Assembly: GCA_031404015.1 (NCBI GenBank)
Contig: JANNGT010000027.1
Coordinates: forward strand, 920-64,919
Direction: 5' to 3'
DNA from: Gammaproteobacteria bacterium
GTDB taxonomy: Bacteria; Pseudomonadota; Gammaproteobacteria; Steroidobacterales; Steroidobacteraceae
Length of the DNA: 64,000 bases
Of the stretch, positions 1 through 64,000 are shown piece by piece (position 1 is the first letter of the stretch; the number at the start of each line of letters is the position of its first letter). The notes beneath the pieces are model-generated. The model saw only the letters and a list, made by a program, of their open reading frames with translations, made no database searches and had not been told where the DNA came from. Position numbers and translations under genes: made by a program.

Positions 1-749
1 TCCCCGCCACTGCGACTTCGGTGCCTGCTACGAATACGCCTGTCCCGACGAACACGCCTCTTCCTACAGCGACAACTGTTTCGTATTGCGATTGGGTTAC
101 CTTCATCAAGGACGTTTCCATCCCGGATGGAACCAAACTCATTGCGGGCGAGACCTTTACCAAGACCTGGCGCTTGAAGAACCGCGGCACCTGCACATGG
201 ACATCAGACTACATGCTGGTCTTCACCAGCGGTGTGCAGATGGGCGGCACGACCGCCGTTCGCCTGCCTGGTAACGTGGCACCCGGTCAAACTGTGGATG
301 TCTCTGTCACGCTGACGGCGCCAGTCAACCGCGGTCAATATACAAGTTATTGGATGTTACGAAATCCCTCCGGCGTCCTGTTCGGTTTCGGTGACAATGC
401 CAACAAGGCTTTCTATGTGGATATTAAAACCGAAGACCTGCCGCATGGCACAGTCACGGGCAACTTCCATTACCCAAGCGAGTTCAACCCGCCGCTGGTG
501 CTGTACTTTGAAAATGCGGTCACTGGCGAGACCATCGAGTTCTCGATCCCTCAAAGCAGCCCGACCTATAGTGTCCTGCTCCCCAATGGAACCTACTACG
601 CCTATGCCTGGGCGCCTAATTACAATCTGCAGGGCGCGTACGTGAATGAAAGCCTCACCATGAAGCCCTTTGTGGTGAAAGGCGGACAAACCACCTACAG
701 CATCAACCTCACCGACTGGAGCCCCTATCCGCACAGCCGGGGGCAATAG
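1..749 (+). CDS. 5'-partial secreted/surface protein: Pro/Thr-rich linker, NBR1-type Ig-like domain, C-terminal beta-rich domain
   Basis: Frame is open to the window edge (PATATSVPATNTPVPTNTPLPTATT). DWVTF..GETFTKTWRLKNRGTCTW..YWMLRNPSG resembles the NBR1 Ig-like domain. Codon usage is moderate-GC, unlike the rest of the window. Confidence 0.6.
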   Translation, partial: PATATSVPATNTPVPTNTPLPTATTVSYCDWVTFIKDVSIPDGTKLIAGETFTKTWRLKNRGTCTWTSDYMLVFTSGVQMGGTTAVRLPGNVAPGQTVDVSVTLTAPVNRGQYTSYWMLRNPSGVLFGFGDNANKAFYVDIKTEDLPHGTVTGNFHYPSEFNPPLVLYFENAVTGETIEFSIPQSSPTYSVLLPNGTYYAYAWAPNYNLQGAYVNESLTMKPFVVKGGQTTYSINLTDWSPYPHSRGQ

Positions 750-752
750 ATC

Positions 753-786
753 AAAAGAGCGACTCAACCGAGTCGCTCTTTTTGAT
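753..786. terminator. Bidirectional rho-independent terminator between convergent genes
   Basis: Perfect 13-bp stem aaaagagcgactc / gagtcgctctttt with 4-nt loop aacc. A-tract on one side and T-tract on the other. Lies between the stops at 749 and 802. Confidence 0.85.
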
Positions 787-801
787 TCCTTGTGAAGGTA
801 T

Positions 802-1212
802 CTATACTTCATAAGAGTAAAGGATCGTTTCCATCTCTTGCGGGGTCAAGCCGCCATGATGACCGTAAAAGTTCATCTCGAATTTATCCTTTTCATACCA
901 CCACACGGACTCATGGCGATAGGGCAGGATCACCAAATTCCCGACACGTTCCCGAAAACGGGACGAGACCTCCGCGCCGAAATAACCCTCATTGATTAAC
1001 GCCTCTGTCTTAACGACGTCTGCCTTGCCTTCAAGATGCTTTGTCAGCAGGGCTTGCGCCTCCTCCAGCATTTCAGCCTTGATATACAGAAACATATCGC
1101 GCGCCGAACCCGCCGGGACAAGCAGTTGACCCTGGCGATTCGTTTTGATGAATCGCTCAAAGCCCCGCAAGCGCGGGTCGGTGTTCAAATAAATCGTCGT
1201 CTGCTGCCGGTA
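802..1212 (-). CDS. 3' fragment of an alkaline-phosphatase-superfamily (nucleotide pyrophosphatase/phosphodiesterase-like) gene, 5' part missing
   Basis: C-terminal sequence ...VILPYRHESVWWYEKDKFEMNFYGHHGGLTPQEMETIL is typical of that superfamily's C-terminus. In-frame stop at 1213-1215, so only about 137 codons are present. Moderate-GC codon usage. Confidence 0.5.
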   Translation of the reverse strand, partial: YRQQTTIYLNTDPRLRGFERFIKTNRQGQLLVPAGSARDMFLYIKAEMLEEAQALLTKHLEGKADVVKTEALINEGYFGAEVSSRFRERVGNLVILPYRHESVWWYEKDKFEMNFYGHHGGLTPQEMETILYSYEV

Positions 1213-1215
1213 TCA
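1195..1215. other. Sequence junction / composition breakpoint
   Basis: Switch from moderate-GC to strongly GC-rich DNA. Both flanking minus-strand genes are truncated here. Confidence 0.7.
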
Positions 1216-1633
1216 AGGAGGATTCAGCAAACACCGCGTCGGGCCGGATGCCTGCGGCTTCCCAGGCGGCCTGCCAGCGCTCGAGCGCCGAGCGCGCGAT
1301 GATCGCAACCGGCGTCGCGCTCGAAGCAGCGTCGCGCGCGCCGACGGCAAAGTGCAGGTTTTCGAGGTCTGAGGCCAGGTGTTCTTCGAGCGCGAAGGGC
1401 ACGGCCTGTGCAATGCGGGCAGCGCCGCGCACTGGCGGCAGGTCGGGGCGGGCCAGCGTGACGTCAGCGGCGGGCAGCACGACGACCGTGCGGCGTCCCT
1501 GCGAGAGGGAGAGTGCGTCGGCGATCGGACCGCTCTGCACGTTGCCCGAGCGGGCCCCGTTCGCGTCGACGATCAACCACGACGCAGGTGCGTCGGAGGA
1601 CGCCCGGAGACGGATCACCAGGGTTTCAGTCAT
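1207..1633 (-). CDS. gspL: Type II secretion protein GspL, N-terminal (cytoplasmic domain) fragment only
   Basis: MTETLVIRL...VVVLPAADVTLARPDLPPV..AQAVPFALEEHLASDLENLHFAVG matches the GspL N-terminal domain. ATG at 1633 lies 4 nt after the gspK stop. Homology is lost at about 1207 and the frame runs into foreign DNA to a stop at 1157. Confidence 0.75.
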
Positions 1634-1637
1634 ACGG

Positions 1638-2594
1638 TCATTCGGCTCCGAAACTGCGCAGAACAGGCCGCACCGTTCCGGTCCCGCCGCGCGCGAGGAG
1701 ACTGTACAGGGTGAACTGGGTAGTGCCAATAGTGACCCATACGGTCGCGCGGAAGTAAGTGCTTGATTCCGAAAGTGTGTCCTTGATCTGGTCGTAGTCC
1801 GCCTGCCCGAACGTGCCGCGCAGGTCGTCCAGCGTCGGGAAGCAAGCGGTCTTGCGTCGGTTGCCCAGGTCTTCCGGGTTCAGGCTGAACTGTCGCTGCG
1901 TCTCGGACAACGAATCGAGCACGACGCCCGACGCGGTGCACACGTTGAGCTTGGTACCGACGGGCAGGGCCGCCACGTAGGGCGCGAGCCGTCGGAAACG
2001 GTCCGCGCCGAACTCCGGCAGCACCAGGAGTTCGGAAGCGCGCGTGATGGGCATGTTGGCCGCAAGGTGCGGCGGATCGATGCCCGTGTACACCGTGTCC
2101 TCTGCGCCGTCCGGAAACCCTGGCTGGATGTCGGCATCCACCCAGTCCGCCATGGCCGCAGCCCAGGTCGGCTCGATTTCGAGCAGCGAAAGAATCCGCT
2201 CGAGCTGCTTGACGGCTTTCTCGTTGGTGGTGCCGTCTGCGAACACGAGGTTGTTGATGTTGAAGCGGCCCTGCAGGTCTTCCAGCCGGCCTTCGACGAT
2301 GCCGACGCCTTCGTCGATCGGCAATGGCGGCAACGCCCTCGCCCACACTTCGCCGAGGTGGTCGGTCTGCGATTCCTGCGCATCCTGCCGCAGGATGTCT
2401 GCGGCCCACGCTTCGGCGCCGAGCGCGACCTGGAAACCCTGGTCCAGCGCAAAGATGTTCGCGCTGCGCCGCTGGTCCACCATGCCGCGAAAGGTGACGT
2501 TGACCGCAAGGATCGTCGCGAGCGCCACGATGAGCACCGCCATGATCAACGCAACGCCCCGCTGGCGCGCACGCAATGCAGGCTGCGAGCGCAT
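1638..2594 (-). CDS. gspK: Type II secretion minor pseudopilin GspK
   Basis: N-terminal RGVALIMAVLIVALATILA helix. Motifs GRFNINNL and LLVLPEFG are GspK-like. ATGA overlap with gspJ at 2594. Confidence 0.9.
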   Translation of the reverse strand: MRSQPALRARQRGVALIMAVLIVALATILAVNVTFRGMVDQRRSANIFALDQGFQVALGAEAWAADILRQDAQESQTDHLGEVWARALPPLPIDEGVGIVEGRLEDLQGRFNINNLVFADGTTNEKAVKQLERILSLLEIEPTWAAAMADWVDADIQPGFPDGAEDTVYTGIDPPHLAANMPITRASELLVLPEFGADRFRRLAPYVAALPVGTKLNVCTASGVVLDSLSETQRQFSLNPEDLGNRRKTACFPTLDDLRGTFGQADYDQIKDTLSESSTYFRATVWVTIGTTQFTLYSLLARGGTGTVRPVLRSFGAE

Positions 2595-3244
2595 CAGCCG
2601 GCCACCTCGATGACGCGCCGGATCTGGCCCCAGTCTTCGAGGTCGAGCGTGACTTCGACCGCGCCCGGACGCAGCCGCTGCTGTTGGAGCGGATTGCCGC
2701 CGGGTTCGGGCCAGCGGTCGACCCATTCCTGCGAGGGCGCGAGGAAGCGGAACGTGACCGAGCGCACCCCACTCAGCAGCCTTACGCGCACCGGCTCCGA
2801 CGCCTGCGTGCGATCGAGCACGCGCCAGTAGTCACGCCACAGGCCGTCCTGGTCGAGCCGGTACGCGACCCGCTGCAGCGTGGGTCGCGGGAGTCCGGCC
2901 GTGTTGGGCCAGCCTGCGCGCGTGAACTCGATCTTGTACTCGATGGCTTCACCCGCGATGAGCGCCGGGATGCGCTGGTCGCCGATGGGCTCGCGGATCG
3001 AGCGTGGCTCGATCTGCGTGAGGTCCTGCGTCAGCGTCTGCACGGCTCGCTGCACCTCCCGGATGCGTTCGAGGCGTGTCTGCTGGTATTCGGTCTGCTT
3101 CTGCAACTGCGTGTAGCCGGAGAGCGCCATCACGCCGACGAAGGCAAAGATGGCAATGGCGACGAGCACTTCGAGCAGCGTGAATCCGCGCTGCCAGCGC
3201 GTCGTCGTCGCGCCCAGGGGACTACGTGGAGGCAGCGCGCTCAT
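2594..3244 (-). CDS. gspJ: Type II secretion minor pseudopilin GspJ
   Basis: Prepilin-type N-terminus QRGFTLLEVLVAIAIFA. Length of 216 aa and position between gspI and gspK fit. Start ATG at 3244 overlaps the gspI stop. Confidence 0.9.
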   Translation of the reverse strand: MSALPPRSPLGATTTRWQRGFTLLEVLVAIAIFAFVGVMALSGYTQLQKQTEYQQTRLERIREVQRAVQTLTQDLTQIEPRSIREPIGDQRIPALIAGEAIEYKIEFTRAGWPNTAGLPRPTLQRVAYRLDQDGLWRDYWRVLDRTQASEPVRVRLLSGVRSVTFRFLAPSQEWVDRWPEPGGNPLQQQRLRPGAVEVTLDLEDWGQIRRVIEVAG

Positions 3245-3819
3245 TCGACTTCCGGCTGCTCGGAGGGCGGTATGTCGGGTTCGCCCACCGGTGGCGTAAC
3301 GACCTCGCCGGGCGTGTCGCCGGTGTTCTGGCCGGTATCTTCTTCGGTCCCGCCGCCCGTGCCCGGCGCTCCGGCGCCCGCCCATTGCAGCGGAGCGCTG
3401 CCGCCCGCACCGCCCGTCGCCGTGCCATAAAAACCCGAGACCGTGGCAAGCGAGGTGCCTTCCGGGGCGTCCACGCGCCGCACGGCGATGTCCATGCGCC
3501 GCAGGCTCGCGACTGCGGTCTGCGTCACCTTCATCGACCATTGCCATTGCTGGCTCGCGAACTCGACCCGTCCCGTTGATTCGGCGACGTCGGGCGGGGC
3601 CGGCTGCAGGCGGCGCTCCGTGAGCACGTTCAAGCCGATCCAGTGCGCGAGCGTCTTGTCGCGCAGATACACGCCATTGCGCGCCGACTGCGTGACGGCC
3701 TGGATCGCCGCGATCATGCCGAGCGCGACGATCACGAGCGCGGCCAGCACTTCGATCAGCGTGAAGCCGCGGTTTGCCGCAGCGTGCCCGAGGCGCCGTC
3801 GTCGCACCCTGCCACTCAT
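3241..3819 (-). CDS. gspI: Type II secretion minor pseudopilin GspI with atypical Gly/Pro/Thr/Glu-rich C-terminal tail
   Basis: NRGFTLIEVLAALVIVALG prepilin N-terminus followed by a GspI-like core to about residue 131, then a 61-aa low-complexity tail. ATGA overlap with gspH. Confidence 0.85.
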   Translation of the reverse strand: MSGRVRRRRLGHAAANRGFTLIEVLAALVIVALGMIAAIQAVTQSARNGVYLRDKTLAHWIGLNVLTERRLQPAPPDVAESTGRVEFASQQWQWSMKVTQTAVASLRRMDIAVRRVDAPEGTSLATVSGFYGTATGGAGGSAPLQWAGAGAPGTGGGTEEDTGQNTGDTPGEVVTPPVGEPDIPPSEQPEVE

Positions 3820-4367
3820 CGGCGGTTCTCCCGCACGTCGTCGTGGACTTCGATCTTGCCCTCGAGCGTGCCACTCACGCGGCGCTTCTCTTCGGTGCCA
3901 TCGCGGGCGAGCAGGAGGTCGAACGGAACGAGTTCGCCCGACGCTTGCAACACCACTTGCGGCAGGATGGGATCGCGCTCGGTGGCAGGCTGGCGCGGCT
4001 TCAATTGCACGTTACGGTCTTCGAGGCGCAAGGCGAGGCGCAGGCCGTCCGGCAGCCCGCGCGCGCGCAGGAGGGGATCGTTCTCGACTGCGCGCCACCG
4101 CTCGACGCGGCCGTCGTATTCGAGAAACTCGTAGCCCGTTTCGTCGACGCGCATGCCGATGTCGCGGCTTTGCAGCACCGCGTCTTCACGGGTCTGCAGC
4201 AGGATGGCCTGCAGCCGGTCGGCTTCGCGCTGCATCTCGTGATCGCCGCCGAGCACGTTGACCGAAATCACGGCCATCGACGTGAGGATGCCGATGATCA
4301 CGACGACCACGAGCACTTCGAGCAGGGTGAACCCTGCCACGCGGCGGGCAGCCGTCAAGCACGTCAC
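3816..4367 (-). CDS. gspH: Type II secretion pseudopilin GspH
   Basis: VAGFTLLEVLVVVVIIGIL prepilin N-terminus. Favoured start is GTG at 4367, just after the gspG stop at 4372-4374. The longer ORF to 4430 would overlap gspG. Confidence 0.8.
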   Translation of the reverse strand: MTCLTAARRVAGFTLLEVLVVVVIIGILTSMAVISVNVLGGDHEMQREADRLQAILLQTREDAVLQSRDIGMRVDETGYEFLEYDGRVERWRAVENDPLLRARGLPDGLRLALRLEDRNVQLKPRQPATERDPILPQVVLQASGELVPFDLLLARDGTEEKRRVSGTLEGKIEVHDDVRENRR

Positions 4368-4371
4368 GACG

Positions 4372-4821
4372 TTATTCGATGTTCCAGTTGCCGATGTCGG
4401 CATCGTTACCTTCGCCGCCGGGCTGGCCATCGGCGCCGAGCGTGTAGAGGTCGAAGTCGCCGCGCGTGCCCGGGGCGATGTAGGCGTAATCGTTGCCCCA
4501 CGGATCTTTTTTCATGCCGTCGATGTAGCCGCCGTCCTTCCAGTTCTTGATGTTCGGATCGGCGGGCCGCGTAACCAGCGACGGCAAGCCCTGCTCGGTG
4601 CTCGGGTAGCGGAAGTTGTCCATGCGGTACAGGTTGAGCGCCGTCTCGTAAGCGCGGATGTCCTGCTTCGCCTTGGTCACGCGTGCGTCGTCGATGCGAC
4701 GGATCACGTTCGGTGCGACCAGCGCCGCGAGGATGCCGAGGATCACGACGACGACCATGATCTCGATGAGCGTGAAGCCGCGCGCGCGGCGCCAAAGGTT
4801 GCGGGAGCCGATAAATGTCAT
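4372..4821 (-). CDS. gspG: Type II secretion major pseudopilin GspG
   Basis: ARGFTLIEIMVVVVILGILAALVAPN plus DPWGNDY and GADGQPGGEGNDADIGNW are classic GspG motifs. ATG at 4821 (MTFIGSRN...). Confidence 0.95.
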   Translation of the reverse strand: MTFIGSRNLWRRARGFTLIEIMVVVVILGILAALVAPNVIRRIDDARVTKAKQDIRAYETALNLYRMDNFRYPSTEQGLPSLVTRPADPNIKNWKDGGYIDGMKKDPWGNDYAYIAPGTRGDFDLYTLGADGQPGGEGNDADIGNWNIE

Positions 4822-4891
4822 GTGGAGTGCCGTGGTTGACGGTAAATTCGACTGATCATAGCAAACCCCTGCTGCTGGAACCGGCACGCGC

Positions 4892-5566
4892 GTGAACCTG
4901 GGACGACTCTCGCAACTGGCGCGGCTCGACGCTGTGGCGTGGCGCGCACCTTTCGTGCTGGCACTGGTGCTGGTCGCGATGCAATGGCTGTCCGGTGTGC
5001 TGCCTGCGACGATGCCCTACGATCGCTCGGGTGTACTGACGGGCCATCAATTCCATCGCCTGCTCACCGGTCACCTCGTTCACCACGACTGGGTCCACCT
5101 CGCCTGGAACCTCGCCGGGCTTGCACTCGTCGGCTGGCTGTTCGCACGGGATTTCGTCCTGCGCGACTGGGGCGTCATCCTCATCGCTTCGACCATCGCG
5201 ATCGACGTCGGGTTCCTCGTATTCACACCGCAGCTTGCCTGGTACGTCGGCTTCTCCGGGGTCCTGCATGGACTGATGGCAGCCGGCCTGTGCGCGTGGT
5301 TGTGGCGCACCCCCGACGCCATCACGGTTTTCGTCGCCCTCGTCTTCGCGCTGAAGCTCGGTTGGGAGCATTTCATGGGCCCGTTGCCGTTCACGGCCGA
5401 AACGCTGGACGTGCCCGTCATCCATGCGGCGCACACGTATGGCGCTCTTGGCGGGACGGTCGCGGCGCTGTGGCTGTTGTGGCGCAGGCGCGCCGTCGCT
5501 GGCCGCTATAATCCGCCAGACAACGAATCCGGCCGCAGTGCGGCCAGCAGGGGAAACCGGCGATGA
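4892..5566 (+). CDS. rrtA: Rhombosortase (rhomboid-family intramembrane serine protease for GlyGly-CTERM proteins)
   Basis: About 220 aa polytopic protein with HRLLTGHLVHHDWVHLAWN, YVGFSGVLHGL (GxSG serine) and a distal AAHTYGALGG histidine. GTG start at 4892. The stop overlaps the fabD ATG (ATGA). Confidence 0.75.
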   Translation: MNLGRLSQLARLDAVAWRAPFVLALVLVAMQWLSGVLPATMPYDRSGVLTGHQFHRLLTGHLVHHDWVHLAWNLAGLALVGWLFARDFVLRDWGVILIASTIAIDVGFLVFTPQLAWYVGFSGVLHGLMAAGLCAWLWRTPDAITVFVALVFALKLGWEHFMGPLPFTAETLDVPVIHAAHTYGALGGTVAALWLLWRRRAVAGRYNPPDNESGRSAASRGNRR

Positions 5567-6510
5567 CATTGGCGTTCGTGTTCCCGGGGCAAGGCTCCCA
5601 ATCGGTTGGCATGCTCGCGGAACTCGGTGCCGCCGAGCCCGTGGTGCGTGCGACGTTTGCCGAGGCGAGCGAGGTGGTGGGCTACGACTTGTGGTCGCTG
5701 TGCCAGGACGGTCCGGAGTCCGACCTGGGCTCCACCGAACGCACGCAGCCGGCGATGCTGGCAGCCGGGGTTGCGACGTGGCGGGTGTGGGTGGGTCGAG
5801 GCGGACCCCAGCCCGTGACGATGGCCGGACACAGCCTCGGCGAATACACGGCGCTGGTGTGTTCCGAGGCCATGGACTTCAAGACCGCCATAGACGTCGT
5901 CCGCTTCCGCGGCCAGGTGATGCAGCAGGCCGTGCCGGTCGGGCAGGGTGCGATGGCGGCAATACTCGGCCTGGAGGATACGGAACTCGCCGCTGCGTGT
6001 GCCGAGGCGGCGCAGGGCGAAGTGGTCGAGCAAGTCAATTTCAACGCCCCCGGCCAGGTCGTCATCGCAGGCCATGCAGCTGCGGTCGGCCGCGCGATCG
6101 AAGCCGCGAAAGCTCGCGGCGCCAAGCGTGCGGTGCTGTTGCCCGTGAGCGTGCCGTCGCACAGCAGCCTGATGCTCGATGCCGCTGAACGCCTGGCCGA
6201 AAAACTTGCGACCGTCGACGTGCGCATGCCGAACGTGCCCGCGGTTTACACCGTCGACGTGCGCACCCACGCATCGCCGGACGGCATTCGCCAATCGCTG
6301 AAAGAGCAGTTGTTCAAGCCCGTGCGCTGGGCGGACACCGTCCGCGCGATGCTTGCGGGCGGCGCGACCACGTTCGTCGAATGCGGCCCAGGCAAGGTGC
6401 TCACGTCCCTCAACCGCCGTATCGAACGCAAGCCGGAGTTCAAGCTGCTCGCGCTCGAGGACACGGCATCGATCACGGCGGCGCTCGCCGCATGCGGAGT
6501 ACAGGCATGA
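5563..6510 (+). CDS. fabD: Malonyl-CoA:ACP transacylase
   Basis: MTLAFVFPGQGSQSVGM and GHSLGEYTALV active-site motifs. Upstream of fabG-acpP-fabF. Confidence 0.97.
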   Translation: MTLAFVFPGQGSQSVGMLAELGAAEPVVRATFAEASEVVGYDLWSLCQDGPESDLGSTERTQPAMLAAGVATWRVWVGRGGPQPVTMAGHSLGEYTALVCSEAMDFKTAIDVVRFRGQVMQQAVPVGQGAMAAILGLEDTELAAACAEAAQGEVVEQVNFNAPGQVVIAGHAAAVGRAIEAAKARGAKRAVLLPVSVPSHSSLMLDAAERLAEKLATVDVRMPNVPAVYTVDVRTHASPDGIRQSLKEQLFKPVRWADTVRAMLAGGATTFVECGPGKVLTSLNRRIERKPEFKLLALEDTASITAALAACGVQA

Positions 6511-7253
6511 CGACGCTTGCCGGAGAGTTCGCGCTGGTCACCGGAGCCACCCGCGGCATTGGCCGCGCCATCGCCATGGAACTCGGCAGGCGCGGCGCCA
6601 ACGTCGTCGGCACCGCCACGAGCGAGGCCGGCGCGCAGGCGATCGATGCCTACCTGAAAGAAGCGGGCATGACCGGTCGCGGCGTCGTGCTGAACGTGGC
6701 GGAGGCGGGGGGTGTGGAGACCTGCTTCAAATCCATCGAGTCCGCCGATGGCACGCCATCCATCCTGGTCAACAACGCGGGTATCACCCGCGACGGGCTG
6801 CTCATGCGCATGAGCGCCGATGACTGGCAGGCCGTCATCGAGACCGACCTGAGTTCGGTGTATCGCACCTGCAAGGCCGTCATGCGCGGGATGATGAAAG
6901 CGCGCAAGGGTCGTATCGTGAACATCGCTTCCGTGATCGGGGTCATGGGCAATGCGGGCCAGAGCAACTACGCAGCGGCCAAGGCCGGCATGATCGGCTT
7001 CAGCAAAAGCCTCGCGCGCGAGGTGGGCTCGCGCAACATCACGGTCAACGTGGTGGCGCCGGGCTTTATCGTTACGGACATGACGCACGCGCTCGGCGAG
7101 GCGCAGAAAACCGCGCTGCTGGGCCAGGTTCCACTGGGCCGGCTGGGTTCGCCCGAAGACGTCGCGGCGGCCGTGGCGTTCCTGGCAGGGCCCGAAGCGT
7201 CATACATCACCGGTGAAACGCTGCACGTGAATGGCGGCATGTACATGATCTGA
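6507..7253 (+). CDS. fabG: 3-oxoacyl-ACP reductase
   Basis: LVTGATRGIGRAIA, NNAG and YAAAKAG SDR motifs. ATGA overlap with fabD. Conserved position. Confidence 0.97.
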   Translation: MTTLAGEFALVTGATRGIGRAIAMELGRRGANVVGTATSEAGAQAIDAYLKEAGMTGRGVVLNVAEAGGVETCFKSIESADGTPSILVNNAGITRDGLLMRMSADDWQAVIETDLSSVYRTCKAVMRGMMKARKGRIVNIASVIGVMGNAGQSNYAAAKAGMIGFSKSLAREVGSRNITVNVVAPGFIVTDMTHALGEAQKTALLGQVPLGRLGSPEDVAAAVAFLAGPEASYITGETLHVNGGMYMI

Positions 7254-7373
7254 TAGGCTTTTTTGGCCAATTGGACCCTTGCCACGGGCTTAACATAGAA
7301 TACGCGCCCCATGCCGGTCCAGCGCAGGCCCGGATCGGCTGATTTTGTTTCCTTCCAAAGGATCCCTACGACA

Positions 7374-7616
7374 ATGAGCAGTATTGAACAGCGAGTGAAG
7401 GCGATCGTCGCCGAGCAACTGGGCGTCAAGGAAGAGGAGGTCACCAACGAATCCTCCTTCGTCGACGACCTCGGTGCAGACTCGCTCGACACTGTGGAAC
7501 TCGTGATGGCGCTCGAAGAAGAGTTCGAGACCGAAATCCCGGACGAAGACGCCGAGAAGATCACGACCGTCCAGCAGGCAATCGACTACGTCACCGAGCG
7601 CCGCAGCCAGGCCTGA
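7374..7616 (+). CDS. acpP: Acyl carrier protein
   Basis: [18 protein letters not shown]...[20 protein letters not shown] with the phosphopantetheine Ser in DSLD. Confidence 0.98.
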
Positions 7617-7697
7617 GCTGCAGTGCCTCTTGCCGGACCGCCACGGAAGGCGGACCCGGCAGCAATGTTTCCGCCCACCTTTCCCGGGGGACCACGC

Positions 7698-8942
7698 TTG
7701 TCCAGGCGCAGAGTCGTCGTCACAGGTTTAGGCATCGTTTCCCCGCTCGGCAGCACGGTCGCGTCCGCCTGGGACGGTATCGTCAACGGCCGCAGCGGCG
7801 TAGCGACCATCACCAAGATGGACCTGAGCGCGTTTCCGGTGCGCATCGGCGGGCAGGCCAAGGACTTCGTCCCCGAGGACTACATGCAGCCCAAGGACGT
7901 GCGGAAGTTCGATCCGTTCGTGCCCTTCGGCGTCGCTGCGGCGACCCAGTCCATCAAGGACTCTGGCTTCGAGGTCAACGAATCCAACTGTGGCCGCATC
8001 GGTGTGGCCATGGGCGCCGGCATCGGGGGACTCTCGACCATCGAGGAAAACACCGCGAAATGGCTTGAGGCGAAAACGCCGCGAAAGATTTCGCCGTTCT
8101 TCATCCCGGGCAGCATCATCAATGCGGCCGCGGGGCAGATTTCGATTCACCACGGCCTGCGCGGTCCCAACCTGGCGCTGGTCACTGCGTGCACGACCTC
8201 GACGCATTCGATCGGCCTGGCCTGCCGCCTGATCCAGTACGGCGACGCGGACATCATGGTCGCGGGCGGCTCCGAAATGGCGTTCACGCCGCTCGGCGTC
8301 GGCAGCTTCTGCCAGGCGCGGGCGCTCTCGACGCGCAACGACGAACCCGAACGCGCCAGCCGGCCGTGGGACAAGGATCGCGACGGCTTCGTGATGGCTG
8401 AAGGCGGCGGCGCGGTCGTGCTCGAAGAGTACGAGCACGCCAAGGCGCGCGGCGCGCAGATCTACGCCGAACTCATCGGCTTCGGCATGAGTGGCGATGC
8501 GCATCACATCACTGCACCACCCGAGGACGGCGAAGGCGCGAAGCTCGCGATGTCCGCGGCCATCCGCGATGCGGCCATCAATAACGAGCAGGTCGACTAC
8601 ATCAATGCGCATGCCACCTCGACCGAGCTCGGCGACCGCGCCGAGACGATCGCGATCAAGCGCACGCTGGGTGACCACTCGCGCAACGTGGCCGTGAGTT
8701 CCACCAAGTCGATGACCGGTCACCTGCTGGGCGCCGCCGGCGTGGTCGAGGCGATCTTCTCGATCCTGGCGATCCGCGATGGCGTGCTGCCGCCCACGAT
8801 CAACCTCGAGAACCCCGACCCTGAGTGCGATCTCGATTTCGTTCCGGGCACCGCGCGCCAGGCGCCGGTACGCATCGCGCTGTCGAATTCGTTCGGGTTC
8901 GGCGGCACGAACGGCAGCCTGATCTTCCGCGCGCTCGGCTGA
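7698..8942 (+). CDS. fabF: 3-oxoacyl-ACP synthase II
   Basis: SRRRVVVTGLG..., ACTTSTHS, HATST and SNSFGFGGTN motifs. Likely TTG start at 7698, giving the canonical (M)SRRRVVVTG N-terminus. An alternative ATG lies at 7665. Confidence 0.93.
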   Translation: MSRRRVVVTGLGIVSPLGSTVASAWDGIVNGRSGVATITKMDLSAFPVRIGGQAKDFVPEDYMQPKDVRKFDPFVPFGVAAATQSIKDSGFEVNESNCGRIGVAMGAGIGGLSTIEENTAKWLEAKTPRKISPFFIPGSIINAAAGQISIHHGLRGPNLALVTACTTSTHSIGLACRLIQYGDADIMVAGGSEMAFTPLGVGSFCQARALSTRNDEPERASRPWDKDRDGFVMAEGGGAVVLEEYEHAKARGAQIYAELIGFGMSGDAHHITAPPEDGEGAKLAMSAAIRDAAINNEQVDYINAHATSTELGDRAETIAIKRTLGDHSRNVAVSSTKSMTGHLLGAAGVVEAIFSILAIRDGVLPPTINLENPDPECDLDFVPGTARQAPVRIALSNSFGFGGTNGSLIFRALG

Positions 8943-8963
8943 GCGCGCCAGCCGCCCGCCGCC

Positions 8964-10313
8964 ATGCGCGAAGCCGACCTGCTCGCGCTGCACGAGCGCT
9001 TTCCCGAGCGTTACCCCGTCCTGCTCGAAAGCGTGAGCGGGGCCGATGCACTTGGCCGCAATGACCTGCTGTTTGCGCTGCCAGGCGAGCGACTGGTCCA
9101 GGCCGGGGACGGCACACTGGCCGGGGACATCCCCGAGGCGCGACACGGCGGCCGGTTTCTCGACGCACTCGACCAGTGGCTCGCGCGCGAGCGTGGCGCA
9201 GGCTTCGGCCTGTCACCTGACCGTTTGTTCAACGACGGCTGGTTTCTGTATCTGGGTTACGAACTCGCCGCCGAGATCGAGCCGAAGCTCCGACTCCCGG
9301 TGTCCCAGCTGCCGCGCGCTGTCGCGTGGCGCATGCACGGCGGCGTGGTGCGTGATCGTCGCACGGGCGAGGCTCGCATCGTCGCGCGCGAGGCTGCGCA
9401 GGCGGCGCAGCTGACAGCCCAGGTCGAGGCGGATCAGGCGCTGATCGCCAACACGCCCCCGAGGTTGCCACCGGCGACGCTGACCGCGGGAGTGACGGAA
9501 CAATCGCCACAGGTATTCCTGGAAGGCGTGCGCACGATTCTCGAAGCGATCGCACGGGGTGACGTTTACCAGGCGAACCTCTCGCGTTCATGGCGTGCGC
9601 AACTGGCCCCCGGTGCCACGGTTACCGACCTGTACCGGGCCCTGCGTCGCGCCAATCCGGCGCCCTTCGCGGCGCTCGCGCAATTCGGTGATTTTGCGTT
9701 GCTGAGCTCATCGCCCGAACGTCTGCTGCAATTGCAGGACGGCATTGCCAGCACACGCCCCATTGCAGGCACGCGGCCGCGCGGCCATGACGCGGCGGCG
9801 GATGCCGCGCTCGTGAGCGAGTTGCAGCTCAACGAAAAAGAGCGCGCGGAACATATCATGCTCGTCGACCTCGAGCGCAACGACCTCGGCCGGATCTGCC
9901 GCGGCGGCACCGTCGAGGTTGATGAGTTCATGAGCATCGAGACTTACGCGACGGTGCACCACATCGTGTCGAACGTGCGCGGCACCCTGCGCGACGACGT
10001 GACGCCGGGGCAGGCGATCGCCGCGGTATTTCCGGGCGGCACGATCACGGGTTGCCCCAAGGTCCGCTGCATGGAACTGCTTGCGGGCCTCGAGCGCGAG
10101 CCACGGGACGCGTACACGGGTTCCCTGGGATACCTCGACGTGAATGGCACGATGGACCTCAACATCCTGATCCGCACGCTGACCGTGCGTCAGGGCGTGA
10201 TCGGATTGCGGACCGGGGCCGGCATCGTGGCAGACTCCGTTCCAGAGTCGGAACTGGCCGAAACCCGTGCGAAGGCGAATGGCATCCTGCGTGCGCTGGG
10301 AGAGACACTTTGA
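8964..10313 (+). CDS. pabB: Aminodeoxychorismate synthase component I
   Basis: Chorismate-binding family motifs SSSPERLL, PIAGTRPRG, ERAEHIMLVDLERND, FPGGTITGCPK and GAGIVADS. Located upstream of pabC. Confidence 0.85.
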   Translation: MREADLLALHERFPERYPVLLESVSGADALGRNDLLFALPGERLVQAGDGTLAGDIPEARHGGRFLDALDQWLARERGAGFGLSPDRLFNDGWFLYLGYELAAEIEPKLRLPVSQLPRAVAWRMHGGVVRDRRTGEARIVAREAAQAAQLTAQVEADQALIANTPPRLPPATLTAGVTEQSPQVFLEGVRTILEAIARGDVYQANLSRSWRAQLAPGATVTDLYRALRRANPAPFAALAQFGDFALLSSSPERLLQLQDGIASTRPIAGTRPRGHDAAADAALVSELQLNEKERAEHIMLVDLERNDLGRICRGGTVEVDEFMSIETYATVHHIVSNVRGTLRDDVTPGQAIAAVFPGGTITGCPKVRCMELLAGLEREPRDAYTGSLGYLDVNGTMDLNILIRTLTVRQGVIGLRTGAGIVADSVPESELAETRAKANGILRALGETL

Positions 10314-11131
10314 TTGGACGGAAATTCGTCAACGGCGTGGAAGGCGGCAGTGTGTCGGTGGACGACCGTGGCCTGCAGTACGGCGACGGCTTGTTCGAAA
10401 CCATGGGTGCATCGAATGGCCGCGTGCGCCGTTTCAAGCAACACATGACCAGGCTCGCGGAGGGCTGCCGCAGGTTGGGGATGCCGGCGCCCCCAAGCGA
10501 CCTGATCGAAGACGATTGCCTGCGCGCGCTCGAAGGTTTCGGCGCGGCGGTCATCAAGCTCACGCTGACACGCGGTCCGGGTCCGCGCGGCTACCCGCCG
10601 CCGCTCGACGCAAGTCCGACGCGCATCGTCGTCTCCACGGCGCAGCAGGTATCCCCGTCGGAGGCGGCGCGGCCGCTGACGCTCCGCGTCTGCGAAACCC
10701 GCCTCGGGCGTAATCCGCAGCTGGCCGGCATGAAGCACCTCAACCGTCTGGAACAGGTGCTGGCTGGAGCGGAGCTGCGCGAAACCGGCGCTGACGAAGG
10801 CCTGATGCGCTCGACCGACGACCGCATCGTCTGTGCCACCGCAGCCAACGTGTTCGTGGTTCGCGACGGTGCATTGCTCACGCCGGATATCAGCGACTGC
10901 GGGGTCGCTGGAGTGATGCGCGAGGTCGTGCTGCAGGCGGCGTCCGGCCTGGGCTTGGGCGTCACCATCGGTGACTTCACGCTCGACGATTTCGCGCGCG
11001 CCGAGGAATGCTTCCTGACCAATGCGGTCCGCGGCATCCGGCCGGTGGGTTGGGTGCAGGGTGTCAACAACTTCAAGGCCAGCGAAATTACGACACGTCT
11101 GCGCGCGGCGACCGAGGCGGCAGACGAATGA
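10310..11131 (+). CDS. pabC: Aminodeoxychorismate lyase (class IV aminotransferase fold)
   Basis: VSVDDRGLQYGDGLFET..., LKHLNRLEQV and FLTNAVRGIRPV. Proposed TTG start at 10310 overlaps the pabB stop. The stop overlaps the mltG ATG. Confidence 0.8.
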   Translation: MIGRKFVNGVEGGSVSVDDRGLQYGDGLFETMGASNGRVRRFKQHMTRLAEGCRRLGMPAPPSDLIEDDCLRALEGFGAAVIKLTLTRGPGPRGYPPPLDASPTRIVVSTAQQVSPSEAARPLTLRVCETRLGRNPQLAGMKHLNRLEQVLAGAELRETGADEGLMRSTDDRIVCATAANVFVVRDGALLTPDISDCGVAGVMREVVLQAASGLGLGVTIGDFTLDDFARAEECFLTNAVRGIRPVGWVQGVNNFKASEITTRLRAATEAADE

Positions 11132-12156
11132 CGTCGCTGCGCCGCACGCTGCTTGCGCTGTTGGTACTCGCACTGCTGGTTGGCGGCGGCGGCGCGCTCT
11201 ATGCGCGTCACTGGCTGTCGCAGCCGCTGCCCATCGGCACGGAGCCCGTCGTCGTCGAAGTCCAGCCAGGCCAATCACTCACGGCAGTGGCGCAAGCGCT
11301 GGCAGCGGACGGACTCGTCAGGCATCCGCGGCTGCTCGCACTCTACGGTCGCGCGATCGGCGCGGATTCGCGCATGCATGCGGGCGAGTTCTCCATTGCT
11401 CCCGGCACTTCGCCACGCGGCCTGTTGCAGGCGTTCGTGAGCGGGGCGGTCGTCCAGCATTCCGTCACGATCGTCGAAGGCTGGACGTTCCGCGAACTGC
11501 GCCGGGCGTTGGCGAAGGTATCCACGCTCGAACACGCCACCGCCGGGCTGGCGGACGCCGCAGTGATGCAGAAACTGGGCGAGGAGGGCAGGCATCCGGA
11601 AGGGCTTTTTTTCCCGGACACCTACCTCTTCGGCAAGGGCGCGCGGGACATCGACGTGTTGCGGCAGGCGCGGGACCGCATGCGCAAGGAACTTGCAGCG
11701 GCGTGGTCCGAGCGTGCGCAGGATTTGCCGCTCAAGGACGAATACGAGGCACTGGTCCTCGCCTCGATCGTCGAACGCGAGACGGGTGCCGCGGACGAGC
11801 GGCCGCGCATTGCGGGTGTGTTCATTGAACGCTTGCGGCGCGGCATGCGGCTGCAGACGGATCCCACCGTGATCTACGGGCTCGGCGAGAAGTTCGATGG
11901 CAACCTGCGACGCGCAGACCTCGAACGTGACGGGGACTACAATACGTACACGCGCGACGGCTTACCGCCGACGCCGATTGCGTTACCCGGGCTGGGATCG
12001 CTGCGTGCCGTGGTCCGGCCCGATGAGCGCGGCGACTTGTTCTTCGTTGCAACTGGCACCGGCGACGGCAGGCACACGTTCTCCAGGACGCTGGCAGAGC
12101 ACAAGCACGCAGTGCGCCAGTATCTGGTTCGATATCGGCAACAGAACAGCAAGTGA
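11128..12156 (+). CDS. mltG: Endolytic murein transglycosylase MltG (YceG family)
   Basis: N-terminal TM helix, then LASIVERET, LQTDPTVIYG, YNTYTRDGLPPTPI and FVATGTGDGRHTFSRTLAEH. Confidence 0.93.
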   Translation: MTSLRRTLLALLVLALLVGGGGALYARHWLSQPLPIGTEPVVVEVQPGQSLTAVAQALAADGLVRHPRLLALYGRAIGADSRMHAGEFSIAPGTSPRGLLQAFVSGAVVQHSVTIVEGWTFRELRRALAKVSTLEHATAGLADAAVMQKLGEEGRHPEGLFFPDTYLFGKGARDIDVLRQARDRMRKELAAAWSERAQDLPLKDEYEALVLASIVERETGAADERPRIAGVFIERLRRGMRLQTDPTVIYGLGEKFDGNLRRADLERDGDYNTYTRDGLPPTPIALPGLGSLRAVVRPDERGDLFFVATGTGDGRHTFSRTLAEHKHAVRQYLVRYRQQNSK

Positions 12157-12818
12157 CCAAAGCAGGGCGAGGCGTGCGCGGCAAGTTCATCACGTTTGAA
12201 GGCGGCGAAGGCGTGGGCAAGTCGACGCAGATTCGCCGTGCGGCCGCCTGGCTCGAAGCGCAGGGCCTGGAGGTCATGCTGACGCGCGAACCCGGCGGCA
12301 CACCGCGCGCGGAGCTGCTGCGCGGAATCCTGCTCGAACCCACTGACGAGCCCATGCCGCAAGCGTGTGAACTGCTGTTGATGTTCGCCGCTCGCGCCAG
12401 TCATCTGGCAACGCTGATCGAGCCCGCCGTCGCCCGCGGTGCATGGGTGCTCTGCGACCGTTTCACCGACGCCACGTACGCCTATCAGGGCGGTGGCCGG
12501 GGCGTGCCAGCGGCCGACATCGACGCGCTCGTGCGCATAGTGCACCCGCAGCGGCAACCCGACCTGACGCTGCTGCTCGATGCGCCCGTCGCAGTGGGCA
12601 TGGCGCGAGCGAGCGAACGCAACGGCACGGCGGGGCCCGATCGATTCGAGTCCGAGCGCGCGGATTTCTTCGCTCGCGTGCGGCAGACTTATCTCACCCG
12701 GGCAGCGGCGGAGCCGGAGCGATTCCGTGTCGTCGACGCAAGCGGGGCACTCGGCGCCGTCGAGTCCGCGATTCGTGACGTCCTGCAGCCACTGTTGCCA
12801 CGGGCGGGGACGGCATGA
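12153..12818 (+). CDS. tmk: Thymidylate kinase
   Basis: GKFITFEGGEGVGKSTQ P-loop, TREPGGT and DRFTDATYAYQG. GTG start overlaps the mltG stop (alternative GTG at 12174). Confidence 0.93.
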   Translation: MTKAGRGVRGKFITFEGGEGVGKSTQIRRAAAWLEAQGLEVMLTREPGGTPRAELLRGILLEPTDEPMPQACELLLMFAARASHLATLIEPAVARGAWVLCDRFTDATYAYQGGGRGVPAADIDALVRIVHPQRQPDLTLLLDAPVAVGMARASERNGTAGPDRFESERADFFARVRQTYLTRAAAEPERFRVVDASGALGAVESAIRDVLQPLLPRAGTA

Positions 12819-13864
12819 GCCAGGATGCAGGTGATGACGTCGCAGAGGACGCTGCCGGCAGCGATGCCGAGTTCGCGCCATTGCCGATCGATTTGCTGCC
12901 GTGGCACGCGGTGGCCTGCGACAAGCTGACGGCCGCGGTTGCGGCGGGGCGCCTCCCGCACGGCCTGCTGCTGCAAGGCCCGGCCGGTGTCGGCAAGGAA
13001 CGCTTCGCCTCGGCGCTCGCGGCAGCGCTGTTCTGCACGGGGAGGGGCGCGCGCCTGGTGGCGTGTGGCGCCTGCCCGGAATGTCGGCTGAGCAAGGTTG
13101 GGAACCATCCGGACGTGCATTGGCTGCGGCCGCCCGAGGACAAGAAATCCATCGGCGTGGACCAGGTGCGCGATGTCTGCGACCGGCTTGCGATGATGAG
13201 CATGCGCCGCGGCCATCGTGTCGCCATCGCGACGCCGGCCGACAAGATGACCCATGCGGCGCAGAACGCGCTTCTGAAGACACTCGAGGAGCCTGGGGCT
13301 GGCGTGGTGCTCGTGCTGGTGACGGCGCGCCCGTCGGCATTGGCCGCCACCTTGCGCAGTCGCTGCCAGCGCATCGAGGTCGCGCGTCCGCCGCAAGCAG
13401 TGGCGCAGCAATGGCTCAACGAGACATTGAATGCGGCGTCGCCCGCTCGTTTACTGGCCGTCGCGGGCGGCTCGCCGCTGAAGGCATTGAGCCTGGCGCC
13501 TTACTTCGACGCACTCGAAACGCAGATGGCGGGGACGCTGGAGGCGTTCCTGGATCGCCGGATCGACGTGACGCGCGCCGCTGCGGACATGCAGGGCGAG
13601 GGCCTGCCGTCTCGTCTCGACTGGCTGGAAGCGTGGCTGGACAGCGCCATTCACGCGTCGGCGGGTGTGCCCAGTGAGAATCCGCTCACGTTTCGGGCAG
13701 GTTCTCTATTGCAAAGGAGCGCAGCCGAGTTGAACATAACGGCGGCGTTCCGGGTACTGGATCGCTTGCGTGAAGCGCGCCGACTTCTGGAAGGCTCTGC
13801 CAACGCACCCCTCGTGGTTGAAGCGTTGCTGCTCGATTTGCGGGCGGCGGCGCCGGTCCGCTGA
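12815..13864 (+). CDS. holB: DNA polymerase III subunit delta-prime
   Basis: GRLPHGLLLQGPAGVGK, the CGACPEC zinc module, NALLKTLEEP and LRSRCQ. ATGA overlap with tmk. Confidence 0.93.
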   Translation: MSQDAGDDVAEDAAGSDAEFAPLPIDLLPWHAVACDKLTAAVAAGRLPHGLLLQGPAGVGKERFASALAAALFCTGRGARLVACGACPECRLSKVGNHPDVHWLRPPEDKKSIGVDQVRDVCDRLAMMSMRRGHRVAIATPADKMTHAAQNALLKTLEEPGAGVVLVLVTARPSALAATLRSRCQRIEVARPPQAVAQQWLNETLNAASPARLLAVAGGSPLKALSLAPYFDALETQMAGTLEAFLDRRIDVTRAAADMQGEGLPSRLDWLEAWLDSAIHASAGVPSENPLTFRAGSLLQRSAAELNITAAFRVLDRLREARRLLEGSANAPLVVEALLLDLRAAAPVR

Positions 13865-13886
13865 CGGAACCAGAAAGAAGGTACAG

Positions 13887-14249
13887 ATGAGTCCGGCCCC
13901 TGCTCGACAGCCGAACAAGCCCGGCCTGCTGACGCTCACCATCAAGGACAAGAGCGCGCTCTACCTTGCGTACATGCCGTTCGTGAAAAACGGCGGCCTG
14001 TTCATCCCCACGAGCAGCAACTATCGTCTCGGCGACGAGGTGTTCATGTTGCTCAATTTGATGGGCGAGGATGAAAAGCTGCCGGTTGCAGGCCGCGTGA
14101 TCTGGATGACGCCGAAGGGCGCGCAGGGCAAGCGCACGGCTGGTATCGGCGTGCAATTCAGCGAACAGGATCGCGGCACGACCCAGCGCAAGATCGAGAG
14201 CTACCTGGCTGGCGCGCTGGGCGGCGACAAACCCACGCATACGATGTAA
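13887..14249 (+). CDS. pilZ: Type IV pilus assembly PilZ-domain protein
   Basis: LTLTIKDKSALYLAYMPFVKNGGLFIPT...GRVIWMTPKGAQGKRTAGIGVQF. The position directly after holB matches Pseudomonas and Xanthomonas. Confidence 0.88.
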   Translation: MSPAPARQPNKPGLLTLTIKDKSALYLAYMPFVKNGGLFIPTSSNYRLGDEVFMLLNLMGEDEKLPVAGRVIWMTPKGAQGKRTAGIGVQFSEQDRGTTQRKIESYLAGALGGDKPTHTM

Positions 14250-14293
14250 ATTTCTTGGTCGGTGCGCCGGGCGGCGACCTGCTGCTCCAGAGC

Positions 14294-15370
14294 TCAGCCG
14301 GTGCGTATCAGTGTGTCTGCAAGATTGGTGGCGGCAATGCCACCCTGCAACACGTGCGCCTCGAACCCCCGCTCGCTCAGGATATAAGCTGCCGCCGAGC
14401 TGCGGCGTCCGTTATCGCAGACGACGACGTAATGCCGGGTCGGGTCGAGCGTCTTGATCTTCAGGCGGATGAAATACAGCGGCACGTTGAGCGAAGGCTC
14501 CAGGTGCCAGTGCTCGTACTCGCTCGGCAACCGCACGTCGAGCCAGACGCCGCCGCCGCTGACCAGTTCCTTGGCCTGTTCGTAGTCGACCCACTGCAAC
14601 ATTGGCTCGTTGAGCAGGCTGTTGAAGTCTTCCTTGGCCAGGCGCACCAGCACGCCGTCAGTCAGCATCGCGATCGTGGCGTTGCGCGTGGCGCCCGAGA
14701 TCAGCGCTTCCTCCCCGAAGGTTTCACCCATGCCGAGTTCGGCGAGCTTGATGCCGTCGCGGTTGAGCGGCGTCTCACGGCTGACCGAACACCGGCCTTC
14801 GACGATCACGTAGAAGAAGTCACCTTCCTCGCCCTGGCGGATCACGACGTCGCCTGCGGCGTAAGACATGCGCTGCATGCGCATGAAGACGGCCTGCAGG
14901 TTGGCCGGCGGGATGCGATGAAAGGCCCGGCTCTGCAGCAGGATCGTCATCCAGTCGCCTGCGGCATCATCGCCCGATCGCAGCTCGCCGACTTCGTAGG
15001 TGCCCGTCTGGTCCCAGGTGATCAGGACGTCGAGCAGATCGCTGTCGATCGACAGGTACTCGATCTTGTCGGACGCCACTCGCGCGGAGCAGCGTCGCGG
15101 CAAAATCGGCGCGAGCGGGTGCTTGGCGTCCGGGGTGCCGCCGCGAATGGTCCCGACCACCTTTCCTTCAACCAGCAGCTCGATCAGTCCGGACCCAAGG
15201 TAATAGGTACGCTTGTCGGTGTCGCCTTCCTTGAACAGGAAGCGGCCTTGCGTGAGTTCACGCACCACCGTCTTGCGCGCCAGGGCGCGCAGGTTTTCGT
15301 TCTTGAGCCCGTCGAGCGGCGAAAAAGCGCGCAGGAAACTCAGCTCGACGGTGTTCGGATCGATGCTCAT
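14294..15370 (-). CDS. Protein with two cyclic-nucleotide-binding domains and a C-terminal rhodanese domain
   Basis: Two cNMP-binding-like segments (FKEGDTDKRTYYLGSG; QGEEGDFFYVIVEG...FGEEALISGATRNATI). C-terminal WLDVRLPSEYE...VVVCDNGRRSSAAA is a rhodanese active-site loop. Confidence 0.8.
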   Translation of the reverse strand: MSIDPNTVELSFLRAFSPLDGLKNENLRALARKTVVRELTQGRFLFKEGDTDKRTYYLGSGLIELLVEGKVVGTIRGGTPDAKHPLAPILPRRCSARVASDKIEYLSIDSDLLDVLITWDQTGTYEVGELRSGDDAAGDWMTILLQSRAFHRIPPANLQAVFMRMQRMSYAAGDVVIRQGEEGDFFYVIVEGRCSVSRETPLNRDGIKLAELGMGETFGEEALISGATRNATIAMLTDGVLVRLAKEDFNSLLNEPMLQWVDYEQAKELVSGGGVWLDVRLPSEYEHWHLEPSLNVPLYFIRLKIKTLDPTRHYVVVCDNGRRSSAAAYILSERGFEAHVLQGGIAATNLADTLIRTG

Positions 15371-15402
15371 GAAGCACGGGTCAAAAAAGGTCCGCGATCA
15401 TA

Positions 15403-17448
15403 TCACGGCAGCTTGACAGCGCTGAACCCACTCCAGCCGGGGTCGGGCCGAAACCGTTCGCCATGCGTGGCAGCCAGCGCGGCCAGTGTCGCAACGACCT
15501 GCGTGACGCCGCGCTCCTGCGCGTAACGCAGGGGCCCGCCGCGAAACGGGGCGAAGCCTGACCCGAAGATCACGCCCGCGTCGATGAGGTCGGCGTCGGC
15601 CACCACACCTTCACGCAGCACGGCCATGGATTCATTCACGAGGGCCAGCAGCAACCTGTCCTCGAGGTCGGCTGGCGCCCGGTAACCGGGTTGTACTGCA
15701 GGCTTCACGGCCTTGCCCTCGCGCCATTCGTACAGGCCGTGACCGGTCTTCTTGCCCAGCTTGCCGGCCTCTACCAGGGGCGCCACAGCCTCGGGCGCAG
15801 GGCCGCCGCAGGCCGCAGCCAGGATGCGCCCGACGTGCAGGCACACGTCGAGTCCAACCACGTCCGCGAGTTCGATCGGTCCCAGCGGCATGCCGAATCG
15901 CACCGCGGCCGCGTCGATGGCTGCGAGCGGCACGCCCTCGGCGGCGGCCAGCATCGCCTCGGTCATGTAAGGCATCAGCACACGGTTGACGAGGAACCCC
16001 GGCGCGCTGCGCGTGGGCAGTGGCAGCTTGTCGATGGCACGCGTGAACGCCAGCGCCGCAGCGCGCGCTTGCGGCGAAGTGACAGCCGACTCGACCACCT
16101 CCACGAGCGGCATCTGCGCGACCGGATTGAAGAAATGCAGGCCGACGAGCCGGCCCGGGTCGGCGAGCTGGGTTGCGAGCGGTTCCAGCATCAGGCTGGA
16201 GGTGTTGGTCGCGAGGACGGCGCCTTGCTTCAGAGCGGGCTCCAACTGCGCATACAAGTCCCGCTTGGCATCGAGGTTCTCGTAGATCGCCTCGAGCACG
16301 ACATCGGCGTGCGCGGCGCCGCTGCCGGACACGTCCGCCACCAGCCGCGCCATTTGCTCCGCTGCCTTGCCGGGCACGCGGCTGCGTTTGTCGAAGAACG
16401 CTCGAGCGCGGTCGAGTGCAGGCTGGACGAGTTCCAGGCTGCGGTCCTGCAGTGTCACGTTGAACCCGCGCAACGCGCACCAGGCGGCGATGTCGCCGCC
16501 CATCAAACCTGCCCCAACGACGTGCACGTGGCCTCCCGTGGGCAGGTCCTTGCCGCCCAGCGCCTTGAGCCGCTCCTGCAGGAAGAACACACGCACTAGA
16601 TTGCGTGAGGTCGGCGTGCACACGAGCCGCGCGACGGACTGCGCCTCGGCTTCGTAACCCGAACGCACGCTGGCGCCGTGACGGCGCCACAGGTCGACGA
16701 TCGCATAGGGAGCGGGGTAATGCTCCTTGCGCGCGCGCCTTCGCACCTGCGCTTCGATCTTGCCTGCCACGAATCCGCGCAGCAGCGGCAGGTTCAGCAG
16801 GCGCTGGCTGAGGGGGGCACGTCTGCGCGGCTGCGGGTGCAGCGCCAGTTGCTGCGCTTTTTCGCGCAGTTGCGCGGCCGGCACGACGGCATCGACGAGG
16901 CCTGCCTTGAGTGCCTTGTCGGGACGCAGGTTCTTGCCCGTCAGCATCATGTCCATTGCCGTTGCGACGCCGACGAGCTGCACGGCGCGCACCGTGCCGC
17001 CGAACCCGGGGTGAATGCCCAGCATGACTTCCGGCAAACCGAGCGTCACCTTGGGATCGTCGGCGCACACACGATGGCGGCAGGCCAGCGCGAGTTCGAG
17101 TCCGCCGCCGAGGCAGTACCCATTGATCGCAGCGACAGTGGGGAAGGGCAAGTCCTCCAGGCGCTGGAGCACAGCGTGCGCTGCGCGAATCGAGGGCACG
17201 GCTTCATCGGGCGAATTCACCTGGCCGAACTCGGATACGTCGGCGCCGGCAATGAAGCCATTCTTGCCCGACGCGATCACGAGGCCTGCTGGTTGCGCGT
17301 TCATCGCCTCAGTGATTAGCGCGTCGAGCTCTTCCATCGCGGCGCGAGACAGCGAGTTGGCGCTGGCGCCAGGCTTATCGAACGTTAGCCACGCGACGCG
17401 GTCGGCGTCCAATTCAAGTTGCCACTGACTGGCGGGTGCCATGATCAT
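15403..17448 (-). CDS. Bifunctional enoyl-CoA hydratase / 3-hydroxyacyl-CoA dehydrogenase (FadB/FadJ-like)
   Basis: N-terminal crotonase fold (FIAGADVSEF, INGYCLGGGLELALAC) plus VHVVGAGLMGGDIA Rossmann and HFFNPV motifs. 681 aa. Confidence 0.9.
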   Translation of the reverse strand: MIMAPASQWQLELDADRVAWLTFDKPGASANSLSRAAMEELDALITEAMNAQPAGLVIASGKNGFIAGADVSEFGQVNSPDEAVPSIRAAHAVLQRLEDLPFPTVAAINGYCLGGGLELALACRHRVCADDPKVTLGLPEVMLGIHPGFGGTVRAVQLVGVATAMDMMLTGKNLRPDKALKAGLVDAVVPAAQLREKAQQLALHPQPRRRAPLSQRLLNLPLLRGFVAGKIEAQVRRRARKEHYPAPYAIVDLWRRHGASVRSGYEAEAQSVARLVCTPTSRNLVRVFFLQERLKALGGKDLPTGGHVHVVGAGLMGGDIAAWCALRGFNVTLQDRSLELVQPALDRARAFFDKRSRVPGKAAEQMARLVADVSGSGAAHADVVLEAIYENLDAKRDLYAQLEPALKQGAVLATNTSSLMLEPLATQLADPGRLVGLHFFNPVAQMPLVEVVESAVTSPQARAAALAFTRAIDKLPLPTRSAPGFLVNRVLMPYMTEAMLAAAEGVPLAAIDAAAVRFGMPLGPIELADVVGLDVCLHVGRILAAACGGPAPEAVAPLVEAGKLGKKTGHGLYEWREGKAVKPAVQPGYRAPADLEDRLLLALVNESMAVLREGVVADADLIDAGVIFGSGFAPFRGGPLRYAQERGVTQVVATLAALAATHGERFRPDPGWSGFSAVKLP

Positions 17449-17473
17449 CGGTCCTCCGGACCCGCCGGGTGGG

Positions 17474-18211
17474 TCAGCCGCTTACGTGAAAATCGCAGAC
17501 CAGCGGCAGGTGGTCGGACAGCGTGACTTCGGGAATGGAGAACGAGTCGATCTCGATGCCCTTCGAATACAGGATGAAGTCGAGCTCCATGCGCGGCTTG
17601 CGGGATGGGTACGAGGGCAGACCCCGGACATTGGCGCTGCGCAGCCCGCTCGCCTCCATGAAGAGCGCGATCTCGTGCTCGCCCCAGAACGTGTTGAAGT
17701 CGCCCGCCACGATGACCGGCTTTGGCGAACGCTTGACCAGTTCGAAGACCTGCCGCAGTTGCGCATGGCGATGGCGAAACTTCAGCGAAAGGTGCACCAG
17801 GAACACGCACACGTCGTCGAGTTCCAGTTCGATGATCAGCCGCTTGATGCCGGTGTCGAAGTAATGGAAACGCTCACCCTCCACCCGCGGCGAAGCGAGG
17901 AAGGCGTTCGACTGCTTGTTCAGGATCGGCACGTACGTGTTGAACGAGTTCGTGCCGTACTTGCACTGGTAGATGGAGTAATGCCCGAGCGAACCCGCGA
18001 TCACCTCGGCCTGGTTCACGTTGCCCGTGCGGATCGAGCCCGTGTCGACCTCGATCAGCCCGACGATGTCGGGGTCGGCGCCCTTGATGAACCGGGTGAT
18101 GCCGGCGAGCACCCGCTTGTCGCTGCGCAGGTACCCCGCGCCCGGGACGGGCAGGTGGAAGGCGGCCCCGGTACCCGTGGCGTAGCGAATGTTGTAAAGC
18201 AGAAAGCGCAT
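17474..18211 (-). CDS. Endonuclease/exonuclease/phosphatase (EEP) family protein
   Basis: MRFLLYNIRY..., DIVGLIEVD, IVAGDFN and a terminal LSDHLPLV motif. Confidence 0.85.
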   Translation of the reverse strand: MRFLLYNIRYATGTGAAFHLPVPGAGYLRSDKRVLAGITRFIKGADPDIVGLIEVDTGSIRTGNVNQAEVIAGSLGHYSIYQCKYGTNSFNTYVPILNKQSNAFLASPRVEGERFHYFDTGIKRLIIELELDDVCVFLVHLSLKFRHRHAQLRQVFELVKRSPKPVIVAGDFNTFWGEHEIALFMEASGLRSANVRGLPSYPSRKPRMELDFILYSKGIEIDSFSIPEVTLSDHLPLVCDFHVSG

Positions 18212-18310
18212 CAGCCCTCAATTCTACGGCCCCGGGTGATGATCCGGCACCGAATGCGCTAGGCTAGACTATTGCGGCTTGCGCGGTTGCAAGATGTAGG
18301 CGGAGGCTCC

Positions 18311-18772
18311 ATGAGCAGCGTCACGCAGAAAAATCCGATTCGCCTGTTCGTTGCCCATGTGTGGGCCGCGGATGACGATTATCATCGTATTTTCGAGTAC
18401 ATCGAAAGCGCGCCCAATTTCTTTTATCGCAACACGAGCACGCCCGACGCGCGCCCCGCAGGCGACAAGGAAACGCTGCGGGAATCGCTGCGCAACCAGA
18501 TTGCGGATGCCGAGGTCGTCATCCTGCCGGCAGCGCTTTACCGGCGGAACATGGACTGGATCGAGTTCCAGATGCATTGCGCCAAGGCCTACGACAAGCC
18601 GCTGGTGGTGCTGGAACCCTTCGGCGGCACCGACACGATCGCACCTGCAGTGCACGAATTAGCTGACGACGTGGTGCCGTGGGACCAGCGGCAACTGGTG
18701 GATGCGATCAAGCGTCAGGCGCGACACGAAGAAACGACACGCTTCGACGTGATCGAATTCAAGCTCGACTGA
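18311..18772 (+). CDS. Stand-alone TIR-like (DUF1863/ThsB-like) domain protein, tentative
   Basis: IRLFVAHVWAADDDYHRIFEYI, then AEVVILPAALYRRNMDWIEFQMHCAKAYDKPLVVLEP...VVPWDQRQLVDAI follows the flavodoxin-like TIR-like pattern as remembered. ATG at 18311 has a GGAGG 5 nt upstream. Confidence 0.5.
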   Translation: MSSVTQKNPIRLFVAHVWAADDDYHRIFEYIESAPNFFYRNTSTPDARPAGDKETLRESLRNQIADAEVVILPAALYRRNMDWIEFQMHCAKAYDKPLVVLEPFGGTDTIAPAVHELADDVVPWDQRQLVDAIKRQARHEETTRFDVIEFKLD

Positions 18773-19148
18773 GAAACGCCGGGACCTCGAACAGGTCGTC
18801 AGTCAGTGCGCCGGCACTGTCCGTACTGACGATGCGCAGTCGCGGCGCACTATCACTCTCGGCCGACAACAGCACGAACATGCCGAGGATTGCGGTTGCA
18901 TGGTCTGCAGCGCTTTTCTCCGACATCTTCCGCACGGACGCTTCGGGTGCGGTCAGCCCACCTGTCGCCGGGGCTTCGTGCATCGCGGAGCGAAGCGTGG
19001 CGAAGCGCGCCTGCAGGGATTCGGGCAGGTCGTGCTCGCGCAGCACCGACAGGTGGTTGCGATAAGCGTCAATCAGGCGCTGCTTGATCGGGCCGGTGCC
19101 CACGAGCACCTGCATCGCCGCATGAAAGTCGTCCCACAACGCTGCCAT
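18759..19148 (-). CDS. Hypothetical protein
   Basis: 129-aa ORF with GC3-rich codon usage and a helical-looking sequence. Convergent with the TIR-like gene, with 14 nt of 3' overlap. No family recognised. Confidence 0.5.
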   Translation of the reverse strand: MAALWDDFHAAMQVLVGTGPIKQRLIDAYRNHLSVLREHDLPESLQARFATLRSAMHEAPATGGLTAPEASVRKMSEKSAADHATAILGMFVLLSAESDSAPRLRIVSTDSAGALTDDLFEVPAFLSRA

Positions 19149-19421
19149 CGTCCGCCCCCGCCGCTACATTCCGTTTAATATCAAAGCTTTAACGCACATA
19201 CCTGAGTTGGATTCCAGAAGTTTTGTCGCTCGTAAAAACCGTTCAGAATCATGTGTCTACAGCGGGAATATACGCCGGTGCATTAGAACCGCAACACCGG
19301 GTTACAACCGATCTGGATGCAGCGAGGGCGAAGCAGGGCATGTGCGCTGCGAGCAACTCCCCCTCGTGAGCCCCAGCACGCAGGCTTGCCTATAATCAGC
19401 TTTGCATCAATCAGGCAGCCC

Positions 19422-20486
19422 ATGACCCAAACCAGCACCGACCCAACTTCCTGTCGCGGCTATGCCGCAGTCGACGCCCAGAGCCCGCTGGCGCCTTACG
19501 TATTCACGCGTCGGGCCTTGCGCGCGAACGACGTCCGCATCGACATCCGCTACTGCGGCGTCTGCCATTCCGATCTGCACCAGGCCCGCAACGACTGGCG
19601 CAACTCCGTGTATCCCGTCATACCGGGACACGAGATCGTCGGACAGGTGGCCGCCGTCGGACCCGACGTCAAGCGTTACAAGGCGGGGGACTGGGTTGCG
19701 GTGGGTTGCCTCGTTGACAGTTGCCGAGAATGCAGCGAATGCCAGGCCGGCCGCGAAGTGTTCTGCCAGAAAGGCTGCACGCTCACCTACAACGGCAAGG
19801 ACCGGTTGAGCGGCGAGATCACCTACGGAGGCTATTCGTCCTACGTCGTCGTGCGCGAAGAGTTCGTGCTGCGTATGCCGGACGGCCTCGACCCGGCGCG
19901 TGCCGCGCCGTTGCTGTGCGCCGGCATCACGACTTATTCGCCGTTGCGGCACTGGAACGTCGGCCCCGGGACGAAGGTTGCGGTGGCCGGTCTCGGTGGG
20001 CTCGGCCACATGGGCGTGAAGCTCGCGAACGCGATGGGTGCCGAAGTCACGGTGATCACGCGTTCCGCCGCCAAGGCAGACGAGGCCCGAGCGCTCGGTG
20101 CGCATCACGTGCTGTTGTCGTCGGACATGGACGCAATGAAGCAGTCGCTGGGCCGTTTCGACTTCGTGCTCGACACGATCCCGGTCGTGCACGAACTCGA
20201 TTCGACGTTGCGTCTGCTCCGCACCCACGGCGCGCTGGTGCTGGTGGGGGTGATCGACACCATCCCGGCGTTCTCGAGCCGCCTGCTGATCGGCGGGCGC
20301 AAGACGCTGTCGGGTTCGGCGATCGGCGGCATCGCGGAGACGCAGGAACTGCTCGACTTCTGCGCTGAAAAAGGCATCGTGGCGGACTGCGAAATGACGA
20401 CGATGCCCGCTATCAACACCGCGTTCGAGCGCATGGAGAAGGGCGACGTCCGTTATCGGTTCGTCGTCGACATGCAGACGCTGTAA
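19422..20486 (+). CDS. Zn-dependent NAD(P) alcohol dehydrogenase (cinnamyl-ADH / YahK-like)
   Basis: GVCHSDLH, GHEIVG, the structural-zinc cysteines CRECSECQAGREVFC, and VAGLGGLGHMGV. Confidence 0.9.
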   Translation: MTQTSTDPTSCRGYAAVDAQSPLAPYVFTRRALRANDVRIDIRYCGVCHSDLHQARNDWRNSVYPVIPGHEIVGQVAAVGPDVKRYKAGDWVAVGCLVDSCRECSECQAGREVFCQKGCTLTYNGKDRLSGEITYGGYSSYVVVREEFVLRMPDGLDPARAAPLLCAGITTYSPLRHWNVGPGTKVAVAGLGGLGHMGVKLANAMGAEVTVITRSAAKADEARALGAHHVLLSSDMDAMKQSLGRFDFVLDTIPVVHELDSTLRLLRTHGALVLVGVIDTIPAFSSRLLIGGRKTLSGSAIGGIAETQELLDFCAEKGIVADCEMTTMPAINTAFERMEKGDVRYRFVVDMQTL

Positions 20487-20487
20487 C

Positions 20488-21564
20488 TTGCTCGTCTCGA
20501 CCACCCTCACCGCAAGCAATGCGGCCATCGTCGGCGATGCGCTCGCATCGGTGGTGGCGCAGGTCGACCGTTGCCTGGTGATCGACACCGGCGCCACCGA
20601 TGACACGCTCGACGTTGCGCGCCGTGTCGCGGGCGACAAGTTCGTGCTGGTGGAATTCAAGTGGTGCAACGATTTCGCGGCGGCACGGAATTTCGCGCTC
20701 GATGCGGCCGCCCAGCTCGGCGCCACCTGGGCGATCACGGTGGACACGGACGAACGCCTGCTGTTCGATGCCGGGGTGAGCCTGGCGCACCTGCTCGACG
20801 AGACTCGCGCGCAGGTCTGCATGGTCTACGACGACACGGGACACTATTCCAAGGAACGTGTCGTGCGGCTGCCTGCGAAAGTGCGGTGGGTCGGCCCCAC
20901 GCACGAATGCATGGAAGGCCGCACCGCCACGGGTACGGCAACGCTGCACGGCGTGCGCTTTCACGAGCTGCCCAAGGATGCCGCGGCGGCCCGCGTCAAG
21001 TTCACGCGGGACCTCGCCATCCTGCAGCGATACACGCGCAAGCATCCGCAAGTGGCGCGCTGGTTCTATTACCTGGGCGCGTCGCACCAGCAACTCGGGG
21101 ACCACGCTGCCGCGATCGACGCGTTTCGCACCTGCGCGGAGCTGCGCGGCTGGGAAGAGGAGGGCGCCTGGGCGTGTTATGGCGCGGCCGAGTCCTGCTG
21201 CAGCCTGCACCGCTGGGACGACGCGTTGCAGTTCTGCGCGGCGGGGCTCGCGATTCGCCCTGCCACGGCCGAACTCGCGTGGCTCGCGGGCTTTGCTGCA
21301 TTCAAGGCACTGCGCTACCGTGACGCCGTCGCCTGGTCGAACATGGCGATCGCGAATGGGCTGTACCGCAGCGCTGGCGCAGAGTTCGATCGCATCGGCT
21401 TTCGCCATCCTCCGGGACTCTATGAGGGCCCGTTCGACGTGCTGCGCTGGGCCTACAAAGCGCTGGGGGACGAGGCGGCGGCGACACAGGCCGGGCGCGA
21501 CTACGAACTGGCGCGGTCGTTGCGGCAGTCGGCGCGACCCGACGCGGCTCGAGATGCGCGCTGA
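20488..21564 (+). CDS. Family-2 glycosyltransferase domain fused to TPR-like repeats
   Basis: CLVIDTGATDDTLDVA...NDFAAARNFAL...VDTDE is a GT2-like DxD region. The C-terminal half is TPR-like (WFYYLGASHQQLGDHAAAIDAF). TTG start lies 1 nt after the ADH stop. Confidence 0.7.
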   Translation: MLVSTTLTASNAAIVGDALASVVAQVDRCLVIDTGATDDTLDVARRVAGDKFVLVEFKWCNDFAAARNFALDAAAQLGATWAITVDTDERLLFDAGVSLAHLLDETRAQVCMVYDDTGHYSKERVVRLPAKVRWVGPTHECMEGRTATGTATLHGVRFHELPKDAAAARVKFTRDLAILQRYTRKHPQVARWFYYLGASHQQLGDHAAAIDAFRTCAELRGWEEEGAWACYGAAESCCSLHRWDDALQFCAAGLAIRPATAELAWLAGFAAFKALRYRDAVAWSNMAIANGLYRSAGAEFDRIGFRHPPGLYEGPFDVLRWAYKALGDEAAATQAGRDYELARSLRQSARPDAARDAR

Positions 21565-22089
21565 ATGGCAGCGGTGACGATACGGCGCGGAGTGGTCTCC
21601 GACTCGGTCGCGCTGGCCGAGTTTGCGGCGCGCACCTTCGCAGAAGCATTTGGCGCGGCGACGGCACCCGATGATCTTGCGGCTCATCTCGCCCACAGCT
21701 ACCGCCCGGACGTGCAAGCGGCCGAGTTGCAGGATCCAGCGGTCGTCACGCTGCTCGCCGTGCAGGGTCCGCTCATCGCTGCCTACGCGCAGGTGCGGCG
21801 CAATCCAGCTCCACCCGACTGTGTCACGGCCGAGGATGCGATCGAACTCCAGCGTTTCTATGTCGACGCCTCGATGCGCGGGACCAGTCTGGCGATGGAC
21901 CTGATGCGCGCTGCGTTCGCGGTCGGACGCGATCTCGGCGGTCGGCATGCCTGGCTGGGCGTCTGGGAGCACAACGACCGCGCGCGGGCGTTTTATCGCA
22001 AGGCGGGCTTCGTCGACATCGGGTCCACCGTTTACATCGTGGGCGCTGACCGGCAGACCGATCGTGTGTATCTCGCGAAGCTGCCATGA
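21565..22089 (+). CDS. GNAT family N-acetyltransferase
   Basis: ELQRFYVDASMRGTSLAMDLM...WLGVWEHNDRARAFYRKAGF is the acetyl-CoA-binding motif region. Confidence 0.85.
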   Translation: MAAVTIRRGVVSDSVALAEFAARTFAEAFGAATAPDDLAAHLAHSYRPDVQAAELQDPAVVTLLAVQGPLIAAYAQVRRNPAPPDCVTAEDAIELQRFYVDASMRGTSLAMDLMRAAFAVGRDLGGRHAWLGVWEHNDRARAFYRKAGFVDIGSTVYIVGADRQTDRVYLAKLP

Positions 22090-22316
22090 CGCGGTGCCGG
22101 GTGCCGCAACACCAGGTGTGATGAATCGGAGAGCTCGCTGCGCTGTGCAACACGCACTTGTTCACTGACTGCTCGGTTGACTCTCTGCGTGCGCAGCGAA
22201 CGGCAATGCGCTGCTCCTCCTGCCTGCATCATCCCGAGCGCTGACATCGGGTCCCTCCTGATTGAAGGTAGGTATGCGGCCAGCAGGCGCATTGCGCACA
22301 GAAGAGTTGGCGCGCA

Positions 22317-23891
22317 ATGTTTGACGCCCCACAACTGGACAGAAGCATGGAAGACGGTCGGCCGGAAGGTCGTCATACGGATCGACCGATGTGCGCTGGA
22401 ACTTCCTCACATACCAGTGAGGAGACGTTCCGGACCGTGGCGGAGTGGGCGCCCGCGAATCTTTTCATCGCGGATCTCGACGGTTTGAACACGTACGCCA
22501 ATCGGCGCCTCTACGAGTATACCGGCGCACCGCCAGGGGCCCTTCTGGGTCTGGGCTGGATGACTTATATGCACGCGGATGACACCGTGCGCGTGGAGGC
22601 CGCGTGGGCGCAGGCCCTCGCCTCGGCGGGCGCATACGAGATGGAATACCGGTTGCGCGGTGTCAATGGTCTGTATCGCTGGTTTCTGGTGCGCGGCAAC
22701 CGCTTCGATGGCGCCGACGGCCACACGCACGGATGGTGCGGAGCGGCTATCGATATTCATGATGCGCGACGTGCGAGCGACACGCTGCGGACCTCCAACG
22801 CGAGCAAGGACTCGTTTCTCGCGACGCTTGCGCACGAGCTGCGCAACCCGCTCGCACCGATCCGCAACGCAGCGCACGTGTTGCATACACCCCATGTCAG
22901 TGCCGATGCAGTGCAGGAATGCAGCGGCGTCATCACGCGCCAGGTTGCCGTCATGGCGCGACTGCTCGATGACCTTCTGGACGTTTCGCGCCTGACTCAA
23001 GGCAAGCTCCACCTGCAGCTCGAGCCGGTACAACTCTGGGAGGTGCTCGGTCTGGCGGTCGAAACGAGCCGCCCATTGATCGATGCTTGCGGTCACGAGC
23101 TGATCGTGCGCTTGCCGTCGGCGCCGTTGCGGATGAGCGCCGATCCTGTCCGCCTCGCCGAGGTCGTGTCAAACCTGCTGAACAATGCCGCAAAGTTCAC
23201 GCCGAGTGGCGGCCGCATCGAATTGTCGGCCGACGTGGATGCGGACGGCGTGTTCGTGCGCGTCGCCGACAATGGCGTGGGGCTGCAGTTCGGCTCCCTC
23301 GAACGCATCTTTGGCATGTTCACGCAGTCAGGGGAGGGGACCTCGCCGGGCGAGAGTGGCCTTGGCGTTGGACTCGCGTTGGCAAGAGCCATTGTCGAGC
23401 TCCATGGCGGCCACATCGAGGCACGAAGTGCGGGACTTGGGCAAGGCTCGGAGCTTGTGATGCGGCTGCCGACGAGTACACCACAGCCCCGCGCGGCTGC
23501 GCAGACACAACCGCAACCTGGGCGGGGAGTTCGCCGAGTGCTGCTCGTCGATGACAACGCCGACATCGTCGAGAGCCTCGCCATGCTGCTGGGTCTCGAA
23601 GGACACGACGTGCGCTGTGCCGGATCGGGCCTGCAGGCCCTGGCGATTGCGCGCGACTTCCAGCCGGAAGTCGTCGTACTCGACATCGGCATGCCCCAAA
23701 TGGACGGCTATGAGCTGGCACGCCGGTTACGGCTCGTGTGTGGACTCGAGGCAGCGAGGTTGATTGCCGTCACGGGTTGGGGAACCCTGGCTGACAAGGG
23801 GAAGTCATCAACGGCAGGGTTCGATCTTCATTTCACCAAGCCCGTAGATCCTGACCAACTGATAAAGGCCATCGCGTCCAAGCTCCATTGA
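22317..23891 (+). CDS. Hybrid sensor histidine kinase/response regulator with PAS domain
   Basis: PAS (YRWFLVRG), HisKA H-box FLATLAHELRNPL, HATPase N/G boxes (NLLNNAAKFT; GLGVGLALA) and a C-terminal receiver (VLLVDDN...LDIGMPQMDG...K). The exact start (22317 or a downstream ATG) is uncertain. Confidence 0.88.
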   Translation: MFDAPQLDRSMEDGRPEGRHTDRPMCAGTSSHTSEETFRTVAEWAPANLFIADLDGLNTYANRRLYEYTGAPPGALLGLGWMTYMHADDTVRVEAAWAQALASAGAYEMEYRLRGVNGLYRWFLVRGNRFDGADGHTHGWCGAAIDIHDARRASDTLRTSNASKDSFLATLAHELRNPLAPIRNAAHVLHTPHVSADAVQECSGVITRQVAVMARLLDDLLDVSRLTQGKLHLQLEPVQLWEVLGLAVETSRPLIDACGHELIVRLPSAPLRMSADPVRLAEVVSNLLNNAAKFTPSGGRIELSADVDADGVFVRVADNGVGLQFGSLERIFGMFTQSGEGTSPGESGLGVGLALARAIVELHGGHIEARSAGLGQGSELVMRLPTSTPQPRAAAQTQPQPGRGVRRVLLVDDNADIVESLAMLLGLEGHDVRCAGSGLQALAIARDFQPEVVVLDIGMPQMDGYELARRLRLVCGLEAARLIAVTGWGTLADKGKSSTAGFDLHFTKPVDPDQLIKAIASKLH

Positions 23892-23923
23892 TGCACCGGT
23901 ACGTCACCACGGGTTGGTGCGGC

Positions 23924-24679
23924 TCAGGTCCGATAGCTCGGATCCAGGCGCTCGAGCTTGCGCAGCAACGCCGGCCAGGCCAGCGCCGCGCCGAGGCCTG
24001 CGGTCGCCGTCTTCATCACCTGTGCCATGCCCTGCAGGATGGCGGGGTTCACTTGCACGAGTTCACCGCCGGACTGCGCATCGATCTGGATGCGGCAGGT
24101 GTTCTCGAACACGTACATGAACAGGAACGCATCGGGGATCGTGCGTCCCACGGTCAGCAGCCCGTGGTTGCGCAGCATCAGGTAGTTGGCATCGCCAAGA
24201 TCGGCCTGCAGACGCGACTTCTCGTCGTCGCGCAGGGCCACGCCTTCGTAGTCATGGTACGCGAGCGAGCCGAGCACGAACGTCGACTGCTGACTGATCG
24301 GCAGCACACCGCATTTCTGCGCGCTCACCGCCACACCCGCGCGTGAGTGCGTGTGCAGCACGCAACCCGCGTCCTCGCGCACCGCGTGAATGGCGCTGTG
24401 GATCACGAACCCGGCCGGATTGACCGGGAACGGCGAATCGCTGAGCTTGCGGCAGTCCTGATCCACCTTCACCAGCGACGACGCCGTGATCTCGTCGAAC
24501 ATCAGCCCGTAAGGATTGATCAGGAAATGGTGGTCGGGCCCCGGAATGCGCGCACTGACGTGCGTGAACACCAGGTCGCTCCAGCCGTAGGCCGCCACCA
24601 GCCGGTAGCAGGCGGCGAGGTCACACCGCAGTTGCCATTCCTCGGCACTGACAACGTCTTTGAGCGAGGGGATGTGCAT
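23924..24679 (-). CDS. Class II aldolase/adducin family protein
   Basis: GWSDLVFTHVSARIP..., VLHTHSRAGVAVS and LRNHGLLTVG motifs. Confidence 0.88.
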   Translation of the reverse strand: MHIPSLKDVVSAEEWQLRCDLAACYRLVAAYGWSDLVFTHVSARIPGPDHHFLINPYGLMFDEITASSLVKVDQDCRKLSDSPFPVNPAGFVIHSAIHAVREDAGCVLHTHSRAGVAVSAQKCGVLPISQQSTFVLGSLAYHDYEGVALRDDEKSRLQADLGDANYLMLRNHGLLTVGRTIPDAFLFMYVFENTCRIQIDAQSGGELVQVNPAILQGMAQVMKTATAGLGAALAWPALLRKLERLDPSYRT

Positions 24680-24973
24680 GCCGGTCTCCTGCGGGGAAGT
24701 CAGATTCGAAGCGTCCCGGGTAGTCTAGGCCCGATGAGCAGGTCGATCATCCCGAACGATCTGGCGCTACCCCTTCCCAGTGGCTAGCGATCTCGCCCTT
24801 CGTTCCGGCGGCCAGACGAGCACCGTCACACGTGCAGCCGCAGACGCAGCCGCTGACCACGACACGAACAGCGGAAAACCTCCCTTGGTTTCCGCCGGTC
24901 TTTGCCCTACCGTGCGCACCACGACCGGCGCCGTCCGGCCGCTCGATCACTCACTACGAGGTTCAACAATCCC

Positions 24974-25363
24974 ATGGCCAAAGCCAAAAAGCCCGTGAAG
25001 AAGCCTGCGAAGAAGTCGGCGAAGAAAGCCGCCCCGAAGGCCCCACCGTCGATCAAGAGCGTCCTGACCAAGTCCGCGCTGGTCGCTCACCTGGCGGATG
25101 CGACGCAGGTCGCCGCCAAGGACGCGCGCGCCTTGCTGTTCGCACTCGAGAACACCATCCTCGCCTCGATTGGCAGGAAGAGCGCCGGCACCTTCGTGCT
25201 GCCGGGACTGCTGAAGATCACCGTCACCAGCGTGCCTGCGAAGCCAGCGCGCAAGGGCATCAACCCGTTCACCGGCGAAGCCACGACCTTCAAAGCGAAG
25301 CCCGCGACCGTGAAAGTCAAGGTGCGCCCGATGAAGAAGCTGAAGGACGCCGCACGCGCCTGA
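24974..25363 (+). CDS. HU/IHF-family DNA-binding protein with Lys/Ala/Pro-rich histone-H1-like N-terminal tail
   Basis: MAKAKKPVKKPAKKSAKKAAPKAPP tail, then an HU fold (LTKSALVAHLA...FVLPGLLKITV...ARKGINPFTGE...KAKPATVKVKVRP). Confidence 0.85.
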   Translation: MAKAKKPVKKPAKKSAKKAAPKAPPSIKSVLTKSALVAHLADATQVAAKDARALLFALENTILASIGRKSAGTFVLPGLLKITVTSVPAKPARKGINPFTGEATTFKAKPATVKVKVRPMKKLKDAARA

Positions 25364-25372
25364 GCCTCGACC

Positions 25373-25402
25373 AGGGCGGCCCACCCGAGGCCGCCCTGTT
25401 TC
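25373..25402 (+). terminator. Putative intrinsic terminator after the HU-like gene
   Basis: 9-bp GC stem agggcggcc / ggccgccct, 7-nt loop, followed by gtttcc (a weak T-tract). Confidence 0.5.
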
Positions 25403-25606
25403 CGCGTCGTCTCCCCGCCCCGGCAAACTCGACGCCGAACCCTTCCTCGACACGCGGCCCGTCTTTCGGTATCGACCCGAACACCGGCCGGTCGGCCGCC
25501 GCTGAATCGCCGCTGGTCACGCCACGAGCGACCCCACGTCAAGCGGTGCCGAGACCGCACCGGCGCGTATCCTCGCGTCGCGAACGGGCCCACTCTGGGT
25601 CTTCCG

Positions 25607-26314
25607 ATGTCCTGGGATGGAGACTGCCCGATGGCCAAACCCGCTGCCTCGACACCGCTCGATTTCGTCGAGTTGCCCGTGGAGCAGATGCATCGCCGCG
25701 CCGACGAACTGGCCACGGAGATGCAACGGCGGCGCACCGTGCGTGAGTTCGATCACCGCCCCGTTCCGCGCGAGATCATCGTGGCGTGCATTCGCGCGGC
25801 TTGTTCGGCACCGTCCGGTGCCAACCAGCAACCCTGGCGTTTCGTCGCGGTATCCGATTCCGCCATTAAAAAGCGTATCCGGGAGGCGGCCGAAGCCGAG
25901 GAGCGCGAGTTCTACGGACGACGAGCGAGCGAGGAATGGCTCGAGGCGCTCGCGCCGCTCGGTACCGACGCGCACAAGCCCTTCCTCGAAATGGCGCCGT
26001 GGTTGATCGCGATCTTCAGCGAACGCTTTGGCGTCGATGCGCGGGGCAGCAAGCAGAAGCGCTATTACCCTGACGAATCGGTCGGCATCGCGACCGGCAT
26101 GCTGATCACCGCGCTGCATCACGCGGGCCTGGCAACGCTCACGCACACCCCGAGCCCGATGAAATTCCTCAACGAGATCCTGGGTCGCCCGAAAGACCGT
26201 GAACGGCCGTTCCTGCTGCTCGTGACGGGCTACCCTGCGCCGGGCTGCCACGTGCCCGACCTCCGGCGTCTGCCGTTTGCGACCGTCACGCAGTTCATGG
26301 AGGGTCTCGGCTGA
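25607..26314 (+). CDS. Nitroreductase family protein (iodotyrosine-deiodinase-like subgroup)
   Basis: [20 protein letters not shown] and PWLIAIF...[23 protein letters not shown]. Alternative start at 25631. Confidence 0.85.
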
Positions 26315-26496
26315 CGTTGGGGACCGATGCGGACGTTCGTCCCACAGATCCGCACCGTGGCCTGCCCGGCCCAGGGCAACGCCTGCGATCCGGCCGTCGG
26401 TTTTTTACCCGCTCCATTCGCATCCCACGACGCGGCGCACGCGAGCAAGCAGCTAGCATGGTTCGTGGAACAACGCGCACTCGAGGAGAAGGCAAC

Positions 26497-26640
26497 ATGC
26501 CCGAACCCATCATCGCGGCCAAGGCGCCGATCGCCGTCGACGTCGAAGCCGGCAAGACCTACTGGTGGTGTGCCTGCGGCAAGAGCGCGAAGCACTCGGC
26601 GCACAAGCCTATGTGCGATGGTGCGCACAAGAAACTCTGA
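26497..26640 (+). CDS. Small CDGSH-type iron-sulfur domain protein
   Basis: 47 aa with WWCACGKS....KPMCDGAH. GAGGAGAAGG Shine-Dalgarno upstream of the ATG at 26497. Confidence 0.65.
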   Translation: MPEPIIAAKAPIAVDVEAGKTYWWCACGKSAKHSAHKPMCDGAHKKL

Positions 26641-26750
26641 CCGTCCGGGCGCCGTCGAGCAGGGCAGGGGAGAATCGCGCCGCCTCAGCCGACCCCCGGT
26701 CGCGATGACGCGTCATTGCGCTCACTGTCTTTTCTGTCACGATCGCCGGC

Positions 26751-27442
26751 ATGGTCGCCGCCACCACGCCCACCACCGTGCTGATCACCGGCGCCAACCG
26801 CGGCATCGGCCTGGAGTGCGCCCGGCAGTTCGCCGCCAGGGGTTACCAGGTCATCGGTACCGTTCGTGATGCTGCCGACGCCCGCGAGTTGTCCGCGGTG
26901 GCGGACCGCGTCGAGCCACTCCACGTGACGGACGCGGCGAGCGTTGCGGCCCTCGCGCACCGCCTGCACGGGGTGGCCATCGACATTCTGGTGAACAACG
27001 CCGGCCTGTTCGACCCCAACGACGTGACCGTGGACACCGTCAACTTCGCCGTGATGGAGCAGACGCTGGCGGTGAACACCCTCGGCCCGCTGCGCGTCAC
27101 CCAGGCGCTGCTGCCGAACCTGCGCACCGGCAAGCGCCGGACCATCGTCAACCTGTCCTCACAGCTGGGCAGCATCGCGGAATCGAGCGGCCGCTGGTAC
27201 GCCTACCGGGCGAGCAAGGCGGCACTGAATCAGATCAACAAGACCTTGAGCGCGGAACTGGCGCCGGAAGGGTTCACCTGCGTAGTGCTGCAGCCGGGCT
27301 GGTACGCACCGACATGGGTGGTGCCAGTGATACCTATTCCCCGCAGGAAAGTGTCGGCGGACTCATCGCCGTGATCGAGAGGCTCGGACCGACCGACACG
27401 GGCCGCTTCTACGACTTCAAGGGCACGCCGGTCCCCTGGTAA
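26751..27442 (+). pseudogene. SDR-family oxidoreductase (C-factor/sniffer-like) interrupted by a -1 frameshift near 27302
   Basis: VLITGANRGIG, NNAG and YRASKAAL are intact. After LQPGW the annotated frame gives junk and stops at 27374. The +1 frame reads GWVRTDMGGASDTYSPQESVGGLIAVIERLGPTDTGRFYDFKGTPVPW* to 27442, which is the canonical C-terminus. Confidence 0.8.
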
Positions 27443-27581
27443 CGCGCGCGAGCAGCGCACAAGGGCAGAGGCGGTTGTACTCCGCAATGGCGGTGACAAT
27501 GGCCTCGCGCTTGGTCGCTGCGCGGGTGAAGCGCATGACGTCCTCAAGCTCCGCCTCTGGAATATCTACGGTCGGCCTCAT
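27417..27581 (-). pseudogene. VapB-type (DUF2191-like) antitoxin remnant, 3'-degenerate, no toxin partner
   Basis: MRPTVDIPEAELEDVMRFTRAATKREAIVTAIAEY matches the MRTTxDIDDxLLxEAxxxTGxxTKREAV antitoxin N-terminus. The tail runs into the SDR 3' end. No PIN-domain ORF lies downstream. Confidence 0.55.
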
Positions 27582-27863
27582 GCTTCCGATACTGTCATTT
27601 ATGGATTCCGTAAGGTCGGCGAATGGAAGCACTTCTCAGCGGCCAGCCCTTGCCAACCCCGACCCAAACGATCAAGGCAGCAGGGCACTCAAGCGGCCAA
27701 AAAGAGCAAACAAGCCGCCATCTTTTCCGATCCTGCAGGCCTCGTAATTGAGTACGCATAATGTATATTATGGTAAATAAGTTATTCCGCGAGCAAGAGC
27801 GCATGGCTTCTTGTTGGCGGAGTTGATTGCCGGTCACTCGACACCCCCAGCCGACGACTCCCC

Positions 27864-28235
27864 ATGAGCTTTCACGCACTTGCGATCCTGACCTGCATCG
27901 CCGCCCTGTTGCTCGGCCTCGGCTGGCTCACCGCCGGCAAGCTGATGCTGCAGCGTTGGCGCATTGAGCCGACGACCGGCGCGCTGCTGGTCGGCCGACG
28001 CATCGGCGCGGTGTATCTCGGCGTGGCGCTGCTCTGCTTTCTCGTGCGCTCGACCACATCACTGGAGCTGATCACCAGCGTCAGCGGGTTCGCGGTCCTG
28101 GTCAATGCGCTGCTCGCCGGCCTCGGCGTGTACGAGTACCGCGCCAGCCGTGCCGGTCCCGCCATCCTCGTCAGCGTCGCCGTCGAACTGCTGTTGCTGT
28201 TCGGCTTCGGCAACGTGTTGCTCACCCTCGCGTGA
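27864..28235 (+). CDS. Small 4-TM membrane protein (DUF4345-like, tentative)
   Basis: 123 aa with four hydrophobic helices. No catalytic motif. Confidence 0.6.
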   Translation: MSFHALAILTCIAALLLGLGWLTAGKLMLQRWRIEPTTGALLVGRRIGAVYLGVALLCFLVRSTTSLELITSVSGFAVLVNALLAGLGVYEYRASRAGPAILVSVAVELLLLFGFGNVLLTLA

Positions 28236-28248
28236 GCGAGTGTCCCCC

Positions 28249-28680
28249 TCAGCGCTCCTGCGCTCGTAACTCCGCCAACCGCTCGAGCAGTCGGCGCACG
28301 TGCCCACCCTCGATCATCGCGGCCCAATGCCCCTCGCTGAAGCGTTCGCCACGAACGCAGTACGTCAGCATCGTTTTGATTTCATCGAGACTCGCTCGCC
28401 GAACCCGCGGCTCATCGTCGAGCATGCGACCCGCCTCAACCGGCACGTAGTCGGCATCGTTCCAGCATTCCTTCGATGCCTCATCGAAGAACTCTTTGAC
28501 GACCTCCTCGTAAACGGGCCACGGCATGACGTACGCACCGTTGGCATTCTTCTCGCCTCCACCCCATCGCCGGATCGGAGCAAATCCTTCGATCGACAGC
28601 CGCGGCCGAAACGCGAGCAGCCGCCCGATCTCCGCCGCCGTCGGCGTCGTCGTCTTCCTGGGTCGCGACCCCCGCGTCAT
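28249..28680 (-). CDS. Hypothetical protein (DUF6508-like, tentative)
   Basis: 143-aa ORF with conserved-looking MPWPVYEEVVKEFF...YCVRGERFSEGHWAAMIEGG. The ATG overlaps the stop of the upstream zinc-ribbon ORF (ATGA). Confidence 0.55.
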   Translation of the reverse strand: MTRGSRPRKTTTPTAAEIGRLLAFRPRLSIEGFAPIRRWGGGEKNANGAYVMPWPVYEEVVKEFFDEASKECWNDADYVPVEAGRMLDDEPRVRRASLDEIKTMLTYCVRGERFSEGHWAAMIEGGHVRRLLERLAELRAQER

Positions 28681-28976
28681 GCCAGCACCAACATCGGAGC
28701 CTGCACCCCGGCACCGGGGAATTGCTCTTCGACCCGCCCGCGCAACAGCAGTTGCGCCCTAGGCGTCATCACACGCCCGAGCCCACCGCACAGCTCGCAC
28801 CATATCCAGGCGCTGCGGACCGCGACGTACCCCTGCCCGCCACACGGTACGCAGCGGTGCGACACACGCTGGAGCAGTGTGTCGGCGGCCGACCGATGAA
28901 GGCCGACCGGCTTCAAGCCCGTGGCGCGCTGATACGCACCCATTTTTTCGGTCATGCTGGGCCCGGATGTTCCCAT
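28677..28976 (-). CDS. Small protein with DnaJ-CR-like double CxxCGGxG zinc-ribbon
   Basis: CVPCGGQGYV...CELCGGLGRV. Translationally coupled to 28249..28680. Start is ambiguous (28976, 28955 or 28943). The longer ORF to 29276 overlaps gpx and is rejected. Confidence 0.5.
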   Translation of the reverse strand: MGTSGPSMTEKMGAYQRATGLKPVGLHRSAADTLLQRVSHRCVPCGGQGYVAVRSAWIWCELCGGLGRVMTPRAQLLLRGRVEEQFPGAGVQAPMLVLA

Positions 28977-29139
28977 GGTCGACGCCCCCAATTTGTCTTG
29001 CCACCACTGGCGAGCAGCCTGCACGTCGGCAGGCTCACAGCCTGAGCCTCGCCAAACCCACCTCCCGGATCCAGATCGACCGCCGGCACGAACAACCACC
29101 AGACGGACAATCCGCCTGGCCTCGCCCTGGAGTTCACCC

Positions 29140-29694
29140 GTGAACCGACTCTTTTTCCCGCGGGCGCTGCTGCTGACCAGCGCGCTGCTGCTCGCTGGCA
29201 CGGCCACCGCACAGGCGGCCTGCCCTGAATTTCTGAACCACGAGTTCAAGAAGCTGCATTCCGCCGACAGCGTCAACCTGTGCTCGGCCTACGCCGGCAA
29301 GCCGCTGCTGATCGTCAACACCGCCAGCCACTGCGGCTTCACGCCGCAATTCAAGGGCCTCGAGGCGCTGCATCGGAAGTTCAAAGACCGCGGGCTGGTC
29401 GTGGTGGGTTTCCCGTCAGACGACTTCAACCAGGAAGCGAAAGACCAGGCCGAGACCGCCGACGTCTGTTACATCAATTACGGCGTGACCTTCACCATGC
29501 TGGCGCCGTCGTCCGTGACGGGCAAGAACGCCAATCCCGTCTTCCAGGAACTCGACCGCCGCACCACGGAGCCGAGCTGGAATTTCAACAAGTACCTCGT
29601 CAGTGCGGACGGCAAGCGCATGCAGCATTTCGACAGCGAGGTCGCACCCGACTCAGCCAGGCTCAATACGGCCATCGAACAACTGTTGCGCTGA
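29140..29694 (+). CDS. Glutathione peroxidase (Cys-type, BtuE-like) with signal peptide
   Basis: LIVNTASHCGFTPQ, LVVVGFPSDDFNQE and WNFNKYLV. GTG start at 29140 gives the signal peptide VNRLFFPRALLLTSALLLAGTATAQA. Confidence 0.9.
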   Translation: MNRLFFPRALLLTSALLLAGTATAQAACPEFLNHEFKKLHSADSVNLCSAYAGKPLLIVNTASHCGFTPQFKGLEALHRKFKDRGLVVVGFPSDDFNQEAKDQAETADVCYINYGVTFTMLAPSSVTGKNANPVFQELDRRTTEPSWNFNKYLVSADGKRMQHFDSEVAPDSARLNTAIEQLLR

Positions 29695-29709
29695 CGCGGA
29701 TCCCAAGTC

Positions 29710-30072
29710 ATGGCACTGAACGTCCTCGGCACTGATCTCGAGCCCTGTTCACTCGATCCGCTGACCGGGTACTTCCGCGACGGCTGTTGCAACACCGATG
29801 AGCACGACCGTGGACTGCACGTCGTGTGTGCCCGCGTCACGCGCGAGTTCCTCGACTTTTCCACCCGGCGCGGCAATGACCTGGTGACCGCACGCCCGGA
29901 ATTCGGCTTCCCGGGGCTCAAGCCCGGTGACCGCTGGTGCCTCTGCGCCATGCGCTGGCTCGAGGCCCTGGCAGAAGGCGTGGCCCCGCCGGTGGTGCTT
30001 GAGAGCACGCACGAACGCGCGCTCGCGGTCGTCTCGCTGGAACAGCTGAAGGCCTTGTCGCTCGCGCACTGA
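29710..30072 (+). CDS. DUF2237 family protein
   Basis: NVLGTDLEPCSLDPLTGYFRDGCCNT...GFPGLKPGDRWCLCAMRW matches the family closely. Confidence 0.85.
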   Translation: MALNVLGTDLEPCSLDPLTGYFRDGCCNTDEHDRGLHVVCARVTREFLDFSTRRGNDLVTARPEFGFPGLKPGDRWCLCAMRWLEALAEGVAPPVVLESTHERALAVVSLEQLKALSLAH

Positions 30073-30128
30073 GTGGAACGCATTCCGCGCTAGTGCGCGC
30101 GGTGCGCGAATTGGAACTCGCACCCTGC

Positions 30129-31814
30129 TCAACGCCGCCGGTTGCGATAGTTGCGCTCCTCCGCTCGGGTTCTCTGCGTGGCGGCAAGACGTGTGTCGGC
30201 AACCCGCGTTGCGACCGTCTGCGCGCGACGGGAGCCCGCGATCGCCGCCAGGAAGGCCTCGCGATCGAGCATCCACAGTCGCACGCCGGTTTCCGCCGTG
30301 ACACTCGCCGTCCGTTGCACAGCACGCATCAAGGCGATCTCGCCGAACGTATCGCCCGGCCCGAGCGACGGTCGTGGCTGCCCGTCGACAGTGACGGCGA
30401 GCTGCCCGGAGTCGACGACATAAAAATGCTCGGCTTGATCACCCTGCCGGATCACCGGCTCGCCTGGATCGAACTCGACGGGCACGCAATCGCGCGCGAG
30501 TCGTTCGACGACCGGCACCGGCAGGTGCCCGAACATGGGCAGACGCAGCAACAGTATCAGCGATCTCGAGGGCGCCGGGGCCTCGGCGTCGATCGACTCC
30601 AGACTTCGCCAAGTCAACGCGGCCAGCAACGGCAGCATCAATCCCGCCACAAAGAACGCACCGCGTGACCCGGCCAGGATCACCATCAGGGGCACGATGG
30701 CGGCGCCGATGGCCATGGCCAGCAGCATCAGGCCCTCCTGCAGTCCGAACACGCGCGCGAGCACGTCATCGGCGATGGACCGTTGCAGCAGAGTCCGCGC
30801 CGCAACATCAAGAAAGCTCTTACCCGCACCGGCCATGGCAAACAGCAGCACGGCTGGGAGGAGATGGCTCGTCAGGCCGGCGAGCGCGAACGGCACGCCC
30901 GCGACCAGCAGCGATCCAGCCAGCGCCGCACCCAGCCGGCGGCGACCCGCGAGCAGGATCGATGCGCCCGCGCCAACCATGCCACCGAAACCGATGGCCG
31001 AGATGAGAACGCCCGGCCCTGCAGCGCCGAGCGAAAGAATCTCGAATGCCAGCACGACGGCCAGCAGCTCGGACATGCCCAACAGCAGGTACGAAATCCC
31101 GACGTAACTCAACAACAGGATCCCATGGGGCTGGGCGCGCAACTCGACCAGCGAGTCGGTCCAGTCCGACACACTGATGCGGGGACGCGGGTCCCGCGCC
31201 ACGTCGCCCTGCGGGCGCGCGGGCTGGCGGACGAGCAATGCCGCCAATAGTTGGCCGACCGCGAACACTGCGAAAATCTGCGCCGGGCCCGCTACGTGCA
31301 TGATCGCTGCGGCCACGGCGGGGCCAAGCAGCACGGCGATGCTCTCCACCATGGTCGACACGCTGTTCGCCGCCGTGAGCTGCACAGGTGTCGCAGCAAA
31401 GGCAGGCAGCGCCGCCAGGTACACGGGTCGAGTGAGGCTGATCGTTACCGCTACGAGCGCGGCCCCGACGAGGATCAACGGCAGGCCCGAATTCCCGGCG
31501 AAGAGCAGCACGGTCAGTGCCAACGTTGCCGACTGGACGCAGTAGATTCGGGGCAGCACTCGCTCGCGCGGGACCCGATCGCCCATCAGTGCGGCCAGCG
31601 GCGCCACCGCCGCTGCGGGTAGCAACTGGACCAGGGAAGCGAGGGCCGCCGCAGTGGTCCCACCCTGTTGGTACGCGTAGACGAGAATGGCCACCCAGAC
31701 GGCCCACTCCGCCGTATTGAACAGCAGATAGGCCAGCAGGGAACGGCGCAGTGCGCGCGCCGCCAGCACGGTGCGCAGCGCGCGCAGCGGCTCGTGTGCG
31801 TTAAAGGCAGGCAT
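30129..31814 (-). CDS. MFS transporter fused to a C-terminal cyclic-nucleotide-binding domain
   Basis: About 12 hydrophobic helices, then IRQGDQAEHFYVVDSG...FGEIALMRAVQRTASV. Start taken at the ATG at 31814 (MPAFNAHEP). Confidence 0.8.
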   Translation of the reverse strand: MPAFNAHEPLRALRTVLAARALRRSLLAYLLFNTAEWAVWVAILVYAYQQGGTTAAALASLVQLLPAAAVAPLAALMGDRVPRERVLPRIYCVQSATLALTVLLFAGNSGLPLILVGAALVAVTISLTRPVYLAALPAFAATPVQLTAANSVSTMVESIAVLLGPAVAAAIMHVAGPAQIFAVFAVGQLLAALLVRQPARPQGDVARDPRPRISVSDWTDSLVELRAQPHGILLLSYVGISYLLLGMSELLAVVLAFEILSLGAAGPGVLISAIGFGGMVGAGASILLAGRRRLGAALAGSLLVAGVPFALAGLTSHLLPAVLLFAMAGAGKSFLDVAARTLLQRSIADDVLARVFGLQEGLMLLAMAIGAAIVPLMVILAGSRGAFFVAGLMLPLLAALTWRSLESIDAEAPAPSRSLILLLRLPMFGHLPVPVVERLARDCVPVEFDPGEPVIRQGDQAEHFYVVDSGQLAVTVDGQPRPSLGPGDTFGEIALMRAVQRTASVTAETGVRLWMLDREAFLAAIAGSRRAQTVATRVADTRLAATQRTRAEERNYRNRRR

Positions 31815-32027
31815 GGTGTCGGCGCAATCTTGGTCGTTCCGCGTGACCCATTCACGATAAATCGATGCTGCATTGCAGCGCCGACCCGAGAGTGCATTGT
31901 CGCGACCCGCGTCGTCCAACTTTGCAGCTGCACTCCCGCGTTTATCCGAATTGCGATCTATTGCCGCAGCGGTCGTTCGTCAGCGAAGTCCAGGCCCCAT
32001 TCGCCAGCGGTGTGAGTCGCGCAGCGC

Positions 32028-32543
32028 TTACGGGTCCGACCTTGCTGCTTGGTAGTCGGCCCGAAACAAATACGCTGAGTACCAGGCGAGGCCCAAGCCA
32101 CCGAACAGGCCCAGGACGGGCGGCACGCTGCTTTGCCCCATGCCGATGACCATGCCAACGATCATGCCGAGTATCCAGCAACCAATGGCATACATGAACG
32201 CCAGTGGCAGCGCGTACTGCAACAAGCTGCCGCGATAGTATGCATCGCTGACCATTCGCTTCTGCTGCTCGCCGTCGTACCGGATGCCGAGCAGTACGGG
32301 TGTTCGCCACAAGTGTCGATAGATGTAAAGACATGCCTGCCGACCCGGTTGCAGTTCGTTGTAGAGGACTCCCTCGCAGCGAACCTTCTTGAGGTCCGTG
32401 GAGCCGATAGTGATGACGTCGATTTCGGTCGCGACCTTCACTTGCCCGATGAATTTGGTCCGACCGTGCTCGTCCACCTGCGAGATCGTCTCTCCTCCCC
32501 GCAGGTTGCCAACCCTGCCAAGCAGGCCACAGTGCTTTTCCAT
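32028..32543 (-). CDS. Hypothetical membrane protein (soluble N-domain plus 2-3 C-terminal TM helices)
   Basis: ORF in a lower-GC patch. Hydrophobic C-terminal LPLAFMYAIGCWILGMIVGMVIGM...GLFGGLGLAWY. No family recognised. Confidence 0.5.
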   Translation of the reverse strand: MEKHCGLLGRVGNLRGGETISQVDEHGRTKFIGQVKVATEIDVITIGSTDLKKVRCEGVLYNELQPGRQACLYIYRHLWRTPVLLGIRYDGEQQKRMVSDAYYRGSLLQYALPLAFMYAIGCWILGMIVGMVIGMGQSSVPPVLGLFGGLGLAWYSAYLFRADYQAARSDP

Positions 32544-32763
32544 GGTGCGTCTCCAGCCGAATTGTTGTTCGATCGTTGTTAGCCAGCCCACAACGCTATT
32601 TCACAGTCCAACCGCGTTGTCAATCGAGCGCCAATCGCTCAAAACACTTACGAACGCCAAAGGTGCTGCGTGCGATTGGGGTGTGGACGAGCCCAGATAG
32701 CACCGCGTTGACCCATGCGTGCACCGGGAGTAGCGTCGACCCCCTGAAGCTCGGGGGGATGTC

Positions 32764-33282
32764 ATGCGCACTGGAATCGCCGTAGCTTTTACAATCGGCT
32801 TCGTCACGTTCGCGGCCTCATCGCACGCGGCCGAGTCGACTCTGCCAGCGGTCGTCGCTACCCACTTGAAGGACGTCGCCGCGGAATGCGTGGAAGTCGG
32901 GGGCAAGGCACTCACTGACGCAGCGATTACGCGTGCAGACCTGACCGGTGACGGCAAGGAGGACTACGTTTTCGATGTCGGCTCGATCCAGTGCGACGGC
33001 GCTGCCAGCATCTATGGCGATCGCAGCAAGAAAGTGACGGTGTACGTCGGTGACGGCGCGGGAGGCGCCGTGGAGGCGTTCAGCGATATGTCGTACGGGA
33101 TGCGATTCGAAGGCAAGGGGATCGCAACGAAGGTCTGGTTGACGGTGATGGGCGAGGAATGCGGCAAGAAGCGGGCCGTCGACTTCGCCAGTGAGAAATT
33201 CTGCGACCGCTCCCTCGTATGGCAAGGCGCAACAAAAAAATTCGAATTCGCGCCGATATCGACCGTCAAGATGATCGAGTAG
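32764..33282 (+). CDS. Secreted hypothetical protein
   Basis: Signal peptide MRTGIAVAFTIGFVTFAASSHA, then about 150 aa with four Cys. No family recognised. Confidence 0.55.
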   Translation: MRTGIAVAFTIGFVTFAASSHAAESTLPAVVATHLKDVAAECVEVGGKALTDAAITRADLTGDGKEDYVFDVGSIQCDGAASIYGDRSKKVTVYVGDGAGGAVEAFSDMSYGMRFEGKGIATKVWLTVMGEECGKKRAVDFASEKFCDRSLVWQGATKKFEFAPISTVKMIE

Positions 33283-36127
33283 TAGATCTCTTCTCGCGCG
33301 TGGGTGAAGCCAGCCAACGCACGGCGACGCCGTCCAGTTCCTGCTTCTCGACGAGCGCATCCGCAATGCGAACCAGCACCAGGCGGCGGGCGCGCAGGAA
33401 CGTCACGGCATTGCGATAGGAGTTGCGCAGCAGCGCATCGACCTGCCTGGCCTGCGCCGGCGTGGGTGCCGACGTCCAATGCAGGTTCCCGTCGGAACCG
33501 AAGCCGGACGTGCAGACGACGCTGGTGGCGACCCGCGTGGCGACGGCGAGATCGCTGGTCGGGCCGCCCCCGCAATTCAGGCTGATGTCGTCCTTGCCGT
33601 AGACCACCTCCTCCGCCGCGCGACCCGCAAGGATCGTGCGCATGCGCTCCAGTACCGCCACCCGGGTCATGACGCCGCTTTCGGGCGGCATGGAGGCAGT
33701 GAAGCCGAGGGAGCCGTCCATGCGCGGGATGATCGAAACGAAAGTGAGTTCGGGCGCACCATCCGTGCCGCCGAGCGCCGAAAGCGCGTGGCCTGCCTCA
33801 TGCACGGCGACGCGACGCATGTCTTCGGCGGTTAGGCGTTGCGCGGTGTCCGCTCGACGCGGCCGGCGCGTCACCTCCGCGAGCAGGTCCGCCTGGCTGA
33901 TCTTGCGGCCGTCCTTGCGCGCACGCCGCGCCGCGCCGCGCACGAAGAACTCGACGTCGGCGCCGGTGAGGCCATACGCAAGCTGCGCAAGTCCATTTAC
34001 TCGCACCTCGCGGGCTACGTTGTTCAGCTTGCGGTGCGGCTGCAGGTAGTGCGTAAAGATCTGTTCGAGCGCTGCGACGTTGGGACGCGGCAACTGGATC
34101 ACCTGGTCCAGTCGGCCGGCACGGCGCAGTGCCGGATCAATTTTCTCGAGGTAGTTGGTCGCACCGATCACGATGACGGGCTCGTTCGCGTCGAGCCCCT
34201 GGATCTGCTCGAGCAGCGCATTCACCACCTCGGTCTGGTAAACACCGTTGGAGCCGGAGAACAATTCCCGGTTGCCAATGCTGTCGATCTCGTCGATGAA
34301 GACGATCGCGGGCGCATAGCGCCGGGCCTCTGCAAACGTCTCGCGCATCGCCCGGAGGTGGAGATCGAGCCCGCCCGACGATTGCCACTGCGTCGCGCTG
34401 GCGTGGATGAATTTCACGTCGCACGCATGCGCGATGGCACGTGCCAGGGTCGTCTTGCCGGTGCCCGGCGCGCCGACCAGCAACAGGCCGCGGTCCACCG
34501 CCTGCCAGGGGATGCGCCCTGCGCGCGCCGCGGCGATGTCGGCGATGAGATCTTCCGCCACCTGGCGCGCTTCACCAAGACCGTGCAGGTCCTTGAGCGC
34601 CAGCGAGTCGGCGGCCGACACCTGGGCGATGCGCGCCTGGCAGCGCTCCCGCAGGTAATCCAGCGACTCCGACGCATTCAGCTTGAGCCGCAGTGGCGCG
34701 TGAAAGTCCGAGTGCACCACGTAACGCACCCAATCCGCACCGCCGGCCCGCCAACGTGGCGGGGGCTGTGTGCCGATCACCTGGCGGAAAATCTCGGCGA
34801 ACAGCCGCGTATCGATGCGCGGCAACGTCAGGATCAGGTCCGTGGCGCGACGAAGGGGCTCGGGCACGTCCGCGCGTCGCGCGCACCCGATGAACACTGG
34901 TGGTGCACCGACCGCCAGCTGGTGCGACGTCCACTCCGCGTCCCACAGGGCTCGGTAAGCATGAAACGAAATCACGTGCAGTGCGGGCGCGGGCACTCGG
35001 GTATCGACCCAGCACCGTGTGTCGTCTCCCGTCACGGCGGCAGCGTGTCGGGTGTGTTCTTCGGGAAACCCGGCACGTGTCGGATCGAGCAGGCCCACCA
35101 CGATGTCTTCCACGAAGGCGATATCCGATTCGATCACAATGATCGGCGCGGACTCCTGCACAAAACGCGCGAGCTGGCCGATCGGGCCGGCGGGATGCGA
35201 CTGTGTGTTGAAGCGCTGCAGCAGACGATGGCCAAGGGCCCCGCGAATCGCGTCGACCAGCAGGACGGAAACGAACGCTTCCGTGACCGACAGATCGCTA
35301 CCGGCCTTGGCTTCGGTGTCCGTTTCGGCGAGCCGCGCCCTCGCCTCGCGCGCAATCTCGATGATGTCTTTCTTCGCGGCAGGCGGAACGACCTCGTCGT
35401 CTTCCGGTGGCGGCTGGAGGGTCGGGCACTTCGGCGTGGTAACCACGCCGAGCGCAGCCAAGGGCGTGTCGTCGACCATTTCGATCTCGCCATCGGGCGT
35501 GACCAGGAAGGTCGACGCATACAGCACGTCCGCATACGCCACCGTCGCTTGAACGCGGAACCTGCCGTCCGTCGCCGCAATTTCCTGCTGCAGAGGTGTC
35601 CAGAGCTGCCGCAGCATCGCGATCTGACCCGCAGCGGCCGCGTCGGCGCCTGGCGCCACCTCGAGCCCGATTTCCTCCGGTGCTTCGATCACCACGAACG
35701 CGCCATGCTCGCCACGGATCGCAAAGAGAAAGAATCGCACGTAGTCGAGTAGCGTAACGTCGGTCAGCGCCAGCGATTCCAAGGCATTGACGAGATGCAC
35801 TGGCGTCGACTGGCCGTTGAGCATGTGCGTGCCGGCCGGGCCGTGCAGAAGCAACGCCCGATCGACGCCGGCCACGCCCAGCATCCGGACATCGACGAGA
35901 TCGTGATTCGAATAAAACGGCAGCCGCGCAAACCGAGCATGCAACAGGCTAGCGCTGGCAAACGCAGTTGGCCGGGCCATGGCCAGTTCCTTCAGGACGT
36001 CCTCAGCGACGTCGGCCTGGCACGGTTCCCAGGAGATGCTCGGCCCCAACGTGCGTTCCAACACCGCATCTCCGCTCAGGTTGTTGGTCCCGACAGTAGC
36101 GGTTGGCAGGGCGGCGCAGCAAGACAT
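33266..36127 (-). CDS. Soluble FtsH-like AAA+ ATPase / M41 zinc metalloprotease with large N-terminal region of unknown function
   Basis: Walker A LLVGAPGTGKTTLA, Walker B IVFIDEIDS, GATNYLEKIDPALRRAGRLD, the zinc motif VHEAGHAL, GRAAEE and SDLAVAT. No TM helices seen. Start is the ATG at 36127 (alternative 35980). The ORF upstream of that, to 36661, looks non-coding. Confidence 0.8.
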   Translation of the reverse strand: MSCCAALPTATVGTNNLSGDAVLERTLGPSISWEPCQADVAEDVLKELAMARPTAFASASLLHARFARLPFYSNHDLVDVRMLGVAGVDRALLLHGPAGTHMLNGQSTPVHLVNALESLALTDVTLLDYVRFFLFAIRGEHGAFVVIEAPEEIGLEVAPGADAAAAGQIAMLRQLWTPLQQEIAATDGRFRVQATVAYADVLYASTFLVTPDGEIEMVDDTPLAALGVVTTPKCPTLQPPPEDDEVVPPAAKKDIIEIAREARARLAETDTEAKAGSDLSVTEAFVSVLLVDAIRGALGHRLLQRFNTQSHPAGPIGQLARFVQESAPIIVIESDIAFVEDIVVGLLDPTRAGFPEEHTRHAAAVTGDDTRCWVDTRVPAPALHVISFHAYRALWDAEWTSHQLAVGAPPVFIGCARRADVPEPLRRATDLILTLPRIDTRLFAEIFRQVIGTQPPPRWRAGGADWVRYVVHSDFHAPLRLKLNASESLDYLRERCQARIAQVSAADSLALKDLHGLGEARQVAEDLIADIAAARAGRIPWQAVDRGLLLVGAPGTGKTTLARAIAHACDVKFIHASATQWQSSGGLDLHLRAMRETFAEARRYAPAIVFIDEIDSIGNRELFSGSNGVYQTEVVNALLEQIQGLDANEPVIVIGATNYLEKIDPALRRAGRLDQVIQLPRPNVAALEQIFTHYLQPHRKLNNVAREVRVNGLAQLAYGLTGADVEFFVRGAARRARKDGRKISQADLLAEVTRRPRRADTAQRLTAEDMRRVAVHEAGHALSALGGTDGAPELTFVSIIPRMDGSLGFTASMPPESGVMTRVAVLERMRTILAGRAAEEVVYGKDDISLNCGGGPTSDLAVATRVATSVVCTSGFGSDGNLHWTSAPTPAQARQVDALLRNSYRNAVTFLRARRLVLVRIADALVEKQELDGVAVRWLASPTREKRSTTRSS

Positions 36128-36217
36128 CCTGCTTTCAGGCACTGGAGTCCCACGGTATAAGGCAAGCAATACCTGCGGCCGACGGCCGTTACGGCCAGGC
36201 AGACATGGGGGGACGCG

Positions 36218-36766
36218 ATGATTGGCATGGAAGTCGTGCCGCTGCTCTTTTTCACGATCGGGGCAGCCTGCAGCTGGCTCGTGGCCTGGCCCGGCGGACT
36301 GGCGCTGAAGGCGCTGGCACGCGCTCAGCGGTGGGACGGCGAACCCACTTTCAAGGCAGTTCGTCGGGCGGTCTTCTGGGCGTTGATGGCACACCTTGCC
36401 GTCGCGGGCGGCCTGGACGCGCTCGCCGGTACCCGGCACTCGCTGATGGCCGTCCTGCCTGTGCTCAACAAAGCGCAATGCGCTCCGTATTGCTTCTCTT
36501 GGACGCCGGCGGAAGAAATGAAATCCGGCATTCGGACCGTCGATGACTACTACCGGACCGTCGTCGGCTCGGGCAGTGCGGCGTGGCTCCGGTACCTGGC
36601 TTGGCAAGTACCCGGCATCGTCGCGGCATTCCTGGCGCTCGTCTCGTTGAACCCCTGGCAAGCCGCGGGTACGCGTAGCCTGCTCGGCCTGGGAGGGGTC
36701 ACCCTGCTGTCCGTCGGTCTCGGGCTCGCCTTTGCAATGACGTTCGTGGTGGGCGCCATGATCTAG
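36218..36766 (+). CDS. Hypothetical polytopic membrane protein
   Basis: 182 aa with 4-5 hydrophobic helices. Divergent from the FtsH-like gene. Confidence 0.55.
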   Translation: MIGMEVVPLLFFTIGAACSWLVAWPGGLALKALARAQRWDGEPTFKAVRRAVFWALMAHLAVAGGLDALAGTRHSLMAVLPVLNKAQCAPYCFSWTPAEEMKSGIRTVDDYYRTVVGSGSAAWLRYLAWQVPGIVAAFLALVSLNPWQAAGTRSLLGLGGVTLLSVGLGLAFAMTFVVGAMI

Positions 36767-36800
36767 TTTCTCGTCCTCGATTGACCGGCATGGCCTCCGG

Positions 36801-37346
36801 TCAGCGTGCGATAAAAGTCGTTGCGCCCCGCACGTCGCCGGGCCTGAGCTCCCAAGTCACACCTTGGATCGACTTCGAACTGCGCACCGTCGTGTAGCGA
36901 CGGTTGTGCCAATCGAGATCGAAGATGCGCTGCCAGCTTGTCGCAATCCGGCGCCGGTCCGGGCGTTCCTCAAACCTTCTTTCATCGGCCAGCGACGTCG
37001 GCAGATACCAGCCGTTCAGCACGTAATGCCATAGTTCGAAGTCAGAACGCAGCAGTCGCACGTCGTCCAGTTCGAGTTCGATACGTACGCCGCGGGTGCC
37101 CGCGGGCAGGTGACCTCGAGCCCTCAGATCGGGCTTTGACCGCTCCGCTCCCCGCCACTGGCACCAGACCCAGATGGGCGCCTGCCCGGCGTTTGCAGGC
37201 GGCCCCAGGCGAGCGCGCATCACGTCGGACATCCATTGGTACGCGCGAGCCCAATCGTGCGGGGCGTTGCTCGCGCGTGCGCGCCAGGTCTGCCCGGATA
37301 GAAGCGCCGCCAGCACGTCGGGAGTCTGGATCGTCCATGCACGCAT
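36801..37346 (-). CDS. DUF3841 family protein (tentative)
   Basis: MRAWTIQTPDVLAALLSG...PIWVWCQW...ELELDDVRLLRSDFELWHYVLNGWYL resembles DUF3841. ATG at 37346 preferred over GTG at 37379. Confidence 0.55.
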   Translation of the reverse strand: MRAWTIQTPDVLAALLSGQTWRARASNAPHDWARAYQWMSDVMRARLGPPANAGQAPIWVWCQWRGAERSKPDLRARGHLPAGTRGVRIELELDDVRLLRSDFELWHYVLNGWYLPTSLADERRFEERPDRRRIATSWQRIFDLDWHNRRYTTVRSSKSIQGVTWELRPGDVRGATTFIAR

Positions 37347-37459
37347 CGTTCTTTGGACCGGCACACCGAGGGTGCTCACAAGCTAGCACGCAGCCTGTGG
37401 CGCTGTCGTTTCGCTGCCTGTTCTGAGATGCTGCCGATCGGCCAGGCAAGAGGCGGGAC

Positions 37460-40294
37460 ATGGTCGACTTACAGCACCGCTCGACGAGACGCATCAAGCC
37501 GCTGCAAGCCCTGCTCCTGGTCGGGATGACGCTGGCATGGCTAGCGCCTGTGCAGGCCGCGACCTGGATCGAACAGGCGCAGGCCGACCTGACGTGCACG
37601 GGACAGGCTGATGCATCGGAGCGGCTCGCCCTCGATGCCCCATGGCTGCCAACGCCCGTCGACGCGAAGAATGCCACCGCCTATTTTCGCGGCAAACCCC
37701 AGAACGCGCGGCAGGCAAAATTCCGTCACCTCACGCTGCTCGCCGCCGTGGGTTGGTGGGCCGATCTCGTCAACGACCAGACGCTGCGACAGGACGTTTA
37801 CTTGACGATTGGCTCGATGGCGGATCGCTATGCGACCGCGAGCGATGGCTTGCTGTTCACGCAGATCGCGCGCTGTGCGCGCACTCACATGATCAGCACG
37901 CAGGTCGAACTCGAACGGCCACAGGCAGCCGCAGAACTGGCGCGGCAGCTGGCGATGCTCTATCCGTCCGCGGCCCCTGCCCACTCTGTTGAGGACTGGC
38001 CACTGATTCTTGCGTTGCGTGAGCTGCGACTGGAGCCCGACGCCCGAGCAGGCATTGAAGAACTCACGGCTCGCTCGACTCGTTACGGCGAAAGCGCGGT
38101 CGGTGCGGGGCAAGCGGATCGTGCGAGTCGATGGCTGGGGGCTGCGGCTGCCGGAACTCTGGCGCTTGGGGCAGCAGACCGCGCCCAGCAGCTCGCGCTG
38201 CGATCAATAGCCGTGACCGGCAAGTCAAGCGATGCGAATGCGGTGTGGCGGGCGTTTCCAACCGTCTACGATGCTGCGGCGAAGCTCGGTGGCGCGGTCG
38301 ACGTCCCCACCCTTGGCTCAATGCTGTCGTCGCCGACACCGCAGGGATCGCTTAACGATCACCAGGCTGTGTTCGATTCGATTTTGCGTTTGTCGAAAGT
38401 CGCCGAAGCGAAGCAGCAGTTCGACGACATGGCCCGCCTGCAGCAGGTCGCTGCCCACGAACTCGCGCAGCAACGCGGCCTTGAGCGCTACCCGATGCCT
38501 TTCTACCGTTACGCGCTCGAACAATTGGCGCTCGGGCGCGACGCGGACCTCGGCACTCTCTCTCGGCGCGATCCTGCCTTTGCGTCGCGCACGCTCGCGA
38601 TCTACACGGGACTGTACGACAAGCTGCTGGCACAGGCTCAGACGCAATTCGTTGCGGATGCACGCGAGCAATTGTTCTTCCAGTACAAGATCGACAACAG
38701 CCTGCATGCGCTTGCCGAACTTTCGTCGGCGATGCCTCGCTCGGCGCCAGAGATCACAGACACTGCATTTCGGCTGGCGCAGCTGCGGTCTTACGGTCGG
38801 CTGACGCTCGCTACCCTGGCGGGGGAACTATCGCGCACCCGCCTCGATCCGCAAACCAGATTCAGCGTCGAACGCTTTTTCTCGCTGGCGACGCAGACCT
38901 CCGTCTGGTTGCGCAAGTTGCTGGGCAAGCTGCAGGTAGCGGCGGAAACTCCCCTGCCCGATGGCGAGAAACTTTGGACGGCCTTCTTCACGCTCGACGT
39001 CTTCTACAACGAAACGAGTCGCGAGTTCGCACGCTACACAGAGTTTGTCCGGCAGCAAGCGCCAGCCATCGCAGAGCTCGCCACACCGCATCCGCTGGCG
39101 CTTCGCGACTTCCAGCGCCGGCTGCGTCCCGGCGAGGCGATCGTCGCCACGCTCGTGACGCCGCTCGACCTTTACGTCTGGGCGGTTACGCCGGACAAGG
39201 CCGTCATGACCCGGCAGCGTGTGACCGAGCGCGAGCTGCGTGCAAAAATTCAGCGTCTGCGTGCCGGGCTTACGCCGGGCAGCGGTGGCGCGCTGCCGCC
39301 TTTCGATGCGGCGGCGGCTCACGAACTGTACCGACTGGTGTTTGAGCCGGTCGCGAAGACACTGCAGGGCGTCACGGAAGTCAGCTGGTACGGCCACGGG
39401 CCGCTCGGCGCCGTGCCGCCGGCCGTGCTCGTCAGTGCACCGCCGACCAAGCCGCTGCTGCGCACGCCGGCCGAGTTCAAACAGACCGCATTCCTCGTCG
39501 ACCGCTATGCGTTTGCAGCGCTCGCGGACCTGTCGCTGTTCGCCTGGCATCGCGACAAGTCACAGCCGCCACGCAGCCAGCAACGTTTCCTTGGGGTGGG
39601 TGCGCCATTGCTGACGTCCGCTGAGGTCGCGGGCGGTCCGCGTTCTCGGTCGTATGAACTTGCGGGGGGTCTCGACGGCAAGGCGCTGTCCGCATTGCCC
39701 AAGCTCGCCGAAGCGATCGACGAAATGCGCGGGCTCGCCGGCATCGTCGGTGAAGCCAATGCGACGCTGTGGCTGGGTCCCGATGCGGACGAGCAACGGT
39801 TCGTCGGCGACGCGCTGCGTGGATACGGACTCATCGCGCTGGCCACGCACGGCTTCCTGCCCGGCGAAGTGCGGGACGTGCCCGAGCCTTCGCTGATGCT
39901 GGCCCTGGCGCCCGATCGCCAGGATCGATTCGACGGACTGCTGACGAGCCGTGAGATCGCGTTGCTGCAACTCGACGCGCCGCTGGTGATCCTGTCGGCC
40001 TGCAACACGGCCAGTGCGGACGGAAGGCCGCGCGGCGAGACGTTTACTGGTCTGACGCAGGCATTTTTCAATGCCGGGGCGCGTTCACTGATGGTAAGCC
40101 ACTGGCCCGTCATGTCGGGCGCGGCGGTGCAACTATCGGTGAGCACAATTGAGCGCTCGCAAACGCCAAACGCAACGCTGTCGAAGAGCCTGCAGCAGGC
40201 GATGCAGGCCGCTCGCAAGGCAGGCGCGGCCAGCGCGATCGAGGCCCACCCGTCGTTCTGGGGGCCGTTCGTAATCGTGGGCGACGGTCGCTAG
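37460..40294 (+). CDS. Secreted CHAT-domain (caspase-like) protease with long helical-repeat N-terminal region
   Basis: Sec signal LLLVGMTLAWLAPVQA. C-terminal CHAT domain with His (LIALATHGF) and Cys (LVILSACNTA) dyad and the SLMVSHWPV tail motif. 944 aa. Confidence 0.85.
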   Translation: MVDLQHRSTRRIKPLQALLLVGMTLAWLAPVQAATWIEQAQADLTCTGQADASERLALDAPWLPTPVDAKNATAYFRGKPQNARQAKFRHLTLLAAVGWWADLVNDQTLRQDVYLTIGSMADRYATASDGLLFTQIARCARTHMISTQVELERPQAAAELARQLAMLYPSAAPAHSVEDWPLILALRELRLEPDARAGIEELTARSTRYGESAVGAGQADRASRWLGAAAAGTLALGAADRAQQLALRSIAVTGKSSDANAVWRAFPTVYDAAAKLGGAVDVPTLGSMLSSPTPQGSLNDHQAVFDSILRLSKVAEAKQQFDDMARLQQVAAHELAQQRGLERYPMPFYRYALEQLALGRDADLGTLSRRDPAFASRTLAIYTGLYDKLLAQAQTQFVADAREQLFFQYKIDNSLHALAELSSAMPRSAPEITDTAFRLAQLRSYGRLTLATLAGELSRTRLDPQTRFSVERFFSLATQTSVWLRKLLGKLQVAAETPLPDGEKLWTAFFTLDVFYNETSREFARYTEFVRQQAPAIAELATPHPLALRDFQRRLRPGEAIVATLVTPLDLYVWAVTPDKAVMTRQRVTERELRAKIQRLRAGLTPGSGGALPPFDAAAAHELYRLVFEPVAKTLQGVTEVSWYGHGPLGAVPPAVLVSAPPTKPLLRTPAEFKQTAFLVDRYAFAALADLSLFAWHRDKSQPPRSQQRFLGVGAPLLTSAEVAGGPRSRSYELAGGLDGKALSALPKLAEAIDEMRGLAGIVGEANATLWLGPDADEQRFVGDALRGYGLIALATHGFLPGEVRDVPEPSLMLALAPDRQDRFDGLLTSREIALLQLDAPLVILSACNTASADGRPRGETFTGLTQAFFNAGARSLMVSHWPVMSGAAVQLSVSTIERSQTPNATLSKSLQQAMQAARKAGAASAIEAHPSFWGPFVIVGDGR

Positions 40295-41193
40295 CGGGGC
40301 GACGGGCCCCAGAGCACCCAGTCGCCGATCGAACCGGCGAGTGGATCGCCAGCACGTATCAGCGGCCGCAAGCGTTCGAAACTCTCCAGCTTCCAGCGGC
40401 CGTCATCGAGACGCGCGAGCCACACGGCCTGAGCGGTGACCCCGAGACTGGTCGAGTCGGTCGCGAGTTCCGACGGCACCACGGGACCGGCCGCAACAGC
40501 CTCGAGCGTGCCTGCATAGCCGCGGTTGGCTGCGTCGGTGACCGTGATGGTGTACTGGCCAGGGTCGAGGGACACGTCGTCGAGGCGCACTTGCCAACCT
40601 TCGATCGATTCGCGGTAGACGAGACTGTCGCGCCCTGACAGCACGCGCACTTCGAAAGGCGGACAGCCACCGCGCCAGGCGAGCGGCAGGTCGCGCTGGC
40701 CCGAGACGATGCGGGCACCCGCCACCAGGATCGGGACGGCAATCGCCGGCACGGCGCTGCCGTCCTTGCCGCAAGACTCGCCGCCGCGCGAGGCAGCCGT
40801 GCCGTCGAGTCGATACTCGTCATCCAACAGGATCGGGAGCAAGGACTGGAAGATTACAGCCAACTTGCCAAGCGGCTGCGCATCGGGGATGACGAAAGCG
40901 CCGGGCCCCTTGAGGTTGAGTGTCTCGTTGCTCGCGAGCTGGACGGTCACCGCAGCGCCCGCCGGCAACGCCAGACGATCGCCAGCCATGACGACGGTGC
41001 CGATTTGCACCTGGACCTTCTCGCCCTTTGGCAATCGCGTCAGCGTATGTCGCGCCGCCGCAGGCCGGTAGTTGCCGATCACGCCGACGCCGGCATCGCT
41101 GGCAGCCTCTGCGCCGTGCAGGAGCAGTGACGGGAGTCCCGCGGCAAGCAGGGCGGCCAAGGCCAAGGTGCAGCGGTATCGCTTGAGTCCCAC
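40291..41193 (-). CDS. Secreted FecR-domain protein with extra C-terminal domain
   Basis: Signal peptide LALAALLAAGLPSLLLHGAEA. FecR-like VQIGTVVMAGDRLALPAGAAVTVQLASNETLNLKGPGAF. GTG at 41193 lies 1 nt after the CHASE2 stop, with AAGGAG upstream. Confidence 0.7.
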   Translation of the reverse strand: MGLKRYRCTLALAALLAAGLPSLLLHGAEAASDAGVGVIGNYRPAAARHTLTRLPKGEKVQVQIGTVVMAGDRLALPAGAAVTVQLASNETLNLKGPGAFVIPDAQPLGKLAVIFQSLLPILLDDEYRLDGTAASRGGESCGKDGSAVPAIAVPILVAGARIVSGQRDLPLAWRGGCPPFEVRVLSGRDSLVYRESIEGWQVRLDDVSLDPGQYTITVTDAANRGYAGTLEAVAAGPVVPSELATDSTSLGVTAQAVWLARLDDGRWKLESFERLRPLIRAGDPLAGSIGDWVLWGPSPR

Positions 41194-41194
41194 G

Positions 41195-42634
41195 TCAGTC
41201 TCCTTGCCCACCAGGTGATTTGTGCTCGCGGCGCCAGCCCGCACCTAGCGCACGCCACCAGCCGGCGGGACCAGCGGGAAATCGTGGGCGCCGCTCGTTC
41301 AGTTCCTCGACGGACTTGCCCGCCGTTGCCAATGCCTTGTACGCAATCGACAGCAAGATAGCCGCTTCGAGCGCGTCGAACACGAGCAGGCTGTCGAACA
41401 GCGCAAGCAGCACGGCGACGATCATCAGAACGCCGGTCGTGATCGCAATGACTGCGCCGAACCCGCGCAGCCACCACTCCACGAGCACGAACAGCGCGAA
41501 CAGCAGCAGCGCGACGACACGATAGGCCAGGTTCGCCGACCAACCGTGTCTCTCGGCCTGCAGCGGTGTGTAACGCACGGTGTTGGCCAGCAACTCGACG
41601 CCCGGCAGCACTCCGCTCGGTGTCATCCAGAAATCGCCGGAGCTCGAATGGGTCGCGCCGATGAAGACGACGCGGTCGCGGAACAAGCGCGCGTCGTCTC
41701 GGGCGATCTCCGGATCTAGCAGCAGCGTCGCCGATATAGCTTGCGCTTCCGTTCGCGGAGCGGCCCGCGCCTCGCCGGTCAGACGCGGCCCGATCAACAG
41801 ACGTTGCGCATTGCCATCGGGCGATTCCGCGACCCCGCACGACGACTGTGACGCAGCGGGCGGCACGACGCGGTCCAGTCCGGGCAATGGGGTCGCCAAA
41901 TTGGCTGCCAGGCTCATAGCCATGGAGGGCAGCCACTGCAACCCGCCTGCCGAACAGATTGGCAGCCAGCGTTGCCAGGTGCGTACCGCCCCGCCGCCGC
42001 CCGTTTCGAAACTGGCGTGCGCCCACGCAAGGTGCGCGTTCTTTGCGACTACCGCATCGAACGGGCTTGCGGTTGCACGTCGGGTGCCGTCCTGCGCCGT
42101 CTCGACACGCTTCGGCAGGACGATCAGCACCGGTCCCGCGTATAGGGCAAGAAACTCATGCAGCGCGAGCGAGCCTGCGTCGGCGCTGGCAGCCGACAGC
42201 TCGCCGCCAGACAAGTCGATGTCCACAACGACAGCGCTGGGGGCCGCCTGCGTTACCACTTGCAGCAACCGCACCAATTGATCGCGGGGCGTGATCGGCG
42301 GCGCACCCCAGGCCCGGTGGGTCTCGGCGTCGATGTCGACAATGGTCACCGGCACGGTCCGGTCCGACTCGAACCAGCCCCGCGAGAGCGCGCGCAGCGC
42401 GGTGTCGGGATTGAAGGGAGCGTCAGCCAGCCAATCGGCCACGCGGTTGTGTTGCACGGTGCCCAGCAAAGCGAAAGTGCCAGCGATCAACGCTGCCAGC
42501 GTGGTGGCCCGGATGAAGTCACTGCGCGGGTCCGTGTCTATGCCCAGCGTGACTCGCACGCGACGCACGAGCCGCGACATAAGGGTCGCTGATCTTTCTT
42601 TTGCGCGGCGCTTACCCCGTGTCTCGACGTTCAT
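41195..42634 (-). CDS. Stand-alone CHASE2 sensor-domain membrane protein without recognisable output domain
   Basis: N-terminal TM, then VTIVDIDAETH...PRDQLVRLL...VVVDIDL...VVFIGATHSSSGDFWMTPSGVLPGVELLANTV is a CHASE2 pattern. Three or four C-terminal TM helices and a short tail follow. Confidence 0.8.
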   Translation of the reverse strand: MNVETRGKRRAKERSATLMSRLVRRVRVTLGIDTDPRSDFIRATTLAALIAGTFALLGTVQHNRVADWLADAPFNPDTALRALSRGWFESDRTVPVTIVDIDAETHRAWGAPPITPRDQLVRLLQVVTQAAPSAVVVDIDLSGGELSAASADAGSLALHEFLALYAGPVLIVLPKRVETAQDGTRRATASPFDAVVAKNAHLAWAHASFETGGGGAVRTWQRWLPICSAGGLQWLPSMAMSLAANLATPLPGLDRVVPPAASQSSCGVAESPDGNAQRLLIGPRLTGEARAAPRTEAQAISATLLLDPEIARDDARLFRDRVVFIGATHSSSGDFWMTPSGVLPGVELLANTVRYTPLQAERHGWSANLAYRVVALLLFALFVLVEWWLRGFGAVIAITTGVLMIVAVLLALFDSLLVFDALEAAILLSIAYKALATAGKSVEELNERRPRFPAGPAGWWRALGAGWRREHKSPGGQGD

Positions 42635-42704
42635 TTGCTAGTCCCCGGCAGCCGCCCCATCATGCCCGAGTTCCCGGGTTCTGCCGAATGACAGAGGATC
42701 GCGG

Positions 42705-43226
42705 ATGGCCATCCAGGCACAGATCAGTCATGAGCCCATCGGCAGGGTGCTGCGAGATCGTTGGCTTTGGCTGGCAACCATAGCCTGCGCGGCTACAGGC
42801 GCGGTCATTGGACTCTGGTTCGGCCCATCGATCGGCGAGTCCGCACTGGTTGGCGCTGTTGCCATCGGGATCATGGGACTCGCGCCGGGTTTCGTAGCGG
42901 GCCTGATGGCGGCCCTGATTCGCCGCCGCTCGCGTTCACGCCGCGCTGAGCAGGCAGCGCGCGAGCGATTCGTGGCGTCGCTTGACGAACAGTCTTCGCC
43001 CGATACTCGACACTCTATCGACCCCGCCCGTCCGCGCGTGCTGATCATCGATCAGTCCATGGCTACGCCTGGCGCACTCGACGCCGCGGTGATCGCCAGA
43101 CTGCGAGTAGCCATCGAAGATCGTGTGGAACTCGGGGCCGCGGAATCGGAGCTGCGACACCACGGATTCGAGAAGTGCGCGTTCCGCATCAACGGCGAAA
43201 CGATTGTGGAACGCAGTATCAATTGA
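42705..43226 (+). CDS. Hypothetical membrane-anchored protein
   Basis: Two N-terminal TM helices, an RRRSRSRR stop-transfer segment and a soluble C-terminal domain of about 90 aa. No family recognised. Confidence 0.5.
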   Translation: MAIQAQISHEPIGRVLRDRWLWLATIACAATGAVIGLWFGPSIGESALVGAVAIGIMGLAPGFVAGLMAALIRRRSRSRRAEQAARERFVASLDEQSSPDTRHSIDPARPRVLIIDQSMATPGALDAAVIARLRVAIEDRVELGAAESELRHHGFEKCAFRINGETIVERSIN

Positions 43227-43376
43227 TGCGCGGGACGATCAGCGGCGAGCGGCAGCGCAGCCCAGGCTCCCGATCCAAGCCAAACCAGGTGCGACAAGGC
43301 ACCCAAACAGGGTTGGCTGCGTTTGAATTCACCTCGCCACGCTTGCAAGTGCGAAGAATGCTCGCAAGATGCACGC

Positions 43377-43838
43377 ATGAAAAACCCCGATACCCCTATC
43401 GATACGCAGGCCATCCTCAGCGTGATCGACGCGCAATCACAGTTGCAAAACCACCTCGCCGCGGCGCTCGGCGACATGTACGGGCTGTCTCTCAACGACC
43501 TCTTGATTCTCCTGCACCTCGACCAGTCTGTGGGCGGGCGGCTGCGGCGTGTCCAGCTCGCCGAGCGCCTCGAGTTGCCCGAATCGGGCGTCGCCCGAAT
43601 GGTGGCCGCCATGGTGAAGCGAGGCTGGGTTACGCGCCCCGCTGACCGTCGCGGCGCTAGCGTCGGCTACGTGATGCTCACGAGCGCCGGCCACCGCCTC
43701 GCCCGCGACGGCGCGCAGGCACTGACTCAATTGGTCACCGCATTGTTCAGTGACCACCAGACGCCACAGGAACTGACAACCATCACCCGTCAGCTCTATC
43801 GCCTGACGTCCAATCTACCCGGCAAGTTGAGTGCCTGA
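43377..43838 (+). CDS. MarR family transcriptional regulator
   Basis: Winged-helix segment LSLNDLLILLHL...RVQLAERLELPESGVARMVAAMVKRGWVTR...D.R....LT..G. Confidence 0.85.
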   Translation: MKNPDTPIDTQAILSVIDAQSQLQNHLAAALGDMYGLSLNDLLILLHLDQSVGGRLRRVQLAERLELPESGVARMVAAMVKRGWVTRPADRRGASVGYVMLTSAGHRLARDGAQALTQLVTALFSDHQTPQELTTITRQLYRLTSNLPGKLSA

Positions 43839-43907
43839 GGCGGCGAGGATCGATTCCCAGGCATCGCCTCGCCTCGATCCCTCGTCGACCGCACAGACGC
43901 AACAACG

Positions 43908-44027
43908 TCACGCACGTTTCAGCCGGACAAAGTCCCCGAAGCCGTCTGAACTGCGAAGATCGAAGCCTAGTAGCTCGCAATAAAATGCCAGTGCTCGCTC
44001 CCGGTCGGAGATGGAGATGATTGCCAC
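43908..44027 (-). pseudogene. Possible remnant of a glyoxalase/VOC-family gene (N-terminal about 40 codons only)
   Basis: The third minus frame reads VAIISISDRERALAFYCELLGFDLRSSDGFGDFVRLKRA*, the typical first beta-alpha-beta of a VOC domain. It is not present as an ORF in the track. Confidence 0.3.
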
Positions 44028-44217
44028 GGGCGTTCCAGCGGCGACGTCCCAGTTCGGGAACACCAGTACCGCCGACCGAATCCCCGGCAGTGTCCTGAAT
44101 CCGGCTTGCCGAGAGCAACGAAAAAATGGTGGTATTCAAGGCCGACACATCGCCACGGCCGCGCGGGACGCGCCCGTGTGCGGCACTCATCCAACTTAGC
44201 AACTTCAGGGTATTTTC

Positions 44218-44700
44218 ATGCTCACTCATCGCATCAACGCCTTTTTTATTGCCGTTGCCCTCTCCGCCTCGGCTCCAGCCCTCGCCAACGAGACTTTTTT
44301 CGCCGATCTAAGCGGCGACCAGGAGGTGCCAACGGCGGTTGCGAGCCCCACCTCGGGCAAGTTCGATATCCAGTTCAACAAGGACTATACGGAAGCAGAG
44401 TTCACGCTGCGGGTCGAAGGCGGCAACCAGCTGTTCATGGCTCACCTCCACTGCGCAGCCGTCGGCTCCAACGGCCCGGTCGTGGTTTGGTTGGCCGGGT
44501 CGCACCCAGCTCCAGGTGGCTGGAACGTCGACGGCAAGTGGGTCGGCAACACGATCCTGAAGGATTCAAACATCGTCAATCCATTGTGTGGCGCTAATCT
44601 CAAGGATCTGGCGGCGGCAATGCGCGCTGGGAACGTCTACGTCAATGTTCATTCGCGCGCCAATCCTGCAGGCGAGGTACGCGGTCAGGTCGTGCGCTGA
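44218..44700 (+). CDS. Secreted CHRD domain protein
   Basis: Signal peptide ending ...SASAPALA. LSGDQEVP, AHLHCAAVGSNGPVVVWL and VNVHSRANPAGEVRGQV are CHRD hallmarks. Confidence 0.85.
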   Translation: MLTHRINAFFIAVALSASAPALANETFFADLSGDQEVPTAVASPTSGKFDIQFNKDYTEAEFTLRVEGGNQLFMAHLHCAAVGSNGPVVVWLAGSHPAPGGWNVDGKWVGNTILKDSNIVNPLCGANLKDLAAAMRAGNVYVNVHSRANPAGEVRGQVVR

Positions 44701-44710
44701 ATGATCGGAT

Positions 44711-44737
44711 GGTGGTGCGGAACCAATCCGCACCACC
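44711..44737 (+). terminator. Strong hairpin after the CHRD gene (terminator-like, no T-tract)
   Basis: 11-bp stem ggtggtgcgga / tccgcaccacc with 5-nt loop, 10 nt after the stop. Confidence 0.45.
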
Positions 44738-44831
44738 GCGCCTAGCAAATCGATTTAGCGCGGGCAGGCTCGCCCGGGCCGATCGGGGGAACAGACGGCT
44801 GGACCCCCGATTGTGCGATCAATGTCTGCGC

Positions 44832-45734
44832 TTATTTACGTAAGACCCGATTGAACAGGTCCAGCGTTCGACTCCAGGCCAACTGCGCCGCCTCCGCGTC
44901 GTAGCGCGGCGTCGTGTCGTTGTGAAACCCGTGCTGCGTGTTCGGGTAGACATGCGCCGTGTGCTTCACGCCCGCCGCCTTCAGCGCCGCCTCGAACGGC
45001 GGCCAGCTCGCGTTGACCCGGTCATCGTTCGCCGCGAAATGCAGCAGTAATTCCGCCTTGATCGCGCCCACGTGCTCGAGGGCCGGGGCGCTGCCGTAGA
45101 ACGGCACCGCCGCCGCCAGGTCCGGCAATGCCACCGCGAGCCGGTTGGCAATCGCGCCGCCGTAACAGAAGCCAACAACGCCAAGACGGGCGCCGGTGTC
45201 GGGCTGGGCGCGCAGGAACTGCGTTGCGGCAATGAAGTCCTCGAACGCCTTGGCCTGGTCCAGCGTCTGGAACAGCGCCCGTGCCTTATCCTCGTCACCG
45301 GGGTAGCCACCGAGCGGAAACAGGGCATCCGGTGCCAGCGCCACGAAATTCTCGAGCGCCACTCGCCGCGCGACGTCCTCGATGTGCGGGTTCAGTCCGC
45401 GATTCTCGTGCACGACCAGCACCAGCGGCAGCGGCCCCTTGGACTTGGACGGTCGCACGAGGTACCCGCGTGCCTTGCCATGGCCCTTGGGCGAATCGTA
45501 TTCGACGTAGCGCGCGTCCAGCCGCGCGTCCGCAGGCGCAATCTGCTGCGCCTCCGCAAACCGCGGACTCAGTGCGCCAAGCAGGCCCGCGGCCGTCACC
45601 GTGCCGACCGCGAAATTCCCCACCCGCGCGAGGAACGTGCGACGGTCGATGTCGCCGTGCACATACTGGTCAAAGATCAGGAGCACTTCGGGATCGAAGT
45701 CACTCGCTTGTTGCGTCGGTTGCTCGTCCGCCAT
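44832..45734 (-). CDS. Dienelactone hydrolase family protein with Tat-like signal
   Basis: DRRTFLARVGNFAVG twin-arginine motif. VVHENRGL, GVVGFCYGG nucleophile elbow and HGFHND. Confidence 0.88.
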   Translation of the reverse strand: MADEQPTQQASDFDPEVLLIFDQYVHGDIDRRTFLARVGNFAVGTVTAAGLLGALSPRFAEAQQIAPADARLDARYVEYDSPKGHGKARGYLVRPSKSKGPLPLVLVVHENRGLNPHIEDVARRVALENFVALAPDALFPLGGYPGDEDKARALFQTLDQAKAFEDFIAATQFLRAQPDTGARLGVVGFCYGGAIANRLAVALPDLAAAVPFYGSAPALEHVGAIKAELLLHFAANDDRVNASWPPFEAALKAAGVKHTAHVYPNTQHGFHNDTTPRYDAEAAQLAWSRTLDLFNRVLRK

Positions 45735-45842
45735 GGTTGTCTTTACCCGCGCTGATCGACGGCCTATCGTAGTTGAATCCGTGCGCCCCGGACCTGCGAT
45801 TCAACTCCTAAGCAGTCACCGACGTTCGCTGGAGGCCTACAT

Positions 45843-46184
45843 ATGACGCAACGCGCCACCGTCTTCGCAATCATCGCCGCCACCTGGGCAATCAGCGGGT
45901 GCGGCGTGAGCTCCCCTGACCGGAACGCAGCCGTCGCGACCAGCGACGCACCCCATCTCCTCGTCGAGCTGCAGCCGCTGCCGCACGGGCATCCCCCGGT
46001 GCCCGGCTTCTCCTCGCCGCGGACGCTGCCCGACGGACATCCACCCGTCCCCGGACATCACCCGGCGCCGGCGCTGCCGGAAGGGCATCCCCGTTGCCCG
46101 GCGCGCGGAATGCTTGAAGCGCCGCCGTCCGACGCCGAGCTGGATCTGGGGCTGCTAAGCCCGCCAGACGTGGTCAGCACTTAG
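45843..46184 (+). CDS. Small lipoprotein with tandem P-x-G-H-P-P-V-P-G His/Pro repeats
   Basis: Lipobox AISGC at residues 17-20. Repeats LPHGHPPVPG / LPDGHPPVPG / HHPAPALPEGHPRCP. Confidence 0.6.
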   Translation: MTQRATVFAIIAATWAISGCGVSSPDRNAAVATSDAPHLLVELQPLPHGHPPVPGFSSPRTLPDGHPPVPGHHPAPALPEGHPRCPARGMLEAPPSDAELDLGLLSPPDVVST

Positions 46185-46336
46185 GGAGTGACCAAAGCAA
46201 ACGTGGTGAAGGCTTCGCCTCAATGCCTACCGAACGCGCATTGTCGGCAAGGTCCTACTTATCGCTTCCAACCATTGAAATATAGTGCGCGGCGACGCAA
46301 GTTGAGATGACTCAGCACCATTAGCCGAGGCACGCG

Positions 46337-46864
46337 ATGTCAACCTCCACGACAGAGTTCGAGCGTCTCGCAGTGCCGCTCGAGCGCGACGTTTTCCTCC
46401 GCAGTTTAATCCGCGAACTGTCCGGCACGCTCCAGGACGTGATCGGTCTCGACGAAGCGGCCGGCTTTATCAGCATCGTCGGGCAGCGCATTGGTGAGAG
46501 CATCAACGAGTCGTACAAGCTGGCGCTGAACACCAGTGTCCTTGACAGACACCAGGTCGCCAACGTCCTGGTCGACCTGAAGCGTCGCATCCAGGGCAGC
46601 TTCTACATCATCGAAGAAACGGACGAGAAGATCGTGTTCGGCAACCGGAATTGCCCATTTGCAGAAAAGGTGATCGGGCGCCCCTCCATGTGCATGATGA
46701 CTTCAAACGTGTTCGGGGTCATCGCGGCGGAGAATCTGGGTCACGCCAAGGTCGTTCTCAACGAGACGATTGCCCAAGGCTCGGCGTCGTGCAGGGTTAC
46801 GCTTTACCTGAAAGACTCGGCGGAGTCGGCCTCAATGGCTGGCCGCGAATACTTTCAGAGCTGA
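46337..46864 (+). CDS. Methanogen-output-domain-1 (MOD1)-like / V4R-like small protein
   Basis: [35 protein letters not shown]...[18 protein letters not shown]...[33 protein letters not shown] matches the MOD1 family as remembered. Confidence 0.65.
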
Positions 46865-46871
46865 GCGACCT

Positions 46872-48854
46872 GTGTCCCGGTTGGCCGAGAACTTCGGCGA
46901 TCTAGCCGATTGTTTCCCAGAGCCGATATTGCTGCTGGAGAGCGGCGGCCTTGTATGCGCCGCCAATCGTGCTGCGCTTACGCTTATTGCAACCCTGACT
47001 CCGAAGCAAACCGCGTTGGAGGAGTTGGTCTGCGATCTTCCCGAAACCGTCCATCTGTTCCTGCGTGCCTGTTTGCGGTCGGCCGAGCCCCTGCCTGGGG
47101 CCCTTACCTTCAAAATGCGCAACGGCGGGACCGAGCGCTACCGTTGCCAGGGATCGGCCGTCGCACAAGCAGAATCCAGCGGGCGCCCGCGGATGGTTCT
47201 GCGGTTCCTGCTGAAGGACGCTTCGTCGAGCCGATTCGTCTCGCTCAACCAGCAAGTCGAGCATCTGCGTCGCGAAATGGCCCGCAGGCATCACGCGGAG
47301 CGGACAGCGGAGCAACAGCGTCAGATCTGGCAGGTCACGTTATCCAGCATTGGCGACGGGGTGATCGCGACCGACACCGAGGGGCGCATTACCTTCATGA
47401 ATGCCGTTGCGGAATCCCTGACGGGCCGCCACCAGAGCGAGTGTCAGGGCAAGCCTTTGGAGTGCGCATTCGTCATTCACAACGAGGACACCGGGGAGCC
47501 GCAAGAGAATCCCGTGCAGGACGTCCTGCGCTCCGGAAATGTGGTCGGCCTGGCAAACCACACGGTGCTTATCCGTCCAGACGGTACGCAGCTCCCCATC
47601 GACGACAGCGCCGCTCCGATTCGCGACGCGGCCGGGAACCTGTTCGGCGTCGTTCTCGTATTTCACGAGGTGGCGGAAAGTCGTCGGTTGCAGCGTGAGC
47701 TAGTGCGCCAGGCCGAGTCGCTGCACGAAGCCACGCGCCGCAAGGACGAGTTTCTCGCCGTGCTTGCCCACGAGCTGCGAAATCCTCTGGCCCCATTGCG
47801 AAACGGGCTCGCCCTCCTTCGTCAGGCAAGCACGGCCGACGGTGCAATGTCTGGTGTACTCATGATGATGGAGCGTCAGCTTGTCCACATGGTGCGTCTC
47901 GTCAACGATCTGATGGACCTGAACCGGATCGCGCATGGCATGACCGAGCTGAAGAAAGCGCCGGTGTTCATACGTGACGTCCTGGAGCGTAGCATCGAAG
48001 CCGTACGCTCCGATCTCGACGCCCGCGGCCATTCGCTCAGCGTCAGTGGCAGCGACGACACCGTGGTACTGGGGGATGCGGATCGATTGACGCAGGTGCT
48101 GTCGAACCTGCTGACCAACGGCATCAAGTATTCTGATGATGGCTCCAGCATCGCGCTCGCGATCGAAAAGACGGGGGATCAAGTGTCGATCCACGTGACC
48201 GACACAGGCATCGGCATTCCCAGCAACCAGCTGGAGCAAGTGTTCGAGATGTTCTCGCAGGTGCGCGGACACCAGTCGCGCTCGGAAGGCGGACTGGGAA
48301 TCGGCCTTGCGGTCGCGCGCGGTCTCATGAAACAGCATGGTGGAACGCTCAGCGTCCGCAGCGAAGGGCCGGGCCTCGGCAGCGTTTTTACGATGTCTCT
48401 TCCGGTACTGAGACGTTTGGATGTACCGCAACCCGCGGCGGGGGTCGACAGTGAGCAGCACTCCCCTGGACCACCGTTGAGGGTTGTCGTGGCGGAAGAC
48501 AATGTCGACTCTGCAGAGTCCCTCTGTGCGGTGCTGCAGTTGTCGGGACACGACGTGAGGATTGCGAACAACGGTCTGCGAGCCGTGGAACTCGCAGAAG
48601 AGTTTGACCCGCATGTCGTCTTCATGGATATCGGAATGCCAGAGATGGACGGCATCGAGGCAACGAAGCGGATTCGACAGGCGCCGGCCGGCGACCGCCA
48701 CTTCGTGGTCGCTCTTACGGGTTGGGGTCAACGACAGGATCGGGAGCGCACCCGATCGGCCGGTGTCGATCGACACGTGGTAAAGCCAATCAGCCCTGAG
48801 GAATTAACGGAAATCCTCGGGCTCGTGAGTTCGCGGGTGTACGAAGCGCCCTGA
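46872..48854 (+). CDS. Hybrid sensor histidine kinase/response regulator (unknown N-domain, PAS, HisKA, HATPase, REC)
   Basis: PAS (GVIATDTEGRITFMN), H-box FLAVLAHELRNPL, NLLTNGIKYS, GLGIGLAVARGL and a receiver VVVAEDN...MDIGMPEMDG...VKP. GTG start lies 8 nt after the MOD1 stop. Confidence 0.88.
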   Translation: MSRLAENFGDLADCFPEPILLLESGGLVCAANRAALTLIATLTPKQTALEELVCDLPETVHLFLRACLRSAEPLPGALTFKMRNGGTERYRCQGSAVAQAESSGRPRMVLRFLLKDASSSRFVSLNQQVEHLRREMARRHHAERTAEQQRQIWQVTLSSIGDGVIATDTEGRITFMNAVAESLTGRHQSECQGKPLECAFVIHNEDTGEPQENPVQDVLRSGNVVGLANHTVLIRPDGTQLPIDDSAAPIRDAAGNLFGVVLVFHEVAESRRLQRELVRQAESLHEATRRKDEFLAVLAHELRNPLAPLRNGLALLRQASTADGAMSGVLMMMERQLVHMVRLVNDLMDLNRIAHGMTELKKAPVFIRDVLERSIEAVRSDLDARGHSLSVSGSDDTVVLGDADRLTQVLSNLLTNGIKYSDDGSSIALAIEKTGDQVSIHVTDTGIGIPSNQLEQVFEMFSQVRGHQSRSEGGLGIGLAVARGLMKQHGGTLSVRSEGPGLGSVFTMSLPVLRRLDVPQPAAGVDSEQHSPGPPLRVVVAEDNVDSAESLCAVLQLSGHDVRIANNGLRAVELAEEFDPHVVFMDIGMPEMDGIEATKRIRQAPAGDRHFVVALTGWGQRQDRERTRSAGVDRHVVKPISPEELTEILGLVSSRVYEAP

Positions 48855-48961
48855 TCACCACCACCCCTCACCGTCGTGCCTCCGCTGCCACGACCAATAT
48901 TGTCCGTCGGCGTACGCCGACACATCACGGCGACGCGTGCACTGCAAGCCTCTCGGTATGC

Positions 48962-49969
48962 TTGGCTTTCGTTTCCGCTTGCGAGCATCCGATCATCGCT
49001 TCTAACCCTCTCCCTGCTGCCCGCCTCTCAGGTCCGCCCCTGTACGTCGTACTCAATTCCGGCTCGGGCAGTGACGAGGCTGTTCCGCCCGCGCAGGTGA
49101 TCGCGCAAGTACTGACCGACGCACGTCGAGCGCACGAGATCATCGTCGTCGACGACGGTGAGGATCTCAGCGCCGCAACGCACCGGGCGGTGGAACTCGC
49201 TCTGCGTAACGATGGGGTCGTGGTCGCCGCCGGCGGTGATGGCACGCTCAATACCGTGGCGCAGGCGGCGCTCGAAGTGAACTGCAAGTTCGGCGTGATA
49301 CCGCAAGGCACATTCAATTACTTTGGTCGCGCCCAGGGAATACCGGGTGACACGGCGGAGGCCGCGCGCGCTTTGCTCACGTCCCGCATCCAGCCGGTAC
49401 AGGTTGGCCTGGTCAACGATCGCATATTCCTGGTCAATGCGAGTTTGGGCATGTACCCGAAGTCGCTCGAGATCCGCGAAGAACAGACCGAGCGATTCGG
49501 CCGGTCCCGCATCGTCGCGGCATGGGCCGCATTGCTTACGGTACTGCGCAAATTTCATCCCTTGCGCTTGAAGCTGGAAGGTCCAGGCGGCACTCGCGAC
49601 CTGAACACGTTGACGCTTTTCGTTGGCAACAACCGCATGCAACTGGAGCGCATGGGTGCAGCGGCCGATGGTGTTGAATCGGGCCGGCTAGGCGCGGTGG
49701 TGTTGCGGCCTGTTTCGAGGCTCGGGATGCTCTGGTTGCTGACTCAAGGCGCCATGCGCCGACTTGGGAGTGCCCGTTACGTCGAGAGTTTCACACTGAC
49801 CCAGCTGAAAGTGGACTTTTCCCGTTCCAGGTTACGCCAGGTGAAGGTTGCCACGGACGGCGAGATTGCCTGGATGGACGTCCCGATCCAGTTCCGGGTA
49901 TCGCCGCAGCCGCTGCTGCTGCTCAAACCCGATGCAGCCGTCGATGGGCGCACAGCCGCAGCTGAATGA
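48962..49969 (+). CDS. Diacylglycerol-kinase-family lipid kinase (YegS/BmrU-like)
   Basis: LYVVLNSGSGS, VVAAGGDGTLN and FGVIPQGTFNYF. TTG start at 48962 is the only in-frame start upstream of the conserved N-terminus. Confidence 0.8.
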   Translation: MAFVSACEHPIIASNPLPAARLSGPPLYVVLNSGSGSDEAVPPAQVIAQVLTDARRAHEIIVVDDGEDLSAATHRAVELALRNDGVVVAAGGDGTLNTVAQAALEVNCKFGVIPQGTFNYFGRAQGIPGDTAEAARALLTSRIQPVQVGLVNDRIFLVNASLGMYPKSLEIREEQTERFGRSRIVAAWAALLTVLRKFHPLRLKLEGPGGTRDLNTLTLFVGNNRMQLERMGAAADGVESGRLGAVVLRPVSRLGMLWLLTQGAMRRLGSARYVESFTLTQLKVDFSRSRLRQVKVATDGEIAWMDVPIQFRVSPQPLLLLKPDAAVDGRTAAAE

Positions 49970-50775
49970 CGGTCCTGCTGCAGGTCTCTGATGCGCATTT
50001 CGGCACGGAACGGCCTGAGGTCGTCGCCGCCCTGCTTGGCCTTGCGCAGTCGCAACAGCCCGATGTGGTCGTGCTGTCGGGTGATATCACGCAGCGTGCG
50101 CGCCGCAGTCAGTTTGCGGCTGCACGTGCATTCGTCGACCGATTGCCGCCGACTCGCCTGCTGGCCATCGCTGGCAATCACGACATACCGCTGTTCAACG
50201 CGCTGGCGCGCATATTCGCGCCGTATGCCAACTATGCGCGTGCCTTTGGCCCGGACCTCGAGCCCGTATTAGAACTCGGTGACATGCTGGTGATCGGCGT
50301 GAACACGACTCGGCCGCGCCGGCACAAGGACGGAGAAATCTCAGAGCTGCAGGTGCAACGTGTAGGCGCTCGATTGCTCAGTGCGAAGGACCACCAACTG
50401 CGCATCGTCGTCGTGCACCAACCCGTGCTTGCGATCCAGGAAGGTGACACGCGAAACCTGATACACGGTCGTGAGCGCGCAATCGATGCGTGGGTGGACT
50501 CGGGCGTAGACATCGTCATGGGCGGACATATCCATCTGCCCTACGTGCGTCCGTTGCATGCACTCGGTGCACATCGACCAAGGACAGCATGGACTGTCCA
50601 GGCCGGCACGGCGGTCTCCTCGCGAGTGCGAGATGGCCTGCCGAACTCAGTCAATGTGATTCGATGCGTGTCCGGCACTGGTCCGCGTGGATGCATCGTG
50701 GAGCGCTGGGATTTTGCGTCGGGTTCGAATTGCTTCGAGCAGCACGCATCGCAATCACTGCAGTTCGCGAGTTGA
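49966..50775 (+). CDS. Metallophosphoesterase
   Basis: LLQVSDAHFG, VVLSGDIT, IAGNHD, VVVHQP and GGHIHL. ATGA overlap with the lipid kinase. Confidence 0.88.
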   Translation: MTVLLQVSDAHFGTERPEVVAALLGLAQSQQPDVVVLSGDITQRARRSQFAAARAFVDRLPPTRLLAIAGNHDIPLFNALARIFAPYANYARAFGPDLEPVLELGDMLVIGVNTTRPRRHKDGEISELQVQRVGARLLSAKDHQLRIVVVHQPVLAIQEGDTRNLIHGRERAIDAWVDSGVDIVMGGHIHLPYVRPLHALGAHRPRTAWTVQAGTAVSSRVRDGLPNSVNVIRCVSGTGPRGCIVERWDFASGSNCFEQHASQSLQFAS

Positions 50776-50942
50776 TTCCCTGGGCTGAGAAGCCGCGCAT
50801 CGACCTACGAGGTGCTCACGCGCCATCAGTGCACAGGGGGTGGCGGGCCGCCGTGACCAGCGGAGTGGCATGCAAGTAGTCCGTTTCGCCGCTGCCGGGA
50901 ATCGGTAGACTCCGCCCTCAGGTCGTCTGGGGGGCGAAGTTC

Positions 50943-52463
50943 ATGCGATTTCCGGGTCTGCCGGCCACTTTCGGTTTGCTGTTGTGCAGCTTGGGCGCGC
51001 AGGCCGACGTCCTGCTGCGCAACGCGACCCTCTACGATGGCACCGGCCGGCCGTCCATCAAGGCTGACGTCCGCATCAAGGGCGATCGCATCGCTGCGGT
51101 CGCCGCGCAGCTCGAACCCCTTCCTGGCGAGACCACCCGCGACGTGCACGGTCTTGCGCTGGCGCCGGGCTTCATCGACATGCACAGCCACGGCAACGGT
51201 GGCTTGCTCGAGGATCTGGATGCGGCGACCGTCACGCGTCAGGGTGTCACGACGATCGTCGTCGGTCAGGATGGTGAATCCGATTACCCACTGGCCGACT
51301 GGTTCCGCAAGCTCGAGGCCACACCCCCCTCGCTCCACGTGGCGAGCATGGTGGGTCACGCCACGTTGCGCGAGCAGGCCATGGGTGAGGATCTCTACCG
51401 CGCGTCGACTGCCGTCGAGCTCGTGCAGATGAGATCGTTGCTGCAGCAGGAGCTGGCAGCCGGAGCATTCGGCCTGTCGACCGGCCTCGAATACGAGGCA
51501 GCGCATTTTTCGACCACCGAGGAAGTGATCGAACTGTCGAAGGTCGCCGCCGCGGGCGGTGGCTTCTACATCAGCCACGTGCGTGACGAAGCCAACAAGG
51601 TGTTCGACTCCTTCGAGGAAGTGCTGCGCATCGGCCGCGAGGCTCACCTTCCCGTCCAGATCACGCACATCAAGCTCGGGTCCACCGCGGTCTGGCATCA
51701 GGCGGCCCCGCGCATGCCCGCCTATTTTGAGCGCGCGCGCCGCGACGGCATCGAACTGAAAGCCGACGTGTATCCGTACACGTTCTGGCACTCGACGATG
51801 CGCGTGCTCGTGCCTGACCGCGATTACTTCAATGCGGAAAAAGTGGCACGCGCCATTGCCGACAGCGGCGGTGCCGCGGCCCTTCGCCTGGGCAAATACA
51901 CGCCCGAGCCTGTTTTGGCAGGTCGCACGCTGGAGCAGATTGCGGCTGTATGGAAGCTCACGCCGGTCGAAGCGTACATGCGCATCGTCAAGGCCACCGC
52001 GGCCGAGGTTGGCAGCGACGAGGAGATGGAGAACGTGCTCGGCACGTCCATGACCGACGACGACCTGCGCTGGTTCATCGCGCATCCAGACATCATGTTC
52101 AGCAGCGACGGCGAATTGCACGGCTCGCATCCGCGCGGCGCCGGGGCGTTTCCCCGCGTGCTCGGCCATTATGTCCGCGAGGAAAAGGTGCTGTCATTGA
52201 GCGAGGCGATCCGCAAGATGACGAGCCTCCCCGCTGCACAACTGGGGTTGCGGGACCGCGGGCAGATCGCACCCGGCTACGCTGCAGACCTCGTCGTCTT
52301 CGATCCAGCTCGCGTGATCGACCGCTCGACGGTTGAGGACCCGGAGGCCCCGCCGCTGGGAATCCCCCACGTCATGGTCGCAGGCCAGTGGGTGGTGCGC
52401 GACGGCAAGATCACGGGCGCGCGTCCCGGTCGCGTGCTGCGCAGCGCGGCCTATCGCCACTGA
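50943..52463 (+). CDS. N-acyl-D-amino-acid deacylase (D-aminoacylase, amidohydrolase superfamily) with signal peptide
   Basis: LAPGFIDMHSHGN, FYISHVRDE, VQITHIK, FSSDG and the C-terminal ADLVVFDP...V.GQWVVRDG pattern. Confidence 0.85.
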   Translation: MRFPGLPATFGLLLCSLGAQADVLLRNATLYDGTGRPSIKADVRIKGDRIAAVAAQLEPLPGETTRDVHGLALAPGFIDMHSHGNGGLLEDLDAATVTRQGVTTIVVGQDGESDYPLADWFRKLEATPPSLHVASMVGHATLREQAMGEDLYRASTAVELVQMRSLLQQELAAGAFGLSTGLEYEAAHFSTTEEVIELSKVAAAGGGFYISHVRDEANKVFDSFEEVLRIGREAHLPVQITHIKLGSTAVWHQAAPRMPAYFERARRDGIELKADVYPYTFWHSTMRVLVPDRDYFNAEKVARAIADSGGAAALRLGKYTPEPVLAGRTLEQIAAVWKLTPVEAYMRIVKATAAEVGSDEEMENVLGTSMTDDDLRWFIAHPDIMFSSDGELHGSHPRGAGAFPRVLGHYVREEKVLSLSEAIRKMTSLPAAQLGLRDRGQIAPGYAADLVVFDPARVIDRSTVEDPEAPPLGIPHVMVAGQWVVRDGKITGARPGRVLRSAAYRH

Positions 52464-52471
52464 GACGTCGC

Positions 52472-53476
52472 ATGTTGACGCTGCGAAAACCGTACCTGCT
52501 GTACCTGGGCGATGCCAGCCTCAAGTCCGATTGCAAGACCGCGTTCGGCCTGCGCGACTGGTGCGGCGACGACGTGCTTGGTGAGTGGTCGCTGCCGGGT
52601 GCCGTCAGCGTCGACGTGCCACGCTTGTCGCCCGCGCAAGCGGCGGTGCAAGGTGCGGGTTCCCTCGTGGTCGGAGTCGCGCCGACCGGAGGCACGCTTC
52701 CCGAGTCGTGGGTGCCTGATCTGGAGGCAGCTCTCGACGCCGGACTCGACGTCGTGAGCGGCATGCACACTCGATTGACGTCGTTTCCATCGCTCGTGTT
52801 CAAGGCAGCCGCCCGTGGCGTGCGGCTCGTCGACGTGCGGCATTCTGCTGCCGCGTATCCCGTCGCAAGCGGTCGCAAGCGCTCCGGCAGACGCGTACTG
52901 ACGGTCGGCACCGATTGTGCGCTCGGCAAGAAGTACACCGCGCTTAGCCTCACGCACGCGCTGCATTCCATTGGACGCGCCGCGACGTTTCGTGCGACCG
53001 GCCAGACCGGCCTCATGATCGCGGGCAGCGGCATCGCGATCGACGCGGTGGTGGCCGACTTCCTGGCCGGGGCTGCGGAGGCGCTGTCGCCCGATAATGC
53101 AGCGGACCACTGGGACGTGATCGAGGGCCAGGGCTCGCTGCTGCACCCGGCGTATGCGGCCGTTACTCTAGGACTCCTGCATGGCTCGCAACCGGACGCG
53201 ATCGTGCTGTGCCACGCGCCGGAGCGCCTTACGATCGAGGAGTATCCGGACTATCCGATCCCGCCGTTGGCTGAGGTCGTCGATACCTACCTGCGGGCCG
53301 GGCGCCTGACCAACCGCAACATCCGCTGCGTCGGCCTCAGCATCAATTCCTCGACGCTGCCGGATGCAGACTGGGCTGCGTATCGAACGCGGCTCGAGCG
53401 CGAGTTGCGGTTGCCCGTGTGCGATCCCCTGCGCGGCGGTGTGGAATCACTGGCCATGGCACTCGTGGCAGCATGA
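52472..53476 (+). CDS. DUF1611 family protein (DgcN-like, putative D-glutamate N-acetyltransferase)
   Basis: KPYLLYLGDA...KTAFGLRDW, VLTVGTDCALGKKYT and EGQGSLLHPAYAAVTLGLLHGSQPD match DUF1611. ATGA-coupled to the downstream epimerase. Confidence 0.7.
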   Translation: MLTLRKPYLLYLGDASLKSDCKTAFGLRDWCGDDVLGEWSLPGAVSVDVPRLSPAQAAVQGAGSLVVGVAPTGGTLPESWVPDLEAALDAGLDVVSGMHTRLTSFPSLVFKAAARGVRLVDVRHSAAAYPVASGRKRSGRRVLTVGTDCALGKKYTALSLTHALHSIGRAATFRATGQTGLMIAGSGIAIDAVVADFLAGAAEALSPDNAADHWDVIEGQGSLLHPAYAAVTLGLLHGSQPDAIVLCHAPERLTIEEYPDYPIPPLAEVVDTYLRAGRLTNRNIRCVGLSINSSTLPDADWAAYRTRLERELRLPVCDPLRGGVESLAMALVAA

Positions 53477-54456
53477 TCGACATCGAGACGCAGATCGAAC
53501 ACTGGCAACTTGTCGAGCCGTTCACGACCGCACGCGACTCGATTACGCACATGCCAGTGCTGGTCGTCACGCTGACCAACGGCACGGGTGCGAGTGGCTG
53601 GGCCGAAGCGGCTGGCGTTGATTACGACGGCGAAACACCCGAGTCGATGCAGCAGCAGATTGAAGCCGTGCGATCGCGCCTGCACGATGACTTGACCAGT
53701 CCGGAACTGCTCGAATGGCTGCCAGCCGGTGGTGCGCGCAACGCACTGGACTGTGCGCTGTGGGATTTGCGCGCGAAGGCCTGTGGAATTCCCGCCTGGC
53801 AGACGGCAGGTCTGCCTGCGCCCCGCTCCGTCACGACCGCATACACGATCGGCCTCTGCAGCGACGTGGATGTGCGACGCAAGGCCCGTGACGCGCGGCC
53901 CTACAGCCTGCTCAAACTCAAGGTCGACGCGGATCGCCACGTTGACCTCGTGCGCATGGTGCGGGAAGAACACCCCTCAGCCCGAATCATCGTCGACGCC
54001 AACCAGTCGTGGTCGCGGTCGCTGTTGCAGCGGCTGTGCTGGCCGCTGCACGAACTGGGCGTCGAACTGATCGAGCAACCTTTGCCGCGCGGGCAGGATG
54101 CCGAGCTCGATGGCTTGAACACGACCTTGCCACTGGCCGCCGACGAATCCTGCACGGATCGGCATTCACTGCCAGGTCTCGTCGGCCGCTATCGCTATGC
54201 GAATATCAAGCTCGACAAGTGCGGGGGACTCACCGAGGCGCTTGCGATGTGTCACGAAGCGACGCGACTGGGCCTCGAAGTCATGGTCGGCAACATGTGT
54301 GGCACGTCCCTCGCCATGGCGCCCGCATTCCTCGTCGCGCAGTCGTGTCGCTATGTGGATCTCGATGGGCCGCTGCTGCAGCGACTCGACCGGCCGCATG
54401 CGATCCGCTTTGAAGGCAGCCTGATGCATGCGCCGGAGCCGGCGCTCTGGGGATGA
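53473..54456 (+). CDS. Enolase-superfamily dipeptide epimerase-like enzyme (DgcA-like, putative N-acetyl-D-Glu racemase)
   Basis: ALDCALWDL, LKLKV, IIVDANQSW, ELIEQPL, LAADES and NIKLDKCGG (metal ligands and catalytic Lys pattern). Confidence 0.8.
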   Translation: MIDIETQIEHWQLVEPFTTARDSITHMPVLVVTLTNGTGASGWAEAAGVDYDGETPESMQQQIEAVRSRLHDDLTSPELLEWLPAGGARNALDCALWDLRAKACGIPAWQTAGLPAPRSVTTAYTIGLCSDVDVRRKARDARPYSLLKLKVDADRHVDLVRMVREEHPSARIIVDANQSWSRSLLQRLCWPLHELGVELIEQPLPRGQDAELDGLNTTLPLAADESCTDRHSLPGLVGRYRYANIKLDKCGGLTEALAMCHEATRLGLEVMVGNMCGTSLAMAPAFLVAQSCRYVDLDGPLLQRLDRPHAIRFEGSLMHAPEPALWG

Positions 54457-54457
54457 C

Positions 54458-55300
54458 GTGAAAACGCCCGAAGCGCTTCAGCCCCTGATCGACGACGGCG
54501 TCATCGACGAGGTGGTTCGCTCGCTCAAAAGCGGCAAGGAAGCGACCGTTTACGTCGTGCGCTCGGGCGCGGAACTGCGCTGTGCCAAGGTGTATCGCAA
54601 CATGGCGCAACGCAGCTTCCGACAACGTGCGCAGTATCAGGAAGGCCGCAAGGTCCGTGGCAGCCGCCAGGCGCGCGCGATGCGCAAGAGCACGTCGTTC
54701 GGGCGCTCGGAACAGGAAGCGGCATGGAAAAACGCCGAGGTCGACGCGCTGTATCAGTTGTCTGCCGCGGACGTGCGCGTGCCGAAGCCTTACGGTTACT
54801 TCGATGGCGTCTTGATCATGGAACTGGTGACAGATGCGGACGGCAACCCTGCGCCGCGGCTCGGTGAAGTGCAACTGCCGGCAGACACCGCCCGCGCATA
54901 CCACGGGTTCCTGGTGACGCAGGTCGTGCGCATGCTCTGCATCGGCCTGATTCACGGCGATCTGTCGGAGTTCAACGTGCTGGTCGCGCCCGACGGTCCC
55001 GTGATCATCGACCTGCCGCAAGCCGTCAATGCAGCCGGCAACAACGGCGCCCTGGCGATGCTGCGGCGTGACGTCGACAACCTCAAGCACACGTTAGGGC
55101 GCTTCGCACCCGAACTGCTCGAGACGCAGTTCGCGTTGGAGATATGGGCGCTGTTCCAGCACGGCGAACTGCGCCCCGACAGCGTGCTTACCGGCATCTT
55201 CGTGCCTGATGCCACGATCGTCGATCCGGACGGCGTCATGCTCGTGATCGACGACGCGCGCGAGGAAGAGATCCAGCGTCGCCTGCGGTTGCTGACCTAA
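54458..55300 (+). CDS. RIO1-like atypical serine protein kinase (PA4780-type)
   Basis: LKSGKEATVYVV, NAEVDALYQL, LIMELV, LIHGDLSEFNVLV and IIDLPQAV are RIO-type subdomains. GTG start at 54458 lies just after the epimerase stop. Confidence 0.8.
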   Translation: MKTPEALQPLIDDGVIDEVVRSLKSGKEATVYVVRSGAELRCAKVYRNMAQRSFRQRAQYQEGRKVRGSRQARAMRKSTSFGRSEQEAAWKNAEVDALYQLSAADVRVPKPYGYFDGVLIMELVTDADGNPAPRLGEVQLPADTARAYHGFLVTQVVRMLCIGLIHGDLSEFNVLVAPDGPVIIDLPQAVNAAGNNGALAMLRRDVDNLKHTLGRFAPELLETQFALEIWALFQHGELRPDSVLTGIFVPDATIVDPDGVMLVIDDAREEEIQRRLRLLT

Positions 55301-55352
55301 GCGAGATCCTCGGCGGTTTCGTCGACCGATTCGAGCATGGCGCCCTGGTGGC

Positions 55353-55760
55353 TCATGCGGTGAGCTTGCGCTTACGGCGCCACGACGGCTGCACTGCGAG
55401 CGTGGCCTTGCCCACGGTGCGTCCGGCGATCGAGCGCAACACGAGCTTGCCGCCCGCATCGACCTCGCAGGGAACCACGTACACACCGGGCCGCAACATC
55501 GCCTGGATGGCCTTCGCGGCCGCCCGGCGTTTGAACAGCGTTGCGGAGGTCGGGTCGTCGAAGGCCCACGCGTCGTCGTGCATCAGGTAATACAACGACA
55601 GTCCCGGCAGAGTCGCGACCAGCAGGTAGCGCGCACGGTCTTCGATATCCTTGACCTGCCGCTCCAAGGCGCGCCGTTGGACAGCCGTCAGTGGCGGATC
55701 CTCAACCTCCTCGACTGGACGCTTGGCACTCGCGGCTCGTCTGGGCCTGGTCGTAGCCAT
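55353..55760 (-). CDS. Hypothetical protein with basic termini
   Basis: 135-aa ORF with coding-like GC3 bias. No family recognised. Confidence 0.45.
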   Translation of the reverse strand: MATTRPRRAASAKRPVEEVEDPPLTAVQRRALERQVKDIEDRARYLLVATLPGLSLYYLMHDDAWAFDDPTSATLFKRRAAAKAIQAMLRPGVYVVPCEVDAGGKLVLRSIAGRTVGKATLAVQPSWRRKRKLTA

Positions 55761-56029
55761 GTCGACTCCCTTTTTTGATCATTTATTCATCGATCGTAGC
55801 AGGGAGCGCGCTGCAACCACCACACTCAGGGCAGCGCAACGGACATTAACGTTCGAATTGCTCGCTTGGCAGTGGTACCGCGAGCGTCGCTGGTCGTCTA
55901 TAGGCACACGAGCAATGCAACGCGGGTCACTGCCGCCGCATCTTGCAGTCGCGAGCCAGCTCACAAATGCGCCTTGAGGACTTGTGCAGCAGCTCATTTT
56001 TAGAGGAGGCTGCGACGTCGCGGGAGGGA

Positions 56030-56977
56030 ATGCTCATGGAACGGATGGATCCGTCTGTTTTGCGCTCGGCGGTCGACAGCCTGCGGCGGGTCATGGATGA
56101 CCACGCCGTCTGGCACGAGAACCTGTTGCGTTCGATATTCTGCGAGTACGCCATCCGGCTGGACGATCTTGCGCCGGCCGCGCATCGCGATTGCGCGTTC
56201 GGCCGGTGGTTCTACGACAGCGCACCGAGCGGCCTGCGCGGCCAGATGGAATTCGTCGCCATGGGCAAGGAACACCAGCGCCTGCACCAGGTCGCTACAC
56301 GACTGCTGCGTTCGGTGCGGAACAACGGTCCGATCGACCGTCTCGACTTCGAGGAGCTGGTCGCGACCAATGCGCGATTTCGCGTGCACGTCGATTCGCT
56401 GCGATTCTCGATGGAGGTTGACTTTGGCAACCGCGATGCGCTCACCACCGCGTATGGGCGGGTCGACATGCTGCCTGCGCTCGAGGACCTGCGCTGCGTG
56501 GCGCGCGACAGCGGCGTGCCGTGCAGCCTGGTGTTCGTGGACGTGGATAATCTAAAACAGATCAACGATCTGCATGGACATGCCATGGGCGACGCCGTCC
56601 TGCAGGGACTCGTCCGGCACCTCGACTCCCACCTGCGCCCCAACGACAAGGTGTTCCGCTATGGGGGCGACGAGTTCCTCGTCACGCTGCCGGGCGCTGA
56701 TCTGTCGGTCGCGCGCTCGGTCGTCAATCGCATGCGCGAAAGCCTGGCCGGCCAACTCGTGATCGCGGGAGCGGAAGGCACGGTGCTGGCCGTCACCGCG
56801 TCATTTGGCCTCGCACTCCTCGACCCGGACGAGGACCCGACTGTATCGATCAGCCGTGCGGACCAGGCACTGTTGCTTGCCAAGACGGCTGGCCGCAATC
56901 GGTTGTTGGCGTGGGACGAGTCCGTGCAGACTGGCACGCACTGGGCCCTGGTGGACGCCGACCAGGCGAGCGGCTGA
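56030..56977 (+). CDS. Diguanylate cyclase with N-terminal CZB (chemoreceptor zinc-binding) domain, DgcZ-like
   Basis: HAVWHENLL...HRDCAFGRWFY...EHQRLH is a CZB His/Cys pattern. GGDEF domain with RYGGDEFLV and an RPND I-site 5 residues upstream. Confidence 0.85.
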   Translation: MLMERMDPSVLRSAVDSLRRVMDDHAVWHENLLRSIFCEYAIRLDDLAPAAHRDCAFGRWFYDSAPSGLRGQMEFVAMGKEHQRLHQVATRLLRSVRNNGPIDRLDFEELVATNARFRVHVDSLRFSMEVDFGNRDALTTAYGRVDMLPALEDLRCVARDSGVPCSLVFVDVDNLKQINDLHGHAMGDAVLQGLVRHLDSHLRPNDKVFRYGGDEFLVTLPGADLSVARSVVNRMRESLAGQLVIAGAEGTVLAVTASFGLALLDPDEDPTVSISRADQALLLAKTAGRNRLLAWDESVQTGTHWALVDADQASG

Positions 56978-57208
56978 ACGCCATCGTTCGTCCGCCGGCC
57001 TGGGTGACCAGCATGGGTCACCAGCCTGTTCCTGCCGCGAGGTCAGCGAGCTCCTGCACCATGTACAGAACCAGCGAACTCAACATCACGTAGCCTGCGA
57101 TTGCCATGATCCTTTCTCCTGCATGTGTCGCGCCGGTATGGCGCGTCTCCATGGGTGATCATGCTAGGTGTCGGCTGCAGGCCATTCCAGTCGTTATCGA
57201 CGAGTGGT

Positions 57209-57493
57209 TCAGTCACCGCGACGAAATGCAGTCATGGTCACGATGGTGACGCTCGAATCGAGCGGATCGAACAGAATGCGCGCTTCCTTCCGCTCGAGTT
57301 GGCGCAATACCTGGGCAATTTTGTCATCGTGCGAGACGACCTTGTCACCGTAGTCGGTGCCTTCGCGCAGGATGAAGCTCTCGATCACACCGCGCAGTGC
57401 ATCCGGCGACAGCTCCGTATGCGGAATCGGAACGGGCTCAGGACGATCGCGCGGATCGTCGCCACCGCCCGGCCACTCGTCAGCCTCGCTCAC
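57209..57493 (-). CDS. YheU (UPF0270) family protein
   Basis: IPHTELSPDALRGVIESFILREGTDYGD...KIAQVLRQLERKEARILFDP matches YheU. Proposed GTG start at 57493. The rest of the long ORF to 58159 is a shadow of the GST gene. Confidence 0.75.
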   Translation of the reverse strand: MSEADEWPGGGDDPRDRPEPVPIPHTELSPDALRGVIESFILREGTDYGDKVVSHDDKIAQVLRQLERKEARILFDPLDSSVTIVTMTAFRRGD

Positions 57494-57516
57494 GCGGATT
57501 TCTGCCGTCGCGGACG

Positions 57517-58224
57517 TCAGGTTGCCATCAACGTCGGGCCGCCCTTGGCCTCGGCACGCTGATACGCAGGCCGCGCCCGCATGCGCTTGTGGTACGCCGC
57601 GATGTGCGGGTATCGCCCGCTTTCCGTCGAGCGCGCCAGCAGCGCCTCGATCGCAAAGCTCATCTGGAAATCGGCCATGGTGATGTCGGGGCCCGCGAAC
57701 CAGACGCTTTTTGCGAGATGCCCTTCGATGAAATCCAGCGAGTTCTGCAGGTTGGGGTCGATCAAGGTCGCCTGCACTTTCTGGCACAGTCCGCGCGCGA
57801 TGGGCTTGGCGAAGAACGGCATCGGCCGCGTCGGGATCGTGCTGAAGACCAGCTTCATGACGAGCCAGTTCATCAGTGAGCCCTCGGCGTAGTGCATCCA
57901 GTATTTTGCCTGCCAGTACGCTGGCGTGCCGGGTGCCGGCACCAGGTGTGCAAGTTCGCCCGTGCCGAGGTGGCCGAACTTCTCGACGATGTATTCGATG
58001 ATGACGGCCGATTCGGCGATCACCGCACCGTCGTCGGTCACGACGGGAGACTTGCCGAGCGGATGGATGGACTTGAGTTCCGGCGGGGCCAGCCGCGTCG
58101 CCTTGTCCCGCTGATAGACCTTGAGTTCGTATGGCGCGCCGAGTTCTTCGAGCAGCCACAGGATGCGTTGCGAACGCGATGTTTCCAGGTGATGGACGAC
58201 CAGCCCCGCCGCTACGTTGCTCAC
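57517..58224 (-). CDS. Glutathione S-transferase (YfcG/YliJ-like N-terminus)
   Basis: VVHHLETSRSQRILWLLEELG..., HPLGKSPVV and ESAVIIEYI. The GTG start at 58224 overlaps the sodC stop (GTGA). Confidence 0.88.
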   Translation of the reverse strand: MSNVAAGLVVHHLETSRSQRILWLLEELGAPYELKVYQRDKATRLAPPELKSIHPLGKSPVVTDDGAVIAESAVIIEYIVEKFGHLGTGELAHLVPAPGTPAYWQAKYWMHYAEGSLMNWLVMKLVFSTIPTRPMPFFAKPIARGLCQKVQATLIDPNLQNSLDFIEGHLAKSVWFAGPDITMADFQMSFAIEALLARSTESGRYPHIAAYHKRMRARPAYQRAEAKGGPTLMAT

Positions 58225-58802
58225 TTGACGAGCCTCAGCACGCCGCACGCTTCACGGGCGCCGCCGGCGCAGCCCTTCTTGCGGTCGGACTCTGCGTCGC
58301 AATACGTGTCCGGCTGCGTGTGCACGACGATGGCGCTGCCGTCCGCGTCGAAGACGCTGAGTCGGCCGGGCGATAACGTGATGCGATTGGTCGTGTGCTC
58401 CAACGTGCCTGCGCCTTGCTTGACGTCCAGGTTGATCAGGTCGCCCATGTGAAATGGGTGATTGATGTCCGTGGCCGGTGTGCTCTCCATCGCCGTGTCG
58501 GGCCGCGACTGGCCCGCCGGACCGGGGTCGTGATGCCCGCCCGCCGCCGCGCAGGGTTCGCACTGGCCGACTTCGTGTACGTGCACGGCGTGCTTGCCGT
58601 CAGGCAGGCCCTTGACCGTCATCCGCACGACCACTTCCTTGATGCCCTCTGCCGTCACTTGCTCCTTGAGCGTCGCCCTGCCGCTGATAGCTGAGTTCGT
58701 GCAGCCCTTGATGTCCGCCTCGGCTTTCACAGCGTCGTCCCCGAAGGTAATGGCAGGCACTGCCACCAGGGCAGCCAGAACAAGCGTGGACACTGACCGC
58801 AT
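58221..58802 (-). CDS. sodC: Periplasmic Cu/Zn superoxide dismutase
   Basis: Signal peptide, HAVHVHEVGQC, GGHHDP, HMGDL, AIVVHTQPD and a C-terminal ACGV. Confidence 0.85.
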   Translation of the reverse strand: MRSVSTLVLAALVAVPAITFGDDAVKAEADIKGCTNSAISGRATLKEQVTAEGIKEVVVRMTVKGLPDGKHAVHVHEVGQCEPCAAAGGHHDPGPAGQSRPDTAMESTPATDINHPFHMGDLINLDVKQGAGTLEHTTNRITLSPGRLSVFDADGSAIVVHTQPDTYCDAESDRKKGCAGGAREACGVLRLVK

Positions 58803-58856
58803 GAGGAGTCTCCTTAAAATCGAAAAGTTCGGAGCAATTCGAAAGAACCGAAGCGA

Positions 58857-59522
58857 TCAACGGTACACGACCGCGATGTGCGGCACGGTGGTCACGTCCG
58901 GCTGTTTGAGCAGGAACGTGCGCAGAAACGTGGTGAGCTGTTTCTCGGAAAGCGCCATGATTGCGGGTTCCGTGGCCAGCTGCTCGCCGCGCGCCTGCGC
59001 CCGCTTTGACGCCTCCGCGTACAGCTTCAGGACCGCGGCCTTCTCGTCCGTCAGGATACCCCCTGAGAGCACCTTGTAGCGCAGGTTCGTCACCGCGGGC
59101 GTTGCCACGAGTCGCGGCTTGCCCACTTCGATACGAATGCCTTCGGGGCCGGATTTCACGTCGTATTGGCCCGGCGCGAGGTCGAAGCCAAAGGAGTACT
59201 CGACCGAGTACCAGATGGCGACAGTGCCCGTGGAATGCAGCCCGAGCAACGACTGGTCGATGACCTGCGTGACTGCATTGGGTTGGCTGACGGTTGCCGC
59301 GAGAAATTTCTGCTGTGCCGTAAGCTGCTTCTTGCCTTCCTGGAGGTAACGGACGTACGTCGTCCGGCCCAGCAGCCTCCGCTCGGTCTCGGTCACGGTG
59401 TCTTGCAGCAAGCGCGCCCGCTCGTTGGCGGAACGCACTTGGCCCTGCATGACAAAGTACGTGATCGCGGCCGCGATCGCCGCGGCGCAAACCAGCCAGC
59501 CCGTTCCAGGTGAACGCGACAT
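58857..59522 (-). CDS. DUF4230 family membrane-anchored protein
   Basis: N-terminal TM WLVCAAAIAAAITYFV, then a domain with VAIWYSVEYSFGFDL typical of DUF4230. ATG at 59522. Confidence 0.65.
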   Translation of the reverse strand: MSRSPGTGWLVCAAAIAAAITYFVMQGQVRSANERARLLQDTVTETERRLLGRTTYVRYLQEGKKQLTAQQKFLAATVSQPNAVTQVIDQSLLGLHSTGTVAIWYSVEYSFGFDLAPGQYDVKSGPEGIRIEVGKPRLVATPAVTNLRYKVLSGGILTDEKAAVLKLYAEASKRAQARGEQLATEPAIMALSEKQLTTFLRTFLLKQPDVTTVPHIAVVYR

Positions 59523-59547
59523 TGGATTCTTCACTGGGCGTGTGGCC

Positions 59548-60165
59548 TCAGAACCAGTTGTAGTTGAAGCTGATGCTGACGCGCTCGGAGCGCACAGGAT
59601 TCGGGGACACCTCGTGCCGCAGCCAGCTCTCGAACAATAGCAACGTGCCAGCTGCAACCGGCATCGTGACCCATGGGCGGTTCTCAGGGCGCGCCTGCGC
59701 AGTGCGAGGCGGCGCGGCCATGTACCGATCCAGCCGCGGGTCCTCAAGCTTGAGGCCTGGCACGCCTTTGGGCGTGCGTACGTAATACGTGCCACTGAGG
59801 GTGGACAACGGGTGCAGGTGCAGCCCATGCGTGACGCCTCGCGGCATCATATTGATCCAGCAGTCGGTCAGGCTGAGCTCACGCCCTGCCAGGTCGTAGT
59901 CGAGAATGCGTGCGTACGCGTCGACGTGCCGCTGCAGCTTCTTGCCGAGCAGCGCGAAAGTGGGCGACAGCGTCTGCATGCGATTAAGCGAGCCGTATGA
60001 CGTGTAGCCGCCCGGGTAGCGTTCCCTGGACCACGCCTGCCCTGCCCGGTCGTCCAGGCGATACTGCTCGCATTCGCGCAGTAGTCGCGCATTGAAGGGC
60101 TCCCATCCGGTGCGCTGCAGCTTCGCGGAATAGACGTGAGTCGGAAACAGCGTGTGCACGGGCAT
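59548..60165 (-). CDS. Putative 2OG-Fe(II) oxygenase (TIGR02466-like)
   Basis: MPVHTLFPTHVY..., WINMMPRGVTHGLHLHP..SGTYY and LLFESWLRHEV...RVSISFN. Confidence 0.75.
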   Translation of the reverse strand: MPVHTLFPTHVYSAKLQRTGWEPFNARLLRECEQYRLDDRAGQAWSRERYPGGYTSYGSLNRMQTLSPTFALLGKKLQRHVDAYARILDYDLAGRELSLTDCWINMMPRGVTHGLHLHPLSTLSGTYYVRTPKGVPGLKLEDPRLDRYMAAPPRTAQARPENRPWVTMPVAAGTLLLFESWLRHEVSPNPVRSERVSISFNYNWF

Positions 60166-60168
60166 GCG

Positions 60169-60387
60169 TCAGTCCTCGACCGACTGTCGGCGACGGTCAG
60201 GCAGCGGATCGTCTTCGTCGGGGACCGTCTGCTGCAGCACGGCCAACACGGCCTCCGCTGCCCGGTATCGGTACTCGTAGCGATGGTCGATCGGTGCGGG
60301 ACGCGCGTTCAAGTACAACTCGAGCGCTTCCCCGATCACCTCGGCCTCGAGTTCGGGAAGCAGCAGTTTGATGCGGCTGTTGGCCAT
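60169..60387 (-). CDS. Small acidic hypothetical protein
   Basis: 72-aa ORF tightly spaced (4 nt) upstream of the oxygenase gene. No family recognised. Confidence 0.4.
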   Translation of the reverse strand: MANSRIKLLLPELEAEVIGEALELYLNARPAPIDHRYEYRYRAAEAVLAVLQQTVPDEDDPLPDRRRQSVED

Positions 60388-60406
60388 GGGTGGTTTCTGC
60401 CGGTGG

Positions 60407-60694
60407 TCAGCGCGCAGTCACGGCGGCCGGCGCACGTTGCGGCAACGCGATCTCGCCTTTGCTCGTGCACCGTTGCGTGCCGAAGAAACTCGCGCCGCTG
60501 AGCTTGCCACTCAACTCGTAGGTGACCTTCTCGACAGGCTCGCCATCGAGCATGCCGAGCACCTGGCGGGCCATGCGCAACACTGAAACGGTGACCGGCA
60601 CGCTGTCGACGGCTTCGCCAAAGCGCGGCACTGACCCTGCCTGGTCGCTGACGCCCGTCAGCGGCTCGATGCCGGCAACGCTATGATTCCGCAT
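60407..60694 (-). CDS. Hypothetical protein
   Basis: 95-aa ORF between DUF1428 and the small acidic ORF. Weak resemblance to DUF3224-like beta proteins only. Confidence 0.35.
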   Translation of the reverse strand: MRNHSVAGIEPLTGVSDQAGSVPRFGEAVDSVPVTVSVLRMARQVLGMLDGEPVEKVTYELSGKLSGASFFGTQRCTSKGEIALPQRAPAAVTAR

Positions 60695-60709
60695 CAGGTG
60701 CAGTCCCGC

Positions 60710-61069
60710 TTAAAGCTGGACAAGTGTCTTGAATCCGCCCCAGAACATCCGCTTCCCATCGAACGGCATCTTCTTCGGGTCCATCATTGCCTGCAGGCGC
60801 TTGTCCTGGAAGACCGCCTTGTTGATGCGGTCCCGTTCGCGCCGCGACTTGTAGACGATGTACGAGAACACCACCACCTCGCCCGGCTTGAGTTTGACGC
60901 TGCGCGGAAAGGACGTGACCTTGCCCGGGCTAACGTCATCGGCGATACATTCGTGGTAGTCGAGGGCGCCATGCTCTTTCCAGACCTTGCCAGCCTTGCG
61001 CGCCATGGCGCGGTACGCGGGCAACTGCGCCTGCGGCACGGGAATGACGAATCCGTCGATATAGGCCAT
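60710..61069 (-). CDS. DUF1428 family protein
   Basis: MAYIDGFVIPVP...KEHGAL...GKVTSFPRSVKLKPGEVVVFSYI...MPFDGKRMFWGGF. GAGGTGAG Shine-Dalgarno before the ATG at 61069. Confidence 0.85.
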   Translation of the reverse strand: MAYIDGFVIPVPQAQLPAYRAMARKAGKVWKEHGALDYHECIADDVSPGKVTSFPRSVKLKPGEVVVFSYIVYKSRRERDRINKAVFQDKRLQAMMDPKKMPFDGKRMFWGGFKTLVQL

Positions 61070-61194
61070 GGTGCTCACCTCGATGCGTAGGATTTATCCG
61101 GCGATGATCACATGCCGTGTGCGAGGTTTCCACAGTGCAGGTCGATTACAATGAGCGCTGGCGCCCTATCATGCCTTCCCGGAGCCCTTGGACA

Positions 61195-61719
61195 ATGCCG
61201 CGCATCCTTCTCCTGTTGCTGGCGACCATCACTCTCTACGGTGGTCCATTCGATGCGACTCGTGCGGAGGGCAACGACGACTCGACGATCGCAGCCACGA
61301 TCAAGGCCGCGCTGCTCGACAACCGCTACACCAGCGGCACGCGCATCAACGTCGACAGCAACGAGGGCGTCGTGCAATTGAGCGGCTTCGCGCTAACCGA
61401 GGACGAAAAGGCTGCGGCGACCAAGGTCGCCTCCGGCGTGACCGGCGTCAAGCAGGTCATCAACAACGTCGCGGTGGGCCCGGCTACATCGATGGGAACG
61501 AAACTCGACGACAGCCTGATCACAGGGCGGGTCAAGGCTGCGCTGATGGACGCCGCCGACGTCAAGAGCCTGCAGATCAACGTTGAGACGCGTGATGGCG
61601 TCACGCAGCTGGCCGGCTACGTTGCATCCGCGGCGATGAAGGACAAGGCAGGCCAGATCACGGCAGGCATAGACGGCGTCAAACGCGTCGACAACGTGCT
61701 GGTGGTCAAGGCCCGTTGA
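61195..61719 (+). CDS. Periplasmic tandem BON-domain protein (OsmY-like)
   Basis: Signal peptide, then two BON repeats (INVDSNEGVVQLSGFA...GVKQVINNV; INVETRDGVTQLAGYV...GVKRVDNVL). Confidence 0.85.
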   Translation: MPRILLLLLATITLYGGPFDATRAEGNDDSTIAATIKAALLDNRYTSGTRINVDSNEGVVQLSGFALTEDEKAAATKVASGVTGVKQVINNVAVGPATSMGTKLDDSLITGRVKAALMDAADVKSLQINVETRDGVTQLAGYVASAAMKDKAGQITAGIDGVKRVDNVLVVKAR

Positions 61720-62635
61720 GGACCTCGACCTGCGCCGACGGTGCGGCGGTGGTCCAGTAGGCGTACATGTGTACGCGGCCGGTGCGCACGTCGCACATCG
61801 CGCGCTTCTGCTGGCCGTCTTCCAGCCACTGCTTGATGTTCACGCGCGCGGGCAATTGCACCGGCGACAGGAACTGCGTCTCGAGCCTGGCATCCGAAGG
61901 CGCGGTATCGACGGGCCGCTCGGCAAGGCTGCGGGCAAGCGACCACATGCCGTGCGAAATTGCACCGCGCAACCCGAAGAACCGGGCTGCGCGGTGGTGA
62001 AGATGAATGGGGTTGAAATCGCCCGACACGCGCGCATAGCTCCAGGCGTGGTTCAGGTCCACCTCGATCTCGGTCAGGACCTGGCTGTCTTTCGGTGCCT
62101 TGGGTGGCCGCGGCGGCCGCCCGCCCGTGCGCGGCACCGAGTCTGGCCACCGCGACAGGAACACACACGTCTCGCGCCAGATCGTCTGGCCGGCCCGCAC
62201 TACGTCGGTAATCATGTCGAACGCAAGCCCGGCATCGGTCTTGCGGTAATTGCGCGCGGCAACGACCAGGTTCACCGTCATGCCGGTTTCCAGCGCCCTC
62301 GGCTGGGCAATCGTGTTACCGAGGTGGATCAGGCCCATCGGGCGCAGCGGAAACGCCTTGAGCCCCATGATCTGCAGGTGCAGCGGCATCGCCAGCACGT
62401 GCGGGTACGTGATCGGCACGTAACCGTTGCGCACGTCGGATGCGTCGAAAGCGCAGACGTCTGCATAGCGCGTGACGTTGCGCGGCTCGATGACGACGCC
62501 GTCGAGCCGAACCTCGAATTCGGGCGGGTCCACCAGCGACAGCAGGTCCGGGCGGCGCGTCAGCAGGACCCGCGGATAGCTCGCGAGTCCAGACGGCAGT
62601 TTCGTCAGGCGCAGCTGTACGGTATGGCTCGTCAC
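61706..62635 (-). CDS. MaoC-like (R)-hydratase / double hot-dog fold protein
   Basis: YARVSGDFNPIHL...RFFGLRGAISHGMW is the MaoC dehydratase motif in the C-terminal half. GTG start at 62635. Confidence 0.8.
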   Translation of the reverse strand: MTSHTVQLRLTKLPSGLASYPRVLLTRRPDLLSLVDPPEFEVRLDGVVIEPRNVTRYADVCAFDASDVRNGYVPITYPHVLAMPLHLQIMGLKAFPLRPMGLIHLGNTIAQPRALETGMTVNLVVAARNYRKTDAGLAFDMITDVVRAGQTIWRETCVFLSRWPDSVPRTGGRPPRPPKAPKDSQVLTEIEVDLNHAWSYARVSGDFNPIHLHHRAARFFGLRGAISHGMWSLARSLAERPVDTAPSDARLETQFLSPVQLPARVNIKQWLEDGQQKRAMCDVRTGRVHMYAYWTTAAPSAQVEVLNGP

Positions 62636-62636
62636 C

Positions 62637-63791
62637 TCAGGGTTGGACCTGATCGATGACCACGTCCAGGTTTTCGCTGCCGCCCTTCTTCTGCACCGCC
62701 CGCCCGATCAGGTCGCCGCTGGCAGTGACGGCCGTGCCGCCAAAAGCCACGCGCGCAACGATCTCGACATCGTTCACCGACGACAGGTCGCGGCCTTCGA
62801 TCATGGTGTTGGCGTCGCTCAATACGACCTGCGCAGGCAGCTGGTCGCTCATGATGCGGGTTGCCGCGATCGGCGGCCCTGGAATACCGGGTTCGCGCGC
62901 CGCGACGAACAACGGCACGCCCGGCTTCAGCTTGGCAGCGAGCGCCGGATCGAGGTTGATGCTGATGCGGATCGTGCGGCCTTTGGCCGCGACGTCGCCG
63001 CCCATGGCGCCTGCATTCATGGAGCCACCACCCATGGGGCCGCTTGCGGGGCCACCCACCTGCCCGTCCGAGGCAGCCATGCCCTGCGGAGTGCCGCCAC
63101 CCGGCACGTCCACGCCCAGTTCTCGCAGCTGGCCAGCGATCACTTCGCGAATCTCCGGCGGCGGGTTGGCTTCGAGCAGCTTGGTCCAGTTGCGCTTCGC
63201 CGTCTCGTTGTCGCCCGCACGCACTGCCATCACGCCCTGGTACCAGAGGCCTTTCTGGTTCGCGGGGTCCGCGGCGAGCGCTTCGTCAATGATGGCCTTC
63301 GCACGCGGCACTGCAGCCGCGTCATCGGTCAGTATGAGCGCTTCGGCGAGGTCGAGCAGCAAGGGCATATCCTTCTGCGGCGAGAGCGAATTCGCCTTTT
63401 CGTAGGCGCCCGCGGCCTTCGCCGCATTGCCGGAAACGAGGTACGTGCGGCCGAGCATGCGCCAGCCTTCAAGGTCGTTCGGCTCGTTCTGCAGGCGCGC
63501 CTCGAGCGCCGCGGTCACCTGGTCCATGGAACCGCCGGTTCCCAGCGCATCGTGCCCCTGCGGCAAGGGTTCAGCGGCCACTGGGTTGTCCCAGGAGAAG
63601 TTGTTCACCTTGGCATACAGCCCGAAGGCCCCGAGCCCGATGGCAACGGCCAGTGCGAACGCGACCGGCGCCGCCTTCGCTGCAGGCTCGTCGTGCGCCC
63701 CGGCAGGCATCGGTTTCAGCAACGGATAAAGCACCAGTGCGATGGCGATGAGCACCATCAATGCGCCGACGGCGATAAATGCAGTCATCAC
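62637..63791 (-). CDS. ccmI: Cytochrome c-type biogenesis protein CcmI (CycH), TPR-containing
   Basis: N-terminal TM hairpin, TPR block (WRMLGRTYLVSGNAAKAAGAYEKA). Position immediately after ccmH. Start is GTG at 63791 or ATG at 63788. Confidence 0.85.
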   Translation of the reverse strand: MMTAFIAVGALMVLIAIALVLYPLLKPMPAGAHDEPAAKAAPVAFALAVAIGLGAFGLYAKVNNFSWDNPVAAEPLPQGHDALGTGGSMDQVTAALEARLQNEPNDLEGWRMLGRTYLVSGNAAKAAGAYEKANSLSPQKDMPLLLDLAEALILTDDAAAVPRAKAIIDEALAADPANQKGLWYQGVMAVRAGDNETAKRNWTKLLEANPPPEIREVIAGQLRELGVDVPGGGTPQGMAASDGQVGGPASGPMGGGSMNAGAMGGDVAAKGRTIRISINLDPALAAKLKPGVPLFVAAREPGIPGPPIAATRIMSDQLPAQVVLSDANTMIEGRDLSSVNDVEIVARVAFGGTAVTASGDLIGRAVQKKGGSENLDVVIDQVQP

Positions 63792-64000
63792 GATTGACCA
63801 GCCTCCGGGCCTTCATCCTTCATCTGCGCAGCCTGCCTGCGGATGACCCGAAGACCCACGAACGTTCCAAGGAGCAACAGCAGCACCGGGGCTGCCCACA
63901 GCAGGAAATTGCCAGCAGTCATGCGCGGCCGGTACAACACGAAGTCGCCGTAGCGGTCGATCATGAACGTGCGGATCTCGTCGTCCGTCTTGCCGGCAAC
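63788..64000 (-). CDS. ccmH: Cytochrome c-type biogenesis protein CcmH, 3' part (runs off the window)
   Basis: The minus frame from the window edge reads AGKTDDEIRTFMIDRYGDFVLYRPRMTAGNFLLWAAPVLLLLLG...*. The stop TGA at 63788-63790 overlaps the ccmI start. Confidence 0.85.
   Translation of the reverse strand, partial: VAGKTDDEIRTFMIDRYGDFVLYRPRMTAGNFLLWAAPVLLLLLGTFVGLRVIRRQAAQMKDEGPEAGQS

Follow-up and report, generated by a model that had tools for sequence, protein, structure and literature searches.

Bacterial FtsH is generally regarded as a AAA+ protease anchored in the membrane. In canonical FtsH (TIGR01241; Escherichia coli HflB, T. maritima FtsH 2CE7 and yeast Yme1 6AZ0), a classical AAA domain is followed by a Peptidase_M41 domain. 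Type-II AAA+ unfoldases (p97/Cdc48/VAT, NSF and Pex1/6) combine an N-terminal recognition domain with two stacked AAA rings, one of which serves mainly as a scaffold. The vWA-MoxR "FtsH ternary systems" of Kaur, Burroughs, Iyer & Aravind (2020, eLife 9:e52696; PMC7159879) were assigned to the conflict systems that multicellular bacteria carry. [quoted passage not shown] Some members carry an extra N-terminal domain that was reported only from those proteins, and the component was treated as a chaperone, with an M41 peptidase unmentioned (PMC7159879). Finally, STAND NTPases (nSTAND1, NB-ARC and AAA_16-TPR proteins; Avs-like NLR relatives) are built from an NTPase domain and a repeat sensor.

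The window (the whole 64-kb stretch of DNA that was analysed) carries a gene whose product resembles each of these systems in part. The protein is predicted to begin with a recognition domain (N1) and a flexible linker, which are followed by a dead AAA+ domain (N2), a single active AAA domain of the classical type and, at the C-terminus, an M41 peptidase. The features of the gene are as follows:

33266..36061, (-) strand: soluble FtsH-like protease gene (931 aa; TTG start at 36061, stop at 33266-33268), from the ORF and orthologue alignment
35417..36061, (-) strand: N1 domain, residues 1-215 (AF2 pLDDT ~85-90 over residues 10-220)
35297..35416, (-) strand: Pro/Glu/Ala-rich linker plus helix, residues 216-255 (low pLDDT; alignment columns vary in length and sequence)
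34592..35296, (-) strand: N2, predicted degenerate AAA+ domain, residues 256-490 (AF2 pLDDT 89.5, pTM 0.82)
35105..35143, (-) strand: pseudo-P-loop IIVIESDIAFVED, residues 307-319 (strand-loop-helix position in the model; 28-sequence alignment)
33857..34591, (-) strand: active classical AAA domain with lid, residues 491-735 (PF00004, E 2.7e-34)
34451..34474, (-) strand: Walker A GAPGTGKT, residues 530-537 (G530, G533, G535 and K536 invariant in the family)
34364..34396, (-) strand: non-canonical pore-loop-1 region ATQWQSSGGLD, residues 556-566 (alignment with four canonical FtsH; family invariants)
34280..34303, (-) strand: Walker B VFIDEIDS, residues 587-594 (motif location and family alignment)
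34106..34162, (-) strand: second region of homology ATNYLEKIDPALRRAGRLD, residues 634-652 (sensor-1 Asn and both arginine fingers)
33269..33835, (-) strand: Peptidase_M41 domain, residues 743-931 (PF01434, E 2.3e-22; aligns with the FtsH and Yme1 protease domains)
33788..33802, (-) strand: zinc-binding HEAGH, residues 754-758 (E755 and H758 invariant, H754 at least 90% conserved)
33536..33556, (-) strand: SDLAVAT, residues 836-842 (invariant D837 at the position of the third zinc ligand)

The window gene is real and intact, and encodes a membrane-free relative of FtsH. A preliminary description of this DNA had placed its start at ATG 36127 (gene at 33266-36127), which was incorrect: the N-termini of the orthologues read M-(E/D)(R/K)T(L/F)G and match the window sequence at TTG 36061, in-frame stops occur just upstream of the aligned start in L007, L009 and L015, and ATG 36127 is not kept even in L006, an orthologue with 91% identity. 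The sequence GGAG lies 8 nt 5′ of TTG 36061. Since the orthologues fix the start codon, an upstream transmembrane (TM) segment cannot have been missed. A frameshift fusion of two genes was rejected, because the same continuous architecture recurs in 5 species genomes and ~20 full-length members of other 50%-identity clusters could be aligned with the window protein over its whole length. The gene arrangement had been described correctly: the protease gene is convergent with a Sec-signal gene (32764-33282), which it overlaps by 17 nt, and divergent from a membrane-protein gene (36218-36766).

The AAA and M41 part of the window protein aligned end to end over ~430 residues with the solved structures of FtsH and Yme1. 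Both PF00004 and PF01434 scored above the Pfam gathering score (for Peptidase_M41, 80.3 bits where the cut-off is 29.9), and all of the motifs quoted in the preliminary description were found (GAPGTGKT, VFIDEIDS, ATNYLEKIDPALRRAGRLD, HEAGH, SDLAVAT and GRAAEE, the last at residues 813-818 in the 931-aa numbering). As in canonical FtsH, Walker A and B, sensor-1, the Arg fingers, HExxH and the Asp third ligand were present, and these were invariant or nearly so among 28 family members, in an alignment in which overall identity to the window protein went down to 32%. Conserved residues included the sensor-1 N636 and the arginines R647 and R650, and D837 was aligned with the Asp of the canonical FtsH "NDL/GDI..AT". 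In the PDB, the active AAA domain aligned with VAT/p97 D2 and FtsH, the best scores being those of VAT and p97 D2. The AAA and M41 part formed a clade apart from canonical FtsH, to which it was ~30% identical; canonical FtsH proteins of four distant lineages were 53% identical to each other. Scores of the window protein were below the equivalog cut-off of TIGR01241 (213.1 bits; cut-off 600) and below the cut-off of PRK10733 (141.6 bits; cut-off 1008).

Where canonical FtsH has two TM helices and a periplasmic domain, the window protein has 500 soluble residues (N1, linker and dead AAA+). A hydrophobicity scan detected no TM-like segment in the window protein, in which every hydrophobic 19-mer included charged residues and the top one (KD 1.91) contained four acidic residues and lay in the beta1-alpha1 region of N2, and the same scan detected no TM segment in 27 relatives. 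The earlier proposal that the protein has no membrane anchor therefore holds, and the family represents the FtsH engine in a membrane-free form.

The pore was a second point of difference. A Phe in the E. coli FtsH pore loop is needed for proteolysis. Canonical FtsH has M-F-V-G in pore loop 1, whereas in the window protein this loop is non-canonical: in the alignment with four canonical FtsH, F-V-G corresponded to G-L-D. The sequence G-(G/x)-L-D was found across the whole family, and the aromatic-hydrophobic-Gly motif was absent at the canonical position, so that processive threading is not guaranteed. Thus, the "apparently complete FtsH-type engine" of the preliminary description was borne out for the catalytic motifs but not for pore loop 1. 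With such a loop, the machine might work as a segregase or remodeller instead of degrading processively, in which case a partner would be remodelled or held, and either cleaved at a specific site or left uncut. Next to one family member lies a degenerate paralogue, L001b, in which Walker B reads DD and the sensor-1 Asn is missing; it hints at heteromeric, regulatory assemblies and counts for the remodeller. However, the invariance of HExxH and of the Asp ligand across the family argues for retained peptidase activity, and W559, which is invariant in the family and located five residues upstream of the canonical pore-loop-1 site, may stand in as the pore aromatic. We assign the remodeller only a slight probability.

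In its AF2 model, N2 has an AAA+ fold with dead motifs, consisting of a large alpha/beta subdomain and a helical lid without a P-loop or Walker B. The top 50 PDB matches in a Foldseek search were all AAA+ ATPases (probability 0.84-1.0), including RuvB, RFC, Rpt, ClpC1, Trip13 and ORC, and hhalign gave a weak match between N2 and the active AAA domain of the same protein (E 0.047). In place of GxxxxGKT, N2 has E-S-x5-E, with E311 and E318 invariant in the family and S312 almost so. A Walker B acid pair was not found in N2. The model and its exclusively AAA+ matches upheld the earlier view of the second half of the N-terminal region as a Walker-A-less AAA-type module. The preceding linker (residues 216-255) was poorly conserved.

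An inactive first ring followed by a live second one is the logic of the FtsH component of the ternary systems, as far as can be judged from the published description alone. That component is described without M41, whereas the peptidase of the window protein is intact; its N-terminal domain is reported only from those proteins, whereas N1 of the window protein is widespread in STAND NTPases. No MoxR-type (AAA_3/AAA_5) or vWA gene was found in 20 ORFs of the window or in the Pfam-annotated neighbourhoods of 12 relatives, and none adjoined the gene at any of the 15 related loci inspected. Type-II unfoldases keep one weakly active or inactive ring, whereas D1 of the window protein is devoid of any nucleotide-binding motifs and a peptidase is fused in cis. 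No structural similarity between N1 and the double-psi barrel N-domains of type-II unfoldases was detectable.

N1 folds, according to the AF2 model, as an independent, high-confidence domain of the alpha+beta type, with two tandem modules that each contain a helix and a 4-stranded antiparallel sheet. A Pfam scan of the first ~500 residues gave no match even at E<=1, and the N1 model had no fold match in the PDB or in BFVD (viral structures). An N-terminal profile (N1 and N2) matched 2344 representative proteins, and among the matches listed N1 alone was aligned, save in the full-length family and its fragments. N1-only matches to STAND proteins had E values down to 1e-140. The domain was present at 1-4 copies in STAND/TPR/Ank/WD40 proteins, in architectures such as TIR-NB-ARC-TPR-N1x3, nSTAND1-Ank-N1x3, WD40-N1 and N1-AAA_16-TPR. 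N1 is a mobile module common to the protease family and STAND NTPases. The statement that the first 200 residues match nothing can thus be refined, this region being a discrete domain that STAND NTPases also carry. Conserved positions in N1 were mostly hydrophobic or aromatic and an invariant catalytic-looking set was absent, which fits a binding module. In alphaproteobacterial relatives, N1 was absent altogether.

Taken together, we tentatively favour, with a confidence just short of even, a soluble, dedicated ATP-dependent zinc protease of type-II-AAA+-like construction, in which N1 would pick the target, probably in a conflict- or immunity-type setting. Hexamer formation, ATP-driven proteolysis, target selection by N1 and the biological setting are all inferred. 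By analogy with FtsH, Yme1 and p97, a hexamer would be expected. The nucleotide-blind N2 ring, at the position of the FtsH membrane anchor, may assume a scaffolding role in its place, while the single active AAA ring would hydrolyse ATP and thread the polypeptide into the M41 chamber. Six N1 domains atop the hexamer would choose what is engaged. N1 is probably a protein-binding module, and in NLR-like STAND NTPases it is found at the sensor end, often in tandem arrays; this location suggests that the enzyme is most likely a protease for one target, cellular or foreign, and not one for general quality control. It probably acts in the same setting as the N1-bearing STAND proteins, i.e., conflict- or immunity-type signalling. 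Against this reading count the altered pore loop 1, the alphaproteobacterial relatives devoid of N1, and several results given below: variable, often housekeeping-like gene neighbourhoods, no N1-bearing STAND gene close to the orthologues, no known defence system recognised by PADLOC, and a window unlike a defence island. Should the enzyme prove to degrade specific targets, it could find use as an unfoldase-protease that is compact, soluble and programmable.

A general quality-control paralogue, backing up FtsH/Lon in the removal of misfolded cytosolic proteins and using N1 and N2 for assembly only, would also account for the intact AAA and M41 catalytic motifs. Orthologue neighbourhoods were variable and often housekeeping-like (fatty-acid oxidation, amino-acid genes and catalase), and the codon composition of the protease gene was like that of the rest of the window, both of which fit such a role. 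However, full-length orthologues were confined to 5 of the 185,579 species genomes, each of them a MAG, and housekeeping proteases are not so sporadic; the N1 domain shared specifically with STAND NTPases and the non-canonical pore loop also speak against it. A word-indexed search gave 19 matches among 5.8 billion proteins, and this rarity, like the patchy distribution, counts against it too. We consider a quality-control role quite improbable. The protease family is known from uncultured bacteria only.

The sharing of N1 with STAND NTPases provides the first concrete, though indirect, support for the idea of a "defence protease" raised in the preliminary description, and a role in a conflict system is plausible. 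The STAND likeness consists of the N1 domain and one natural fusion, P0040, in which an NPHP3_N-type STAND NTPase is joined directly to N1-N2-AAA-M41 in one protein. The window protein itself has neither the NTPase domain nor the repeat sensor of STAND NTPases, and no STAND NTPase domain (NACHT/NB-ARC/nSTAND/AAA_16) was found in it or in the window genes scanned. STAND genes adjoin family members in L067 and L071. In a more far-reaching reading, which is possible but rather unlikely, N1 would be an undescribed NLR-like sensor or adaptor and the protease an effector or regulator of STAND signalling, destroying foreign proteins or, via N1-N1 contacts, host proteins. If so, this would be the first complete self-compartmentalised ATP-dependent protease, an FtsH engine that a dead AAA+ ring has released from the membrane, to act as an effector or regulator in STAND-type signalling. 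N1 is a 200-residue domain without a Pfam model or structural relative, common in NLR-like STAND NTPases, and knowledge of its ligand would be informative both for the protease and for the many uncharacterised STAND proteins.

The adaptor version of this idea, in which an activated N1-bearing STAND NTPase encoded elsewhere in the genome recruits and activates the protease via N1-N1 contacts and cellular proteins are degraded (an abortive or dormancy response), can be weighed separately. Adaptor domains fused to AAA+ chaperones were described in effector-associated-domain (EAD)-type systems (PMC8195603). N1 is located N-terminally, as an effector or adaptor would be, in several AAA_16-TPR STAND proteins (P0074 and P0078), short N1-only proteins are numerous, and P0040 provides a Rosetta-stone-like link, all of which count for N1 recruitment. 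In L072, the orthologue is overlapped at its 3′ end by a gene for a 1650-aa protein in which a motif-bearing N1-like domain was detected; this points the same way but is a single weak match (19 bits). On the other hand, STAND proteins with an N-terminal TIR effector of their own have 2-4 N1 copies C-terminally, in the sensor region, which is atypical of adaptors, and N1, at ~200 aa and alpha+beta, is unlike small helical EADs. Moreover, neither the 64-kb window nor the regions up to 10 kb from the orthologues contained an N1-bearing STAND gene, i.e., no N1 partner is encoded nearby. Recruitment through N1 is thus a doubtful reading, albeit one with a real chance. PADLOC 2.0 gave no full-length defence match for the window protein, with AAA-domain matches only to IetA, TRIP13 and mad8 (residues 513-765 in the longer 953-aa ORF numbering), and matched no named system among the N1-bearing STAND proteins.

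The wider 64-kb window was not defence-island-like, and the "accessory patch" proposed earlier was not evident: genes were ordinary metabolic and regulatory ones, base composition was flat, and no mobile-element domain was found in the 20 flanking ORFs scanned. A recurrent block lies beside the protease gene:

36801..42634, mixed strands: block of DUF3841, CHAT, secreted 317-aa and CHASE2 genes (Pfam)
36801-37379, (-) strand: DUF3841 gene (Pfam)
37460-40294, (+) strand: CHAT protease gene with signal peptide (Pfam)
40291-41244, (-) strand: gene for the secreted 317-aa protein (block member)
41195-42634, (-) strand: CHASE2 membrane-protein gene (Pfam)

In the window, L006 and L008, these four genes neighbour the protease gene; L015 has them on the other side of it, and in L002 a CHAT gene adjoins the orthologue in divergent orientation. 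Genes beyond the block were not conserved among these loci, and retention of the linkage despite rearrangement suggests a functional tie. The protease could act on a component of a system made up of the adjacent periplasmic caspase-like CHAT protease, CHASE2 sensor and DUF3841 protein, by processing, activating or removing it. However, the block was absent from L007, L009, L001, L003-5, L067 and L069-72, the protease is cytoplasmic but the CHAT and 317-aa proteins have signal peptides, and the five linked loci may represent one lineage of related Gammaproteobacteria MAGs. We regard a partnership with the block as improbable, and the link of the block to the protease gene is facultative. Among the neighbours for which conservation had been proposed as a check, 32764 and 36218 were kept beside the protease gene only in the closest relative, and 36801 (DUF3841) belongs to the recurrent block.

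The gene is a minus-strand long ORF with its stop end at position 33266 of the window. The preliminary description had placed the start at ATG 36127, and all of the protease motifs that it named (GAPGTGKT, VFIDEIDS, ATNYLEKID..RRAGRLD, HEAGH, GRAAEE and SDLAVAT) were found in the translation from that codon, but the ATG itself is not kept in the 91% identical orthologue at locus L006. The N-termini of homologues, which read M-(E/D)(R/K)T(L/F)GP..W..C, correspond to TTG 36061 of the window, and GGAG is located eight bases 5′ of this TTG. The codon at this position is ATG in the orthologous loci L007–L009 and GTG in L006 and L015, and in-frame stops lie immediately 5′ of it in L007, L009 and L015. 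On the basis of the homologue N-termini, the upstream stops and the lack of conservation of ATG 36127 in L006, the gene was assigned as follows, and residue numbers refer to this 931-aa frame:

33266–36061, minus strand, soluble FtsH-like protease with AAA and Peptidase_M41 domains, 931 aa, starting at TTG 36061

The orthologues and the upstream stops fix the start, thereby ruling out a longer N-terminus hiding transmembrane (TM) helices. Fusion of two genes by a frameshift, an artefact considered in the preliminary description, was also ruled out, because a continuous architecture is kept across many clusters; frameshifts were found instead in the split or garbled homologues P0006, P0011, P0014/P0017 and P0015. 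The feature is real, and its structure had been read correctly.

Both domains of the C-terminal engine exceeded the Pfam gathering score (AAA, E 2.7e-34; Peptidase_M41, E 2.3e-22). In an alignment of 28 family sequences, with overall identity to the window protein down to 32%, the catalytic positions were invariant or at least 90% conserved.

Catalytic positions conserved in the 28-sequence family alignment
Walker A: G530, G533, G535, K536
Walker B: D590, E591
Sensor-1: N636
Arginine fingers: R647, R650
Zinc site: H754, E755, H758, D837

The engine aligned over its full length with the solved FtsH and Yme1 structures; VAT and p97 D2 were the top-scoring matches of its AAA part. As had been claimed, the membrane anchor is absent: a Kyte-Doolittle scan detected no TM-like segment in the window protein, whose top hydrophobic 19-mer has four acidic residues, or in 27 relatives. 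The NCBIfam FtsH equivalog model covered the C-terminal 340 residues at 213 bits, against a cut-off of 600, and PADLOC matches of the window protein were confined to the AAA domain (IetA, TRIP13). In a neighbour-joining tree (397 columns), the family, an alphaproteobacterial variant and a degenerate paralogue, L001b, formed a clade separate from four canonical FtsH proteins. The family is 30% identical to canonical FtsH, as compared with 53% among the four canonical proteins, which represent distant lineages. The family would work like FtsH, yet it is no FtsH equivalog: it departs from FtsH in its pore loop, its lack of a membrane anchor and its equivalog score.

At pore loop 1, M-F-V-G of FtsH was aligned with G-G-L-D in the family, and an invariant Trp, W559, lies five residues upstream of the aligned motif. 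The earlier view of an apparently complete FtsH-type engine therefore stands for the catalytic motifs, but it overlooked this deviation. The pore-loop Phe is required for FtsH proteolysis in E. coli. Given this requirement and the non-canonical loop, processive substrate threading by the family is putative; a remodeller acting without processive degradation is the least probable of the alternatives that we considered.

Even with the threshold relaxed to E≤1, no Pfam family matched the N-terminal ~500 residues. Within this region, N2 (residues 256–490) had been read as a degenerate, Walker-A-less AAA-type module, and modelling confirmed this reading. In a first AlphaFold model, built from 14 sequences, N2 was of low confidence (pLDDT about 45), as was the remainder outside N1; remodelling of residues 250–516 from a 26-sequence alignment gave a pLDDT of 89.5 and a pTM of 0.82. 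The 50 best PDB matches of this model were all AAA+ ATPases (RuvB, RFC subunits, proteasomal Rpt, ClpC1, Trip13 and ORC/Cdc6), with probabilities of 0.84–1.0, modest E-values (1e-3 to 1e-2) and TM-scores of 0.30–0.45, so N2 is predicted to be a divergent AAA+ domain with a lid. Profile-profile comparison by itself was weak: aligning N2 with the active AAA domain of the same gene by hhalign yielded E 0.047 across 48 columns, a suggestive result but not proof. The nucleotide-binding motifs of N2 are lost. The P-loop position (strand 1/helix 1) reads I-I-V-I-E-S-D-I-A-F-V-E, without Gly-Lys-Thr, and within this pseudo-P-loop E311 and E318 are invariant and S312 near-invariant; the Walker B strand is LHVISFHAYR and the sensor-1 strand VFIGCARR, and a PEPLRR stretch similar to the arginine-finger region is retained.

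N1 (residues 1–215) was modelled confidently from the 14 sequences (residues ~10–220, pLDDT 85–90) as two alike modules, in each of which a helix precedes an antiparallel sheet of four strands. PDB chain sequences gave no match to the N-terminal profile at E≤10, and viral contigs scanned with N1 contained no relatives. Foldseek with the N1 and N2 model returned no convincing match (best E 0.036 in PDB and 0.006 in BFVD; TM about 0.1–0.4), and its weak matches were monellin/cystatin-like, PUR repeat and MucB. Structure prediction, which the preliminary description had proposed for the N-terminal ~500 residues, thus provided models of both parts and an AAA+ assignment for N2, but because the Foldseek matches in PDB and BFVD were weak only, N1 has no structural relative there. 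A TY-chaperone relationship of N1, an idea taken from a TY-Chap1 gene beside the homologue at locus L001, was rejected, as there was neither a Pfam match at E≤1 nor a match to a T3SS-chaperone fold.

When 5.8 billion proteins were searched with the N-terminal 488 residues by a word-indexed method, 19 matches were obtained, all from metagenomes or metagenome-assembled genomes (MAGs) of Polyangiales and Steroidobacteraceae, several being frameshifted fragments; the same search with an N2 profile gave 9 matches and added almost nothing. The 19 matches strongly under-reported N1: when the N-terminal profile was run exhaustively with HMMER against 1.84 billion cluster representatives, 2344 matches at E≤1e-3 were obtained. 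About twenty full-length relatives (900–980 aa) were present among the best 150 of these. Ten clusters that were looked up held 1–10 sequences each, none taxon-labelled, and the sole name was "AAA+ superfamily predicted ATPase". Among 185,579 species (one genome each), full-length orthologues occurred in only five MAGs of Gamma-, Beta- or unclassified Proteobacteria.

Identity of the orthologues to the window protein (species-genome scan)
L006: 91%
L007: 73%
L015: 71%
L009: 68%
L008: 67%

The family is therefore rare, and it is uncharacterised. The garbled homologues named above, together with loci L003 and L004, are metagenomic sequences in long contigs and are probably long-read assembly errors; because of them, protein databases understate the size of the family and make it seem more fragmentary than it really is. 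In the same species scan, six alphaproteobacterial MAGs shared residues 399–917 at 44–47% identity, from the end of the dead AAA+ domain. This sister form (L010–L014 and L062; e.g. L010 8666–11665) has an unrelated N-terminal region of ~400 residues without N1, indicating that the soluble engine has been joined to more than one kind of N-terminal module. The paralogue L001b (L001 5443–7921, minus strand, 666 aa) lies beside the homologue P0004 and adjoins the TY-Chap1 (PF22551) chaperone-like gene. Its Walker B is "IDDVD" and it lacks the sensor-1 Asn, while HEAGH and the family Trp are kept; this combination suggests that the assembly in that organism is heteromeric or regulated.

Most N-terminal-profile matches covered only the first ~200 profile positions and occurred in very different proteins, many of them STAND proteins (NLR-like NTPases of bacterial conflict systems). 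Pfam scans of 45 matches revealed the following arrangements:

P0024: TIR-NB-ARC-TPR, then three N1 copies
P0095, P0096: TIR-NB-ARC-TPR, then C-terminal N1
P0051, P0065: nSTAND1-ankyrin, then N1 copies
P0088, P0091: WD40-N1
P0078: N1-AAA_16-TPR
P0074: N1-TPR

In the 29 of these proteins scanned together, TPR (8), nSTAND1 (7), AAA_16 (5), ankyrin (5) and TIR (2) were found, and no Pfam family lay over N1 in any scanned protein. Among the proteins retrieved, N1 was present in one copy in 104, two in 25, three in 8 and four in 2; it lay at the N-terminus in 56 (about half being the protease family), at the C-terminus in 18 and internally in 13. PADLOC assigned no named defence system to any of these N1-bearing proteins, and no description of N1 was found in the Aravind-group papers on STAND conflict systems and the DGR paper that were consulted as open-access full text. 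The first 200 residues, said earlier to match nothing, indeed have no Pfam, PDB or viral fold match, but the profile search showed that they are shared with STAND NTPases: N1 is a new STAND-associated domain. Its conserved positions are chiefly hydrophobic or aromatic (Y107, 99%; F49, F110, F111 and F122, >90%) and its polar residues are moderately conserved (N92, 83%; E126, 77%; R109, 76%; H89, 68%), a pattern more like that of a binding module than of an enzyme.

For the function of the family, we infer a soluble type-II-like AAA+ protease in which N1 directly recognises a specific protein; as a whole this model is tentative, but it is the best supported. The nucleotide-blind N2 ring would scaffold the hexamer, the single active AAA ring would drive translocation into the M41 chamber, and N1, placed where p97, ClpA or NSF have their substrate or adaptor N-domains, would pick the target. 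Direct recognition is favoured because STAND NTPases also have N1 at their sensor end, frequently as arrays. In the main rival model, N1 would be a homotypic adaptor through which an activated STAND protein that carries N1 recruits the protease. The N-terminal position of N1 in some STAND proteins is consistent with this, as is P0040 (1518 aa), an NPHP3_N-type STAND NTPase fused to the entire N1-N2-AAA-M41 unit. A neighbour at locus L072 also fits: the gene at 9588–14540, overlapping the 3′ end of the family member, codes for a protein of 1650 aa that has pentapeptide repeats together with a weak N1-like domain (residues 120–288, 19 bits) retaining the hallmark LD..IH..N, Y.RFF and PF motifs. 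No other N1-type domain was seen in a gene adjacent to a family member. The N1 arrays at the C-terminus of STAND proteins and the lack of a nearby partner argue against an adaptor, which we consider unlikely: no second N1 copy was detected in the 64-kb window or the orthologue flanks. STAND genes are located near the family member in L067 and L071, but they lack N1. A general quality-control role is a remote alternative to direct recognition of a specific protein.

The gene arrangement was as previously described: the protease gene is monocistronic, convergent with a Sec-signal 172-aa gene that it overlaps by 17 nt, and divergent from the gene for a 182-aa membrane protein. Both neighbours lack a Pfam family and are kept in L006 only. 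The genes upstream are as follows:

36218–36766, plus strand, 182-aa membrane protein, between the DUF3841 and protease genes and on the strand opposite to both
36801–37379, minus strand, small DUF3841 gene
37460–42634, CHAT (caspase-like) protease with a signal peptide, secreted 317-aa protein without a Pfam family, and CHASE2 membrane protein lacking a recognisable output domain

In L008, the DUF3841 and protease genes are about 90 bp apart and co-directional, without the 182-aa ORF; from this compact spacing and its presence in the window and L006 only, the ORF looks like a lineage-specific insertion. The CHAT/317-aa/CHASE2 trio is conserved as a unit with the DUF3841 gene in L006, L008 and L015. 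This four-gene block adjoins the orthologue in L006 and L008 and lies on the opposite side of it in L015; in L002, a CHAT gene is divergent from the orthologue. Genes past the block are unshared. The block was not present in L007, L009, L001, L003–5, L067 or L069–L072, where neighbours ranged from fatty-acid oxidation genes to two-component systems. A functional tie of the protease to the CHAT/CHASE2 block follows the adaptor model in probability and is doubtful, though less so than a quality-control role.

Compared by description, the nearest known architecture is that of the FtsH protein in the vWA-MoxR "FtsH ternary systems": an inactive AAA+ domain towards the N-terminus, an active FtsH-type AAA+ domain and, in some members, a further N-terminal domain (Kaur et al. 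2020, PMC7159879). These systems are defined by adjoining MoxR and vWA genes (PMC7159879), whereas the window family lacks them, neither gene being seen in any neighbourhood inspected. That paper mentions no M41 peptidase and calls the N-domain unique to those proteins (PMC7159879). A search of open-access full text for soluble or cytosolic FtsH found nothing relevant. The family is a rare variant of an already known machine type, and its chief interest lies in the linkage of a full FtsH engine to a new STAND-associated domain.

The "accessory patch" of the preliminary description was not borne out. The wider window has an ordinary gene content (MFS transporter, glutathione peroxidase, hybrid histidine kinases, dehydrogenases, amidohydrolase), its composition is uniform and no mobile-element domain was found in the ORFs scanned, so a "defence island" is not evident. 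Other genes observed were:

22272–23891, plus strand, hybrid PAS histidine kinase/receiver
28249–28680, minus strand, DUF6508, which with the DUF3841 gene is one of two small genes flanking the region
30129–31919, minus strand, MFS_1 transporter with a C-terminal cNMP_binding fusion
46812–48854, plus strand, hybrid PAS histidine kinase/receiver

The MFS_1 fusion protein is possibly a cNMP-gated transporter. Ahead of the kinase gene at 46812–48854 is a gene for MetOD1 (methanogen output domain 1), an uncommon finding in a proteobacterial-type genome.

Follow-up and report, generated by a model that had tools for sequence, protein, structure and literature searches.

A predicted CHAT-family protease convergent with an output-less CHASE2 protein and its secreted partner: evidence for a functionally linked envelope module

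The 64,000-nucleotide stretch of a Gammaproteobacteria bacterium genome analysed here (GCA_031404015.1 JANNGT010000027.1:920-64919; hereafter the window) carries, between positions 37,460 and 42,634, two genes on the minus strand and a third that runs towards them on the plus strand:

37460..40294, plus strand: CHAT protease gene (944 aa; Pfam CHAT match)
40291..41193, minus strand: G3 gene, encoding the partner protein (300 aa; GTG start at 41193)
41195..42634, minus strand: gene for a CHASE2 membrane protein with no output domain (479 aa; Pfam CHASE2)

The CHAT and G3 genes are convergent, with stop codons that overlap by 4 nt. On the minus strand the two genes are translationally coupled: as an initial annotation of this DNA had stated, the GTG start of G3 lies 1 nt past the CHASE2 TGA and is preceded by AAGGAG as Shine-Dalgarno sequence. 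The flanks in the window, as at most other loci described below, are ordinary chromosomal genes (e.g. topA, phasin, PHA synthase, SDR and DLH). The same 944-aa CHAT product is recorded in NCBI, and the 300-aa G3 product in NCBI/Logan.

The 944-aa protein is predicted to be a clan CD (caspase-fold) cysteine protease preceded by an export signal and a long N-terminal region:

37460..37558, plus strand: Sec-type signal peptide, aa 1-33, cleavage after VQA (orthologue comparison)
37559..39313, plus strand: mature N-terminal region, aa 34-618 (no Pfam match; helix-favouring composition)
39314..40285, plus strand: CHAT catalytic domain, aa 619-942 (Pfam, orthologue alignment, hhalign)
39848-39850, plus strand: codon of His797 of the catalytic dyad
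40001-40003, plus strand: codon of Cys848 of the catalytic dyad

The Pfam CHAT profile (PF12770) matches residues 619-942 over profile positions 3-289 of 289 with 140.5 bits (cut-off 24 bits; E=1e-40), and in an hhalign comparison with the Pfam-verified CHAT protein of locus L035 (34% identity over 412 columns, E=2.9e-49) the ATHG and SACNT motifs of the window protein align with the THG and SACNT motifs of the other. His797 (ALATHGF) and Cys848 (ILSACNTA) are invariant in all 16 orthologues (47-88% identity); the dyad is intact, as first annotated. The predicted signal peptide also held up: the N-terminal 33 residues are hydrophobic, vary among orthologues and end in A-x-A, and behind them follows a conserved mature end (TWIEQAQADLTCTG), with TWIEQAQ as the motif shared by the orthologues. 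Export by the Tat pathway is unlikely, because the RR pair is not conserved. The N-terminal region of the mature protease contains two invariant cysteines (Cys46 and Cys139); TPR repeats were detected in it neither by Pfam nor by hhalign (probability 0.8% against TPR repeats), and the matches obtained, to the TPR protein LpoP (E=0.037) and to 14-3-3 (E=0.15), were weak. The ~600 residues of helical repeats given for this region in the initial annotation are therefore at most possible, with the composition and the LpoP match as the two pointers in that direction.

The CHASE2 protein consists of a periplasmic domain, transmembrane (TM) helices and a short tail, in agreement with the initial annotation:

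41537..42460, minus strand: periplasmic CHASE2 domain, aa 59-366 (conservation, hydropathy, AlphaFold2)
41198..41536, minus strand: three C-terminal TM helices, aa 367-434, and 45-aa cytoplasmic tail, aa 435-479 (hydropathy, AlphaFold2)

Pfam CHASE2 (PF05226) matches residues 77-379 with 74.3 bits (cut-off 26.3 bits). Hydropathy peaks at about residues 40-58, 367-385, 395-413 and 416-434 indicate a 1+3 topology, and AlphaFold2 (mean pLDDT 83) places helices at 38-57, 365-388, 391-413 and 417-451. No cyclase, kinase or GGDEF output follows the TM helices, either in the window protein or in its best 120 homologues, which measure 293-497 aa and have PF05226 as their only domain. A truncated kinase or cyclase is therefore ruled out, the 120 closest relatives being equally short. 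Conservation is concentrated on the periplasmic side, where conservation of at least 90% is reached at 80 of 308 positions and Cys227 and Cys266 are invariant, compared with 0 of 84 positions in the cytoplasmic N-terminus and tail; the TM helices are better conserved than the cytoplasmic tails.

The third protein, which we call G3, had been annotated as a secreted FecR-domain protein and associated with FecR/DUF928-type genes. Neither identity survived: G3 finds no Pfam match even at E<=10, FecR (PF04773) and DUF928 (PF06051) included, and 0 of 48 superfamily members match either family at E<=1. Foldseek against the PDB lists generic Ig/FN3 domains only, with nothing specific to the FecR fold, and the one FecR-named model retrieved from a viral library (rank 23, TM-score ~0.2) scores no better against G3 than dozens of Ig-like proteins. 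Furthermore, neither a sigma factor, such as the ECF type typical of FecR, nor a TonB-dependent or other transducer is encoded within ~10 kb of the trio in the window. As judged from profile and fold comparisons, G3 belongs to an undescribed family, distinct from FecR, that comprises ~1,000 representative clusters and is without a Pfam model. Its predicted architecture is as follows:

41104..41193, minus strand: signal peptide, aa 1-30, ending HGAEA before A (hydrophobic stretch, unconserved N-terminus)
40891..41091, minus strand: Ig-like beta-sandwich 1, aa 35-101 (AlphaFold2, DSSP strands)
40744..40866, minus strand: flexible linker, aa 110-150, DDEYRLxGTAASRGGExC (low pLDDT, conserved)
40786-40788, minus strand: codon of Arg136 in the linker
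40495..40716, minus strand: Ig-like beta-sandwich 2, aa 160-233 (AlphaFold2, superfamily alignment)
40309..40473, minus strand: C-terminal three-helix bundle, aa 241-295 (AlphaFold2, conservation)

The first sandwich is modelled with block pLDDT 77-96, mostly above 90, and the second opens with the superfamily motif AW-GG-PP(F/Y), in which W173 (99%), G175/G176 (94-97%) and P179 (96%) are nearly fixed. The most conserved part is the three-helix bundle (30 of 55 positions at least 90% conserved). Between the two sandwiches the block pLDDT of mature G3 reaches its minimum (53-54, at aa 121-140), yet the linker region (aa 102-159) matches the folded domains in conservation, and Arg136 is shared by 87% of 118 divergent representatives. 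The exported parts of all three proteins, CHAT, CHASE2 and G3, contain an invariant cysteine pair each, which fits periplasmic disulfides.

The orthologous family is patchily distributed (21 of ~185,000 species genomes) and occurs in Steroidobacteraceae, Woeseiaceae, Burkholderiales, Thioalkalivibrio, Gemmatimonadetes and Myxococcales. In each of these 21 species-level genomes the gene immediately upstream of G3 is that of CHASE2, and CHAT is convergent with and downstream of G3 in 18 of the 19 genomes in which this could be tested, with varying flanks; the arrangement is beyond chance, because it is kept in 21 species-level genomes with different flanks. Distant G3 lineages (~25-30% identity; eight informative ones, a small sample that was not randomly chosen) retain the trio in other gene orders, namely CHASE2>G3>TPR-CHAT in L035 and L036 and CHAT>CHASE2>G3 on pAB510a of the cultured Azospirillum sp. 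B510. In one lineage the genes are carried by a plasmid-like element that also has KilA-N/BstA_C, transposases and an integrase, and in another they have AAA_15+DUF4276 and HigB-like genes as neighbours.

CHASE2 and G3 are also found as natural fusions in three representative proteins, in which the segment corresponding to the G3 signal peptide serves as a fifth TM helix. A clan CD protease adjoins each of them, CHAT in P0327, Peptidase_C14 in P0365 and WD40-Peptidase_C14 in P0366, the last being a fusion with Ser in place of the linker Arg; in the two fusion loci with complete genes the protease gene and its neighbour overlap by stop and start codon. All readable protease N-termini, from five lineages (the window family, L035, Azospirillum, L033 C14 and L038), bear an export signal, which in Azospirillum is a lipobox. 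Taken together, the synteny, the alternative gene orders, the fusions and the export signals establish the trio as a genuine module, undescribed in the literature searched, and they support a functional link in the envelope between the CHAT protease, which is exported, the CHASE2 protein, which lacks an output, and their secreted partner. Such a module had been anticipated by the initial annotation; its linkage stood, while the nature of the third member had to be revised. Each of the three findings that would have spoken against it turned out otherwise: the genes do co-occur, the catalytic dyad aligns and CHASE2 is no remnant of a longer gene. That the genes are neighbours by chance, or that CHASE2 is what remains of a decayed receptor kinase or cyclase gene, seems to us very improbable: it could draw on orthologous locus L010, near which no protease was found (as with the distant lineage L030), and on the CHAT gene frameshifted in three long-read MAGs, but it is opposed by the retention of the trio through changing flanks, different gene orders and fusions, and by the uniformly short CHASE2 homologues described above. 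Across lineages no fourth gene is conserved, and neither a kinase nor a cyclase nor a sigma factor is a conserved neighbour in any of them.

The trio probably carries out regulated periplasmic proteolysis on a CHASE2-partner complex. More specifically, we tentatively favour, at somewhat less than even chances, a three-component envelope module with CHAT acting on or through CHASE2-G3. CHASE2, the conserved part of which is wholly periplasmic, would be the inner-membrane anchor and sensor; exported G3 would bind it as a 1:1 co-receptor; and CHAT, exported by Sec, would work on or through this complex in the periplasm. The Arg-containing flexible linker of G3 may occupy the active site of the protease, either to be cut there or to act as a securin-like pseudo-substrate, and what CHASE2-G3 senses on its periplasmic face would decide on cleavage or release, such that the output would be envelope proteolysis rather than a cytoplasmic second messenger. 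Against this reading stand the Ser at the linker position in P0366 and the two cases, L010 and L030, with no protease nearby. Precedents exist for the parts: separase cuts after Arg (PMC11506125), orthocaspases cut after basic residues (PMC6426788), the periplasmic TPR-CHAT protein DdvA is proposed to cut a flexible linker (PMC11506125), and the Sinorhizobium meliloti CHASE2 cyclases answer to a proteinaceous signal (PMC13001267).

The conserved exposed loop on the Ig-like sandwiches of G3 raises the possibility of a different division of labour, in which CHAT is a degradative or antagonistic exoprotease directed at foreign or nutrient proteins, G3 its constitutive periplasmic inhibitor or chaperone, in the manner of chagasin or staphostatin, and CHASE2 a tether that anchors G3 at the membrane and shields the producer's own envelope, with no sensing involved. 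The invariable co-encoding and translational coupling of G3 with a membrane protein would fit, as would the exchange of the protease family (CHAT or C14) beside a constant CHASE2-G3 and the absence of an output component. However, no similarity to a known inhibitor family was detected, outer-membrane secretion machinery is not linked to the trio, and the strongly conserved periplasmic CHASE2 domain would make an elaborate anchor, since elsewhere CHASE2 is not known in any role but that of a sensor input. We consider this arrangement unlikely. Somewhat more doubtful still is a scheme in which CHAT cuts the G3 linker and so activates G3 as a ligand or co-receptor of CHASE2, which then signals through its TM bundle to an unlinked membrane partner; the conserved linker Arg, the CHASE2-G3 fusions, the better conservation of TM helices than of tails and the response of CHASE2 cyclases to protein signals (PMC13001267) speak for it, and the unconserved cytoplasmic CHASE2 segments and the lack of a conserved kinase, cyclase or sigma factor neighbour speak against it.

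The proposed regulated proteolysis can be set beside known systems. Akin to the window protease as predicted here, DdvA has a periplasmic CHAT caspase fold with a His-Cys dyad; in DdvA this fold follows a large helical region, as it may in the window protease, and the proposed linker cleavage is signal-dependent. DdvA, however, begins with a zinc anti-sigma domain in the cytoplasm, followed by a TM helix, and works with a cognate ECF sigma factor, whereas in the window protein the signal peptide is cleavable, CHAT is the sole family and no sigma gene lies nearby, and the protein is paired with CHASE2 and G3; sequence-profile searches gave no link between the two (compared by sequence only), and a DdvA-type TPR-CHAT anti-sigma factor was rejected. 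Separase and the type III-E Craspase (gRAMP-TPR-CHAT/Csx29) are likewise CHAT proteases kept inactive and allosterically switched, the former blocked by the pseudo-substrate securin and the latter cutting one dedicated partner encoded next to it. Both are cytoplasmic and under cell-cycle or RNA control, whereas the window CHAT protein is exported, has a two-Ig protein as candidate partner and comes with no nucleic-acid sensor.

Defence roles of CHAT and caspase-fold proteases (Craspase, DdvA; PMC11506125), together with the patchy distribution, the plasmid-like element and the HigB-like neighbourhood, are compatible with an anti-phage or suicide device, in which envelope perturbation activates the protease and the four-helix CHASE2 protein or another envelope target is turned into a lethal lesion, as in abortive infection. 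We regard this as decidedly unlikely, given the ordinary chromosomal surroundings in the window and at most loci, the absence of relatives from the viral collections searched and of a recognisable toxic effector, and the PADLOC-DB 2.0 results, in which CHASE2 and G3 had no match and CHAT only a 13-bit BovA fragment (E=0.0066).

On the CHASE2 side, the receptors CyaD1, CyaD2 and CyaK of S. meliloti share the domain and the 1+3 TM topology (PMC13001267), and Burkholderia and Pseudomonas operons place a secreted LysM-FecR gene beside a CHASE2 histidine kinase (PMC5192318). The signals so far known for CHASE2 receptor cyclases and kinases are of protein nature. In contrast to the window protein, these receptors have a cytoplasmic cyclase, kinase or GGDEF output; in the trio, moreover, the accessory protein is not FecR and the third partner is a protease. 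A caspase-fold protease is joined to a four-TM CHASE2 in the metacaspase-CHASE2 fusion of Trichodesmium erythraeum (PMC2853523, PMC3501461), where the caspase domain, by prediction, forms the cytoplasmic output of the receptor; the window protease, by contrast, is encoded separately, is exported to the side of the membrane on which CHASE2 lies, and comes with G3 in addition. The recurrence of CHAT, CHASE2 and FecR/DUF928 genes named in the initial annotation found indirect backing only, in the LysM-FecR operons above and in Nostoc punctiforme, where two WD40 proteins are clustered with a CHASE2 sensor and a DUF928 protein (PMC5587647). This cluster unites repeat-domain proteins with a CHASE2 that seems to stand alone and a small protein of unknown function; the small protein, DUF928, has no detectable relation to G3, and the cluster parallels L038, where a WD40-Peptidase_C14 gene adjoins a CHASE2-G3 fusion.

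The coordinates that the initial annotation had given for the genes of a putative envelope module were matched by three open reading frames in the window, the last encoding a 300-aa predicted periplasmic partner protein, here called G3:

37460-40294, + strand: CHAT-protein gene, 944 aa; sole Pfam family CHAT (residues 619-942, 140.5 bits)
41195-42634, - strand: CHASE2-protein gene, 479 aa; sole Pfam family CHASE2 (74.3 bits)
41193 (GTG) to 40291 (end), - strand: G3 gene, 300 aa; AAGGAG precedes the GTG, which lies 1 nt past the CHASE2 TGA

Products identical to the 300-aa G3 and the 944-aa CHAT protein are on record from an NCBI assembly, and none of the trio is covered by an NCBIfam model. 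CHAT and G3 are convergent, and their stop codons share 4 nt (CTAG, window 40291-40294; also 10876-10879 of L002, another retrieved locus); no terminator-like site was seen between these genes, so that their transcription must collide or run through into antisense. Searches around the trio for Rfam families, promoters and terminators returned nothing above background, and in GC and GC3 the trio matches its neighbours in the window, giving no compositional signal of horizontal transfer. These neighbours, which encode SDR, glutathione peroxidase, MFS-cNMP, DLH, MarR, CHRD and a hybrid kinase, are chromosomal genes of ordinary kinds, with no sigma factor found among them. Divergent from CHASE2 and 70 bp off, the 42705-43226 (+) gene encodes a protein of 173 aa, of which two or three stretches are hydrophobic, and is conserved in the closest relatives only (80% identity in L007, 45% in L021); the MarR gene comes next. 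At 46337-48854 (+) the gene of a MetOD1 ('methanogen output domain 1') protein comes directly before that of a PAS-HisKA-HATPase-REC hybrid histidine kinase.

Conserved co-occurrence of the module genes was seen in a genome scan that took a single genome from each of 185,579 species. It returned 21 loci (L007-L027), all from MAGs, which carry the labels Steroidobacteraceae, Woeseiaceae, Burkholderiales, Thioalkalivibrio, Gemmatimonadetes, Myxococcales or unclassified Gammaproteobacteria. In all 21 the gene immediately upstream of G3 is CHASE2, and a convergent CHAT gene lies downstream in 18 of the 19 loci in which the contig continues; L010 carries RecQ, instead of CHAT, downstream of G3. In three of the 18 (L014, L021 and L027, all long-read assemblies) the CHAT gene is frameshifted and split over several frames. 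Flanks vary by locus, with topA and phasin/PHA genes in L004 versus DUF3841 and an FtsH-like gene in L002, and an all-against-all comparison of the loci found no fourth gene conserved across lineages. The existence of a module is thus supported at the level of gene linkage, and the alternative that the trio is a chance adjacency or a remnant is contradicted.

Only in a Steroidobacteraceae-like subset of loci does the trio have DUF3841 and FtsH-like neighbours. They adjoin the trio in the window (FtsH-like, 33266-36100 (-); DUF3841, 36801-37379 (-)) and in roughly half of the 21 loci from the genome scan; the retrieved loci concerned are L002, L003, L007-L009, L011, L012 and L021, with L013 partial, and in L012 the FtsH-like gene is on the other side of the trio, yet adjoining. 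The FtsH-like protein combines AAA+ (GAPGTGKT) and M41 (HEAGH) protease features with an N-terminal region of ~480 aa without assigned function and one hydrophobic stretch near residue 507, and its gene may be a lineage-specific accessory.

Linkage to a caspase-fold protease, i.e. CHAT (PF12770) or Peptidase_C14 (PF00656), extends to G3 lineages at about 25-30% identity: among eight informative lineages, such a gene is immediately adjacent in six, within 5 kb in one and not recognisable in one. In L035/L036 the order is CHASE2 > G3 > TPR-CHAT on one strand of a plasmid-like element, the TPR-CHAT protein having 1,172 aa and a signal peptide; L035 1-16861 is a mobile element with TrfA, KilA-N/BstA_C, two transposases and a phage-type integrase. 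Plasmid pAB510a of Azospirillum sp. B510 carries CHAT (787 aa, lipoprotein signal) > CHASE2 > G3. In three natural CHASE2-G3 fusions (representative proteins P0327, P0365 and P0366) the G3 signal peptide has turned into a fifth TM segment, and each has a clan-CD protease gene beside it: CHAT after P0327, Peptidase_C14 before P0365 and WD40-Peptidase_C14, with a signal peptide, before P0366. The two complete protease genes overlap the fusion gene stop-to-start. What stays constant, then, is the CHASE2-G3 pair, at times as one fused protein, and what is swapped is the family of the exported protease (CHAT or C14); an alternative to signalling is that G3 and CHASE2 may act as inhibitor or tether for a degradative protease. 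In L032/L033 a signal-peptide Peptidase_C14 lies 5 kb away from the pair, and the region 1-8004, where an AAA_15/AAA_21 ATPase with DUF4276, an LCAT-like lipase and this peptidase adjoin CHASE2-G3, looks like a defence island. The trio may also be read as a defence or suicide module; PADLOC gave no meaningful match for it, and no relatives were found in IMG/VR or phage genomes. L030 has no recognisable protease near its pair; at 2757-8359 the pair is convergent with a DUF1318/lipoprotein gene and with genes for three large Pfam-negative proteins (716, 596 and 385 aa), which may be an alternative partner set. A metagenome scan for distant G3 loci returned a single short locus, and tblastn of CHASE2 and further G3 sequences against plasmids gave next to nothing outside Azospirillum.

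The protease itself bears the export signal and the catalytic dyad originally ascribed to it. In 16 CHAT orthologues the first ~30 residues are hydrophobic and variable and end in A-x-A, directly followed by a conserved mature end, TWIEQAQADLTCTG; such an N-terminus is what a Sec signal peptide looks like, as had been predicted, and Tat export is unlikely because the RR pair is not conserved. The claimed His/Cys dyad, His797 (ATHGF) and Cys848 (SACNT), is invariant in 16/16 orthologues and aligns with the corresponding motifs (THG, SACNT) of a distant-lineage CHAT protein whose domain Pfam had identified independently (34% identity, 412 columns). Neither a Pfam match nor similarity to TPR repeats was detected for the N-terminal 585 residues, and the putative helical repeats of the initial annotation are pointed to only by composition and one weak TPR-protein match; neither phmmer nor an orthologue profile linked the protein to solved TPR-CHAT structures such as DdvA, Craspase or separase. 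Invariant Cys pairs occur in the exported parts of CHAT (C46/C139), G3 (C141/C177) and CHASE2 (C227/C266), a pattern that fits periplasmic disulfides.

The CHASE2 protein had been described as lacking an output domain, and this description held. Its hydropathy peaks (40-58, 367-385, 395-413 and 416-434, with a 45-aa tail after) agree with the helices of its AlphaFold2 model (mean pLDDT 83), which had no significant fold match in the PDB. A truncated remnant of a longer gene is ruled out, as all of the best 120 homologues are equally short (293-497 aa) and contain PF05226 alone. Positions conserved at ≥90% number 0/84 in the cytoplasmic N-terminus and tail versus 80/308 in the periplasmic domain, and selection therefore acts on the periplasmic side. 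A relationship to the CHAT domain as a pseudo-caspase was rejected (hhalign probability 0.05%).

The FecR domain assigned to the third protein by the initial annotation did not survive: G3 has no Pfam family at E<=10, and none of 48 divergent relatives matched FecR or DUF928 at E<=1. Its N-terminus carries a signal resembling the export signal of CHAT, and an AlphaFold2 model (pLDDT 85.8, pTM 0.81) divides it into five parts:

Part 1: signal peptide
Part 2, aa 35-101: Ig-like sandwich
Part 3, aa 110-150: low-confidence linker
Part 4, aa 160-233: second Ig-like sandwich
Part 5, aa 241-295: three-helix bundle

Foldseek matches of this model in PDB and BFVD were to generic Ig/FN3 domains only; the one FecR-named BFVD entry ranked 23 (TM-score ~0.2) amid dozens of Ig-like proteins. 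A profile search of 1.84 billion representatives retrieved 1,010 clusters at E<=1e-3, most of ~300 aa, and 0/7 stand-alone relatives scanned had a Pfam match; G3 defines a protein family of ~1,000 representative clusters without a Pfam model. Three features are superfamily-wide: AW-GG-PP(F/Y), with which the second sandwich begins, W-LEA(Y/F) of the helical bundle, and a linker Arg (R136 in the window G3) that is kept in 87% of 118 representatives. Among the orthologues the 'disordered' linker is conserved to the same degree as the folded domains.

Taken together, these comparisons show a conserved, predicted exported caspase-fold protease with an intact dyad that is genetically tied to a CHASE2-G3 pair, which can be one polypeptide and, judging from the alignments, has no conserved cytoplasmic part. 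We propose that CHASE2 and G3 would form a membrane-anchored periplasmic complex on which the protease would dock, engaging the conserved Arg linker of G3 as substrate or pseudo-substrate, with envelope proteolysis as the putative output. A further-reaching form of this scheme, which we regard as rather unlikely, would make output-less CHASE2 and Ig-fold G3 the receptor or the substrate with which a caspase-fold protease dedicated to them works in the periplasm. The protease would gate a cascade of signalling or execution that runs entirely outside the cytoplasm, with the four membrane helices of CHASE2 as the effector and G3 or an Arg-linker cleavage product as the CHASE2 ligand. G3 may instead be a Spätzle-like matured ligand acting via an unlinked partner. 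If the CHASE2-ligand scheme were true, a CHASE2 domain would for the first time have a defined cognate protein ligand, namely G3 or its Arg-linker product.

In light of earlier work, the module is best classed within known kinds, namely regulated CHAT proteases and CHASE2 receptors with secreted accessory proteins; it includes the G3 family, for which Pfam has no model. Among 7.7 million PMC papers plus bioRxiv, of which 68 mention CHASE2, no description of a CHAT-CHASE2 gene module was found. The anti-sigma factor DdvA may cleave a linker of its own by means of its periplasmic TPR-CHAT domain (PMC11506125). A Trichodesmium metacaspase is fused to CHASE2, its caspase domain being predicted cytoplasmic (PMC2853523, PMC3501461), LysM-FecR proteins are encoded alongside CHASE2 histidine kinases (PMC5192318), and in a Nostoc cluster WD40 proteins are encoded together with a CHASE2 and a DUF928 protein (PMC5587647). 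The sole signal pathway found in the literature searched is that of S. meliloti CHASE2 cyclases, triggered by a signal of protein nature (PMC13001267), and few physiological substrates have been named for the numerous bacterial CHAT/orthocaspase proteases, as for Craspase (PMC11506125) and orthocaspase MaOC1 (PMC7935541). The module genetically ties together these two gaps, CHASE2 signals with the role of output-less CHASE2, and CHAT/orthocaspase substrates, and offers as leads a candidate protein partner of CHASE2, a candidate substrate or inhibitor of a bacterial CHAT protease and, in Azospirillum sp. B510, a cultured host for genetics. The trio of this strain, at about 1,132,900-1,137,800 of NC_013855.1, lies in locus L037 (NC_013855.1 1129060-1145752; unannotated in PLSDB) between genes for four uncharacterised proteins, two on its upstream side (478 and 466 aa) and two on its downstream side (354 and 273 aa), with a CheB methylesterase and an MCP farther downstream.
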